Source: Hyaloraphidium curvatum SAG 235-1 (lineage: Eukaryota; Fungi; Monoblepharomycota). Taken from it: a stretch of 64,000 nucleotides of DNA. The stretch is taken from contig JAIVFI010000015.1 in assembly GCA_025558095.1 (NCBI GenBank), forward strand, positions 496,001 through 560,000, written 5' to 3'. Positions 1 to 64,000 of this stretch are shown one piece after another (position 1 is the stretch's first letter; the number at the start of each line of letters is the position of its first letter). The notes beneath the pieces were generated by a model. That model worked only from the letters and a program-made list of their open reading frames with translations. It searched no databases and was not told where the DNA came from. The position numbers and the translations under genes are program-made.

Positions 1-591
1 AGGGACGAAAATGCCATCCCTTGGATGGTACGTCACTGTCCCTCAAAAGGGATTGAAGGGATGACGATCCCAGGATTTTCACGAGTGAATGACTCAAGTC
101 TGTTCTATTGCTGACGAATTGCCACAGCGTCCCAGGGATTACTGTGCGCCTTCCGCGGACGTCCGCGGGACTGGCGAAGGAGCCGATGTTTTGTTCACGC
201 GACCATACCAGCACCGCCAAGGCTATCCCGAAAATCTCGGGTCCTTTGTTCCGCGGAACTTCCAAACAAGCTGACTTCGAATCTGAAGTGCAGTTCCGGC
301 AACTTCGAAACTCTATCGATATTGAGCCATTTTGGTCCATTAGGGAGATGGCCAGCAAGGGCAGGGACGGAAGTGGACGGAACCGAAAATGCCAGACGTC
401 CGTTGGGTCCATCACCATCGTGCTTCGCAGCCCACCGCATCATCGAGCAATAGGTCCGATTGTATTCCAAAGCTTTGGTCTCGTTTTGCTGTCACTTCCG
501 AGCGCAAGGGCGGGGCGGGGTCAGGGCACTGGGTCGGGCCCGCGGGCCGCAGATCAAACTGTCCGCCCGACTGCCCCCCATCGCCACGAAA

Positions 592-1178
592 ATGGCCCTC
601 CCCCGCTCGGAAATCATCAAGCCCCTCTGCGGCCTCGTCGGCGTGACCGCCGTCGTCTGGGTGAAGCTGTTCAGGGACCGCTTCGCCGAAATCGCCGAGC
701 GCAAGATCACCCCCGAGTCGGTTGGACGTGCCGCCGTGCGCCTCGCGGGCTGACCCCCCTGGGACGGATCAGGGAGTTTTCGGCAGAGCCTGCCAAGCGC
801 GTTGTGCTCAGGGACGTGAACGCCAGCGACAACTTGAAGAATCTCTTCGAGGTGAACTTGGACCGCTCCTGCCCTTGCGGACGTCGTTCACCCGTCGACA
901 AAAAGGTCCCGACCCTCTTCACGACCCTCTGCCTGTCCCTCGCCGCCACCGACCGCGTTACCACCACCTTCTACCGCGGGGCTTGGTTGTACGTTGCCCT
1001 CAGGGCCGTCCACTCGACGATTCACTCGACCTATAACTACGCGAGTTTTCCGTGCCTTGAGCTGGGTCGGGGCTGACCCGATCTGCAGGTTCCGCACAGG
1101 TTCGGCGTGTACATCTTGAGCTCCCTCGTATTGTGGGGGATGTGGGGCAAGCTGGCGTGGGAGCTCTTCCGATCGTGA
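592..1178 (+). CDS. MAPEG family membrane protein (3 introns)
   Basis: Manual splicing gives MALPRSEIIK...NLKNLFE/VPTLF...AWLYVALRAVHSTIHSTYNY/VPHRFGVYILSSLVLWGMW, the MAPEG pattern. Third intron 1041-1088 is GC-AG. Confidence 0.75.
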
Positions 1179-1387
1179 ACCGTTCCCTGTTTCGATTCCC
1201 CTTTCCCTTGGAGTTGGACAGTAGCTGTCGCTGTATGCCCTTCCGTAATCGTACTTCTATTGCGCACCGAGCCGAGCAGATTCTTTCCCTCGTAGTCGTC
1301 CAAATGATCGATTGCAAGGCGTCCGTCAACAACCAACATTGGAACCGGGACGCGCCTCAACGCGCTGCTCCTGCCGACGTTGCCGCG

Positions 1388-2299
1388 ATGTTCGGCCGCA
1401 AATCGGGCCCGAACTTCGGCAGCCCGTTCGACCCCGCCCGCGCGCCGCCCCCGCCGGGCGCGAAGCGCGAGCCGCCGCCGCTCCTCGGCCGCCGCGTTGG
1501 CCGCATCGCGGGCGCCACCCTCGCCGCCGGCGCCTTCCTGCTGGGGACGTACACGGTGTTCGAGGTGCAGCGCGTGCGCAACCTGCCGCCGCCCGGGCCC
1601 GACGCGACCGACTTGGCGCGGCAGCGCGACCATTCGGGCGTGTTCAACGCGATCGCGCGAGACTACGACGGGGACGTCGACGGCACCGAGCTGTGGTCGC
1701 TGATGCGGCTGATGCGCCGCCGGCTGGTCTCGCAAGCCAAGGGGGACGTGCTCGAGGTGGCCGCGGGCACGGCCAGGAACTTCCGATACTACCGCCCCAA
1801 GGACATCAAGTCCATCACCCTGACGGACACGAGCCAGGGCATGCTGGACGTGGCGAAGGAAAAGTGGCGCGCCCACGTGCGCTCGGATCCGGGCACGCTG
1901 CGCGCGCTGCCGGCCTACTTCTACGCCGTGGACGCGCACAGGCTGCCCGCCCCGGACGCGACCTTCGACACGGTGGTCTCCACCTTTGGCGTGTGCTCGT
2001 GCTCCGACCCCGTGAAGGAGCTGCGCGAGCTCGGCCGCGTGTGCAAGCCCGACGGCCGGATTTTGCTCCTGGAGCACGGGCGGAGCTCGCACGAGTGGCT
2101 CAACGAGCTCCTGGACAAGCGCGCCAAGGCGCACGCGGAGCGGTGGGGGTGCTGGTGGAACAGGGACGTCGAAAAGATCCTCGAGGAGAGCGGGCTCGAG
2201 GTCGAGTACGCCAAGCGGTGGCACCTGGGGACGACCTACTACATCATCGCCAGGCCGTCTTCCTCGGCGAAGGACGCCACGGCGCCCGCGGCATCGTGA
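1388..2299 (+). CDS. Class I SAM-dependent methyltransferase, OMS1-like (mitochondrial membrane)
   Basis: N-terminal TM segment, DVLEVAAGTARN motif I, FDTVVSTFGVCS, GRILLLEHGRS, WGCWWNRD, typical of OMS1. ATG 1388 chosen because upstream sequence belongs to the MAPEG gene. Confidence 0.8.
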   Translation: MFGRKSGPNFGSPFDPARAPPPPGAKREPPPLLGRRVGRIAGATLAAGAFLLGTYTVFEVQRVRNLPPPGPDATDLARQRDHSGVFNAIARDYDGDVDGTELWSLMRLMRRRLVSQAKGDVLEVAAGTARNFRYYRPKDIKSITLTDTSQGMLDVAKEKWRAHVRSDPGTLRALPAYFYAVDAHRLPAPDATFDTVVSTFGVCSCSDPVKELRELGRVCKPDGRILLLEHGRSSHEWLNELLDKRAKAHAERWGCWWNRDVEKILEESGLEVEYAKRWHLGTTYYIIARPSSSAKDATAPAAS

Positions 2300-2302
2300 T
2301 CT

Positions 2303-3313
2303 TCAGCCGATCCCCCCGTCTCCGGACGACAGCGCTGCTATCAATCTGCGCACCTTGGCGCCGTCCCCGACGGTCCTGACGTCGTCGCGGCCCTTGAGGA
2401 CCGGCGCGAACGACACGGCAGAGTTCCGGCACGCGGCCGAGGGCGCCGCGGTCGACGCCGAGCAGTGCACCTCGCTCAGCGGGGGGCAGCCGGCGAGGGC
2501 GACGTGGTGCTGGATCAGCGGCAGCGTCCGCGGGTTCACGTCTGGAGGGTTGCTGTGAAGTTCTTGCCACCCTTGCGGAGATGGACACCCACCGCCTCCG
2601 GGCAGGATCGTGATCCTCCCCGCCGCCGCCTTCACCAGCTGCACGATCAGATCCAACCCCTCCAGCACGGACTTTTGCTGGCCGCTGGTCAGGATCCGCT
2701 GTATCCCGCCGATGCGAACGATCTCCTCCAAAGCTGCCAGTGGTTGCGCGGTCCAGTCGAACGCCCTGTGGAACGTCACCTCCATCGGCTCGGCCAGCCG
2801 CACCAGCCTTGTCCGTCACCGGTCAAGGATGGTCTGGAAGCCGGCCAGATGTGCACGCACTCGCTGGTCCGTCCGACGTCGACCGAGCCGTCCGGATTGA
2901 GGATCCCAAAGACGACCCCGCGCGCCCCTAGCGATTTGGCGGCCGCGACATCGCGCTTCATGATCTCGAACTCGATCTCCGAGTAGCAAAAGTCTCCCGG
3001 CCTGCGCAGGACGCGGGAATGCAATGCCAGCGTCAGTTGCCATCGAGTATTTCCGGTGGAGGTCCGACCTCGGCCGGATCATGACCATGACCGGAATCTG
3101 CAGCCGCTCGATCGCCACGGCGATGGTCCCGTAGCTGGGCGCCGTGCCTCCCTCTGCCGACGGGGAACCTCAGGGGAGCGATCGCTGTCGGGTGCAGGCG
3201 GACCGACCCAGGAGGTCCGCGCACAGCTCGATCCGGTCCGCCCCGTTCTCCTCGGCGACGAGCGCGGCTTCCACGCAGTCGACGCAGATCTCGATCAGAG
3301 GGCGTGCCGGCAT
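2303..3313 (-). CDS. CUTC: Copper homeostasis protein CutC family (intron-containing)
   Basis: Exons read IEICVD...GADRIELC...TAPSYG...IPVMVMIRPR/PGDFCYS...GVVFGIL...VTFHRAFD...RILTSGQ...ILPGGG. Confidence 0.9.
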
Positions 3314-3414
3314 CGCGAAATACGGGGACACTGGTCTTCAGTCATGCGGAGTTTGACTGATCCCTTTGCCCCGCAGTGTCCACGGTCCATTGCCGGTCGC
3401 TCGGGCGGCGCCGG

Positions 3415-5414
3415 ATGACGGACTTGCCCGCGTACGCGTCCGTGAGCATCCCGCCGCCGTCGCCGCCCTCGCCGAGCCGCGGCGAGATGGCCCCGCCGCC
3501 GCCGCGGTGGCACACCGCCGAGATGCGCGCGTACGTCGTCGCGGTGGTCGTCGCCGTGGCGTCGATGCTCGCGATCGGCGCCGGCATGTCGTCGAGCGAG
3601 CTGGAGAACTACGCGAACTACGACCGCTTCCTCTCGCGCGGCTGGCTCGGCAGGCCGATCGACAACAGCGACATCCAGTTCCGCGGCTTCAGGAACAACA
3701 TTCCGTACCTCGCTGTGGCAATGGCAGCGCATTTGCTGCTGGGACGGGTGTTTGTGAAGCGCAGGTCGGCCGCGAGCGCGTCGGGGAGGCCAAAGGACAC
3801 GCCGTCGACGCCCAAGGCGGCAGAGGGCGCGGGACCGGGGCCCCCGGCGGGTGCTGACGCCGAGGAAGCCGCGACCGCGGCCTCCGAATCCTTTGCCAAT
3901 TACAACATCGCCTTCGGGCTGCTTTTTCTCGTCGTGCTGCACGGGTTCTCGACCCTGAAGATCGTCGGCGAGATCGGACTCAACTACGCCATCGCGCGCC
4001 GCTTCCGGGGCAGCGTCCTGAACCCGGTACTGACATGGACGCTGGCGCTGGTGCTGCTATGGTGGAACGAGCGCGGCGGAGCGCAGACCTACGGGAGCCT
4101 CGTCCCGTTCCTCGGGTTCCTCGATTCCTTCAAGGGCCTCCTCCCGCGGTGGTTCATCACCTTCAACCTGAGCATCCTGCGGATGATCTCCTTCAACATG
4201 GACTACTACTGGTGCCTCAACGGCGCCGAGGACGCCTTCGCGGCCCACAAGAAGGGCTGCGCGGCGTGCCGGGAGGCCACGACCAAGGCCGCGCGGTGCG
4301 AGCGCGGCCGGACAGACCAGCCCCTGGAACCGGAGGACTACAGCCTCCTCAACTACCTCTGCTATACCCTCTATACCCCCCTCTTCCTCGCCGGCCCGAT
4401 CATGACCTTCAACGACTTTGTCTCGCAGGTCCGGCACCCCCTCCCCTCGACCTCCCTTCCCGAGGTCGCGCGATACTCGGCGCGATGGGTCCTGAACCTG
4501 CTGGTCATGGAGGTCATGCTGCACTACATCTACGCCGTGGCCATGATCCGCGCCAAGGCGTACGACCTGCTCACGCCGGCGCAGGTCGGGATGCTGGGCT
4601 ACTTCAACCTGAAGTACATCTGGCTCAAGGTCTGCCCCTCACCGTGCTCCGGGGGGATGGTTGGCTGACCGTCCCGCTGCAGCTGCTCCTCATCTGGAGG
4701 TTCTTCAGGATGTGGTCGCTCGCGGACGGCATCGACCCGCCCGAGAACATGCACCGCTGCATGAGCAACAACTACTCCGCGGCCGGATTCTGGCGGTCCT
4801 GGCACCGCTCGTACAACCGGTGGCTTATACGGTGGGCAGCGGGCTGCTCGTGTCTCCCTTCTCGCGTCTGACTCGGTCGCGCAGGTATATGTACGTCCCC
4901 CTGGGCGGCTCCAAGCGACGGCTGCTTTCCATGCCCGTCATCTTCACCTTTGTCGGCTTCTGGCACGACCGCTCCTTCACGCTGCTGGCGTGGGCGTGGC
5001 TGATCATCCTGTTCCTGCTGCCCGAGGGCCTGGCGACCGCCTACTTCGGGACTCCCAAGGTTCGTTTCTGCGCCGACTAAGGTGGACAACGCTGATTCGA
5101 TCTGCAGTGGACGTCCTGGAAGTACTACCGCTACCTCGCGGGCCTCGGAGGCGTCGCCAACATCCTCATGATGATGGTGGCCAACCTCGTGGGCTTCGCG
5201 GTCGGCGTCGACGGCATCAAGAAGATGCTGTCGCAGCTGCTCACGATCGAAGGTACGTCCGGCGGGCTTCTTGTCGTTGTCAAGCTCACGGGCATCTTCC
5301 ACGACAGGAATCGCCTTCTTTCTCGGCACCTTTGTCGCGCTGTTCTCTGCCGTGCAGATCATGTTCGAGATCCGCGCGGACGAGGATCGATCCGGAGAAA
5401 AGACGCGATTCTAG
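3415..5414 (+). CDS. GUP1: MBOAT acyltransferase GUP1/HHAT-like
   Basis: [75 protein letters not shown]; several short introns. Confidence 0.9.
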
Positions 5415-5469
5415 TTGTAGCTACAACACGATGCTACATGATTCTTCATTTTTGTTTCCCAGCCATGCT

Positions 5470-8183
5470 TCAGTATTCGCCGCGCTCGAACCGGGCGGCG
5501 TCGTAGAACGACGCGGCGACCTTCCTACCGGCAAACCATCGCCCGTTCAAGTTTGCTTGCGCTCTCGCGGCGGCTGCGGAACGGTCAGAACCGCACACGC
5601 CACCGACTCATGACTTGGCACCCACCGGCGGCTTCCTCGAACTGGACATAGACCTTGACCGTGTCGCTCCCGTCGACGACCCAGATGACGACCTTGGTGA
5701 CCTTGCCGTGCTTGCCGCACTCGTCGGCGATCTCCTCCTTCAGGTCGTCGTCGATCTCCTCCTCGATCCCGACGAGGTTCTCCAGCAGGAGGACGTTGCT
5801 GTGCGCTTCCGCGGGGGGCTGGGGCGTCGAGGGCGCTGGAACGGGGGAGGCGGCGGACGCCGCAGACGTCGCCGCGGATGCAGCGGAAGACCTGCTCTGC
5901 TCGAGCTTCTTCATGATCTCGTACCGCTGCGTGGAAGAGATGCTCGCGTTGTCGTCCAGCGAATCCTCGGCGGCCCCGGAAGCCTTGGAGCCCTTGGATG
6001 ACACGGCGGCCAGGACCTCTGCCGCGGCGGGGGTCGGGATGCTGCCGCCGGCCTTCTGGGCGATGTTGGTGTTGATGGCGGTCGCGGCCGAGAGGACAGC
6101 CGCGGGCAGGGTGACGGGCGCGCCGGGGCTCGCGCCGCGCTCCATGATCGACATGCCCACCGGCATGGGGCCACCGATCATGGTCTTGGTGACGCGCAGC
6201 TGCATGCCTCCGATCTCGAAGCCGTTCATGGTCGAGATGGCCAGCTCGGCCGCTTCGCGGGTTTCGTACTCGATGTATCTAGAGCGCGAAAGGAACGATT
6301 CAGTCAGTCGCATCATTCACAAAGAGCGTGTCTGCTGCTGGTCCGTCGGTGATGGAGGAGGAAACGGACGGAAAAGGACGAGTCAAGCCACAACGGAATC
6401 CACCGGCCACAAATCGCGATCCGTTTGACTTCACCGAGGCAACTTCAAGGCAATGCCTTAGGTGCAACGTCGGGAAGAGGGGGGAGAAGGGAAGAAAAGA
6501 ACGAAAGGAAAGAAGGAGAGGGAGTCCGAAAGCCGCAAAGTAAGTGCCGCAGCTCGATCCGCACCCCGGGTGACCCAAGCCACTCAACCATCGAACGACC
6601 GGACCAGCAGACAGACACGCTCATCGTAGCATTAACTCACCCGCAAGTTTTGTGCTTCTTCGTGGCCAGGTCCGGCATGAGCGATAGCTTGCTTATCGTT
6701 CCAAAGCTGTTGAAGATGTCCTTGAGCTCGGACTCGCCGATGAGCTCGTTCACGTTGGCGACAAAAATGCGGTTGGGAAGAGGCGGAGGCAGCGTAGACA
6801 TGACGGCGGGGTTGAAGTTGTTGGGCCTGCCAACTTTCAGCTGCCTGTGGACACGGAGCGTAGAAGTCAGAACGTTCAAGAGATCTCCGACTGCACGGAC
6901 TGACCTTCCGCCAATGTCGGCGCCGTTCATGTAGTCCAAAGCCAGCTGTGCGGCTTCCGGCACCTCGTACTCGACGAAGCAGAAACCCTTGTGCTTGCCC
7001 GTCGCGGGATCCATCGTCATTCCGACGTTCTTCACGTAGCCGAACTGGCCGAAGATGGCCTTCATGTGGACCTCGGTCAGGTCGAAGTTGATCGAGCCCA
7101 CGTAGAGGCGACTCATGACGAGGATGTTACGCTGCTCCGCACCCTGCTGAACGGCCAGCGCGGCGGCCGCAGCGGCGCCAGCGGGGTTCGTGGGCATCAT
7201 GGGCAGCGGAATGACCGCCGAAGGCACGTTGGGGTTGCTCTTTGCCAGCTGAAGGGGATTGGTGAGAAGAAAGCGTTGAAACGGTCGCCAGAGCAACTCA
7301 CGGTGGCATTCTGCTCCTTTGCAAACGCCTTTGCCTTTTCGAGTCTTGCACGCTGCTCCTCCGTCAAGGGCTGAGAAGCTCTGCTCGTCCAGCTCGGCGT
7401 GCCTGCCCACACAGTGTTGGTCGACCTATGTTGAACGGCCTCGAGCAACCCACCACTCTTCCTGGTGTCAGCCGAGTCATCCCGCCGCCTGCGACGCCGA
7501 TCGTCATCGGACCGATCATCATCGCTGTAGCGGCTCCTCCTGGGGCTCCTGTCGTCCCTCCGCCGTCTCCGACGGCGGTCGTCCGAAGCGTCCGAATCCG
7601 AGTCGCGCCTGCGGCGGTATTCCCTCGACCGGGAGCGCCGGCGCCGCCTCGATTCATCCCGACGGCGATCCTCTCGCGAACGGTCTCGCCGTCTGTCGGG
7701 GCTGCTGCGTCTGCTGCCTCGGTCTCTCCGATCCCGGCTCCGGCTGCGGCTCCTCGACCTGTCTCGGGTCCTCCGTTCCCGATCCTTCGACGTCCCGCGG
7801 TCCCGATCACGGCGCTCGCGTTCCCTGTCCCTCTCTCTTTCTTTTTCTCTGTCCCTTTCTCTGTCTTTGTCCCTCGCTTCGCTCGGCCGGTCACGCCGCG
7901 AGCGACTCGCGGGAGACGCGGAGCGCTCCGAGCGCCGGCTCTTCGAGTCCCGCTCCCCGGGCTTCGGGTCAACGTCCATGTCGTCGCTTTTGCTGCGCTT
8001 CGCATCGTCGCGTTTTCGGTCGGCCTCGGCGTCGCTCATGCGTGCGTCGCTGGGGGACCTCTTCCGCCGTCTCGACGGAGACTTCTCCCCATCCACGCCG
8101 CGGCCTCCTTCGCGGTCCTCTTTTCGCTTCTCGTCCGAAGCGTTCCGGCGCGAGCCATCGGCCTCCGTCGGGGACTTGGGCAT
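5470..8183 (-). CDS. PUF60: Poly(U)-binding splicing factor PUF60/half-pint (RS-rich N-term, RRM1, RRM2, UHM)
   Basis: [11 protein letters not shown]...[26 protein letters not shown]...LKVGRPNN; NRIFVANV; C-terminal UHM (EECGKHGKV...[11 protein letters not shown]). Confidence 0.85.
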
Positions 8184-8324
8184 CGTCCGGACCCGGGCAA
8201 GCTTTTGTTGTTTCGCCGTAATAACGCCCTCGAAGCCGCAGCCGTGGTCGATACTCGAAGCCGGGATCTTGAACAAGTACAGCGAGGCGTCAAAGAACTG
8301 CATCAAGTACACCACTAAGTTACA

Positions 8325-9962
8325 TTACTTTGCTTCGATCCATTCCTCCCAGGGCACTTCGACCCTGACTTTCTGGTAAACCCATGGAAGGTTGTCGCTC
8401 CCGATCCTCTTGCGCACCTGTTCCGCCAGAGTGTGATCGAACATCGTCTTGAACTCCTCCTCGGTCTGCAGCACATCACAGTAGCTGTGCTGAAATCCAC
8501 CGAATGACCTGACAGCCGCAAGGACCCTGCGCACGGCAGCTAAAGTGTCGTAGTTGGAGTCGCCCTCGCGGACTCCACGGGGCACACCGTAGATTCCGAG
8601 GTTCAGATAGTGCCGCCGCGACTCGTGCTCCGGCGGTGCAGGTGAGCCACGCTTCCCAGGATGGCGAATGAACCCGCCGCGATCGATCATGAGCGCCGGA
8701 TAGACGAGCAAAGGGAAAATCGACAGCTCGCGATCGACCAGTTCGACCATGTCCTGCAGCTTCTCCCGCGGAAACGCAAGGTCCTGGAAACAGCTCCCGA
8801 CGACATCGTTGACGCGCACTTCTGGCGGGCGCAGCCCCTTTAGGAACGTGATCTTTGGAGGCAGCATCCAGCCCATGGTCCAGCGGATCAGTGGGTGATT
8901 GCCGATGGGCCAAACGGTAAGCATGCTCATGCACATTGCCTTGTCGTGGCGCATCAAGTAATCGCGCATCGGCATGAGCTCCCTGTGTCCATCAGGAACG
9001 TCGCGCGCGTGCGAAAAGTACCAGGCTTTGTACCAGCGACCCTGGAAGTTACGTGGAACGCCTTCTTTCGACAGCTTCGCCATTCCGTCCTGGTCGATCA
9101 AATCTCCGCGCACAATGACGGCGTGCGATAGGGAGAAGATGAATGCCTCGAGGAAGAACGAGTCCGGGTCGGCAATCTCCTTCTCGTATGCCTCGCTGAG
9201 CGCGGCGATGGACGTGTATGTGCGGTACGTCACGAGCAATTCCTGCTCCGCGGGCACGACTCGGAGCGTCAGGCTCGTGACGAATCCCAAGGAGCCATGG
9301 CTGAAGCCCGCCGCTCGATACACGTCCTCGTTCTCGGTCGGCGTCGCCCTGATGACCTCTCCGCTACCGGAAACGAGCTCAAACTCTGTCACGGTGTCGT
9401 GGACGAGACCACATTGGTGGGAGTGTGTCGTCATGCCCTGCGACAGCGCCAAACCGCCGATCGTCGCGTCCTCCATCTCCAAAGTAGCTTCGAGCATGAA
9501 CCCGTGTGACAAGAGGTACGTGGTAATGTCACCGACCGTCACGAAAGGTTCGACGGTGACGGTTCGCGCTTCCTTGTCGAGAGACAAGATGTTGCAGAGG
9601 TCACCCATCGGCACCTTCAGTGCCCCGCCTTTTTGGACGGCGCGAACTGAATGGCTACTAGCCTCAGAGCGATCCGTTCGGATGGGCGGACGGCTGTCCG
9701 CCGGCAGCGCGTTCCACGCCTTTACAGAGTCCGCGACGCGACGGACCCGAGCAGCGTGGGCGCCATCGATGCCACTGTCCGATCCGGCAAGCCGCAAGCG
9801 TTTCCAGCGAGCAGGGAGGCCCCAAATTTCCGCCAGGCGCGCAGAGAGAAAGGACAGAGGCAGAACAACAAAGGCAATGAGGAACGGCTGCAGGCGCTCG
9901 CGGAGGCCCGGCTTGCCCGGTTTCGGGGCCTTAGAGGTCGTTTCCTCCTCAGTGGAGACCAT
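8325..9962 (-). CDS. Delta(24)-sterol reductase (DHCR24/DWF1-type FAD oxidoreductase), intronless
   Basis: VTVEPFVTVG, LEMEDATIGGL, SHQCGL, FSHGSLGF, GRWYKAWYF, DYLMRHD, LGIYGVP match the DHCR24 family. Confidence 0.8.
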   Translation of the reverse strand: MVSTEEETTSKAPKPGKPGLRERLQPFLIAFVVLPLSFLSARLAEIWGLPARWKRLRLAGSDSGIDGAHAARVRRVADSVKAWNALPADSRPPIRTDRSEASSHSVRAVQKGGALKVPMGDLCNILSLDKEARTVTVEPFVTVGDITTYLLSHGFMLEATLEMEDATIGGLALSQGMTTHSHQCGLVHDTVTEFELVSGSGEVIRATPTENEDVYRAAGFSHGSLGFVTSLTLRVVPAEQELLVTYRTYTSIAALSEAYEKEIADPDSFFLEAFIFSLSHAVIVRGDLIDQDGMAKLSKEGVPRNFQGRWYKAWYFSHARDVPDGHRELMPMRDYLMRHDKAMCMSMLTVWPIGNHPLIRWTMGWMLPPKITFLKGLRPPEVRVNDVVGSCFQDLAFPREKLQDMVELVDRELSIFPLLVYPALMIDRGGFIRHPGKRGSPAPPEHESRRHYLNLGIYGVPRGVREGDSNYDTLAAVRRVLAAVRSFGGFQHSYCDVLQTEEEFKTMFDHTLAEQVRKRIGSDNLPWVYQKVRVEVPWEEWIEAK

Positions 9963-10089
9963 GATCGGTGGAATCCAGTGCGATGCGTTTCAGTACAAAC
10001 CGGCGGACGAGTCGGAATCGACGCCTGGCTTTGCCACCGCAACCACCCGTCTCCCATCGCCATCAAGACTCCCCGCATAGCGGTCCAAA

Positions 10090-12362
10090 ATGGCTCCGAA
10101 CACGCCGCGCGTATGCGTCGTGGGCACGGGCATATCGGGAATAGGAATGGGAATAATCCTGAAGCACAAGCTGGGCCTGGAGACGTTTGAGCTGCTGGAG
10201 AAGGACCCCGCAGGAGTTGGCGGCGTCTGGGTGCGTTCTGCAGCCCTGGGTGTGTCATCTGACATTGCAGGACACTGATAGGATCACCATAGCGCAAGCT
10301 CAAGTATCCTGGGCTTTCCTGTGACGTGAGTGCCAGACAACCGAACAAGCTCCCGGCTTTGGTTGCCTTGTGCTCGAATACGGCTCAAAACTCACCAAAA
10401 TTGCACAGATTCCAGCCCACTTCTATTCGTTTTCATTTGAGCGATGGCCTCACTGGTCTCGTGACGTGGGTCGACGCCTTGGTTCCAGGAGACGGAGTCG
10501 GAGCTGACGAAGCTCCGTACCTCTGCCTCCATTTCGCCTTGTTCTTCTCTTCCTCGTTCTTTTGTGCTCAGTACCCGAGCGCTTTGGAGATCCACCCCTA
10601 CCTCGTTCACTGCGTCGAAAAATATGGTATCCGTGACCATATAAGCTACGGTGTCGAAGTTACGGAGCTCCGTTGGGACGACGACCGATCCGTCTGGCGG
10701 GTGATGACCAAGGTCGATGGGAAGTTTGTCGAACGCGAATTCGAGGTCGTCTTCAACGTAAGTCGCCTTTCGCACAGTGTGTCGTGGCTTGACCTGTTGC
10801 GTGCAGTCTGGCGGGGTCTTCAACAAGCAGTACACTCCCGATTACCCCGGGATCCCATCCTTCAAGGGCGAGCAGATCCAGGCGGCGGATGATCGGGTGG
10901 TCGGCAACGATTGGGACCGAGTCCAGCTCGCCGGCAAGCGGGTCTCGATTGTGGGCACGGGGCCGACAGCAATCCAGATCATATCGGAGATCGCCCACAA
11001 GGTCGAGCACCTCGACATCTACCAGCGTACCGCGACCTGGATCCTGCCGATGGACAACAAGCCTTTCGATGAGAAGCAGAGGAAGGAGTTCCAGGACGAT
11101 GCGAAACTCCGGGCCTACCGACAGAATCTGATGGACCAGACGGAACGCATGTGGCTGCTCATTTCCAAGCCTTACTCGTCGACTGCTGTCAAAATCCAAG
11201 ATCGGTGCCTTCGCCACCTCAGGGAAACGGTCAAGGATCCCGAGCTGGTGAAGAAATTGACGCCGAACTTTCCGATTGGCGCCAAGAGGATCATGTTTGA
11301 CGTTCGTGTCGATCGTTCGACGCCGATGAGGCTCTTTCTCACCCACTTTAATGCAGCCCGGCTACCTTCCGAGTCTCAACCGTCCCAATGTCTCGCTGCA
11401 CACCGACCCTATTGCTCGCGTAACCCCGGATGCCATCGTCACGCGCGACAAGGAGAGCGGAAAGGAGAGCGAGCACAACACTGAGGTCATTATATGGGCC
11501 ACGGGCTGGGGTAGCTTCTCGATGGGAGTCAAGTACCCGATCTACGGCAGGGGCGGCAAGGAGATCTGGGAGCGCTGGAGGGAGGTCGGGATGCCGAGGA
11601 GCTACCAGGGCGGTGGGTGCTTTGTTCGCCCTTTCATGCACCTTGACTGACGTTGTGACGCTCTTGTTCAATCAGCCATGGTCACGGAATTCCCGAATCT
11701 CGTCCTCGTGGTCGGCCCGAACACGCAAGTCTGGAGCTCCTTCGTTGAAGGCAAGTCTGGAGTTGCTTCGGTGAAGTGCTGAAGATCGATTTCCGTGGAT
11801 GAAGTGGTTGAGATGAAGATTGATCTGCTCACGAGGCTGATCAAGCACATGTGTTCGGCAAACCAGGCTTCCTTCGAAGCGCGAGAGGATCTCGAGGAGC
11901 GATGGGGCAATTTTTGCAAAGAAGGATTGAAGTCGACTCCGTATGCAGCGCCAGTTGTGAGCTACTACAAGGTGCAGAAGGAAGGGAGCTTTCGCCGCGC
12001 CCACTCATCTCGGTCGCGAATTCATCCGCAGTTCACGTGGTCGTCGCCCCACGTTTCTGGCAAGACCGACGAGACTTCTGCATCCGGCGAGGAGGTCTTT
12101 TACCCTGCGTGGTACCCAGGCCTTCCGTCCGAGCTCCGCAAAGCCTCGGACAACTCGGCGCCGGAGGAATATATCTGGCGCCCCAAGCAAGGCCGGCGGT
12201 GGGACGTGCCCGTGCCCCCGACGATCACTCCCTACAAGGTGATTGATTCCGATCGCACGATGCCATCGTTTCTCAATGCTGATTCGATCGCTCGAGGAGG
12301 ATCGCATGGCAGCGACGCCGGTCAAGCTGAGGGAGGCGCCCCAGGCAGAGGCTCGGCTGTAG
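10090..12362 (+). CDS. Flavin-containing (Baeyer-Villiger-like) monooxygenase, multi-intron
   Basis: GTGISG dinucleotide motif, GGVW, GKRVSIVGTGPTAIQ, YQRTATW, GAKRI, IIWATG. The 3' end assumes an intron at about 12239-12296, which gives a C-terminal ARL (PTS1-like). Confidence 0.8.
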
Positions 12363-12641
12363 GCTTTTGCCGTCGGTCAAAATGTGTGATGTTTCTTCAA
12401 TTGACGTCGTTGAACTGGTCGATTCTTGAGCACCGTTCGTCAATTGGATCAGACGTACTCAAATCCATTCTAAAAGTGTCTCAAGGATTACACTCAGCCA
12501 CCGCCATTACCCCCGCGGTCTAAAACAACAAAGCGTAGGATAAACCATTACTTTTGCCGTGTCGTATCCGTAGCTTTTTCTCGCGGCTTGCGCACGGGGC
12601 CAGCACCCGCGCGCAGCCGACCGCACCCTCTCCATCTCCCC

Positions 12642-15010
12642 TCACACCAGCTTCACAGCCGCGTCCCCGGCGTCCATGCTGACCGCCTTCTCGCTCACGA
12701 CGTACTTCTGCTCCTTGCCCATCGTCAGCAGCGACGTCAGGCTCGAGACCGTGCTGGGCAGGGTCATGAAGAGCACGGCGCCGACGGGGAGGAAGGCGTA
12801 GTCCCGGTACGAAAACCACTTCCGCACGGAGCGGTCGTCGTCCCTCTTCTGGTGCAGCTCCCTGTCCACGAAGCGCACGTACGATTCGTAGAGCAGCACG
12901 TTGATGATCATGGGTATAATGAGGGCGACCGAGAGCGCGTTGACGGTCCAGTAGAGCGCCATGAACTGCGCGCTGCCGGCAAAGAGCGAGGCGCCGCCGG
13001 CGATCTGCAGGATAGGCACGCCGAGGAACATGAGCCAACCCGAGGTCAGGGGGATCAGGTGCGCCTCGAGCACGTGGAAGCAGCAGAGCAGGCGGGCCAT
13101 GAAAATGCGCCATTCCGACGGGCTCGCCGTCAGAAGCATGCGCAAGAGTCCGCCTTGGCCTCGGAAGGTCGAACGCAGGGCGTAGGCGACGTCCGCGGAG
13201 CCGTAGTAGTGCCGCTTCGCCTGCACGTAGCGCGCCCACATGTCCGCGAGGTAGCCGCGGTTCGTGGCGACGTTGGTCAGGTTGATCGGCACCCAAATGG
13301 GGTGCCCGCGCGCCATGCCGCTGGTCGCGAAATAGCACTTCAACAGCCTGGAAGGGAGAGGGCGTGGTCAAAACGAGATCATCGCAACCAACGTCAAGCA
13401 ACCCACATGTGCATGTCCTCGCCGATGGCGTTGAAGCCGGTGTCCCAGTACCCGACCTTCTCCGCGAGCACCATGCTCAGCGAGTAGGTCGAGCACGGGA
13501 AGTTCATTCCGCGCGAGTTGGACAGGTTCTGCGCCACCATGACGCTCCAGATGTAGTCCGTCACCCTCACGCTGGCGGGGACCTCGTGCGCGTTGCGCGC
13601 AAAGATCATGGGGGGCGAGAAGATGGTCATGTACGGATCGTCGACGTCCCGCATGGCGCGCTCGAGGCAGGTGACGTAGAGCTCGGGGATGGACGAGTCC
13701 GCGTCCGTGACCGTGACCACGAGCTGCTTGAGCGACATGTCCGAGACCGATCGCAGGTGCGCGTTGGCGAATCGGACCGCCCAGTTGACTGCCGACGGGA
13801 AACGGCGGGAGTTAGAAAACGCCCAAAAGATCGCCGAAGAAAAATGCGCGAACGGCGCGCCGCCATCAACTCCCGAGACGTCGATCGACCCGGTTTTTGA
13901 GCCGGAAACGTCTGTTCACGACCCATTCGGTCGGGTGCGCCACACCGTCACGCCACCCGCCCAAACACCACAGGTACCCACCATTGCTCCCCTTCCCCCT
14001 TGCCTCGCCGGGGATACCCGCCGGGTGCACGCTGACGACCAACTCGCGGAACCGGCCGCGGTACTCGTGGTACAGCGTCGCAGCCTTGGTGTCGTGGCCC
14101 TTCTCGGTGGCCTCCATGGCCAGCACCAGGACGTAGTTCGTGCGCGCGTACTTGTGCTGGGGGATCGGAACACGACATTGCGGAGCGTTTGGTGAGGTTC
14201 GCGCGAACGGATGGCGAGTTGGACGGAAGGCGCCGAATCATGACGTAAAAGGAAGGCGTCAGTCCGGGATCGGCGTGGACCCGAAACGCCGCCGCTCACC
14301 GCCGCTAGCCGAGAAATGGTCGATCGGAGCATTTCGAGGGGCTCCTCGTAGTTGGGGATGATGAACATGTGGATGTAGGAGCCGGCGGAATCCTGCGACA
14401 GGCCGGGTCAGCACCGTCATTGTTTGCCACCGGCCCCCGGCTCCACCCCCCCAGCGCCCTGCTAATGGCCCCGCATGACCCCATAGAAGGTCCGGCAAGG
14501 GCATCGGAGGCGCCGTCGGGGCGGCAGACCGGGGGACGGGAAGGCGACCGGGGGACCCACCCGCATCAGCTTCTCCTCCTCGCCGCCGCTCGACGACTCG
14601 GCGATGGTGCGCTTCACTCTGGAGGCACTCAAGCTCCACTTGTAGGTGTGGGTCATTGATAGGCAGACGAAGGAGGCGAAGTAGAGGAGGAGGAAGACGA
14701 GGTAGATTTTGGGCGCCAGGAGCGGGCCCAGGAAGAGCACGGCGATGGCGCACAGCGCCGAGAGCGGCACGATGAGGTCGTAGCCGTCGAAGCCCTGCGG
14801 GGAGCCGGGCGAGGAGGGGGGCACGGGGTAGGAGAGCTGCGACGACGACAGCGACATGGCGAGGGTCGAGGTCGACGACGCCGGCTCGCGGGCGGGAGAG
14901 CCGCCGGACGGCGTCGGCGTATTTCTGCGCACGATGCCGCCCTCGTACGGGGCGTCGTCTGTGGGCGAGCCGGGCGACGCCGAGCGCGGCGACGGCACGG
15001 GGGTCGGCAT
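12642..15010 (-). CDS. Membrane glycosyltransferase family 2-like (intron-containing)
   Basis: IIPNYEE, GEARGKGSN, VTDADS (DxD), STYSLS, IGEDMH, QAKRH (QxxRW variant), N- and C-terminal TM segments. Confidence 0.75.
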
Positions 15011-16719
15011 TGTTGGAGCGAGTCCGGCGCCCGGGGCTCGGTGCCTTGTTTCCGGGTTCCGCGGAATTAAACGCCTCGGTCCGGGTGCGGCGGCGCTAGC
15101 GCATCGGGCGCGGGCGCGGCGGCGGGCGGTTCGGCTGCTGGGCCGGCCGGGGTCGGGCGGCCCCGCGGGCGCGGCGCGCGGCGGATCACGGGCCGCGCGG
15201 GTGCGCCCTGCGAAAAGGACGCCGGGCGCCGGCGCGGAGGGCGCGGGGGGCGGGGGCGCGGGCGGGGGCGAATGGGGGAAGAAACGGCCTGTGAACGCAC
15301 GTCAAACCGCCGCGGCTTGGATGCCGGCTGCGCCAGCCCCAAACACACCGCCCCAACCAGCAAGGCCGCCAGTCGAGCGCCTCGGAAACGGGACGTATCT
15401 GCTCGTCTGCAATGGATGCGCTGTCCGGCGAGCCCTGGAGCGTGCTGACGTGCGGCAGGGGGGATCGACCCACTAGGGAGGGATCGTGTTCGCGGCTGAA
15501 TTTGAAGACGCACGGAGTGCACCCGATCGCCTCGGAAATCATCACAATAGCTTGTCTTCATCCAAAACCGTCCAGCCGAGGTCGCGAAGTGGTTCCGGGG
15601 GCTCTCTCGGCCGGGGCAGGACACGGGTGGCGCCGGTTTCCGCGGATCGGGAGATCGGACGGGGCCGAAAAGCGGATCGTCCAAAGTTTGCCATTCAATT
15701 TGTCGTTTGCGATGCACAGGACGCCTATCGACGGTGGATGTTCGGCCGTATCGGGGGATCGCCTTCTGTTTGCTGCGGGCGGCAACACGACCCGCGAAGT
15801 TCCGCAAACACGGGAACCTCGCAGGCGCGCCATGCAGGCTCGGATCGGGACATTTGGCACCTGGATCAAAGCGTCTCCGGTTCAAGAAACAGCTTCGACG
15901 TTGGGCGACGGGCGACGGGCCGCACCGGCGCTCCGGACCCCCTCCAAACATTGTCCCACCTTGTTTGGCTCGTCGGTTCTCGGAGCTCATCCGTCCGGCG
16001 GCCTCGGGATCGCTGTGAAATGCTTGGAAAAGCCTTGCAGAGCTCTGGCTGGATGGAGAAACACACCCGCGGCCTCCGGGTCCAGGGGGCCGCGTGACCT
16101 GGTTCCAAAGAAACAATTGAACGAAATCGAAGACCAGGTCGGCCGCCTGCTGCTATTGGGCAAGCTTTGGAAGCAGGGAGCTCGGCGCAGCAATTCAGCA
16201 GCTCCGTGTGGTGCCTCACAGCGGTGCTGCGGCGTTCGTAGTGGACCGGATATCGAACGGCACACAAACAAGGCCGCGTTTGACCGACGTGTCCAGATCT
16301 ATCAGGCTCCTAACACACGCGGCGTGGACCCTCGGCGGCACCATCAATTGCATGGAAGCTAGCACGGAACAAGGCAGTTGACCTTGCACGATCAGCGTGT
16401 TTTCACGGGATAACGCTGCCAAGCGTAACAGGGGACTCAGATCTCGAAGCTAGGCGATCGCTGGAAGCATCGTAGGCTCGTTAGGCTGGCGAATGCAATG
16501 GAAGATGCCAGATCGTTGCTTCGGATCCTCTTCCTATGTCCATTCCCCGTTCGAACTCTCGAAGACACACTCTCCTTTCTCACTTCTGCCATCCTTGCTT
16601 GCTGACCATCATAGATGCTTCTGCATAGGCATGCCGCGACACGCCGCCTCGAAAGCGATCGATCCTGTTCGGCTCTCAGAGCATCCACCTCCCTCCTCGC
16701 CCTTTTTTCCTCCGGAACC

Positions 16720-18859
16720 ATGGCGGGCCCGCCCAACGCCGAGCTGCTAGAGTTCCACGACCTCGTGGTTGGCCTGGTCCACGTCAAACCCGGGGTCGTC
16801 CCGACCCCCGAGGTGCTTCCCCCGCCCCGGCAACCCCCCCGCTCCTCTGACCCCCGATCCAGGACAAATCCCTCTTCCTCCGCACCCTCGAGTTCGTCCG
16901 CGGCGCGCGCACGGCCGAGGTCAAGATGGAGGCCGCGGACAAGGTGGCGCGGTGGTTCGCGTGCTTCCCCGAGGCCGGGGAGCAGGCGTTCGACGTTGTG
17001 ATTGTGGGTCGACTTTCCATCCCCGGTCTTTCTCCCGCATTGCGCGCGATCTGACCATTGTTTCAGGATCTTTTGGAAGACCCTTCGGTGCCTGTCCGCC
17101 TCCGCGCCATCTCTCGCCTCCCCTTGCTCGGTGAGCCTTCTTCACCTCGCTGGATCACTGGAACTGACCCCCGTCCAGCCCACGGATCCGCGGGCCACAA
17201 TTTCTCGTGGAAAATCGGCGACCTCCTCACCCAGCTGCTCGGGGACGCCGAGGGCGAGGAGGTCGAGGCGGTCGAGGGCGCGCTGAAGGAGGTGCTCCGG
17301 TCCGGGGACGCCCCCGGTACGTCCCCGCCCACCGTGGCGCGGGAACCCCGCTCACCCGCCCGCGCGGCAGAGGTGCTCAAGGGCATGGTCGATTGCGTCG
17401 TGGGGCGCGAGAAAGGGCGGAGGGTGGGACTGAAGTTCCTGGCGGAGAAGGTCGTCCCCGCCGGGCTGCTACCGGCGCAGCACGCGGGGTACCTGGGGCA
17501 GCTCCTCCGCGGGGCGCTCGAGGCCGGCGGGGCGGGAGAGGAGTTTGAGCTGTATGCTTCGCTGCTGGGGAAGTTGGAGGGCGGGGACGGGATGGGGGAC
17601 CTCTACCTAACCGAGGCGAAGAAGAGGGCGGAGGGTCTGGACGTGGGTGCCATTGCCGGCAGCGGTTCGCCGATTGCGCTGACCGTGGCCAATTCTGACA
17701 GCCTGCGGACGCGGAGAAGGTGTCGTCCTTGATCTCGCTCGCTCGGCCGGTCGTCCCGCTCGCCAAGCGCGGCGCCGCCGCGCCGGCTGGCAAGATGGCC
17801 GCGCTCCTCCTCCCCCTCTTTGACTCGGAACGCTACGGCAAGCTTGCTTCCAAACACCAGACCGGTCTGCCGCGTCTGACGGCGGATCTTGTCGAGGCGG
17901 GCGGTGCTACGTCGTTGGACGGCGCACCGAAGGCTTGGGAAACCGCTTCGGCTCTTTTCAAGGTCGGCACCAGCCGCGGCGCAGATCGAAGTGCGGAATC
18001 TGACCCAGTCATCCAGCACCTTGCTTCCCCCGAATCACCCGACCTCGCGCGAATCGAGCCCGCCGCCTTTCTCCTCCTCCGCGCCTCTGCGAAAGCCCCG
18101 AAGTCGGCGCTTTCGGACGACCAGGAGCTCTCCTCGCGGTGGGTCCTTCCGTCTTTACCGTTCCGAGCCCCGCTGACCGCGGCGATCGCAGAATACGGCA
18201 CGTGTACCAGGCTGCGCAGGACCAGGCGGCCGAGCTGCGGGCGCGGAAGGCGGCCGTCGTGCCGGGACCGGGCGCGGGCGAGGTTCGTGGACAGCACCTT
18301 TGCTGCCTTGCCCTCCGTCTGACCTGTCGGCCACCCACCGCAGATCCTGGCCAAGCTGGATAAGCAGCTCGCGGCGGCGGACAACGCCTTTGCGCTGGTC
18401 AAGGAGCTGCTGAAGCCGTTCGGGACGCGGGGCATGGTCGCCGTCAAGTTTTCGTGGAGACCGCCGGCGCCGCCCGAGCCGCCGAAGCCCGCGGAAAAAC
18501 GGAAGGCGGAGGAACCCACGGTCCCGGCCAAGAAGCCGGCGACGGGGGACGGCAAGGCGGGGAAACCGCAGGCCGCACCCGGACAAAAGGGCCAGCCGGC
18601 CCAGGGCGCAAAGGGAGGGCAGCAGCAGGGGGCAAAAGGGGGGCAGCAGCAGGGCGCAAAGGGGGGCCAGCAGCAGGGCCAGAGGGGACAGCAGGGCGCC
18701 AAGCCGCAGCAGCAGGCCGGCAAGGGCCCGCAGCAGCAGGCAAAGGGGGGCCAAAAGGGACAGCCGGGGCCGCAGAACCGGCCCAAGCAGAACGGGGCGG
18801 CGAACGCGAACGGAGCCGCGGGAGGCGCGCAGGGCGGGCCGAAGAGGGCGAAGCAATAG
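16720..18859 (+). CDS. Apoptosis inhibitor 5 (API5/AAC-11)-like HEAT/ARM protein with Q/G/K-rich tail
   Basis: Spliced exons give KMEAADKVARWFACFPEAGEQAFDVVI/DLLEDPSVPVRLRAISRLP...KIGDLLTQLL...EVEAVEGAL and a late VKFSW, resembling API5 as recalled. Confidence 0.65.
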
Positions 18860-18981
18860 CATGTGCCGTTCTCGAGATACATGGGTCGTTCCCGTATCGC
18901 AGAATGGAAGAGAGTTCCGAGTCCGAGATCAGTCTCCTTTCATGACACAGTTGTCCGGCCCAGCCGTCCTCAGCAGTCATT

Positions 18982-19440
18982 CTAGACGTTCAGGTTCTCG
19001 CAATAGCACCAGCTGGGCCTCAAGATCTCCCCCGGCGGCCGAATGGTGACGGACGCCTCGTTCTTCTTCCCCTTGACCTTCAGCGCCACGGCGAGGCCAT
19101 CGCTCTCGACCCTGCAGGCCTTCCGCATCCCATCCTCGTGGTGGAACTCGACGATCGCGGCCGATGCCGCCGTCTCCCTCACTTTGGGCCGGGAGGAGAG
19201 CCACTGGGCGTAGGTGCACGCCCCACCGTCCGGCTTTGAAAAGGAGAACTCGAGCGAGCCCGAGTGCTCCCTCCCTCGCGTGTTGAGGGCCACCTCGGCG
19301 ACGGTGCCCATGCGGAACACGGTGTGGTTCCCGTGGTGCGGCTGCGGCCCTTCGTGGATCTTGCTTCGCCAGTCGTAGGTGACTGTGAGAACCTCCCCTG
19401 GGAAACCCTCGGGGGACTGCTTCGTCCCGCCGGACAGCAT
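18982..19440 (-). CDS. Hypothetical protein
   Basis: 152 aa ORF with GC3-rich codons between two genes; no recognisable motif; start uncertain. Confidence 0.35.
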   Translation of the reverse strand: MLSGGTKQSPEGFPGEVLTVTYDWRSKIHEGPQPHHGNHTVFRMGTVAEVALNTRGREHSGSLEFSFSKPDGGACTYAQWLSSRPKVRETAASAAIVEFHHEDGMRKACRVESDGLAVALKVKGKKNEASVTIRPPGEILRPSWCYCENLNV

Positions 19441-19729
19441 CGAGACAGCTGGCTGGCGGCCGTTGAGCCGTCTCGTCGCTCTCAGGCACGACGAAATAGG
19501 GTTCGGCGGTGGCTTCGTGAAGGGGATGAGTCGGCGGTCGGTGGCCGGACAAACAAATCAATACACTGACCACCGCTATCCGTTATCTCCTTTCCATCCG
19601 GCTTGGGTTGATTTCGGGAGACGGAGAGCGCCTCGGAGGACCCTGACTGGACGGTGCTGATTTGGCCGGGGACGGTTCAGCTGCACCGCAATCCGGCTCC
19701 GCATCGCATTCCCGCCTGGCCTGGCAGCG

Positions 19730-22396
19730 ATGGCGTCGCCCGTGCTGAGCGAGGCGATGGCGGCGTCGCTGCTCTCTCCGCCGCGCGGCCGCGGCGCCGC
19801 GGGGCACAAGGCGGCCGTCGACCGCGGCCGCGACATTGCCGCCCGCCCGCCCGCGGAGGCCGTCGCGGGGCTGCCCGCCGTGCACGCAAAGGGCGACTCC
19901 GTCGAGCTCGCCGCGCTGGTCCGCGGCTCCGACGCCGGGTCCTCCTACGACGTCCGCGTAAAGTTCGACGTCTCGGACGGCAAATCGCTGCAGGCCTCGT
20001 GCTCGTGCCCGGCCGCCGCAAAGGGGCCGAGCCTGTGCAAGCACGGCGCTGCGCTTGTTCTCATGTACGCAAAGGACCCTGGCGGCTTCAAAAGGACGGA
20101 TAGGGGACTGTCCCCGGGGCCATCGCCAAGGCGGAGGGAGCTCACACCGGCGCCCAGCATCGAGGAGGTCGAGCACCGCGAGCGGGACGGGGACCGCCGC
20201 GAGATTGCGCTCGGGGAGCCGCTGCCGACGCGGTGCGATTGCGGGCAACCGCTGGGGAAACCGACCAAGGTGACAAAGAACACGGAGAACAAGGGCCGAT
20301 ATTTCCTGGGCTGCCCAAAGTTCCGGACCAGGGATCGCGCGGAAAAATGCGGCTACTTCGTCTGGGTCTCGGAAGAGGCCGCGATGGCCGCGCTGTCGCC
20401 GCCGAAACCGACAAACTCGGGAACGACCTTGACGCCTCCAATGTCGCAGCCGCCCGAGGACGCGGCGCTGCCGACGCCGGCACCCACGGGCGCGGACCCA
20501 TCTTTTGCAGCCAAGAGGAGCCGGAGGAAGAAGGTGGCCGAGTTTGCCGACGACGTTCCCGAGGCGGACGAGGCGCCAAAGGCTGCTGACGGAGCGAAAG
20601 CAGCGGGTTCGCCAAAGGCCCCGCCGGAACAGTTAAAGGACGAACGACGGACGGTGAAAGCCGACGACTCGGATTCCGAAACTGGCGACGAGGCACCGGC
20701 AAAGACTCGCAAGCGGACGCGCCGCGCGAGCCCAGCTGCTCCGAGCAAGAGGGCGAGGACCTCGCGAGCGGGGCCCGAAGACGAGCCGATGGAAGACAAT
20801 GCAAAGGAACCGGAGCCGAAAAGGCCGGACCCGCAGCCGGAGCCGGCGGCCACGCAGCCGATCGCGGAGGAGGAGCCGGCGAGGAAGCCCAGGGCGAGGC
20901 GGGGCACCCGCGCCGTATCGCCCGCGCCGCTTGTCGAGCCCTCGAACACGCAGCCTGCCGCGGGAAAGCCCGCTCCAAGGCGGTCCCGCGCGAAAAAGGC
21001 CCAGGAACCGTCGCAGGCGGATCTCGGAGAGGAGGAACCCGCGGCCGAGGACGGACCGCAGCCCATGGACACGCAGCCGATCGCCGAGGCCCCGGCGCGC
21101 AGGACGCGCGCGAAGCCCGGGGCAGCAGGGGAGGCCAAACCAGCTCGCACGCCGCGGAAGCCGAGGGCCAAGCCTGCCGCGTCGCCTGATCCCGAGCCCG
21201 CGGCCGACGCGGTGCACGTAGAAGCCCCCGCTTCGCCGTCGCTCACCCCGGACGCTCCGGCGGTGCTAGCACCCGAATCGCAGCCCGCCATCCTCGCACC
21301 CGAATCTCAGCCCGCCGCCGCCCCGGCGCCTGAACCCGTGCGGCCCGCCAAGCCGTCCCAGCAACCCTCCCCCGCCCGCAAGGCATTCGACGACTTCCTC
21401 GACAACCTTCTCCCGAGCCAGCCCTTGCCCTCGCTCATGGACGACCTGCCGCCGCCCGAGCCCGAGCCCAACTCCGCCGCAGTGCCGCACGCCCGGCCGA
21501 CGTCGGCCAAGTTCGACGACCTGCTGCGCGAGCTCGAGGAGCAGGTGCCCGAGACTCAGTTCGCCCCGCCGCCGGCGGACGAGATGGAGTGGTCGCCCGT
21601 GCCCGCACCTGCGCCACCCAAAGTTGCCGACACGATCGGCGAGGCGCCCGCGCCGATCGGTGCCGCGCCCGCGCCGGCGAGGATCCTCGACCCGATCGAC
21701 GAGGCGAGCACGGTATCGGTGGACAGCGACGAGACGCAGCCGCTAGACACCCGGAGGCGTAGGCCCGCCGGACCGGCGCCCGAGGTGACAGTGACGATCG
21801 TGCCGGTCCCCAACGAGCCCGAGGAGATCGAGGAGGCGGAGGAGGAGGCGCCGCGACAGGTTAAGGGGAAGCGCAAGGCGGAGGAGCAGCCGTCGGCCGC
21901 CAAGAAGAAGCCGTCCCCTGCAAAATCGCCGGCAAAGAGCTCCGCGCCGACGCCGCGGTCCCGATCGCCGTCGCCGGTTGGGGGCCGCAAGCTGCCCGGG
22001 TGGATGACGGGCGAGGCCGTGAAGAAGTCGCCGCGGGCGGCCAAGCCCAAAGCCGACAAGGAGGAGGGCAAGGCCAAGCCGGCCGCGAGGACGCCGAGGA
22101 CGAAAAAGGCGGCCAAAGACGACGAGGAAGGGGACTTGATGGACTTCGACCCCTTTGCGGCAGGGGTGGATGGTACGCAGGAGGATTCGCAGGCGTTCTT
22201 CCGGGACCCGCTGCTCTCCAAGCCGGCCGGCGCCGCGGCGAAGAAGGACGCGGGGGAGTTCAAGGCGCCCGAGCGGCCGGACCCGATCGAGGAGACGCCT
22301 CCGACGCAGGAGATGCACCCGGCGCTCAAGAAGGCCGACACCCTGTCGCAGCTGATCGACATGTACGCCGGGACGCAGCAGGGCACGCAGCACTAG
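19730..22396 (+). CDS. SWIM zinc finger + GRF zinc finger protein with long disordered S/TQ-rich tail
   Basis: ASCSCPAAAKGPSLCKHGAAL (SWIM CxCx(n)CxH); CDCG...NKGRYFLGCP...CGYFVW (GRF); intronless 888 aa. Confidence 0.8.
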   Translation: MASPVLSEAMAASLLSPPRGRGAAGHKAAVDRGRDIAARPPAEAVAGLPAVHAKGDSVELAALVRGSDAGSSYDVRVKFDVSDGKSLQASCSCPAAAKGPSLCKHGAALVLMYAKDPGGFKRTDRGLSPGPSPRRRELTPAPSIEEVEHRERDGDRREIALGEPLPTRCDCGQPLGKPTKVTKNTENKGRYFLGCPKFRTRDRAEKCGYFVWVSEEAAMAALSPPKPTNSGTTLTPPMSQPPEDAALPTPAPTGADPSFAAKRSRRKKVAEFADDVPEADEAPKAADGAKAAGSPKAPPEQLKDERRTVKADDSDSETGDEAPAKTRKRTRRASPAAPSKRARTSRAGPEDEPMEDNAKEPEPKRPDPQPEPAATQPIAEEEPARKPRARRGTRAVSPAPLVEPSNTQPAAGKPAPRRSRAKKAQEPSQADLGEEEPAAEDGPQPMDTQPIAEAPARRTRAKPGAAGEAKPARTPRKPRAKPAASPDPEPAADAVHVEAPASPSLTPDAPAVLAPESQPAILAPESQPAAAPAPEPVRPAKPSQQPSPARKAFDDFLDNLLPSQPLPSLMDDLPPPEPEPNSAAVPHARPTSAKFDDLLRELEEQVPETQFAPPPADEMEWSPVPAPAPPKVADTIGEAPAPIGAAPAPARILDPIDEASTVSVDSDETQPLDTRRRRPAGPAPEVTVTIVPVPNEPEEIEEAEEEAPRQVKGKRKAEEQPSAAKKKPSPAKSPAKSSAPTPRSRSPSPVGGRKLPGWMTGEAVKKSPRAAKPKADKEEGKAKPAARTPRTKKAAKDDEEGDLMDFDPFAAGVDGTQEDSQAFFRDPLLSKPAGAAAKKDAGEFKAPERPDPIEETPPTQEMHPALKKADTLSQLIDMYAGTQQGTQH

Positions 22397-22443
22397 GCGG
22401 CTGGAACGTCGTTTTTTCTTCGTGCTTGTTCTTGATGAATGGA

Positions 22444-23214
22444 TCACGTCACACGGACCTCTACCCGGCCGATGCCGTCCAGCTCGAACGCGAGCTCATC
22501 TCCAGCCTTCGGATAGACCGGAGGGACCACGCTGCCAGTGATCACTAGCATGCCCGCCCGGAGCGGCCTCCCGCGGTCCACGGCGAGGTTTGCCAACCAC
22601 GCCAGCGCCGCCAAGGGCCCGTCCGTTTTGCCCTCCGTCACCGAGCCGTTGTAGTCCAGCCTTCCGGGGATCCCGTGCAGCTCCATCCCTGGGGTGCATG
22701 CGACCTCTTCGCCTAGAACCATGCCGGCGTTCCACGCGTTGTCGGCGATCAACGAGAACGCCTTCGTTTCGGAGTAGACTGCGCAGCGGTCCTCAACCAC
22801 CTCAAAAGCCGGAGCCACTCCCGCAACAGCAAATTGCACGTTCTTCGCCGTCCACGGTGTCCCGCGATCCCCGAGGTCCGCACCGAGCTTCACCGCGAGC
22901 TCGCACTCGAGCACCAGGCGCACGAAGTCCCCGGAAGCCAGTGTAGCCGGCGTCCGCCTCATTTGCGAGGCAAACACGGCACCGGCTGTCGGATGGCCGA
23001 TTCCCATGAGCTTTTGCATCACCGGCGTGGTCGTCGCGATCTTGAGGGCACCGATGGGTCCCAGCTCCGGGGTGAGAAGGTCGTGGAGCGCTTCCTGCGC
23101 TGCATAAGCGGCCGACACGTCCGGGGGTGCGAGCTCCTCGGGGAGATTCGCGTAGGGCAGCCGCTGCGAGCGCTGCGAGGCTATCCAGCGCGCTGCTGCG
23201 TCCGGGTCGAACAT
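22444..23214 (-). CDS. 2-keto-4-pentenoate hydratase (MhpD)-like, FAH superfamily, intronless
   Basis: AAYAAQ, ALKIATT, LECELAVKLG, PAFEVVEDR, LIADNAWNAG, GPLAALAWLAN, GMLVITGS. Confidence 0.8.
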   Translation of the reverse strand: MFDPDAAARWIASQRSQRLPYANLPEELAPPDVSAAYAAQEALHDLLTPELGPIGALKIATTTPVMQKLMGIGHPTAGAVFASQMRRTPATLASGDFVRLVLECELAVKLGADLGDRGTPWTAKNVQFAVAGVAPAFEVVEDRCAVYSETKAFSLIADNAWNAGMVLGEEVACTPGMELHGIPGRLDYNGSVTEGKTDGPLAALAWLANLAVDRGRPLRAGMLVITGSVVPPVYPKAGDELAFELDGIGRVEVRVT

Positions 23215-23608
23215 TTCAGCGTAGATAGATAGACGTGGGTGACACTTTTGAGAGCTGCGATCACACAAGCTGCGAACAGCCGTGGAGGACATCGGGAGCT
23301 TCCAACACCATCTTCGAAAGTCTTTTGCTGCAATGTATCACTTGATGGGTGATTGGGGAACGACTTGTATTGCGACGCTCTAAGTGCCGAGGCGTTGGTA
23401 GGTGATCGACACGACGGTTCCGTTCAACCGGGCAACGATGCTCTTGGACACAGTATCTGCTCCATGTGGGGTATCCTGATCGGTGTTCGCAGTAAAAATG
23501 GCCCTGAACGCCCGATTGGGGCCCGCTGCTTCAGGCCTGTGATTGCAGGCTTGCGGCTCCTCCCCCCAAAACCACACACCGTCACGCTTCGGAATCCCCG
23601 TCCGAGCG

Positions 23609-24473
23609 ATGGCAGACGAGATTGTACGTTCGCTAGCAGAGCTCGCATTGCGACCAGCCCTCTGATGTCCCGACGCAGGTGGCAACGTTCAAGATTCTCC
23701 TCATCGGAGACAGCGGGACGGGCAAGTCGTCGCTCCTGCTGCGGTTCTGCGACGACGCCTGGCTCCAGCCGGACGAGGTCGCCGCAACAATCGGCGTCGA
23801 CTTCAAGGTCAAGATCGTGGACGTGGACTCCAAGAAGTACAAGCTCACGATATGGGTGAGTGCGGCCACGGGCGCCGGAGGTCACGGGTCTGACTGCCCC
23901 CCGTTTCTGGGACCTCTGTTGGGAACGACGCAACTGCTATGTGCTGCTCGGACGTATCGGTCTCTCTTTGGTACCCGCAATCTAGGATACCGCGGGGCAG
24001 GAGCGGTTCCGGACCTTGACGAGCTCCTACTACCGCGGGGCGCAGGGCGTCATCCTGGTCTACGATGTGACTTCCCGCGCAACGTTTGAGCACCTTCCGA
24101 CGTGGTTCAACGAGCTCGAGACGTACTCCTCGAGCAAGGACGTGATCAAGATCCTCGTCGGCAACAAGACGGACAAGGGGGACAGTACGCGGGAGGTCAC
24201 TCGGAAGGAGGGCGAGGCATTCGCGCGGAAGATGGGGACGCTGTTCATTGAGGCGTCGGCAAAGACCAAAAACGGCGTACAGGAGGCGTTCGGGGAGGTG
24301 GTGCGGAAGGTGGGTTCGAGATTGCGTTGGCAGCTGCCAATCCTGAACTCACACCTATGAATCAGATCGTCGAGACGCCTTCGTTGTGGCAGAAGGCGCC
24401 TAAGCCTGCTTCGGGCAGTGCCGTGAACCTTGGCGAACAGGACGCTGCGTCGCAATCTTCTTGCGCTTGCTGA
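23609..24473 (+). CDS. RAB18: Rab18 GTPase
   Basis: [63 protein letters not shown]-terminal CAC; 3 introns. Confidence 0.9.
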
Positions 24474-24630
24474 TGACATGGGAGGGCCTCGCTGGGGTTG
24501 TACAGGGAGCTAGAGATATTGATGCTTCGTTGATTGCTGCTGGAATGTAATAGATTGATGCCTCAATCTGCCGTGAACGCGTTGTGATGCGTCCGAAAGA
24601 AGGCCGAGGCCAACAATCGACACCAACCCG

Positions 24631-26946
24631 ATGGGCCCGGCATGGACGCGCCTGGGGACCTGCACAGGCCGTCTCATTTGCCTCAGGCACGTGTGGGCTC
24701 GCGATGTGCACGGTCATGGGCACGATTTCCGGAGGGCGAGGGGCAGGAGTGAGTGAACGGAAGTAGATGCGGAGAGCTCGATCTCACGCCGGAACGTCGC
24801 GGGTGCGCCAGGGAGCCTATCTCTTCTAGCAGAGCATCGACTACGTGTCTGGGAAGAAGAAAAGACCAGGCAGGCGCCGAAACCGGCTGCTTCGACCTCT
24901 GTGGAGCGACCAAATGAAGCACCGCCTCGCGAGCAACCGCTCGTGTTCGACGTTGCCGACGAGAAGAGTGTCATGACTTTTTGGCACTCGTCATCCCATC
25001 TTCTTGGCCATGCAATGGAATCCCGTTTCGAAGACGACTGCCTGCTCTGTGACGGACCCGCACTGAGGCCCACCAAGCCCTCCGCGGGTGTATCGACGGA
25101 CGGTTTCTTTTACGACGCGTTGCTCATGCGCAACGGGCGAAGATGGGTTGAAACATGCCTGACGGAGCTCGACAAGACGGATTTCGACGACGCGCGTGGC
25201 CTGAAGGACGTGGCCGAGTCGCGAATCGTGCAGCTGCTGTCAAACGCCCCCCAGTTTCCGATTTATTCGGTAACTGAAGCCGATATGGCAGACTTGGCGG
25301 CAGCAATGTCTGCCTTGGCGGATTCCAAGGCACCTTTCGAACGCATGGAGCTTTCTCGTGGCGCTGCAGCACGGATGTTTTGGTACAACCCGTTCAAAGT
25401 GGCCTTCTTGTCGTCCATCGGACCCGACGTGCCCGTTACGGTGTACAAGTCCGGCACCTTTGTCGATCTTTGCCGCGGACCGCACATTCCCAACACGCGC
25501 CACGTCAAGGCTGTGAAGCTGACGTCGACATCCGGAGCCCAGTGGTCTCCGGATCAACCGGGCGGACCGGCCGCAAACCCTTTATCAAGGGTGTACGGCA
25601 TCTCATTTCCTTCGGCGAAGGATATGCGGACGTGGAACCAGCTTCTCGAGGAAGCAGCAAAGCGCGATCATCGCGTCGTTGGCAAGAGGCAGGGTCTGTT
25701 CACTACCAGTTCCCTATCGCCGGGTTCGCCCTTCATCCTCCCGCACGGCGCAAGGATTGTTCAGAAGCTGTTGGACTTTCTGCGTGCCGAGTATCGGAAC
25801 TTCGGTTACCACGAGGTCATCACCCCGCTGGTCTTCAACAAGGAGCTTTGGGAGACGTCCGGGCACTGGGAGAACTACAAGGAGGACATGTTCTTCGTCA
25901 CCGCTGGCGCGGAAGATGGGCCGAAATCTGCAAATGGCGCCGATGCGACCTGTCATGGCCATGGCCACGAGGACGTGAGAGGCTTGAAGCCCATGAACTG
26001 CCCGGGCCACTGCCTGATATTCAGCACCGAGACCCGGAGCTACCGCGACCTGCCGGTGCGCATCGCCGAGTTCAGTCCCCTGCACCGCAACGAGGCGACT
26101 GGTGCGCTATCGGGGCTCACGAGGGTGCGGAAGTTCCATCAGGACGACGCCCACATATTCTGCGCGCCCGACCAGATCTTCGAGGAGATATCCCAGAACT
26201 TGGCTTTGGTCGACCGCGTTTACGGGGCTTTCGGCTTCCCTTCGTACGATCTCGCGCTGTCCACGCGCCCGGAGAAGTTCATGGGAAGCAGAGAAGAGTG
26301 GGATCGCGCCGAATCCGCGCTCAAGGCGGCACTTGAAGCGACAGGGAAACCTTGGACGGTGAACGAGGCGGACGGTGCGTTCTATGGGCCCAAGATCGAC
26401 ATTCGCGTCCGCGATGCTTTGGGTCGGGCGCACCAGACGGCTACTGTGCAACTCGATTTCCAGCTGCCGCAGAGGTTCGGGCTCAAATACGTGTCGGAGG
26501 CGGGCGTAGAGCAGACCCCCGTCATCATTCACCGTGCGATCCTGGGTTCGGTCGAGAGGATGCTCGCGATCCTGATCGAACACACCGGGGGAAGGTGGCC
26601 ATTCTGGCTGAGCCCCCGACAGGCGATCGTTATCCCTGTTGCGGAGTCCAGCCTCGACTACGCTCGATCCATCAGGAACTTCCTCGCGGTCGGGAAGCCT
26701 TTGCCCGGCAAACCAGATTTGGGCGGTGGCACCTATTTCGTGGACCTTGACTCCTCTGACAACACACTGCAAAAGAAGATACGAGAGGCGCAAGTCGCCC
26801 AGTACAACTTCATGCTGGTGGTAGGGCCGAAGGAGGTCGAGCGAGGAACGGTGAGCGTGCGGACGCGGGAAGGCGGCAACTTGGGCGACATGGCTCTGAG
26901 CGAGGTGGTCGAGCTATTTGCGCAGCGGACCGAGCAGATGAAGTGA
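24631..26946 (+). CDS. Threonyl-tRNA synthetase, probably mitochondrial
   Basis: FWHSSSHLLG, DLCRGPH, KRDHR, LKPMNCPGHC, HRNE, GAFYGPKID, IHRAILGSVER. Upstream exon from ATG 24631 (Arg-rich presequence-like) splices in frame to HRLRVWEEEK. Confidence 0.9.
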
Positions 26947-26987
26947 ACAGCTGTTGTCGGGTATCGCGATTACACAAAACTCAATCT

Positions 26988-29900
26988 CTAAATCATCAAC
27001 GAGCCCCCTTCAATCAACTGCGCCACCGCGCTGGCACTGACAGAGTCATCGAAGTACCTGTTCGGCGCATCCGCGTAAGCTCGGGGACCAATCGCAATCG
27101 AAAATGACGCACTTAGCCCACGACACGTCCTCGCTGAGGCCTTTCCGTCTCCTGGTTTTAACCATGAAGTCGCGAGCAAGATGCTGCGCCGGCGACGGTT
27201 CCAAGGGTCTCAAGACAATCGATTTGTCGAGCGGATCCCCAGGGACAATCTGCCAATGGTCGAACACCTGCTGGCAGAACGCCTGTCCCTGCGTGTGGGT
27301 ACGGAGATCCGTCTCGAACCCGGCAGAGTCAATGACGGGGATTAGGGCCTTGACCGTGTATAGCGGCGACCCGGGTTTCGGCATGTCCTGGGTGACGTGC
27401 CCTCTGGAAGAGGTGCGTGAGCACGCGCATGTCGCGCCGCACGATCAAACACATACCTTCGTCGGCCGAGGACCGTGTATACGGCCGCGACGCAATCAGC
27501 TGGTGCCTGGATTTCGACGAAGAAGACCGGCTCCATCAGCCTTGGGGTAGCCTATTGATAGAATGAGTTCAAGAGCGCGTGCGTCATGGCGTGCTGACTC
27601 ACGGTGAGGAAAGCAGAGTAGCAGACGCGGCGTGCTGTGGGAATGATTTGGCCACCTCCCCGATATATCGGTTCCGGGGCAATCGCCGCGTCGATGAGTC
27701 GAAACTTGACGTTGCGAATCGCTGGGCAAGAGTCAGACGCGGCTTTCTGACGCAAAGCTGACCGCTCACGTTCGTCGCAGAGCGGCCCCTCGCGGGTCGC
27801 CCATTTGAAGCCCTGCTTCATGGAGTCCTTGATCGAAGTGAGCAGCTTCTTGTCGACTTCCGAAGGAAGCGTATCGTTGACAAGGATGTTTGGCCCTGCG
27901 TCGTCCGGTCCGAACGCCCAAATGTTCCGGGATGCGAGCAAATCCCACTGGTAGTTGTTGACAAAGAAATCGCCCAGCTGCTTGTTCGGCATGTCGAGAG
28001 ACACATTCCGGTTTTCAATGTCCTCGGCGATTCCCTTGTCGAGGGGCTCCGAGATCATCGTCAGCTTGTTCCTGGTGGACACATACGTTAGCCGGCGCAG
28101 CGTCGGAGCACGTGAAAGCTCACTTTTTGTTTGGCGTTTCCGCAAAGCACTTCAGAGCACTCGTCTCCACGACCGTCTCCGCAAACCGGACGATCGGATC
28201 CGCAACCTTGATCTCGATGTCCGAGTACATCCGGCGGAGGTCGTGAAGCACGCAGTCGAGGTAGAGCTCGCCGGTGCCCATGATGATATGCTCTCCCGAT
28301 TCCTCCACTCTGGTCTGGACCAAGGGATAGCTCTTGTTGATCTTCCGCAGGCCATCCAGCATCTTTGGCAGCTCCGTCGGGTTGACGGGTTCCACCGCGA
28401 CCTTGACCACGCTGGAGGTATTGAACCGCAGTGGCCGGAAAATGTACAGCGGCTCATCCTCGCTGGGAGCCGCGGTGGTAATGGTGGCCGTCTTCATGAT
28501 CGATGGGTCCACCCCTTCCACAAGCACCCAGGAGCCTGGCGGCGCGGCCGACATCTTGATCCGGTACCGCGACTCAAAGATGGAAATGCCCTCGACCGTC
28601 TGTATCGTCATGTCCTCCTCGTCCTCGGGGCTGTAGCCCTCGCCGAGGACGCGAACTTTGGATCCAACCTTCAAGGTACCGCTGAAGATACGGCCGAACG
28701 CGTCGAACCGCTTGTTGTCCTCCGAGTTGTAGAGCTTCACAACGTGCATCATGACAGGCCCTTCCGGGTCGCAGCGCATCATGGCTTCCGCGATGGCCGA
28801 GTCCATGGGGCCCGTGTAGATGTGCTCAACCTTTCGACGGAATCGTCAGCGAAGTCCCCAAGAAGGTGCGAGAAAACAACCACCTTCGTCCGCGCATTCT
28901 CTAGCGGATTCGGTGCAAACTTGGTCACCATCTCGACGAAACACGAAGCATCTCCCAGGAATTGCGAGAGAACCAGCTCGAGCAGGGGCTTGACATCCAT
29001 CTTCAGCTGGTGCGGTTTCAGGTACACCCCGAGAGAATCCAGCGTTGTCTTCAAGGCGTCAATGTCCTCGCCCAAAACCTGCGAAAAGATCTTGTACAGC
29101 GGCTCCAAGATGAAGTGCACAAAGGTCCGGACGCGCCCAGATTCGGTTGCTTTGCGAGTAAAGGTCCGCTTCTCCGTGTTGTAGAATATCTCGCCCCAGA
29201 GCCGCTTCGCGAACGCGGCAGTGTCGAAGCTCTCGTACGTCATGGCGTACAGTCTCGCAAAGGACTCGAGCGAGAAGCACCATCTCATAGTGGAGCACGC
29301 GAAGCACACGTTTCCCAGCTCGGGGGACACGCGCATGTCTTCAGAGCCAGAAGCGGAGCTGAAGGCACCAACCAAGTCAGAGCAGAATAGACACAACGAT
29401 GCCAAACCCACGAAATAATGCTGTTGACCTCTTCAATCGTGTGGCGGATCTTGAAGTACGCATCCGTCGGCGGGATCTTGAGTTCGAGCATCAAGCGATC
29501 GAGCTTGTTCACCACCAGAACGATCTTCAGCTTCTCGTTGATGGCGTGCCGGATCGATCTCTCCGTGTTTAGCATGACGCCCTCGATGACGTCCACAACC
29601 ACAACGGCAGCGTCCGAGATCCTCAGGGCAGCAGTCACCTCGTCCGAAAAGTTCACGTGGCCTGTCAACAGCCCATTAGGGCAACGAATCAAGCCTTAGA
29701 TGGGCTGACTAACCAGGCGTGTCAAGCATGTTCAGAAGGAACGATTTGCCCTTCAGATCCGGCAGAACGAGCGACATAGGCATGCTCTTGATGCTGAGCT
29801 CCCGGTCACGCTCGAGGTTGAGAGTGTCCGTGTAGCGAGCCTGCTGGAACGTCAAAATCGAGATGCAAAAAAGAGGCGAGGTACCGACATAGCGCTTCAG

Positions 29901-30583
29901 TCCCCATTTTGCCTCGTGTGTCTGCTGAATGAGCATGTCCATGAAGGTGGATTTGCCGTGGCCCAGATGACCGATGATGGCCACGTTGCGAACCAGTTCC
30001 GGAAAGTTGGTGAGATCGACGAGGTACCTGTTTGCGAACCAACTCTGAGCCCAAAGCCCGAGACCAAAGCCTACAGAACGACGAACTCTTTGTTGTACGT
30101 CGTGTACGGAAGATCCGGCTCCGCGACATGGAACTTCTTGATCTTGATTGGTTGGATGATTGGCTCCGTCAGCGGCTGTGTGTCTTCCTCCTGAACAAGG
30201 GCCTCCACGCCGCTTCCGTAAACTTCCTCAGCCGTCGGGTAATACTTCTTGTCCTCGTGAAGGATCACGGCCTGAGATGGTGCCTCTGAACCGACGCGGA
30301 ACGCGTGGGGCTCTTTGAGCCTTCGGAGTTGAACGTTGGGGGGCACCAAGATCCCACCATCGACCCGCATCCTCTGTAGGCCCATTCCAGGTCTATCGTT
30401 CGCCGGCTCGCCGCGCTCCTCGTCGGCCTCGTCCTCGTCGTAGGCCGCCGAGCGGCCCCCGGGCCTGAGAAGGGCATCGACGCGTCCGCCGAAGCTGTCG
30501 CCGGCTTCCTCCTCCTCATCGTCCAGGTCGGGGCCGATGTAGTTCCCAAACTCGTCCCAGTGGTCCGGATTTAACCCGGACAT
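26988..30583 (-). CDS. SNU114: U5 snRNP GTPase Snu114/EFTUD2 (multi-intron)
   Basis: [71 protein letters not shown]. Confidence 0.95.
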
Positions 30584-31028
30584 CGCAGGGATTCCGCCTC
30601 GAAAGGCGGTTGTTGTCGACGCTGGGTTTTCCTGCGAACTTCCATCAGCTCATGAAGGTCGACGCACTGTGCACACCTCAGGCTGCGACCCGACCGAGCG
30701 GGCCGAGCTAAAGCATGGCTCCCACACAGATCGTTATCTAAAGTTGACCGCGGGCGCGGAATTCTTCCGATCGCGAGTGTCGTGGACGGAAGCAAGGCAA
30801 AGACAATACGCGAAGCTCAATAGGTGTGCGAAGACTCTCGGATGCTCCTCGCAGCAGCTATTCATGCTGGCGTTTCATCCCAAAGTCTCTTTCGTTCGGC
30901 ACCTCTGGCTGGGCCAGAAGTGGTCGCCCGTCTGGGGAACGCCTCGTTGACCCGTGGCGGCGAACTCCTGCACCAACAACGCCCTCGTTACCACACCTCA
31001 TACGCTTGGCCGCCGGCTCGTGGCCAAG

Positions 31029-32227
<1,199 letters not shown>

Positions 32228-33320
32228 GCAGCTCCCTCCCCTCACTCTACTCTCTCTGCTCTGCCACGGCGTTGTACCACTTCCTATTTACCCTTGGAAT
32301 GCGTGTAGACCATCAGCGTCCTCGATCAGTCCAGGTTAGTAATGAGGAGTCCAAAGTCCATCTCAGAACAGTCCAACTTCCGCCCAAATTCAACGACGTT
32401 CCCGACAGGATTTGCTGTCGCCGGAGCCTCGAAGACATAGATCAGCTCCGTTTTGCGTCTATCTTGCCGCTGGAGTGGCACCAGACCCGAATGAATGCTC
32501 CGGAGGGCAGCGGGGCAATCTTTCCGCCCGGAACCAAACAGAGGCGAAGTGCCTCCGTTCCCAAACAATGCACGATGGATGCCGGGTCCGACCAAGCGGG
32601 GTCATGAATTCAATTGTGCGCAACGTGATCCGGTGGTTCAATGAGTCTGAGGCCACTTCAGCTGCCTTGGACTGCTCCGGCACCGTTTGCACCGACGTCG
32701 CGTTAAGGTTGGAGCGCTTGGATGGAGATGAATCCTAGTCCAGGTAGCAGGCAGCAACGTTGGTCAATTGATCCCGATCATGTCGCGAGGCGTGCACGGT
32801 TTTGATCCCCGAGGAGCACGGGTCCACATGGACCCGAACGCGCTGACTCAGCGGTCGCCGGAAGAACCAAGGAAGCGTCCCAGGCTTTCCAAGCGGCGGA
32901 GGACGCTGCCGGGTTTGCCGCGTGCGGGAGCGATCTCGGGCTCTTCCAAGCCCGCACGCGAGCCCAGAGGGCTAAGCCGGCGCGGCCGGCGACCTCCAGA
33001 GCGGCAGCAAGCCTCGAAGGATGCGACGCGCGTCGGGGAGCTGCCCCATGTCTTGGCCGCGGACGCGTGCACCGGAAGGACGCCTCTCGGCGTTTCGCAC
33101 TCCCCGTCTCTGCCGGCGCCTCTCTTCGCGCCGTTCCGGCCCCCATTCGACAGGAGCGGCGTATTTGAGCCGGGAGGCGTCGTCTCGGGCCGCCGCCTTT
33201 TATCGGGCGGTCCGGGCGGGCGAACGATGAATGCAGTGGTTTGCACGTGCCCGATGTTGCACACGACACTCGACACTCGAATCCTCGTTCAAACATCGGC
33301 CATCGAGCACTCAGCGCACC

Positions 33321-35183
33321 ATGCAGGCCCTCGCCGCCGCCGTCTGCTTCATCCAGTTCATCGTTCTCGCCATCGCCACCCTCGCCGTCGAGCGGGCCGC
33401 CCTGCTTTTCAAGGCCGCCGGCTTCGGCCCCGCGCTGGTGAGTCCCGCTTCCCCCGCAGCGGGCGACCCCGGCGCCGCCGCCGCAGCGACGCTGACCGCT
33501 CTTCGCACCCGCAGATGGCCGCCCGCACCGCCGCCCGCGTCTTCTCGCAGGCCAGCGTGGCCAACATCGCCATAGTCGCCGCCGCCATCAACCAGTCCAG
33601 CACCTCGTCTCTCGTCCCCAAGGTGGGCAGCGCGACGCCGCCGCCGCCCTTCTTATGCGTTCTTCTAACTCGATCGTTTGGTGCGCCGCCCGCAGGTCTC
33701 GATGGCACTGTCTACGGTGCGCATCGACCGCAACCCGGCCAAGTGGCTGCTCCGGCAGTTCATCGCCGCCCTCGTCGCCGGCCAGAGCATCCCAACGAAT
33801 GCCATCAAGGTGCGTATCGATGTTGCTGCCGCTCTTTCGTTCTCCGCTCACCCGCTGCTCCGCCCGCGTAGGCCGTCATCCCCCGTGCTCTCGTGCCCAA
33901 AGTGCCCGCTGGTCTCCTGGACATCGTCTGCCGCTTCATGGTACGTTTTGCCAAGGGTCACTGCGTTGCACGGCAGGCCGTTGACGCCTGTTCTTTGCAC
34001 CGCAGGCCCTCCCCGGCATCGCCATTGAACTCCTCGTCGACGTCGAGCCCGTCCGCAAGCTCATCACCTTCGCCGACTCTGTGCGCCCTGCAAGCCCCTG
34101 CGGCTCCGACAGCGACGTCACCGAGGCTGCGAGTGACATCGAGACAAGGGTGAGTTTGACTTTCCATGCGTGCTCCGCACCCTTCTGATATCCATTCGCA
34201 GGACTCGTACGACTCGGACACTTCCGAAACCACCGCGGTCGCCAGCGAGATGGAATTGAACGTCGAACGCGGCATTCCGGTACGCACTTTTGCATCGCTC
34301 CCTCATGCACCACGCTAATGCGTCGCTTGCATTTCCAGACCACGCTTCTTCCCCTGGATTCGGTGTGCTCCATCGTTCCCGTGATCGAGATTGTACCTCG
34401 CAAGAAGAAGCAGCCCGTCAACGTCCCCGCCCCCAAGACCGCCAAACCCAAGCCGCCCAAGATCGTCACCAAGCTCGACGCAGCCGAAGAGCAGTTTGAC
34501 TGGAACGAGCACATTAGGAAGAACGCGGCCAAGGTTCCCGAGGAGAACCTGCCGTGGGAGATCAAGGCGCTCCAGGTGATGCGTGAGTTCTATTGCACAA
34601 GCCTCTCCTGCCAGTCCTGACCCGCATTCCCCCACCAGTGTACCAAGCCTTCACCTCCCCCCACTTCCTCGCCTGCGAACAAGGCAGCAAGGAGCTAAGC
34701 TACACGCTCGCCGGCATCCCCGGAGCCCACAGCCAGTGGTGGTGCGCAATCCAGGCGGCCAAGGACTTGCTCCACATGGGGGCCGTGGCGCGCACGCCGG
34801 TCGAGACAGAATCGGCACTGGTCAACAACGTCGAGGAGTTTGTCTCTGCCTCGTCCGCGCTCTTTTCCCGGTGGACCGAGATCTGCGGGTCGGTGCAGAA
34901 GCTGGACAAGTTCGCACGCAAGCGGTACCGCGAGGTCCTGCGCTCCACGCTCGCCATCCTCACCGAGGCGGCTGGCGTCGTCACGGACTGGCTCTCCGGC
35001 CTGGACGGCTACGCCTTCTTCGACGAGCGCCAGCGCCGCAAGCTGGCCATGCTGCCGCCGTCGCTGGCGATCGTCACGCAGATGTGCGCCAGGGCCAAGG
35101 AGGAGACCGAGGCCCTCCTGCACCGCAAGGGTCCGCTGGTGAAGCTGAAGGAGAGCTTCAAGAAGCTGTGCCGGCGCGGGTGA
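33321..35183 (+). CDS. Multi-exon hypothetical (orphan) protein
   Basis: Chain of short GC3-rich exons bounded by GT-AG introns from ATG 33321; last exon is the 34593-35183 frame; no family recognised. A coding-like frame continues to 35284 after a possible frameshift. Confidence 0.5.
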
Positions 35184-35228
35184 TCGGCCACGGGCTCGGG
35201 CCGGAAACGGACTTCATCTTGGATCGCC

Positions 35229-35305
35229 CGGTGCGATCGCATGTCGCGGACACCGTCCGCTTCATTGAGGGTGATCGGATGTAGATAGATTCTCCTGAGC
35301 TATTG
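35229..35305 (+). repeat. About 75 bp imperfect direct repeat, copy 1
   Basis: cggtgcgatcgcatgtcgcgga..tccgcttcattgag..gatc.gatgta..ctcc.gagctat shared with 36532-36605. Confidence 0.85.
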
Positions 35306-35713
35306 TTTATTGCTGTTTACGCCTACATGAATGATATTTGGCAAACGCAGTCACAAGCGCGCGCGTCGGCCCTGGGGCCCCCTATTGCTACCGCCCGACG
35401 GGCCAACCACCGGCGCGATGCTTCTGTCGGACCGTCACGAAGCAATCTAAAGAGTTTCAAGGCATCCGATGTCGAGACGAAAATACTCCTTTTTCAGAGC
35501 CAAACTGGTCTACTCGCCCTACTACAACAATCCAATCGGACCGACGCGGGGTGCATCGGTCAGCCCAACGCTGAAGATGATAAAGTTGCCCCGTTGAATA
35601 GGAACCGCCACCCGCTGGTGAATCCCAAGGAGACGACGCTCAGGATCAATGGCAAACGGCGCACGCTTCCCAACTCACGCTTGTGGGAGCGGAGGAGGTT
35701 GCAGGCCCAGCGA

Positions 35714-36435
35714 TCACGTAACGCAGCAACCCGCGACGACGCCGGGGCTGGCGTCGGCTACCGGAAGCGCGCAGATCCAATCGCCCGAGTCCGAGACTAC
35801 TCCGGTGCTGCTTTCGCAATACATATCGTTGGCATCGGTGTACATCGAGACGGTGGCGGAGCCGGCGCTCGGGATGCAGGGCGGGGAGTTCTCGCCGTCC
35901 ATGAGCTCGTGGCACAGGTACGACAGCATATGGAGGGCCGGCGCGCAGCACAGGTGGCCGTTTGCCGCCGTCTCCCAGCAGATGCCGGACGAGCTGTTGC
36001 CCGGCGCCGCTGGGAGGCCGGTGGCGTAGTCGCAGCCGCTGCCTGCGACGCCCGGAGCCGCGCAGACCTTGGAGCCGGCTGGGACGAAGACCTCGACGTC
36101 GGGGCAGTCCGCGTTGGCGTACCGCCGGTACAGCTCCCGGGCCGACCCGTGCGTGACGCAGGCGACCGAGCCCGCGGGCGCGGCGGGGTGGCCGTACTCG
36201 CTGCCGGCGGTCAGCGGGGCGCGGGGCGGCGCCGGCGCACCCACCAGTATGCGCCGTCGGCACACGCGCCGCACGATGCGGCGAAGGAGACCGCGGAGCC
36301 GCGGCGCTGCGCGGGCGGGCTGCGGGCGGTCAGCGGCGCGGGCTCCCGCGCGGGCGCGACCCACGCGGCGAGGGCGGCCCCCGAAAGGGCGAGAGCAAGG
36401 AGCGCGGCGAGCGCGGCGGACGTTGCGCCCGGCAT
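35714..36435 (-). CDS. Small secreted cysteine-rich protein (1 intron)
   Basis: Signal-peptide-like MPGATSAALAALLALALSGAALA; intron GTGGGT...CTGAC...CAG joins to a Cys-rich frame ending GCCVT. Confidence 0.65.
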
Positions 36436-36531
36436 CGCACGGATTGGCCGGCGGGAGCAAAGTGGGGGAAAAGTGGGTGTCGGCCTTACCTGAGTGACTG
36501 GCTGAGCGCAACGCAACACGATGGTATTGCG

Positions 36532-36605
36532 CGGTGCGATCGCATGTCGCGGAGACGATCCGCTTCATTGAGAGCGATCAGATGTATCTCCCGAGCTATG
36601 GTCAT
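36532..36605 (+). repeat. About 75 bp imperfect direct repeat, copy 2
   Basis: Matches 35229-35305. Confidence 0.85.
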
Positions 36606-37044
36606 TGGTTTGTGCATGCGCTACGCGATCTTGAATGGACTTGCGAGAGAGCCTTCTCATCCGCGTCATGTCCAACAGACCAGGACTATCTGAGGCACTT
36701 TGCGGGCATTTATCTTACCCGGACACAGCTTTCAGTTAGATCGTCCAGCACTGCCAAACACTCTATCTCTACGACCCATGCAAGCAGTAGAGTGCATCCA
36801 CCCGATTGGCAAACGGCTCGCCAGGGCCGCCTGGCCCAATGTCCCTTCGTCCTCCAGCTGTCCCCGCACGATCTCGTGTTTCGATTTAAACCTGTGGCGT
36901 GCATCTCGAGCCGCAGGCCTCTCGTCAACACTTTTGCGTCCGCCGCCCCCGGCGCCCCGGACCGGACCCCGCGGCCGCACGCACGCACGCCCGACCCCCT
37001 CGCATCCATTGGGTATCGTCCATTCCCCCTCCGCCGCGAAAGAA

Positions 37045-39017
37045 TCAACCCCTCCCCGCCCCCGGATCCGTCTGGCTCCTCCGCAACAAGCCCTGCGCCT
37101 CCTCCTTGGCCTGCTGCTCCCTCCGCGCGGCCTCGGTGCGCTCCCTGTATGCCTCGTGCGCGGCCGAGGCCCACGAGCGCACGTCCACCTCGGCGGGGCC
37201 GAAGCGCAGCAGCCAGGGGTGGGCGGCGAGCTGCGTGTAGTTGGGGCGGGATTTGGGCTCCTTGTGGAGGCTGGGAGCGCGCGGGCGGGAGCGTGAGAAC
37301 GATGAACGGTCGGGGTGAATGGGCAGGGGAACGCACCATTGCGCGATAAAGTCGCGGCACTCCTCGGAGTAGTGCTCCGGCGGAAGGCTCGGTCTGTCGC
37401 GGAAGGGAAGGGGCGTCAGGACCGGAACAGCGGGGCAAACGGCAGGTCAACCCACGCCTCGCCCTGCACGATGGCCGTGAGCTGGGCAAACACGCTCGCC
37501 TCGGTCGGGTAGGGGTACTTCCCCGATCCCATCTCGACGAGCGCGATGCCGAGCGACCACACGTCCGACGCCACGGTGTAGGTCTGCGCCTGCTCGAACG
37601 TGATCCGCTCGGGGGCCATGTAGGGCTGGCACCCGATGTTGGTCTTTGCCAGCGAGTTCATGAGCTGCCCCGACACGCCGAAGTCGCACAGCTTGACCTC
37701 GCCGCTCGAGTTGACGAGCACGTTGGTGGGCTTGATGTCGCGGTGGATGATGGAGAGCTCGTCCTTGAGGAAGCGCAGGCCGTGCACCATGGCGTGGGCG
37801 GTCTTGGCGAGGATCGGCTCGGGGAGGCCGTCGGGGACCTCGAGGCGGTCGAGCGAGCCAAAGTCCATGAACTCCATGCCTGGAAGGGTGCCGCAGGCAA
37901 ACGCGCCGCAGGCAGAGCGCCGCAGGCAAAGGCAAGGCAAGATGAGCGAGCGTCCATGGCCCGCCGGAGGCGGCAACCCACAGTAGTAAACGCAGCTCTC
38001 GACAAAGAAGGCCCCGTAGAACTCGACGATGTACGGGCTCACGGCCTTGTGCAGCACGTCCAGCTCCATCAGGATCGCGTTCAGTTTCGCCTGGTCCAGC
38101 TCCAGCCTGATCTCCTTCATGGCCATGACCACCCCCGTGGGCTCGTGCCGCACCTTGTGCACCGTGCCGTACTGCCCCTTGCCCAGCTCCTCGAGCACGG
38201 CGAGCTCGGACATGTTGATGCGGTAGGACTTGCCGCCGGAGAAGTCGACGCCGTCGGCGTGGATGACGGCCTTGCCCGAGAACTGCAGTTTGCTGCACCC
38301 GGCGGGTGAGGGCGAGACGGGCCAGGGGCGCGGCAGGGCTCACCCCGAGGGATCGACGTATCTGCTGAAGTCCCTGAAGGCGTTTGCCATGGGCGCGCCG
38401 TTGCCCAGCGCCGACAGGCTCATGGGCTTCTTCTGGTTGCCGGCGCGGTTGCGCATCGACAGGCCCGAGGCGGGCGGCGTGCGCGGCACGGGAGCCGGGG
38501 CCATTCTGGGCGCGGGCGGGGCGAGCGACGAGGGCGTGGGCAGCGCGACGGGGCGGCTGAATGGCGGGGGGCGCGGCCGCGGGGGTTGGGGAGGCGGTGC
38601 GGCGGCGGCGGGGGCTCCGGCGGGCGCGGGCGCGGCGTCCGCGGCATCGGCCGGCGGGGTGGGCAGCGCGGGAGCGGCGGCGGGCGGCTGCGACACCGCG
38701 ATGGCCGGGAGGGAGCCCGATGGCGCGGCCGCGGGTTGGGGTCCCGTTGCCGGGGATGCGTCCTGTTTCGCGGGCGGCGGCGGGGGCCCAGCCTGCGCCG
38801 GCGGCAGCTCCCCGCTCGCCTTCCGCTGAGAGTCCGTCGGCGGCGGCGGCGGCGGCGGCGAGTGCGCCCGCGGCGACGGCAGCCGTTCGTCCGCGTCGGC
38901 GATTTGCAGCCGCTCGAGCGCGTCGAGGTCGCCCGCCTCGATGAGCCGCGCAATGTGCTCAGAAAGGTCGACGTCGGTGCCCGGCGGGAGCGTCGGCGAT
39001 GGCGAGGGAGACGCCAT
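37045..39017 (-). CDS. PBS2: MAP kinase kinase Pbs2/Wis1 (HOG pathway)
   Basis: Pro-rich N-term; ELGKGQYGTV, MAMKEIRLELD, IIHRDIKPTNVL, KLCDFGVSG, SLAKTNIGCQPYMAPERI. Confidence 0.9.
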
Positions 39018-39375
39018 CCTTTGGTCTGGTGAAGTGGAAACGACGCCCCTTCACGGGACGCAACTTCGTGACGTTTTTCCGTCCCCGCGGATCCCCTAGA
39101 TCAAAACTCGGTCGGGCCTCAAGCAGACATAGATTGCAATGATTCGATGCTCATAGTTGCATCGCGGCTGCTGCGGCGCGGGATTGCTCGTCCCGGACGC
39201 CGAGGCGCCCGCATCAGCGCCGGATCTGCGAGACCCCTCCTCCAAAAATCCCTACTCGTCCTTCAAGTTCCTTCGATAGCTCTACTGCTCATCATTTTGC
39301 TGTTGCCGCCGTCCTGCGTCCTCGCGGGCGATCGGTGCGGTCGGATTTGGGGCACGATGCGATGGTGGTTTACGC

Positions 39376-39572
39376 TAGTGCGCGGCGGGGTATACATCGG
39401 AATCTAGAGAAAAACTCTCGAGACCGGGCATAGATAGGGTATGGGTATCGAGCCGCGCCTAATTGTTGCCCAGCAACTCCCTCTTTCCCCTTTCCTCCTT
39501 CGGGGCAGAGGCAGCTGGGCGAACGTTAAGGTGTGGAAGGGGACCGAAAGGTCGGGTGGTGGTGCTCGAGGG
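39376..39572 (-). ncRNA. Candidate omegaRNA scaffold / element right end of Fanzor A
   Basis: Directly follows the Fanzor A stop. Hairpins GACC-tttc-GGTC and GCCCAGC...GCTGGGC; GCGCGG complementary to CCGCGC next to the terminal GCACTA. Confidence 0.6.
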
Positions 39573-42500
39573 TCACGGGCGCTCGAGGCCAGCAGGCCTG
39601 TCGTTTGGGTCGTAGGTGTGGTTCTGTAGCCAGCGTGCCATGGCATGCTTGAAGATGCGGAGCATGTTGATGGCAGCGTTCTGGTCTCGACCCACGCACG
39701 CCAGGTTGCAAGGCCCGTGGTAGCACCACCTGTCACCCCTGCGACGAGCAAGGAGGATCAGGATACGGCAAGGGAAGAAGCAGGAGCGCGTCCGACACGT
39801 ACCACGGTTTGAACGTCGGTATCGACATCGGTGGGTGGAAGGGGGTGGGCTGCCGTCGGCGCTTGCGCTGGCTGCGGTTGTCGAGGCACCTGCGCGTATC
39901 GAGCATCACCGTCCCGCACTTGTGGTGAGTCTTGGAAGTGCGGAACTCGTTGAACAAGATCGGGAGCACGTTGTCCCTCCTCTCGAACTCGTTCACGAAC
40001 CGGCGGAGAGAAGCGCGCATGTGCCCCTTGATGTACTTCATCGATCCCGTCTTGGTCGAGCCCAACGAGATGATGAAGTGCACGGGCTTCTTGGGCGGTC
40101 CCGGGCCGTGCTCATCGGCCATGCGCTCCCGCCGCTCCTTCCGCTTCCGCTGCTCTTTGCGCTTCCGGTTCTTGCGCTGCGTCCTCGTCAGGGCGAGCTT
40201 CGGCGTCCCGGAGACCTTCATGGCAAGCAGCTCGTCCACCATCCGGATCACGCCGATCTGCGCCCCGCGGTAGTTCTCCAGCTTGTGCCGGGCAAACTTC
40301 CACTCGAACTCGACCATCTCGTCGAGGTGCTCCAGCCGGTACTCGGCCCGCTCGCGCACGCGCTGGTAGTCCGTCTGCCGCTTCGATCCGATCCCGTTGT
40401 AGATGTCTGCCATAGAGCGCCCGGCGGGATCGTAAAGCGACGTCGGATCGCCCGGCGGCTGCTGCGTCGGCAGGTCCTGGCTGGCCTGCCAGTTCCTGTT
40501 TGCGTTGCGCTGCGTGACGCCGATCTCCGAGAACCAGCGCTCCGGAGAGATCGAAAAGAAACTGTACTCGGGAGTCCCGTCCGAATGGACACCGCCCGTC
40601 TCCGACGCACACGTCAGTATGGTGTCGATGCCGGGATCGGCGCCGATCTCGCGGACGTCGATCTCGCCCGCGTCCTGTCGCTGGTAGAGCACCTCTGCCT
40701 CCTTGAGCGCGTCCACAGTCATCTTGCGGTTCGCTTCGGCGGCCCTTGCCCGTCTCGCAACGTCCTCGTCCTCGTCGCCCATCCCGTCGACGGCCCGCAC
40801 CTGGCTCGCGTCGTAGACGACCTTCGGCACAATCTTCTCGAACTTTACCGAGACGGCCACGCTGTCGCTCGCGATCGAGAAGGCAAAGGATCGAGGCACG
40901 TTCTTGTACTTGCTCTTGTCGCCGTCAGAAATGAGGTCGTTGATTTTGAACAGCCTCGGCCACGCTTCCCTCAGATGCGGCGAGGTTCGCTGGATGACAA
41001 AGTTGCCGTGGAAGAAGGTGACCTCGAAGTCACGGTACCGCTGCGGAAACAGCCGCTTCCACCGCTTCAGCAGCTCCCCGATGCACCGGTCGCTAGCAAT
41101 GTCGATGTGCTTGGGGGTTGTCGAGTACAAGGGGAGGATCGGCGAGGTGGGCGGCTCCGGATCGTTCCAGTTCGCCGGCCGCGGATCGGGCGGCGGCCGA
41201 GGCACAAAGGAGGCCGCGATCATGTCGTTCGTCCGCCGAATGAACCGCAGAAGGCGGTTCCAGTCATCGGGCGCGCCGTCCATCCCGTTGTGGACGATCT
41301 GCATGTGCCTCCGGATAGCATCAAGGATGAATGTTAGGAGCCGAGCCGTCCGCGCCGGATCCAAGGCCATCTGCGTGATGCCGCCCATCGATCGGAACTC
41401 CCACGTGCAGGCGCCGTTCGTGTTGACGAGGTTCCGGAGGCGCGCGACCGTCAACAGTTGAGGAGAGCCCGCGATGCCGATCTGGACCGAGTTCTCGATC
41501 TGGTGCGCCTGATTGTAGGTCCCCGTAATGTGGCGCATCAGCTTCTCCACCTCCCCCTTCCTATCGTTCCGGAACTGCTTTTGGACGGTCGGCAGAATGT
41601 CCGTGAGCGTCTCTTCGAACCAGAGCTTGTACTCTCCCTCTTTCGCGACGTAGAGGGAACGGTAGCGCGCGACGAGTTGGAGAATCTCTCGGATCAGGAG
41701 CACGGGCAGCAGAAATCGGCGTCCACGCCGCATTCCTGGCGTCTTGTACTCGTACTCGATCGGCTGATTGGCCTGGATGGCGGCGTTCATGCGGGCTTCG
41801 GTGATGAACCTATTGCCTCCATCTCCCGCTCCTTCGTTCCCGCTGAACGAGTAGATCCGAAGCTCCTTGCGGCGCGAGTGGGCTGCGGTGTAGCGGCTGT
41901 CGCGGAGGGCTGTGAGCCTCGTCTTCGGCAGCGCGACCGGTTGTCCATGCCCGTCTTCCGCCACTTCATCGTCGTCCAGGTCGAGGTCAACGCCCGCCGC
42001 CGGAGCGCCTCCTTCTGCCTGCGCCGGTTGTCCCTGCGCGGCCTGTCCCTGCGCGTTCCCCGGGTCCTCCTGCCCCTGCTGGGCCTCCGGCTGCTGTGCG
42101 GGCGCGGGAAGCCTCGGAAGCTCCGCCACCGTCTGCCACTGCAGCAGCGCAAAGTCCTGCTCGAAAGCGGTCTTGAAGTTGCGGTTGCACGCGCCCTTGA
42201 GGTACAGGTCGATGTTGTTCTCGTACTGTTTGTACGAGGAGTTGAATATCTGCGAGCACTCTTCCGAAAAGAAGCTGGGGACCATCCGGTAGGGCAGATT
42301 CTCTCCATCCTCGGCCTCGTTGACCGGGGCCGCGTAGAAGACGGGATACGAGAACCTGAGGCCGTCCTCGTAGGCGTCTGCGTGCTCCTCGTCCGTCGCG
42401 ATTAGCAGCTCCTTGACGGCCGGGTTCCGAACGATCGACGCGTCCGCCAGCTGCTTGCCGAGCCAGATCCTGATCGAGTGCACGAGGAAGGGCAACTGGG

Positions 42501-43179
42501 CCGCCAGCGAGGGCGAGCGGATCACGCGGAGCTCGCCCGTGACGACGAGCATCAGGATGCGGAACAGCAGCGTCTGGTCCAGCGCGGGAAGCCTCTTGTC
42601 CCAGTCCAGCCAGAGGGTGACCGCGTTCTCCAACAGCCAGCACGCGGCCACGCCACATTTGGTGAATTCGTCGGCAAGGGAACGGAAGACGGGAATCAAA
42701 GAAAGGTCGGCGCAGAGTGACTCCATGGAGGTCTTGATCGTGCTCATGACGGTCTTGACGTTCTCAATTCCCGCGGCCTCAGCCTTCTCCAACGTCTCCT
42801 TCTTGCCGGCTGCACGCGCCGACGGCTTGTGATTGGGGCACAACAGACTGTTGCTCCGCTGGTGATCCGTGCGACCACATGACGGGCACGACTTCACCGG
42901 AACTGCAGGCTGTTGAGCGGCGGGCGGCGGCTGCGCGGCAGGGGCGGCGGGCGGCGGACCTGAAGGTTGCGCAAGGCCTTGCGGCGGGGAAGCAGCGCCT
43001 TGGCGCTGCAGGTGGAGGGGAATTGGAAGACCGGGCGGGGGCCCGATGTCGCCACGGGTCAGAGGTTGCCCGAGATGAGCCGGAACAGGTAATCCCGGGG
43101 CATGCCGTCGAGCGGGAGGGGTTTGCTGCGAAGAGGAAGCAGATGTCAGGATGATTCGCGGGCTTGCAGTGCAGGCCAC
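39573..43179 (-). CDS. Fanzor1 (eukaryotic TnpB-like RuvC nuclease), copy A, about 1180 aa or more
   Basis: CPSCGRTDHQRSNSLLCP knuckle, STIKTSM, SIASDSVAVSV, RuvC-I IGADPG, RuvC-II NEFRTSK. Intron 39739-39802 joins KPW to GDRWCYHGPCNLACVGRDQNAAINM (RuvC-III). True start may lie in upstream exons, for example ATG 43894 (MPPRKR). Confidence 0.9.
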
Positions 43180-45581
43180 TTCACCAGAGGCACGTCGTCA
43201 CTCGGCTCCCTCTTCCTTCCCGACCGACCCCCGGCGAAGCCTCCTTGCTCGTCATCCATCATCTGCGGACGACGAACGTGAGAAAATGCGAAAGAAAGGA
43301 GAACTTCACACGCACTTGGTCCAGTCCGTCGAAAGCTTCCCCCATCTCTTCGTCCAGAACCCGCCCGTCCTGCGGCTCGAAATCAGATCGGGGTGCCAAT
43401 GCAACTCGACTCCATGTTACTCGCCGGCATCGTCGCTCTGTCCGACGGACTTGCGCCCTCCGGAGCTGCTCCGCGACGAGACGCCAGATCTGGAAAAAAA
43501 TGAGCAGAGCAAAGCCAGAGTTTGCAGACCAACGCATACTCTGTCCACGAGCTCTTCGACCCCGTGTGGTCTGCCGTGCAGGAGGCGATGCGGCGATGGC
43601 GGGCATCGGCGCCGGAGCTCCTGGCTGGGCGACGCGGCCCCGGGTCGCTCCACGACGGGCAGCCCGGCCACCGCGACCCCCGCGGGCCCCTGCTGAGATC
43701 TCTGGATGATTTCCGATGCCCGCCGCATCGGGAGTTGCTTCCGCCGCGGCTTGGGGGGCACCCTGCGCGGCGTCGTCGGCCGCGCCGCCGCCGCGTCCCC
43801 GGCCGCGTCCGCGCCCTCTGGCTGCTCGGGGCGCTGCCGCACTGCTGTTGCCACCCGCCGGCGTGGCGGCGTCCGCTCGCTTCCGCGGTGGCATTGTTGT
43901 TGCAGTATCGTGACGTCGGTGATGATTGCGTAGTCCGAGCACAAAATCAAACCCAGCGCGGGTGATGGACGCGCAGGCCCTTACAGCTCCAAACCGGTGC
44001 GACGGCGCGTTAAGTGCCGTGCAACAGCTCCACAACCGCCCGCCGCTAGGCTTGCCCTCCCTGCTCTCCCTAGTTGCGGGGTTCACCAGCCCGTGACCGG
44101 GGGTCCGACGCGCTCAGACCGGCGAGCGGGATCGGACTCCCGCGTCCCCGCGAAAGCTCCCTGCACCGAAACGTAGAGGCTGGGAGATTGAACGCCAAGG
44201 AACTCGCGCTCGATTCCGCTCTTCTTTCGATTCGGCTGCCAGCTTTGAGGGGACTCCCGCCAGACCTTCGCCGCATTGTCCTCGCGCCGGCGGATGTCAG
44301 CGCGGCTCCAGATACCCGCGGGCAAAGCAATTTTGTCCTTTGAGCTCGAGAGGAGGATAGACGCGACCACAGGACCTCCGTTGCTTCCAATGTTTCGGCG
44401 AGGCGAAACGGTCAAGCAACCAACCGATGCGGTGCAGGATCCTCAGCATTGGCCCCTGAGCGGCCGAAATCCTCCTCGAATCGTTTTTCCTCGCGACATA
44501 CTGGGAACTAGGCCACCTTTCTGCGGAATGCCTGCGGTGGCAGGTCGCGGAAAGGAAGTTCCATGTTTCGACGGTACCGCGGGGCTTCGGCCGTCGTATC
44601 GGCGGTGATCGGGCGCAAAAAGGAGCCGCGCCGTCGGCATCGTCTTCCAAGATGCGTTTGGCGCCGTCTAGGTGCCATTCCAACGGAGATGCGTTTGCAG
44701 GTTGAGGTGCTTCGTGAGCGTGTTCGTGGGGGCGGTCGGCAAAGTCAAAATCAAACATCAGAAGTCTCCGGTTTCCGATCTCTTCATGTACGGCCAGGCC
44801 AATGCATCTGGAGAAACTAGCATGGGCCCATACTTTGGACATGTTGTCTTCACAACCCCCCGTGGCCCGAGTCGCGTCGTCCCGTTCCGATCTGACCTGT
44901 GGACGCCAACTTCAAGCTAAAATAGCAGGTCAACGACCGACTGCTGCACCTTCGATTCGCATTCTTGTGACGCCTGGAGCACGTATGGCAAAGAGTCAGT
45001 ACAGATAAGCAGGGCGCGTGCGTCGAACGCTTCGAACGATGCCCGGAGCGGGCAGGAAAAATCCGCAAGCGGCTCAGAAAGACGTGCTTCAGGATACCAC
45101 CTCAAGCATGCAATGCAAGCGTCATACCGTCCGCGTTCCAGACTTATTTGGTCACGATCGTCGCAAGAGTGGGTCGCAGGGACCGTAGCCTATTCCGCAG
45201 CAGCACGATGGCCTCCCCGACGGTGCCGCCGACGACAAGGAACATCACGGGCACAGTTGTGTTGCAGTCTCGCCACCAACTTCCACGATGCTTCTGACAT
45301 TGCATGTGAGACCGCAGCAGCGAGGAGGGTACCCTCACAAGGTGCAACGGCCCCAAATCAGAGGCTGCCATGCAGGCACTGGAAGGACAGCTTGGCCAAT
45401 GGAGACGGAGACAAAGGTGCGGGGCCGCCACCCTTTGAGATTCAGGCAGCAATGAGACGCTTTGGGACTGGCTCCCGCTGCAATGAGACAGGGCGAATGG
45501 TTGTTGCGTGTCGAGATTCGGAGGTAAGGCGGAAGGTTGGCTGCGTCCGTGGTCCGCGACGACTCCACCAACGGCCTTACC

Positions 45582-45766
45582 CGGTCTACGGCCGCTTCTG
45601 GTCCACTGCCACTGTGAACGGTCTACCGTGGCCGCGAATGGTCCATGGAACCTTGCGATGATCTACTGCGGACTCCGGTGGTCTGCCAAACCTGAAGCGG
45701 TCCACGACTGCGCGAACGGTTCACGGATACCCCAAATGGTCTACGGCGATGCGCAGGTGGTTCACC
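45582..45766. repeat. Periodic array: 10 copies of YGGTCYAC-like motif with variable spacers, period about 20 bp
   Basis: Motif starts at 45583, 45600, 45620, 45640, 45660, 45680, 45699, 45718, 45738, 45759. Confidence 0.75.
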
Positions 45767-45936
45767 ACCGCTGTTTCCGACTCGTGTCGGCATCTTTCAC
45801 GCGGAACAGACATTCCGCCGACCCCAGCGGCCATCTATGGCGCTGCCGCGCGCTCTACGGTGCTCCAGAGTGCGAAGGTACAGGACGTTTTAACTTCTAT
45901 TTCTATCAACTTCAACTAGGGCGAGTCGGCTAAGGG

Positions 45937-45963
45937 CGACTGCGCAGCAGTGCTGCGCAGTCG
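45937..45963. repeat. Perfect 13 bp inverted repeat (hairpin)
   Basis: cgactgcgcagca-g-tgctgcgcagtcg. Confidence 0.9.
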
Positions 45964-45965
45964 GG

Positions 45966-46014
45966 ACGGCGTCGCAACGGCGTCGCAACGGCGTCGACGG
46001 CGTCGACGGCGTCG
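45966..46014 (+). repeat. Tandem repeat ACGGCGTCG(CA) x5
   Basis: Read directly; followed by TATATAAA at about 46028. Confidence 0.85.
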
Positions 46015-46198
46015 ACTCCGCCCTGCCTATATAAAGCGCGGGACATGTAATCGAAGAATCTTGATCGCCTCCAACCCCCACGCACGTACTCTCCGTGTCG
46101 CTTCGGCTTCGGCGTGCAGTCCGCCGAGCCCGCACTCTGAGAGCCCTTGGGACGCCCGTCTCCGGAAACCTTCCGCAACGACTTTCCCCGGCCGTTTG

Positions 46199-49123
46199 CT
46201 AAGTATACTCAGCGCCGTTCGCTAATTCACGTACAGGGCCTCCCTGACCCGAAGAGCCGAGCGGGATTCGCGCGCCGGGTTGGAGCTTCAGGCCCGGTTC
46301 TGACCCGGACCGTCGCAAGAGGGCGGCAAGGAGTCGGGGTCCAAGCTTCGCCCCGCGCGGACCGGAGCGGCAGGACTTAGGAAGCCGGAGATATCCTTCA
46401 AACTGCCGCCTGCCCCGTTCGTCAAGTCTGCTCAGGAAGCGCACGGCCGGATCGCCCGAATCGGGTGAGTAGCCGCTCAGTGTCGCCGCACGACCAAAGC
46501 GATCCGCGACCATTGCCATCTTGGCGCCTACTGATGTGCGGACGAGTCGCAAGACTGCCCGGAGGGAGGGCCAGGCCGCATAGCGCCCGTCTAACGCCCA
46601 CGGCGGGGTGCATGCGCCCGAGGCGTCGGCCGCCCAGTGATCGGACCACTTGTGCCTGAGCCTTTCGATGAAGCACCGGGTTCGGCGCATCTCTGGGCTG
46701 GCTGAGAGCTGTTGGCTGCTCATTAAGGAGAATTGGCGCACGGCGGGTGCGCAGTAGCCGGCCGCAGCATCCACGAGGTCGGAACAGAACTCAATCCAAG
46801 CCTCGTCGCCTCCCGCGACGAGATGACGGACAAGCGCCTGCAGCCTGGCATCGAACTTTTCAGTCGAGTTCATGCCGTCGAGCTCCACGGGGGCAGAGTA
46901 GGAAATGCAGAGGTCGCGCAGGACGGCCGCCAGCTGCGGCCCGAGGCTTTGCGTAAAGGCCACGCGGAGATGGTTCAGGTCGGGCACTTCCGGATCGGAA
47001 TCCACACATCCCTCCTGCCGCTGATGGATGTCCCGAGAACCTTGCGACTCTTCTTGCCCGGACGCCCACGTTTGGTGTGGCCCCAGCAGCAGGTAGCCCC
47101 TCTCGTCGCAGTAGGCTCGCGGCAACTCCAGCACCAAGGCCCTGTAGCAATCTACGGCAAAGCGGATGCGCTGGGGTGCCCTTGATCGCGTGTATGGACG
47201 GCTGCTGACAGGCTTGCCCTCCACCAGGTAGGAGCAGAACCGGTCGAGATGCTTCTCCGAAATCAGAGCCAGCCGGCGCAGCACGTTCCCATCCGGCGCG
47301 ATGCGGGCATCGATAAGGGCGCGGTGGAACCTCCCCATCCACGGGTTGCGGCCCAGCTTGATCACATCGGTCACCAACCAGGCAAGGTCGAGTTCGCGGG
47401 GCAAGGAGCGGAACGAGTCGCAGATCCCCACAACAGCAGCCGCATGAAAGAAGGGAGAAGCGACGCAAGGACAGTGCGACGCTAAAGTAGGTGCAAGCGA
47501 CCCCGAGATGGGAGCTGTGTCGGCATCGGCATGCCGTTCAGGCCCCGCAGAGTCGGCCGCTGCGGCAACGGGGCGGACATCCGACAAAGGAACAGGCAAT
47601 GTGCCCAAAGAAAGGAGCCCTTCGGCGGCAACGAGCCGGGTGTATTCGGCCGCGCTGGCCTTGAAACAGTGATGGAAAATCTTCGAAAGATCCATGTCCG
47701 CGACCGCATCCACTGCGCGCTTGATCGAGGCGATGAGCTCCTCCTGCGTGGACGGGCAATCGGCCCTCACGCGGTGCTTGGTCATGGCAAAGAAGATCTC
47801 TGCGGGATTGAACTGCGGCGTGCGACGGTCCGGGCCAAGCCGGGCCTATTTCGGCTCTAGCCGGACGCGCAGTTGCGTGCCACTGCTCACGGGTCGCACG
47901 CCCGATTGATAGGCCTTCACTTGGTTAGTTTGCCGGGGTTGAATAGACTTAGCTCCGATGGTCTCCGGTTGCGGTTGCGGAAGGTTTCTCAGAAGGGGAC
48001 TCCGGTCACAGAACTCGGGCTCCGCAGTCAAGCGAAGACCGGACTCCGAACGGTGCGTCTTCCGAGCGGAACGGTTACTTCGGTACGACTTCGAACCCCT
48101 TTCAAGACTACATTCGCGCTGCTTATATATTCCCCCTGGAGGCTGGTGACGCCATGGCCATGGCCATGGCCCCGGGGCCCACGCCTTGGCCCCGGCTGCG
48201 CCTCCTCTATGCCCCGCCTATGCGATGCGGTTGATATGGAAAGTGTCCCCAGATAGGAAAATGTTAACCCAGGCGGCCCGTGCCGCCACAGGCGACTGGG
48301 GCCTCATGTAGGCGAGCGAAAGGTTGTTGGCGGAAGCCACCTCCCTCACCGCCTTAAACGAATTAGTGTTGGAGCAGTCGCGGTAAGTAACGGTGCCGTC
48401 GCGGGCCTTGCGCTTCAGCAGTGGCGGTCCGTGGAACCCGGCATTGTCAGCAATCACCGTCAGGGGCGCCGCCGCCCTTTCGGCGCCGCTCTCGCTGCTG
48501 GTTACCGTCCTGAGGAAGCCCACGAACCGATCGTTGTCCGTGGTTCCGTTGTGGATGATGTACGACACCACGCAGCCCCGGTAGTTGCCAGGCCTGGGCA
48601 CGGCAGAGATGCACACCCGTCGTCTTGGTACCCCTGTGCAGCGGTCTCTCGACGACTGCTTCGTCGCCCTTGCGCGCGTAGCCGTACCTGGGCCCATCGT
48701 TCAGGTAGAACCCCGACTCGTCCAGCGCGGCCCTGTTGGCCGGCTCGCTAGCGAGAATCTGCTCGTGGAAAGCAATGTGCCTCTCCAGCTGCGCCGCAGC
48801 CTCGGAGCTGACGTATCTGACCTTCTTCCGCACGATGCCCTGCCTCCGCAGCACCGTAGAGACGTGTTGCTGACTGACGGGCACACCGAACCTGGTTCAA
48901 AGTCCTTCGCCAGTCGCGCCTGGGTGACCGTGACGCGCTCCAGGGCCTCCTTGGCTAACCATGCGGCCCGTTCAGGAGTGACCTTAGAGCTGGCTGGCGC
49001 CCGGCGGGGCTCCTTTTCCTGCGGGACAGCAGCTGCTTCGGCCTGCCAGCGGAAGAGGGTGCTGCGATTGATGCCAAAGAAACTGCATATGTTCGGGACG
49101 GGGATTTCGAGCCCGTTCTTCAT
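46199..49123 (-). pseudogene. Decayed IS630/Tc1-type DD57E transposase with long C-terminal extension (paralog of 54369-57626)
   Basis: HTH (GINRSTLFRW), ALDESGF, IADNAGFH, and RPQSP/QFNPAE once the solo LTR is removed. Frameshifts near 48890 and 48615. Confidence 0.85.
47821..48290 (-). mobile_element. Solo LTR (470 bp)
   Basis: TG...CA termini with imperfect inverted ends (12/16 match), 4 bp duplication GGCG at 47817-47820 and 48291-48294, internal TATATAAG on minus. Removal restores the transposase SPQFNPAE motif. Confidence 0.8.
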
Positions 49124-49135
49124 GCCGAGCGAACA

Positions 49136-49321
49136 TAGCTACACTCTCAGAAACTGCTACTGTGCCCCCTGTGCCGCAATCCTTTGCGGCCTAGCAGCAA
49201 TGTTCATCATCGAGCCTGCGAATAAAAGGCGGTCCCTGACGGACTCCACCTCGATCAAGCAAATGCAATGGCGCCCACGTGGTGCATGGCACGCCAACTT
49301 GTAACTGTTTCCGCGGCCAGG
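49136..49321 (-). ncRNA. Candidate omegaRNA of Fanzor B
   Basis: Follows the Fanzor B stop; hairpins tggcg..cgcca, aggtgg.gtcc..ggac.cgcct, gccgcaa-agga-ttgcggc; shares GGCTCGAT with the Fanzor A downstream region. Confidence 0.35.
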
Positions 49322-52300
49322 TCAGCTTGCCGGCTTGAGCTTCTTGACCGACCCATTCGCGGCGCTTGCGGCCGTACGCTTGCGGCCTGTGGCGGCACCT
49401 GGAGCTCCCGGATCAGCTCGGGATGACGCTCGGGATGACCGTCGCGAATGCGAGCGCGCTCACCCGCGGACTTGCGCGGCGCTGCACCAGTCCCAGCTCG
49501 GAGCTTGGGCTGCGGCTTCGGCTTCCTGGTGTCCGGCCTGAACGGCCAGGGGCGCTCCCCTCCGGTGATGAGGCCGAACCAGAAGAGGTGCTCCATGGAG
49601 TGCACACTGTTCACGTCGCGCATCCAGAAGCGGCGGCAGAGGGGACAGTATTTCACCCCGCGCACCTCGCCCTTGGAGCCGGGGTTCCGGATTCCGACGA
49701 CATAGGTGGTCTTGCAGCTGGAAAGGACGTCAGGCGAGTCGGATGATCACGGCGGCTGCCGCACCAGCTGCACATTTGGGACGTGAGGTACTCGTTGACC
49801 AAGACCATGATCCCGGCCTTGGCCAGCTCCGCCCTGAAGCGAACGATCCGGGAGGCCGGGCCGCCCTTGCTCGCATGGCCGAATCGCGCGGCGCCGTATG
49901 CGATGGTCGTCTGTGGATCGTACTTGCCCGAATACGGGTTGCGACACATGTCGCGACAGATCCAGCTGAGGACCTCGCGGCGCCGGCGAATCGTGCGCAC
50001 ACGATCCAGGCTGCAGGATGCGTGAGCGAAGTCGTTGCCACAGGGATTGGCTTGCCCACCTCCGTTCTCCGGAACAGTAGACGTCCAGGATGCGGTCGAG
50101 TTGTGGCAGCAGCGCCCTCGTGTAGTCCGAGAAGGCTGCACTGTTCGTTGTGCGTTGAGAGGGCAGGTCGCGCTCGAAATCGTGGAGAGACTTCTGCACA
50201 GGGTTGCCCTCGCAATCGTTGACGTCCAGCATGGTGGTCCGCTTGGTGGCATTCAGACGCGCGGCCGCCTTATCGTAGCCGCACAGGCGGCGGTCGAGCT
50301 TGGCCGGAACACCGAGGATGAGCTCCGGCAGCGCCGGGGTCCCCGCACGGCCGGCACCAGCGACCTCGCCCCACAGCTTGGCACCAAACTCGTCCGTGCA
50401 GCCGCCAGGGGTCGGGAACAGTTCGACGTTGCGCCGAGCGTGCTTCTCCGCCTTTGCAGCGTCGTTGGGGCGCGAATCGGGCGCCGGCGGCTTGAACTCC
50501 GAGATCTTGGGCTCCCAGAGCGGGTGGTGTCTGCACGCTCCAGCGGCAGGCGGCGACGGACCGAAAGACCTTGCGATCCGCTTAGTATCGGAGCAGGAGT
50601 GCTCTAGGTGGAAGCCGACGATCCTCCCGAAGCTGACGGAACCGTCGGCCTTGGACGGGTTCGCCCGCTTCGGCACGTAGTGCGACTTGGTGCCGTCGGC
50701 ATTGGTCACGGTGATGCGCTCCGTTGTCCCCGGCAGATGACTGTTGGCGAAGTCGTAGCGTCCGTTCGGCCCGGGGTTCAGGCTCTTGGCAACGATCCGC
50801 ACGTCGACGCGGCGGTTGGCAACAGCCAGAAACCAGCGATTCGGATCCACGTCGACGACCCCGCCCTCCACTGGCTCGCCGCGCTCGGCCCGCTCGAACA
50901 TTTCCGCCTGCGTCGGCATGTGCAGGAGATTGGGTGCCAGCACGGACACATGGTCAGGGCGGCTGAGGTAGTAGACGGGAATGCCAGTCTTGAAGTCGAC
51001 CGGGGGCCGCGGCAACGGCTCGGCAGAACGCGGCGGGAGCGGAACCGGGGTCGGGGCCAGCTGAGGAGGTACGGGGGCAGCGAACTTGCCCTCGACCGTT
51101 ACCGTCGGCGGCGACGGTTCGACCGCGCAAACGACGACTTCGGGAGGGAAGCAAGAAAGGAAGGGGGAAGGAAGTGGCGGCGAGAAGTCGGGGAAAGGAA
51201 GGGCCGCGCATGGATGCACAGAAGTCTCGGGCACCGAGTCACCGGGCGAGACAGTCGCGCAGGGAGGGTCGTTGTGCCCCGAGCTCAGGGGCGCGAACAC
51301 GTTGGGCGCACAGTCCACGGCCTTGCAGGCGGCATCTTGACAGCACGAGCACGGGTCGTGCACCCAATGCGGGGGCGGTTCCGGGGGAATGGAGGCAGGG
51401 AGAGAAGTCGAGGCTGGTGGTTCGACGAAGGAGAAAAAGGGCGGGGGTTCCGGCGGGACCGCGGCGGGGATGCCGCAGTCCGCCGGAGGCTCGGAAGGCA
51501 TGGTGGTGAAGTTAAGGTTGCTGCTGGCACAATAAGAGGGCTCCCAATCCATCGGGACCGATTCGTCCCCTTGGGCCGTCGCCTGCAGGTAGTAGACCAT
51601 GCCCCCATGCCAAATCCGATTCTGGCCTGGAAAAGTGAGGATCCGATCAGCCTCCGAACCCGTGCGTCACTGAGCAAAATGCCCACCATCGAAGACAGCC
51701 ATGTCGCACGGCGGGTCCGGATCGCCGTTTGGCAGCCATGGACCGGTGTAGAGCGGCGGGTAGGGATCCATCGGAACATCGCGAGGGAACGAAACATCCA
51801 CTTCGAAAGCAGCAAGACCGGCGGGCACATGAGCTGCGGCGGGAACGGAGACGGTGGGCCGAGTTTGAACAGGAGGAGCCGGCGCGGCTGCTGGCGAATG
51901 CGCTGCGCGCTTTGGCGGCTCGACGTCCTGTGTCGTGTTTTGCCGCTCCTGCTGCTGCGACTGCTGGAACGAGACCTTTTCCACGAAGGAGACTTCTTCG
52001 TTAAGAATGCCCAGGGTGCTGCCGCAATGATAGATGCCCCGGACGCCGGAGTACCTCAGAACGTCCGCGGTGCGACGATAGATGGGCTGCGTGGCGGCGG
52101 CATGGCCCCTGGCCGAGACTTTGCCCTGCTGACGGAGGCGGAAGAGCCGGTCCTCGTTGACGAGTTGGTTGCCGCCGTTGAGCAGGTGGCCGAATAGGTA
52201 GTCCGAGTCAACGCGCGAGGTGTCGATGCCAGGCGCGACCTCCACGCCCAGCTTGGACAAAAACTCGGGCAGATCCGAGGCCGAGATGTAGACGGTCACG

Positions 52301-54372
52301 GGGGACAAGCTGATTTCGGCGACCGCAGCCCGAAGCTTCCGCCGCGCCCACGAGGCTGCCTTTTCCTTGCCGGTCTGGGCGGCGCCAAGCCCCGCCATCG
52401 CGGCGGCGGCGGCCGCCTTGCGCTCCCGCCGCTTCGTCTCCATGGTCTCCTTCTTGGCGAGTCCCTCGGGCCCCGGCTGCGGTCGGCGCTTACGGAAGCT
52501 CACGACGAACCCGTGCCATCGCTTCGGGGAGCCATTCTTGCTGTAATGCCGCTTCTCGACGCGGTGCGGCCGCCACGTGTTGCGGGCCCTCCTGGTCTTG
52601 TTCGAAGCCTCCCTGTCCTTGACCGGAGCAGTTGAAATGGTTGGGAAAGTTGGGGTTGAATCGGGGTCCCTGGCGGTGCTCGTCCTCCGCGCCGTTCCAG
52701 GTTCCGGCAGTGCAGCAGCCGCGGACGCGGCCCTCTTCTTCAGCGCCTCGTCCTGCTTTTCGAGCTCGTGCAGGGCGATGAAGCACATCTGGAAGCCGAA
52801 GGCTTCGTCCGCGGGGTTCGTGGATGAACGACACTTGTCGAGGTCATACTCGCTCATCCGCGCCACCAGAAGCTTCTCGCTTTCCCAGTGGGGCCGGTTC
52901 TGCCCCACCAATGCCGCCGCCGCCGCCTCGTTCATGTCCTCGGCGTGCTCGGGGACCCAGAACTTGGGTTTCTGCTCTGTCGACCGAATCGTTGCCGTGG
53001 TCACGGCCGGGTAGCGGAAGGGGATGCTCCGAAGCTGTAGACGGTTTGCAACCACCCAGTCCCTCAGCTCCTGCAGCTCCACCTTTCGCAAGTCAGCCTT
53101 CTCCGCAGGTGAGGCCCGCGGCAGCGTCTCCCAAATGTTCTGGAGGTAGCTGCGCACCGCCTCCGTTTCCGCGTCGACCTTTCCGCGCGGCTTGCCCTTC
53201 GGCAGGTTCACGGTTCGCACCGCGGCCGCCACGGGGTTGCCCGCCTGCTTGTCCTGCAGGACCCGAGCGATAACCCTCCGCTGCGAAACGGTTGCCGGCA
53301 CCGGCGGCTTCTGTTTTGAATCCCGGAGGTCAACGATCCGGTTCAGCTGCAAGCCTCTGAACGGCCGGAGGAGCCTCCCCAGCCCGACCCTGAGCTCCGT
53401 GGCCTCGGCGAGACCACAGCCAAATGCGCTTTCGAACGGGAAATTGGAGAAGTCGTCGTCCCCATATCCGAGCTTTGCCAGAGCGTAGCTGAGGATTGGG
53501 CCAATCCGCCTCCGGCCGACGCCCGCGTTCACCTCCCCGCGTAGGAAGCGACGGATGAGAACCTTGAGCGCAGTCAGCAGCCGCTGCGGCACGCTTCGAG
53601 CTCGGTTGAAAGCGACCTGCTCGGCATAGCGGAGCAAAGGTCCCTGCACGAAAAGCGGCCTGAGCTTGTCGTACGTCTCGCCCACAAGTTCCCGCGCCTC
53701 TGCAAACGCAGCAACGGCCGCCTTGCGGACAAGCTTTGCCGCTGCGTTGTGCTCCGCGACGGTGAGAACGGACGGTGCGCCCTGATCAGCAACCTGCGAG
53801 AGATCGGGGGTGTCCTCAGCCGTAACCAAGTCCTCGTCCTCAATCTGATCCAGCTCGCCGTGCAAGAAGTCGGCCAAGATCTTGGCGCCGGCCTGGTCCT
53901 CGGCCATCGCGTCGTCATCGTCCTCGAAGTCAACGTCCTCGAGCACCTCGTCTCGATCGTCGTCGTTGGCTCCGAGGTCCGGACCGCCGTCCACAAGCTG
54001 CTCCACTCCTGGCGCCCCCGAATGGCCCGAGTATCTCGCCCCAGCACCGAGCCCGGCCGACTTCTGCTTTCCCGCGCGGCGGGTTCCAACAGCGGCGGAC
54101 ATCTGGCCGGCACCAAGCACGGCGTGGATGGCAATCTTTGCGACGTAAGACGGGGGAAAGCTGGCGAGCATGTCCTGCGTGACGGATCCGTCTTGGTCCG
54201 GGAGCTCTTTGTTGTGGATCTGCAACAAGATCTTGGTCCAGATGATCTTGAATAAGATGGCGGCGAGGGTGCAGGCCTTGGTGATGAGGGGCCCGACTTG
54301 CTCGTACGGGCCCCGCGCCCATGGGTGGCACACCTCGGCCGCCGGGAACCACTTGACGGCCAGCTCCGTCAT
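49322..54372 (-). CDS. Giant Fanzor1, copy B (about 1609 aa, 4 introns)
   Basis: Introns 51627-51686, 50011-50059, 49718-49764 and 49399-49463 (all GT-AG) join the ORF pieces in frame: RuvC-I VDVDPN, RuvC-II NEYLTSQMCSCC, KYCPLC, RuvC-III WMRDVNS, C-terminal bipartite NLS-like RKR...KKLK. Confidence 0.85.
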
Positions 54373-57300
54373 CGTCTTGTATCGCTCGTGCTGGGGGTCG
54401 CCAAGTGCGAGGAAGCCGTTGAGCGCGACCCACCGCCGCTTCGGAGAGCACTCCTGCCGGTGCCTCCCGCCACCGGCGAACAGAAAGGGCAGGACGAGCC
54501 GCCGAGGCCCGTAGGAATGTTGGCTTTGAGGTTTGTCGACGCGAACGGGACAATGTAGTGTGCGTTGGCAATGAACTGGCCGAACGACGTGGTGAGATTC
54601 CTTGGGGCGACCAAACTGTCCGCGGCGGCGGTCAGCTTCGCATCGGTCCCAGGCATGCATGGAAAGCGCGGTGCAACTCACGCCCCACGGTGGTTCTCCT
54701 CGACATGCTGCCGGAACTCACTCTCGAGGTCGAACTGATGTCCCTTCCCCGGGCACGCTCTGCAGGTGAGGTGCGCACCCTTGACGTGGTGGAGGAGCCG
54801 AAGCTCGGCGTCATAGACACGCTCCCGCGCAGCTCCGTCAGCCACCATCCCCGACGCCGCGACCTTGCGCCGCCGCCCAGCCTTCGCCGGGACTTCGCCT
54901 TCCACCTGCACACTGAAGGAACAGAGCGGACAATCCCGCTTCTGGATACGGCCGAAGTCCAGCAGTCCAACGGATTCCGCGTGGAAGTGGAGCTTGGCGT
55001 CGAGCGCGGTGCGCGCGGCCTCCTGCCGTGCTTCGGGGTTGCTACCGCGCACCAGCGCGGGCATACCGCACAAGTCCAGGGTAAAATCGCGCATCTTGGG
55101 CCCCGACTCCAGCAGCCGCAGCGTCACCATGGAAGAGTGTTCCCACCCGAGCTGCTCCGCCTTCAGGAACAGGGTTGCCAGCAGCTTATCGCCCTCTGCA
55201 TCCAGTCCAGGTACGCCCGGGCTCATCTGGAAAAGGCCCGGGAACGAAAGCAGCTGCCGGGGCAAAAATCAGTTTGGGATTGCGGGGCTGCTCGACAGGA
55301 GATTGCACACCAGCACGGGAACGGAACCCGGATTCTCGATGGCGAGGGCCTCCTCGTTGGCCGCCATCGGGTTCCACACCGCCCAATCGAAGAATCTCTT
55401 GCGCCCTTCCGCATTGCGACTCGCCACACTATCCGGCAAACGCGCCGCCATGACTATCTTGCATCGCTGCGGGAGGGAGAGCGAAGCAAGGAAGTACTCC
55501 AGGCCGGGCGACGCATCAAAAAGCGAGCGGCCCTGCTGGTCCTTCAGCGTGCGGCACGCTTCCTCCAGTATCTGCCTAAGGTTCCTTGGCAGAGACTCGG
55601 TCGAAGCCGCGCGTTCGAGGTACTCCAACCGACAGACCTTCGAAATGGGCTGGTGAACATAATGCAGAGCACGACGTGCTGTCTCGGATGTTTCGAAGCT
55701 GTCCATGCGTGCCCTCCCGGCCGGGCCGAGCTGTCCCCAGAGAGAAACAGCGAGCGCACGTAGCCATTCTGGTCCACGACCGTTTCGTACAAGGCCCGAT
55801 AGGAGGATGGCGAACCTCTCGTCCAGCACGGTGTCGTTTGCAAGGGCTGAGAGCGGAAACAGCTGTTTCAACGCGGCGCGGCTGGCTTTCTTGAACGAGA
55901 CGTTAAGTTCCGGTGGGACGTCGGCATAGCGGGCGAGGTTATCCAGCTGGGAGATGGAGACGTCGGGGGCTGACGGCGGTCCCAGATCCGCGCCATCGTC
56001 CGCGGGGCGGAAAAAGGGGGGTGCCGGTGCGTCTGGTCCGATCAGACTGGGGGCGACCCGGCGCCGCCGGGCGACGATGTTCCGGAGGCGCGCGACGAAA
56101 AGCTCGCGCTCCAGCTTGTACCCCCGACCCGATGCCACCCGCTGACAGATGAACTCAAAAGGAGCTTCACCGAGGTTGGAGAGGCCCCCGAGGACGTCCG
56201 CAGCGTCGAAGCCCGCGGTCCTTTGAGCGGAGTCCGTGAAGTCGTTCCACGGCCCAAAGAATTCCCTCGCCGAACCATCGACGTGGAGAACTTCCCTCAG
56301 GATCAGCAAAGTGTGCTTTTGGTGCGGGTTGATGTGGGCGACGCCGAGGTTGCGAGCCTGCTCGGAGTGGGCGTTGTCGTGAGTCAGCGCGGTCTGCATG
56401 CCCGATGCGCAACCGTCATGGCAGTCCACCTCTTCAGCGAGCCGCTCGGCCGCGTTTGCTTCGGTCTGGGTCGCTGCTGCGCCCTCCATCGCGGAAGGGC
56501 ACGTCTGAGGAGCCGGAGAAGCAAAGGCAGAGATCTGACCTTGTAGTGTGACCTTCCGCGCCACACATTTGCCGGCGGACGCGGATTCCGCGATGCGCAC
56601 AAACTCAGCCTCGCTTAGCTTCAAGCAGTGCCGGAACGTCGCCATCAGATCGCCGTGGCCGACGATTTGAATGGCCCTCTCGATGGACCGGACGAGATCC
56701 GGCACCGTCCTGGGGCAGTCCCGCCTCACGAGGTTCTTGATCGTGGCAAACACGTACTCGGTCGGGTTAAATTCCGGCGATCTCGGTCGCAGGTAGATGA
56801 GGCTCAGATTGTTGGCCTTTGCTACGGCCTGGACCGCAAGGAACGACTTGCCCGAGAGGTTCTTTATTATTGCCGTGCCGTCCGTGGTCTTCCTTGCCCG
56901 CAGAGGAGAGCCGTGGAAACCCGCATTGTCCAGGATAACGCCCAGGGACTCGGACCCACAAGCCCCGGCGCGAATAGTCTTGAGAAAAGCACAGAACCTC
57001 TCGGTGTTCATGTTGCCGCTGTAGATCTGGTACGAGATCACGTTTCCAGTGTGATTACCGGGTCGCGGAGTGGGTGAGATGGCGAGGCAAAGGGTCACCT
57101 TGGGGCCCCGGTTCCCTGGCAGGTATACGACGGCGGGAGTCCCCTTCTCCGAGTAGCCGAAGCGCCCCGGATCGTTGAGTTGGAATGAGGACTCGTCCAA
57201 GGCACCTAGGCGCCCCAAATCAAAGGAAGTGACCCTCTCGTGGAACATGCGGTGCCGCTCGGGTTGTTTCAGGGCTTCGGCGCTCTTAATGGTGAGCTTC

Positions 57301-57626
57301 TTCCTCGTGACCCTGTTGGCCTTCAGCAGCCGCGAGATATGCTGCTGCGACACCAAAACGCCAAACTTTTCCGCCAGGTCAGCAGCGAGCTCCCTTTGCG
57401 TCACGCGGACGCGAGCTTTGGCCTCGTCAACTACGTGCCGGACCATTTCCTCGGACACCTTGCGGAAGGCCTTGCGGGGATGGTCCGGAACGGTCTGAGC
57501 CCCACATCGGCGGATCCAACGGAAATACGTCGTTCGGTGAATTGCGAGTACAGCAGCAATCTCGTCCGGGCCAAGCTTGCCGGTCTGCTTGAGCCGAACC
57601 GCGGTTTCTGGCCCGCTCAGAAGCAT
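54369..57626 (-). CDS. IS630/Tc1-type DD56E transposase fused to a helical domain and C2H2-like zinc fingers (about 1044 aa, 2 introns)
   Basis: HTH, ALDESSF, ILDNAGFH, SPEFNPTEYVF. Introns 55254-55310 and 54616-54681 join in frame to CPLC...HHVKGAH and CRAC...QHVEENH. Confidence 0.85.
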
Positions 57627-58216
57627 GTTTTGGCCGTGCCGTTCCCCGACGCGACGCAGGAGGCACCACGCGCCTTTTGCGATGGAGACTGTGCTCTAGC
57701 GGTTGCAAATTCGCACGCGGCGACTCCGGCAAGCTCGAGTAGCGGGACCTGTGTGTGAAACGACAGTAAAAGTAGGGGGGAGTAATAAGTCCCTTATATG
57801 AGCCTCTAAGGTCATCCGCTCACGGTGTGACCCGATCTCCCAGCACACGCGACCTTGGACCACGGGAAGCTCGGCAAGGTGATTATCGCCGGCCTGCGGG
57901 GCCTGCCGGCGAAGGGAGGAGACGCAGGAGATTCTGAGGGAGGCCGGGGCGCGGCGGACGGACGGCCGGAGGGGGCCGGAGGGGGCGGAACGCCGTGTCG
58001 GCCGGTCGAGGAACCTCTCGCACCACTGCCGGGACTCTCTGGGACGCGGAAGCCGGTGGGCGGGCGTGTTCTTGGACCGCGTCGCTGACGGTGTTTCCTC
58101 GGAATCGGCTCTGCTCTGTTGGACACCTGCCCCGCTTCGCGCCTGCTCCACCTGCGACTCCCCGCCCCTGCCCTGCGCGCCGGCCGCCGACCTCCACACC
58201 CCTCCTCAAACACCAG

Positions 58217-59033
58217 ATGCTCATCCCGACCAAGAACCGCAAGGCCATCTACGGCTACCTCTTCCAGGAGGGCGTCGTCGTCGCGCAGAAGAACTTCAAC
58301 GCGCCCAAGCACCAGGACATCGACGTGCCCAACCTGCAAGTGATCAAGGCGCTGCAGTCGATGCGCTCGCGGGGCTACGTCAGGGAGCAGTTCAGCTGGC
58401 AGTACTATTACTACTTCCTCACCGACTCGGGGATCGAGTACCTGAGGGAGTACCTGCACCTGCCCGTCGAGATCGTGCCCAAGACGCACATCAAGAGCAA
58501 GAGCACGGGGTTGAGGCCGGGGCGTGAGTGTTTTGCCGGGGAGGGATCCGTGAGGCGTGCGGGCGTTGGTTGGCGGGCGTGTGAGGGTCGGCGTTGTGGG
58601 ATGAGATGAGACCGCCGGTGCGGATACCGGCGAGGTCGGCTGCGCCGGCACGCATGCCGGCATCGACGCCGACACCGGTGCTGCTCTTCCGCATCCTCGA
58701 GTGCCCGCACGCACGTCGGGAGCACCCGCGGCCATCGGCCCCGCACGCACGCACGGCCCCTTCGCACTCGTTCCACATCGGCACCAACTGAACCACTTCC
58801 CCCTTCTGCAGAGGAGGACCGCCCGCCCCGCCGCGACGGCGACCGCCCCTTCGGCAGGCGCGAGGACCGCGAGGGCGGCTACCGGCGGCGCGAGGGACCC
58901 AAGGAGGGCGCGGGCGGCGAGTTCCGGTGCGTACATTGCGGCTCGTTCGTGCACATATTGTGCTAACGCGGTGTGCCTTTGTCTGCACAGGCCGTCGTTC
59001 CAGGGTGGTGTGGGTCGCCCGAGACCCGAGTAG
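58217..59033 (+). CDS. RPS10: 40S ribosomal protein S10 (eS10)
   Basis: [23 protein letters not shown]...[33 protein letters not shown]; RG-rich tail across 2 introns. Confidence 0.95.
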
Positions 59034-59450
59034 GCGTGTACAGGCTGCGAATCGAGGTGTCGACTTGATGCGCGTTGCTGGATTGCGTCCGGCTGTCCTG
59101 GGGGTGTGAATGGATGCGGAGGGGTTGATTAAGGGGCTTTGCGGTGGTGGATGGCTTGATTGGGTGGATGCGTCTGCGGATGGGGAGTGCAGGTAAGGGT
59201 GTGCACGGTGGTGCGGGCCGGCCGTCGTCCATCCACCACCAGTCCGGCTAGAGAAGCTACAGAACAGCATCCATTTCTTATATTTTGCTTTTCCTGGCTC
59301 GCCGTGGCCGTTGTGTTGGCCGTGAAGCGTCTGTACAGCTCCCACCGCACGGTCACCCACAGCCCTCCACCCGCGGCGACATTGACTCAGGCCCCCCCCG
59401 CCTGCCCCTGCCGCGCCGAATCCCGGCTCCGCGCCCTTCTGAGCCCTCCA

Positions 59451-59633
59451 ATGGCCACCATCGCGCCCATCGTCGGCAAGTTCCGGCGGCAGATCATCCG
59501 CGACATCTCGCTCTGCCTGGCCACGGGCACCGTCGGCGCCTACGTCTTCTGGTACACCGAGCACGTGCCCAAGTTCAACCGGATCGACGGGTACTACCAG
59601 AGGCTGGCCGAGGCCAAGAAGGCCGAGAACTAG
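59451..59633 (+). CDS. COX9: Cytochrome c oxidase subunit VIIa (Cox9)
   Basis: MATIAPIVGKFRRQIIRDISL...FWYTEHVPKFNRIDGYYQRL, 60 aa single-TM protein matching fungal Cox9. Confidence 0.8.
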   Translation: MATIAPIVGKFRRQIIRDISLCLATGTVGAYVFWYTEHVPKFNRIDGYYQRLAEAKKAEN

Positions 59634-60610
59634 GCGAGGGGACCGCTGCGGTGGGTATTGGAGCGGGTGGCGCATGGGCTGGAACGGACCGGCCCCGACG
59701 GGATGGGGCCTCCGGAAGGCCCCGCACGCACTTTGGGCCGCGAAGGAGTGTTGCTGGAAGCGTTGGGGCGCGGCGGCCGGGCAGGCCTCTGCGGGGTGTG
59801 CGCACCGCAGGCTTCGTCATGGTCGCCGGCCTGCGGGCCCTCCTCGGCGGCACAGGCGCCCGTTGTGCCCTCCATCCGCTGCGTACACGTAGCTAACCTC
59901 TTTCCTCCCCCCATGCCCGTCCCCCGCCGCGCAATCCAGGCGATGGACCGCCTGCCATGACGGACGAGGGAGCTTTCGCACAAACAGCATAAGGTCACAT
60001 ATTCGCGCCCGGGCCGGGGTGCCGGACGGACGTGCGGGCAGAGGCACTTGTGGGAGCAGCGGACCGAGGAGTTTCCGCGCCGGAGGATGGGCGCGGGGAC
60101 GGCGAATACAGGAGCCGAAGCCTAGTCGCTTGCGGGGGCGTCCGGTCCGGTTGGTCATGATTATTGGGGTGCGGTTGTCCAACAGCTTTCGAAGTCTGCC
60201 GCTCGTCTACATCGCACGGCGTGTCCTGCTGGTCCGTTTGCATCTCGGGCAGTGGAAGCCACGGGAGAGGGGACGCCAAGATCCGCCGAGGAGCATCCCG
60301 CGTCCGAAGGTCCCCGAGCTCCCGTTCAAGACCTAAACTGTGCCTCAAAATCGTTCTTCTGCGATTTTCTGGCTTTCTGTCTGGCTTTTCCGTAGGTCTG
60401 GGCTGCCAGGACGCGGGGCGGTGCGTTGAATCGGCCGGCGGTGACAAGTCCTCCAACCGACTTTGAATTCCCCAACTCCAGGGCCCCTGCACGGCGGCCG
60501 ACCGGGCCGGAGTGCCTGCGGCAGTCTTCCTACCCGGCCGCACGCCCCGCTGCCCCGCCGCCGCGGAGTCTCCGGCGGCATTCCGCGCCCGACGCGCGCC
60601 CCCCCGCGGC

Positions 60611-63600
60611 ATGTTTGCCCAATCCAAGCGGTTCCCGGACAAACGTACGTCGGATCCCGCACGCGGAGGAAGAGCATACGGCCGACGCCGCCCGCAGAGC
60701 CGGAGCCCCTGCCGGCGCCCGGCGACTACGACGTGCACGGCTCGCTGCTCGCCGAGGACCCGAACAAGAAGTTTGGCTTCATTCAGCAGTCGCGGCGCTT
60801 CGTGTCCCCGAAACTCGGTACGCCTTGCGTGCAGCGCAGCCGGACTGCCGGATCTGACGGGCCGCAGACGAGCTGCCCATGATAATCTCGGACACGGTCT
60901 CGGAGGCGAGCTCCACCGCGCCGTCGGTGGCGTCCGCATCGGCACGGCACGGCCGGCTGTCACAGATGTCGGCATATAGGGAGGACCCGCATTTGAAGAA
61001 GGAGGTTGGGCCCGGACGCCCTTGCCGTGCTTGCCGGGAGCGCTGACGGACCCGCGTTCAGGTCGCCAAGCTCTCCGAGGTGCTCACCAAGGAGCACGCA
61101 CAACACCAAAAGACCGTGAGGACTCGTGCCTTTCTACCGGGTCGCCAAAGCTTACATGGGCCCCCGTGTGGAGCAGGTCGCGCAATTGGAGGAGAAGATG
61201 CGGACGCGGAGCAGCCAGCTCCACTCGGTGCTCAAGGAGAAATCGACGCTGCTGTCGCAAACCAAGGCCAAGGAGGCCGAAATCACGGAGCTCGCGAGCA
61301 GCGTGACCCACCTGCGGTCCAATGTGGGGCGCCCGGCTCCGGCGCGGCACCGTCTTTCCTGCTCACCGGGCCGCACCGCAGCTTGACAAGGCGGACCGCC
61401 TCATCGACACACTCACGGACAAGCTCCACAAGAGCTCGAGCACGGCCAGGAAGGCCGAGGACCTCGAGAAGCAGACGGTTCGCTTCAAGTCCTCGTACGA
61501 GCAGGCCAAGCAGACGCTGGAGCAGACCGTCCGCGAGCGCGACGAGCTCCGCGAGGCCCTGCGCACAAAGACCGGCGCAGCGGCCGAGCTCGAGGCCGAC
61601 CTGCGCGCGCAGCTGGAGCGCCTCCGCGCGGACCGCGAGGCGCTGGCCAAGAAGCTCCTGCAGGAGCGCGCCGAGACCGAGGCGCGGCTCAAGGAGCTCC
61701 GCGCCGAGGCGGCCAAGCAGCTCGGCGACATTGAGGGCTCGCGCTCCGAGACCGTCAGGGGCCTCGAGGCCCAGATAGGCCACCTGGAGGAGGAGGTGCG
61801 CAAGCTCTCCAGGGCCAACAACGAGCTCCGGCAGGCGAGCTTCCGGGAAAAGGACGAGCTCTCGGCAAAGGCCGAGTCGTATCAGCTCCGGATAAGGGTA
61901 TGGCTCTCGATTCCTTCCCGCGGAATTTGCCTGTTCGCTGACGGCGGTGACCCGCATCGCAGCAACTCGATGCCCAAATTGCCAAGCTCGAAGGCGACCA
62001 GCAGATGCTCAAGGAGGACGGCAAGCTCACGATCACGCGTGCGGAGGGCAGGATCCGGGAGCTGGAATCCAAGATCGGCACGCTGGAGCAGGACGTCGCC
62101 GCCGCGCGCAAGGCCATGTCCGAGGGCCAGGCGCGGTACCAGGCCGCGCTCAAGGACGTCGACGACGCGCGGCGGGAGGCCAAAGTCGCCGTGGACCAGT
62201 ACGAGCGCCGCATCCGGGAGCTCGAGGCCTCGTTCAACGCGCAGCTGACCGCCAAGGAGCAGGATCTGGACGGCCTGCGGGCCGAGATGGACCGCTCGTC
62301 TTCGGACGTGGTCGCCCTGCGCCGCTCGATGCAGGAGGAGCGGGACCGCTTCGAGGCTGAGAAGCTGCAGCTCCAAAAGGCCGTCGCGGAGCTGAAACAG
62401 TCCGGCGCGAGGCTGGCGAACGAGCTGTCTTCGACCCGCGACGAGCAGGAGTCAGAGCGCCTGCTGCAGGCCGAGGCGCTGAGGGCCAAGGACGAGGCCA
62501 TCGACGCCGTCAACGCCGAGATCGCCAAGCTCGAGACGCAGATGGCCATCAAGCAAAAGGAATTCCAGGCCTTCCGCGACCAGTGGACGGCGCAGCACGA
62601 GCTGTCGGAGAAGATGCTGGCCAAGCTCCGCTCCCAGAACGACGCCCTTGAGGCGGACCTGCTCGCATCCAAGGAGGAGATGGCCGCCTTCAGGCTCGAG
62701 GGTCGGGAACGGGAGAGGCGCCTCGAGTCGGAGGTCTACGAGCGCGACGTCACCGTGCGCCGCCTCGACACCCAGATCGTCGACCTCAAGGCCCGCGTCT
62801 CGCAGGGCGATTCGGACATTGCCAAGCTCGAGGAGCAGATCGCCGCGGTGCAGACCTCGCTCCTGGAGCAGGAGGCCATCTCCCAGGCCCTGAAGGACCA
62901 GGGGGTGCGCACGGCGGCTGAACACGAGCGCGTGCTGGCCTCGATCCGTGCCGACGCCGCGGCCCGGGAGAGCAAGGCCAAGGCCATGATCGCCGAGAAG
63001 GAGGAGCGGATCTCCGAGGTCCAGGCTGCCAACTCGATCCTCCTCGCCCAGATCACCCAGCACGAGGGCACCATCTCGCAGCTCAACGCCGAGGCGGACG
63101 AACTGAGCAGCCAGATCCGAGCCGTCGCCGAGACGGCCGAGGAGCTGCGCCGCGCGCTCGCGTCTTCCCAAGCCCAGGTCGCCGACAGGGAGGCCGCGGT
63201 TCAGCGCCTCGCGGCCGAGATGGAGAGCCTCACGCAGACGTACGAAGCCAGGTTCGAGCAGTCCAAGTCGGAGCTCGCCGTCCTCCGTCAGGACTTCCAG
63301 GCTGTCTCCCGCGAGCTGGCCGAGGCCAAGGCTTCCATCGCTGACCTGCAGGAGGCGAAACAGAGCGCCGAGGCGGCGATCGTCAAGATGCAGGGCGAGC
63401 ACGAGGAGGAAGCGATGGCCGCGGAGGAAGCCCGCAAGCGCCTTGGGGACGAGCTGGCCGAGGCACAAGAAACCATCGCCGGCCTTCAAGAGGCGAAGCT
63501 TACCGCCGAGGAAACCATCGTCCGCGTGCACGAGGAGTACCAGAGCAAGCTCCAGGCCTCGGAGGAACGGCAGACAGACCTCGACGACCAGCTCAGGCGG

Positions 63601-64000
63601 ATCCGGGACGACGTCGAAGCTCTCGACCACGAGAACTCGGAGCTCAAGTCGCGCGTGCGCGCTCTGGACGACGACTTGGAGGAAGCCCGATCCGAAGCCC
63701 GCGAGCTGAGGGAGCGGTCCCGCGAGGCGGAGGAGCGCAGCGCCGGCGACCTTGAGGCCGTGGAGGAGAAGTTGCGTGCTGCCGAGGAGGAGGTCGCGGA
63801 GCTCAAGGACGCCAACGAGGGCTTGCGAGACAGGCTCGCCGAATCGGAACGGGAGGTCGACCAGCTGAACGATGCGCTTTCCGAGGAAAAGGACAACGTC
63901 AGGGAGCTCCGCTCGAAGCTCGACGATGCGGAAGGGGAGGCGGAGCAGGCCAAGGAAGCGCACGAGGAGGAGGTATCGCGCCTCAAGGCCAAGGCCCGGC
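60611..64000 (+). CDS. Long coiled-coil protein with HMMR/RHAMM-like N-terminus (runs off the window)
   Basis: MFAQSKRFP...PAPGDYDV...FGFIQQSRRF followed by heptad-rich E/K/A/L exons; no stop before the window end. Confidence 0.6.

Follow-up and report, generated by a model that had tools for sequence, protein, structure and literature searches.

A Hyaloraphidium curvatum transposon family in which a single spliced gene is predicted to join an IS630-type transposase to a Fanzor nuclease

Fanzor proteins are eukaryotic TnpB nucleases, and a Fanzor1 occurs together with an IS630-Tc1-mariner DDE transposase in the Mariner/Tc1 elements PGv-1 and PUl-1, as a Fanzor does in the Hyaloraphidium curvatum element described here. 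In PGv-1 and PUl-1 the two proteins are encoded separately, and terminal inverted repeats (TIRs) and TA duplications are present; the paper describing them nowhere uses the words "fusion" or "fused" (Bao and Jurka, 2013, PMC3627910). In the H. curvatum element, by contrast, a single spliced frame spans 2,653 aa, TIRs are nearly absent, the flanking dinucleotides differ from each other and a target motif lies at some distance. IS630-linked TnpB of the branch DDE-6, which occurs in giant viruses too, likewise combines an IS630 DDE transposase with a TnpB-family nuclease, and the distance from the nuclease 3' end to the element end is at most about 250 bp, compared with 186 nt here. Unlike the H. 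curvatum element, DDE-6 systems have separate genes, a separate HTH protein and symmetrical ends, and are found in prokaryotes and viruses (Altae-Tran et al., 2023, PMC10691335). Fanzor1 nucleases such as SpuFz1 share with the element a split RuvC in which the Glu precedes a C4 zinc finger by six residues, as well as introns and a conserved non-coding right end, but are stand-alone proteins of about 600 aa with a DPG motif and a 4-5-nt TAM adjoining the element; in the H. curvatum protein, RuvC-I has DPN, there are large insertions and an N-terminal transposase, and the sole flank motif lies 26 nt from the junction (Saito, 2023, PMC10432273; Jiang, 2023, PMC10530073; Yoon, 2023, PMC10711439).

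TnpB-family proteins are also linked to DDE transposition, with fixed insertion orientation and spacing from a motif, in type V-K CASTs (Cas12k) and in engineered TniQ-TldR (bioRxiv 10.1101/2025.08.27.672191). These Tn7-like systems consist of several proteins, their nuclease is dead and their dependence on a guide is proven; in the present element RuvC is intact, Pfam scans gave no TnsC or TniQ match, and a guide match was not found. Spy transposons resemble the element as eukaryotic DDE transposons that insert between target bases without duplication, but differ in their IS5/PIF-related transposase, their AAA^TTT target and the lack of a Fanzor, and their mode of insertion was proven by empty sites, whereas here it is deduced from junctions (Han et al., 2014, PMC4122938). 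TnpB homing and co-evolution of transposase target and TAM have been described, and a 2026 review argues that scarless elements are well served by homing nucleases, which may be of less help to DDE elements (PMC13565253).

The element was analyzed in a 64,000-nucleotide stretch of DNA (the window; contig JAIVFI010000015.1, positions 496,001 to 560,000). As is typical of IS630/Tc1/mariner transposons, its ten near-identical copies (8.6 kb, 99.7-99.9% identity) have common ends and are dispersed, with unrelated flanks, in the genome of H. curvatum, a freshwater fungus. The features of the window copy are as follows (hyphens within sequences mark element boundaries).

49136..57763, minus strand: whole element with both flanking dinucleotides; core from G57761 to C49138, about 8.62 kb
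57627..57763, minus strand: left end and 5' non-coding region; junction TC-GTTTCAC; in inverted orientation the right end matches only weakly
55311..57626, minus strand: exon 1; HTH and IS630/Tc1-type DD56E transposase, followed by some 430 aa without a Pfam match
55254..55310, minus strand: intron 1, predicted; 57 nt, phase 0, with an in-frame stop if retained
54682..55253, minus strand: exon 2; CxxC and C2H2-like zinc-finger region, kept in all families
54616..54681, minus strand: intron 2, seen spliced out in RNA contigs; 66 nt, phase 2
51687..54615, minus strand: exon 3; third CxxC, acidic and basic tracts, long region with no database matches
50060..51626, minus strand: exon 4; proline-rich stretch, then RuvC-I (DPN)
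49765..50010, minus strand: exon 5; RuvC-II with conserved Gly and rearranged Glu, 84% identical to family 2
49464..49717, minus strand: exon 6; remainder of the C4 zinc finger and RuvC-III (RDVNS)
49322..49398, minus strand: exon 7 with the fusion-frame stop codon
49136..49321, minus strand: 3' non-coding end, candidate omegaRNA scaffold; ends GTGTAGC-TA

The six GT-AG introns (minus strand; 55310-55254, 54681-54616, 51686-51627, 50059-50011, 49764-49718 and 49463-49399) lie where the first-pass annotation had placed them, and RNA contigs confirm splicing of the last five, including use of the ordinary CAG acceptor at 54616. These RNA data are assembled contigs from one run, taken to be RNA solely by their spliced joints; among the contigs listed, none was shown to bridge intron 2 together with the extra T described below, or to span the gene. 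When exons were joined by local scripts, used only for frame length and motif positions, a 2,653-aa frame was open in seven of the ten copies (C7a, C6a, C5, C3, C6b, C28 and C11), and C7b, which carries an in-frame 171-nt deletion, encodes 2,596 aa. Read from the sequence, this frame runs from an HTH-DD56E transposase through a helical region and zinc fingers to a Fanzor RuvC whose D/E/D residues are intact. In Atlas and Pfam nothing matched the 1,800 aa in the middle of the protein, and the long unmatched region of exon 3 is probably an expanded Fanzor N-terminal region. An open path alone is little proof of a gene, because a blind intron finder, which served as a lead only, also routes around the frameshift of the window copy.

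The transposase part matches PF13358 (DDE_3; E 5.8e-15) and HTH models in Pfam scans, and its predicted catalytic triad, D144, D233 and E290 (codons at 57197, 56930 and 56759), is invariant in three families. In a five-family alignment the Fanzor part has D2200, E2535, C2542 and D2578 (intact-copy numbering), with the RuvC-I and RuvC-III Asp codons at 50847-50845 and 49617-49615 and the RuvC-II Glu codon at 49793-49791, six residues ahead of the C4 zinc finger; this arrangement agrees with the definition of Fanzor (PMC10711439). The Atlas feature score for Fanzor is 0.96, and PF07282 matches the metagenome relative L029 (E 1.4e-9). RuvC-I of families 1 and 2, L029 and Gonapodya has DPN where DPG is called "near exclusive" (PMC10711439); as the catalytic Asp and the Pro are retained, DPN is counted as a variant. 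A PDB sequence search gave only weak TnpB/Cas12f-type matches (E 0.04-0.6), and a single-sequence AlphaFold model of a relative's RuvC frame was unusable (pLDDT 35.6). In each of the four blocks tested, pN (0.12-0.46) lies below pS (0.64-0.70). Conservation is higher in the RuvC-II exon (84%) than in the DDE domain (65%). These sequence comparisons show the DDE and RuvC triads to be intact and under purifying selection; among the near-identical copies, 17 variable codons are synonymous and 24 non-synonymous, and the selection signal is not strong.

The joined layout recurs in relatives. Family 2 of the same genome encodes 2,684 aa in four of five copies and L029 encodes 3,180 aa, both keeping the frame across the same phase-2 intron. 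Position and phase of intron 2 are identical in four lineages (family 1, family 2, L029 and L042), where it follows the C2H2 finger and has similar residues behind it. The family-2 and metagenome introns are models only, and two in family 2 rely on weaker sites (a GTTTGT donor and an AAG acceptor). In a quick tree, fused-layout transposases form one group (SH-aLRT 94). Outside this group falls the transposase of L052 (KQ965747.1) from Gonapodya prolifera, a fungus of the host's class. L052 likewise pairs an IS630-type transposase with a DPN-type Fanzor on one strand, but the 538-aa transposase has its own stop and the separate 845-aa Fanzor lies about 4 kb downstream. No Fanzor motifs were seen in L053 or L054, a word-based homolog search with a relative's RuvC frame gave no match, and a JGI metagenome scan returned distant transposases only. 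No published description of a one-frame transposase-Fanzor element was found; database queries were single exons or stop-free pieces, and annotated full-length fusions elsewhere might have been overlooked.

A neighbouring IS630 family in the window has a separate Fanzor gene 2.3 kb downstream, and a "no Fanzor" label for it was dropped. Such neighbouring elements are termed "unfused" because a search with the fused-type RuvC misses these divergent Fanzors.

Taken as a whole, the explanation that we favor, with moderate confidence, is a recently amplified IS630/Tc1-type cut-and-paste transposon, frameshifted in the window copy, in which a single spliced gene joins the transposase to the Fanzor, the target is read by protein and the fused Fanzor serves homing. 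The fusion product would act as one polypeptide. It is rather unlikely that the gene instead yields a separate transposase and Fanzor through retention of intron 1 or intron 2, an internal start or proteolysis. An equivalent of intron 1 was modelled in family 2, L029 and L042, and all modelled families have an in-frame stop within it, so that retention of this predicted intron would give a 785-aa transposase alone; the linkers are long and of low complexity, and an 822-aa transposase alone serves sister elements. These stops, however, require no special explanation because they lie in the branch-point CTGA. Moreover, intron 2 is spliced in RNA contigs, Met 54372 has no counterpart at the equal position in family 2, and the frame is retained across deep divergence.

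The element ends depart from the canonical pattern. A repeat search of the element found no terminal inverted repeats; about six of the eight terminal bases match by eye. Junctions are T(C/A)-G...GC-TA in family 1, NA-G...GC-CA in family 2 and TA-G...GC-CA in a metagenome family. Flanks are TC...TA in six family-1 copies and NA...CA in all five of family 2; the left junction is TA- instead of TC- in four older family-1 copies, and TA...TA flanks are confined to older family-1 copies and one single-copy relative. Because TA duplication is not the rule, the element is classed as IS630-type by its transposase and not as a canonical Tc1/mariner element. As judged from the junctions, the flanks are compatible with a duplication-free insertion into T^A. 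At the right end, non-coding blocks are conserved in three families, including a 37-nt block 92% identical to family 2; the right end had no Rfam match, and its fold was not significant (z -0.62 and -0.19).

Insertion is one-sided, 34 nt downstream of a family-specific motif.

57788..57795, minus strand: target-side motif AAGGGACT, common to family-1 sites; the first G of the element lies 34 nt downstream

Family-1 insertions have a single orientation relative to AAGGGRYT. The information content of the motif is 6.77 against a null maximum of 3.68, none of 2,000 random sets reaching the observed score, and the same test on downstream control flanks was not significant. This motif was derived post hoc from ten sites and fits poorly in three (C5, C6b and C11); only 23 genomic sites match AAGGGRYT-N24-TA. 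In family 2 the target motif is GCGTCGATC, and one exact 9-mer is common to four of five flanks (0 of 20,000 null sets). Non-autonomous derivatives, sought as a source of independent insertion sites, were not found.

In the favored mechanism, a DNA-binding part of the polypeptide, either the zinc fingers or the expanded Fanzor recognition lobe, would read the upstream motif, and the DDE domain would then be positioned at a T^A step close by, with apparently no duplication of that step. The Fanzor part would load an omegaRNA from the right end, with its guide from the 3' flank, and would cut the empty donor site after excision, sister-copy repair restoring the element. With the fusion, target choice and empty-site recognition would depend on one specificity module, and action in cis would be favored.

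Cas12k CASTs insert at a fixed spacing and in one orientation from a motif, and the present insertions show the same regularity. With both enzymes in one frame and a motif that differs from family to family, the element might be a natural one-protein, RNA-guided eukaryotic DNA transposon, in which Fanzor and omegaRNA bind a TAM-like motif and a guide match to select the site and the attached DDE domain inserts at a fixed distance, about 30 nt off, without duplication. This we regard as distinctly unlikely. The 24 nt between motif and junction match the 3' flanks of extant copies no more closely than expected by chance (at best 8 nt, with null maxima of mostly 8-9; vanished donors lie outside this comparison), and 3'-flank guides were rejected as the source of target choice. 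A fixed internal guide was rejected as well, the sole near-match within the element lying in a hairpin that is limited to family 1 and that family 2 lacks. The motif is also constant over many insertions, RuvC is intact in contrast to nuclease-dead Cas12k, and TniQ fused to dead TnpB or Fanzor2 failed to direct insertion (bioRxiv 10.1101/2025.08.27.672191).

A host DNA-binding factor or chromatin feature might instead tether the transposase of a genuine fusion and set the target. Ty elements and Tn7 commonly use host-factor tethering, and the family-1 motif is degenerate. This is very unlikely, however: an element-encoded motif reader is simpler, because two related families in one nucleus use unrelated motifs and spacings.

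Two features of the window copy bear on how its gene is read.

54477..54480, minus strand: private 1-nt deletion of the window copy (TT, compared with TTT in sisters), creating a premature stop
54369..54372, minus strand: ATGA overlap; the premature stop of the shifted frame overlaps a Met codon inside the fusion frame

The first-pass annotation had described two intact genes coupled by AUGA stop-restart at this overlap, or a fusion through an AAG acceptor at 54524. The TGA at 54371-54369 does overlap the ATG at 54372-54370, the Fanzor frame is open back to 54681, and the placement of a Fanzor beside a DDE integrase within the element is supported. The window copy is not intact, however: it is one T short near 54478, a T that every one of the nine sister copies has, as does an RNA contig. 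This deletion, either a true mutation or a consensus error in the T run, ends the spliced transposase frame after aa 1,044, leaving 1,609 aa from ATG-54372, so that the overlap is a mere by-product and plays no role. Since the overlap occurs in one of ten copies and in none of the relatives, reinitiation and "two intact genes" are unsupported; the first-pass annotation had itself named copies without the overlap as grounds for refutation. Fusion holds for the family by way of the CAG acceptor 54616; acceptor 54524 would indeed give 2,622 aa in the window copy. We give the coupled-gene and 54524 models almost no credence, since the stop is missing at that place in all nine sister copies, in family 2 and in the metagenome families, RNA has acceptor 54616 and the extra base, and acceptor 54524, not seen in the RNA contigs, would truncate intact copies at aa 1,160. 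The window copy is an example of how a striking ATGA overlap can be the frameshift of one copy.

With this family, the question of how a Fanzor benefits eukaryotic DDE transposons becomes testable in one gene. It is an apparently active DDE family with a nuclease in the transposase frame, seemingly no target duplication, and sites picked via a distal motif. Even if the target is read by protein, this would be a eukaryotic transposase with an orientation-specific and family-specific target motif; if insertion were RNA-guided, the element would be a natural single-protein analogue of CASTs.

The element at 49136-57763 (minus strand), present ten times in the 31.9-Mb assembly with 99.7-99.9% identity (family 1), had been read in the first-pass annotation as a transposase gene and a Fanzor gene coupled by an ATGA overlap. 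In the window copy, six short GT-AG introns were confirmed, as were the overlap of ATG 54372-54370 with TGA 54371-54369 and the absence of stops in the Fanzor ATG frame back to 54681.

Introns of the window copy (X1, a sequencing run presumed to be RNA)
Intron 1, 55310-55254, minus strand, GT-AG
Intron 2, 54681-54616, minus strand, GT-AG, skipped in X1 contigs
Intron 3, 51686-51627, minus strand, GT-AG, skipped in X1 contigs
Intron 4, 50059-50011, minus strand, GT-AG, skipped in X1 contigs
Intron 5, 49764-49718, minus strand, GT-AG, skipped in X1 contigs
Intron 6, 49463-49399, minus strand, GT-AG, skipped in X1 contigs

When spliced, the transposase frame of this copy is 1,044 aa and the frame from the ATG is 1,609 aa. 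In database searches, for which single exons or stop-free pieces served as queries, exon 1 hits DDE_3 (E 5.8e-15) as well as HTH families, and the final exons weakly match a TnpB zinc-finger family. All nine other copies have an additional T close to position 54478, in the stretch that separates intron 2 from the ATG; the ATGA overlap is therefore a side effect of a one-nucleotide deletion, a frameshift of the window copy alone, and the coupling of two genes loses its support. The deletion is either genuine or a consensus error within a run of T. With the extra T, seven copies have a single 2,653-aa frame containing D144/D233/E290 and RuvC D2200/E2535/D2578; another copy, which has lost 171 nt in frame, encodes 2,596 aa, and one more is deleted at its 5' side and contains an internal stop.

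Assembled X1 contigs, taken as RNA solely from their spliced joints, were compared with 49250-55240 (5,991 letters; intron 1 lies beyond this stretch). Introns 2-6 are skipped at the predicted GT-AG sites, and the contigs agree with the sister copies in having the extra base behind 54478 and, at 54354, the sister allele; none of the X1 pieces listed spans the whole gene. A fusion through an AAG acceptor at 54524 had also been proposed. This route would yield 2,622 aa in the window copy, and intron 2 is indeed spliced within 54300-54700, but the acceptor is 54616, and no joint to 54524 occurs among the X1 contigs on 49250-55240, in which rare forms are lost.

The fused layout recurs outside family 1. 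A second family in the same genome (family 2; five copies of about 8,650 nt) shows 65-71% DNA identity to family 1 in the best parts; its models, introns included, give 2,684 aa for four of the copies. To stay open, the family-2 frame has to use an AAG acceptor and a GTTTGT donor (7004-7055 and 8359-8418 in locus L011); with these sites it is open in four of five copies, which fits the earlier remark on AAG acceptor use in this genome. L029, a metagenome contig in ENA that comes from a different organism, is modelled as 3,180 aa, and its modelled five-intron path is also found in most of its eight near relatives; in the metagenome contig L042, the modelled frame is open across the junction up to the contig end. 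After the transposase, L029 looks internally duplicated (2200-3650, two similar blocks), and L042 appears to have one block. Two single-copy relatives in the same assembly (L030 and L031; G000:C2:426000-435999 and 397000-406999) are broken and frameshifted; they share the fused layout, and their frames are longer. The two ends of L030 are TA/G...GC/TA.

Because a blind path finder always finds some route, an open frame by itself carries little weight, and the argument is built on where an intron falls: families 1 and 2, L029 and L042 all have a phase-2 intron immediately behind the C2H2 finger, and the residues that come next are similar. Between families 1 and 2, pN is 0.12-0.46 and pS 0.64-0.70 in four blocks, and identity is 84% in the RuvC-II exon and 65% in the DDE domain. 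In a quick tree, a more careful search being incomplete, all six transposases with the fused layout group together (SH-aLRT 94), and unfused IS630 elements from the same genome are their sister group. In Gonapodya prolifera, a related transposase ends at a stop codon of its own, and the Fanzor is a separate protein of 845 aa. The fused architecture in itself is very highly probable.

In the fused nuclease, a Glu is positioned six residues ahead of the C4 finger, which is a Fanzor signature (PMC10711439), and RuvC-I is DPN, not DPG. The L029 piece hits PF07282 at E 1.4e-9 and, with a score of 0.96, TnpB-like clusters of the Atlas. Further PF07282-type matches, unlinked to family-1 transposases, are at G000:C5:336026, C14:724943, C12:33579, C15:378576 and C23:297326. 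In the 186 nt past the stop codon, blocks are conserved across three families, among them 37 nt with 92% identity between families 1 and 2. Right-end folding is no better than that of shuffles and Rfam gives no match, so only position and conservation suggest a candidate omegaRNA here.

A repeat search found no clear TIR at the family-1 ends. Junctions are TC/G...GC/TA in six family-1 copies (left TA in four older copies), NA/G...GC/CA in family 2 and TA/G...GC/CA in the metagenome family; thus, the outermost base on each side tracks the family, not the site. The simplest single reading is that insertion would occur between N and A, mostly T^A, with no duplication; a 1-nt duplication could also produce these junctions. 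Target motifs were derived post hoc from the same insertion sites, the assembly holding no additional, independent insertions. AAGGG(A/G)YT at -34 to -27 is common to family-1 sites and confined to the upstream side: its information content is 6.77, against a mean of 2.41 and a maximum of 3.68 for the null (0/2,000), and the downstream flank control was not significant. AAGGGRYT-N24-TA occurs at only 23 sites genome-wide, two occupied by family 1, and two further family-1 copies, including that of the window, match the motif spacing with TC. In family 2, GCGTCGATC is exact in four of five flanks (0/20,000 null sets); three flanks have the GTCGATC core at -29, and in one flank each it is at -26 and at -14. 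Upstream of the transposase in locus L025 (around 5300-5400), AAGGGACT lies 34 nt before TC then A, with no element there; this site, which has 13 nt in common with the window's left flank, has the look of a family-1 excision footprint, in one case only.

The fusion element directly adjoins the 5' part of a broken IS630-type element of the sister group (45580-49129, minus strand; 470-nt insert at 47821-48290), which has an 822-aa frame in the related locus L026 and copies on contigs C23, C5 and C3 at about 96%. Short tandem-like repeats at 45580-45760 vary in copy number among L025-L027. A separate stand-alone spliced Fanzor gene with DPG (39573-43894, minus strand) lies in a repeat (39365-45700) with near-full copies on C21 and C7 (94-95%); the neighbouring IS630 transposase lies 2.3 kb upstream of this Fanzor gene, and the two may form an unfused IS630-plus-Fanzor unit. 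The gene is too divergent for detection with the fused-type RuvC. The contig of P0006 (ENA ERZ27297709) carries a transposase of a neighbouring group and, some 3.4 kb downstream of it, a TnpB-type gene. A plus-strand frame at 57995-58609, about 450 nt away from the left end of the fusion element, resembles ribosomal protein S10/eS10.

The element contains one spliced, conserved gene with both catalytic triads and has been amplified recently, and its insertions keep a set spacing from a motif specific to each family. A model combining a single polypeptide, protein-read motif targeting and Fanzor homing is somewhat favoured. The polypeptide would excise the element, an element-encoded DNA-binding region would read the motif, and the polypeptide would insert the element roughly 32 nt from it, at a T^A step. 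The Fanzor part, guided by a right-end RNA, would cut the empty donor and repair would restore the copy; homing of this kind is described for TnpB (PMC13565253). Separate products split from the one continuous gene are a minor possibility. Insertion guided by RNA is slightly less probable; with all flanks compared, 3' flank matches to target regions were no better than chance. Target choice via host tethering is unlikelier still, each family having its own motif, and stop-restart at the one-copy ATGA is highly improbable.

In PMC3627910, PMC10691335 and PMC10530073, IS630/Mariner transposases next to TnpB or Fanzor are separate genes, whereas family 1 has a single frame. Word searches of these papers and of PMC10432273, PMC10711439 and PMC13565253 turned up no fusion of a transposase with a Fanzor in nature, and a search for Fanzor with Hyaloraphidium, in a library short of most subscription papers and of Repbase, found nothing. 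Transposase and Fanzor are each already known; the single frame, distal target motif and apparent lack of duplication were not found in the literature covered. Since no more than one or two bases at the junction are fixed and could act as a TAM, the specificity that is lacking there could come from the distal motif, and with the two parts fused, target choice and homing would stay coordinated.
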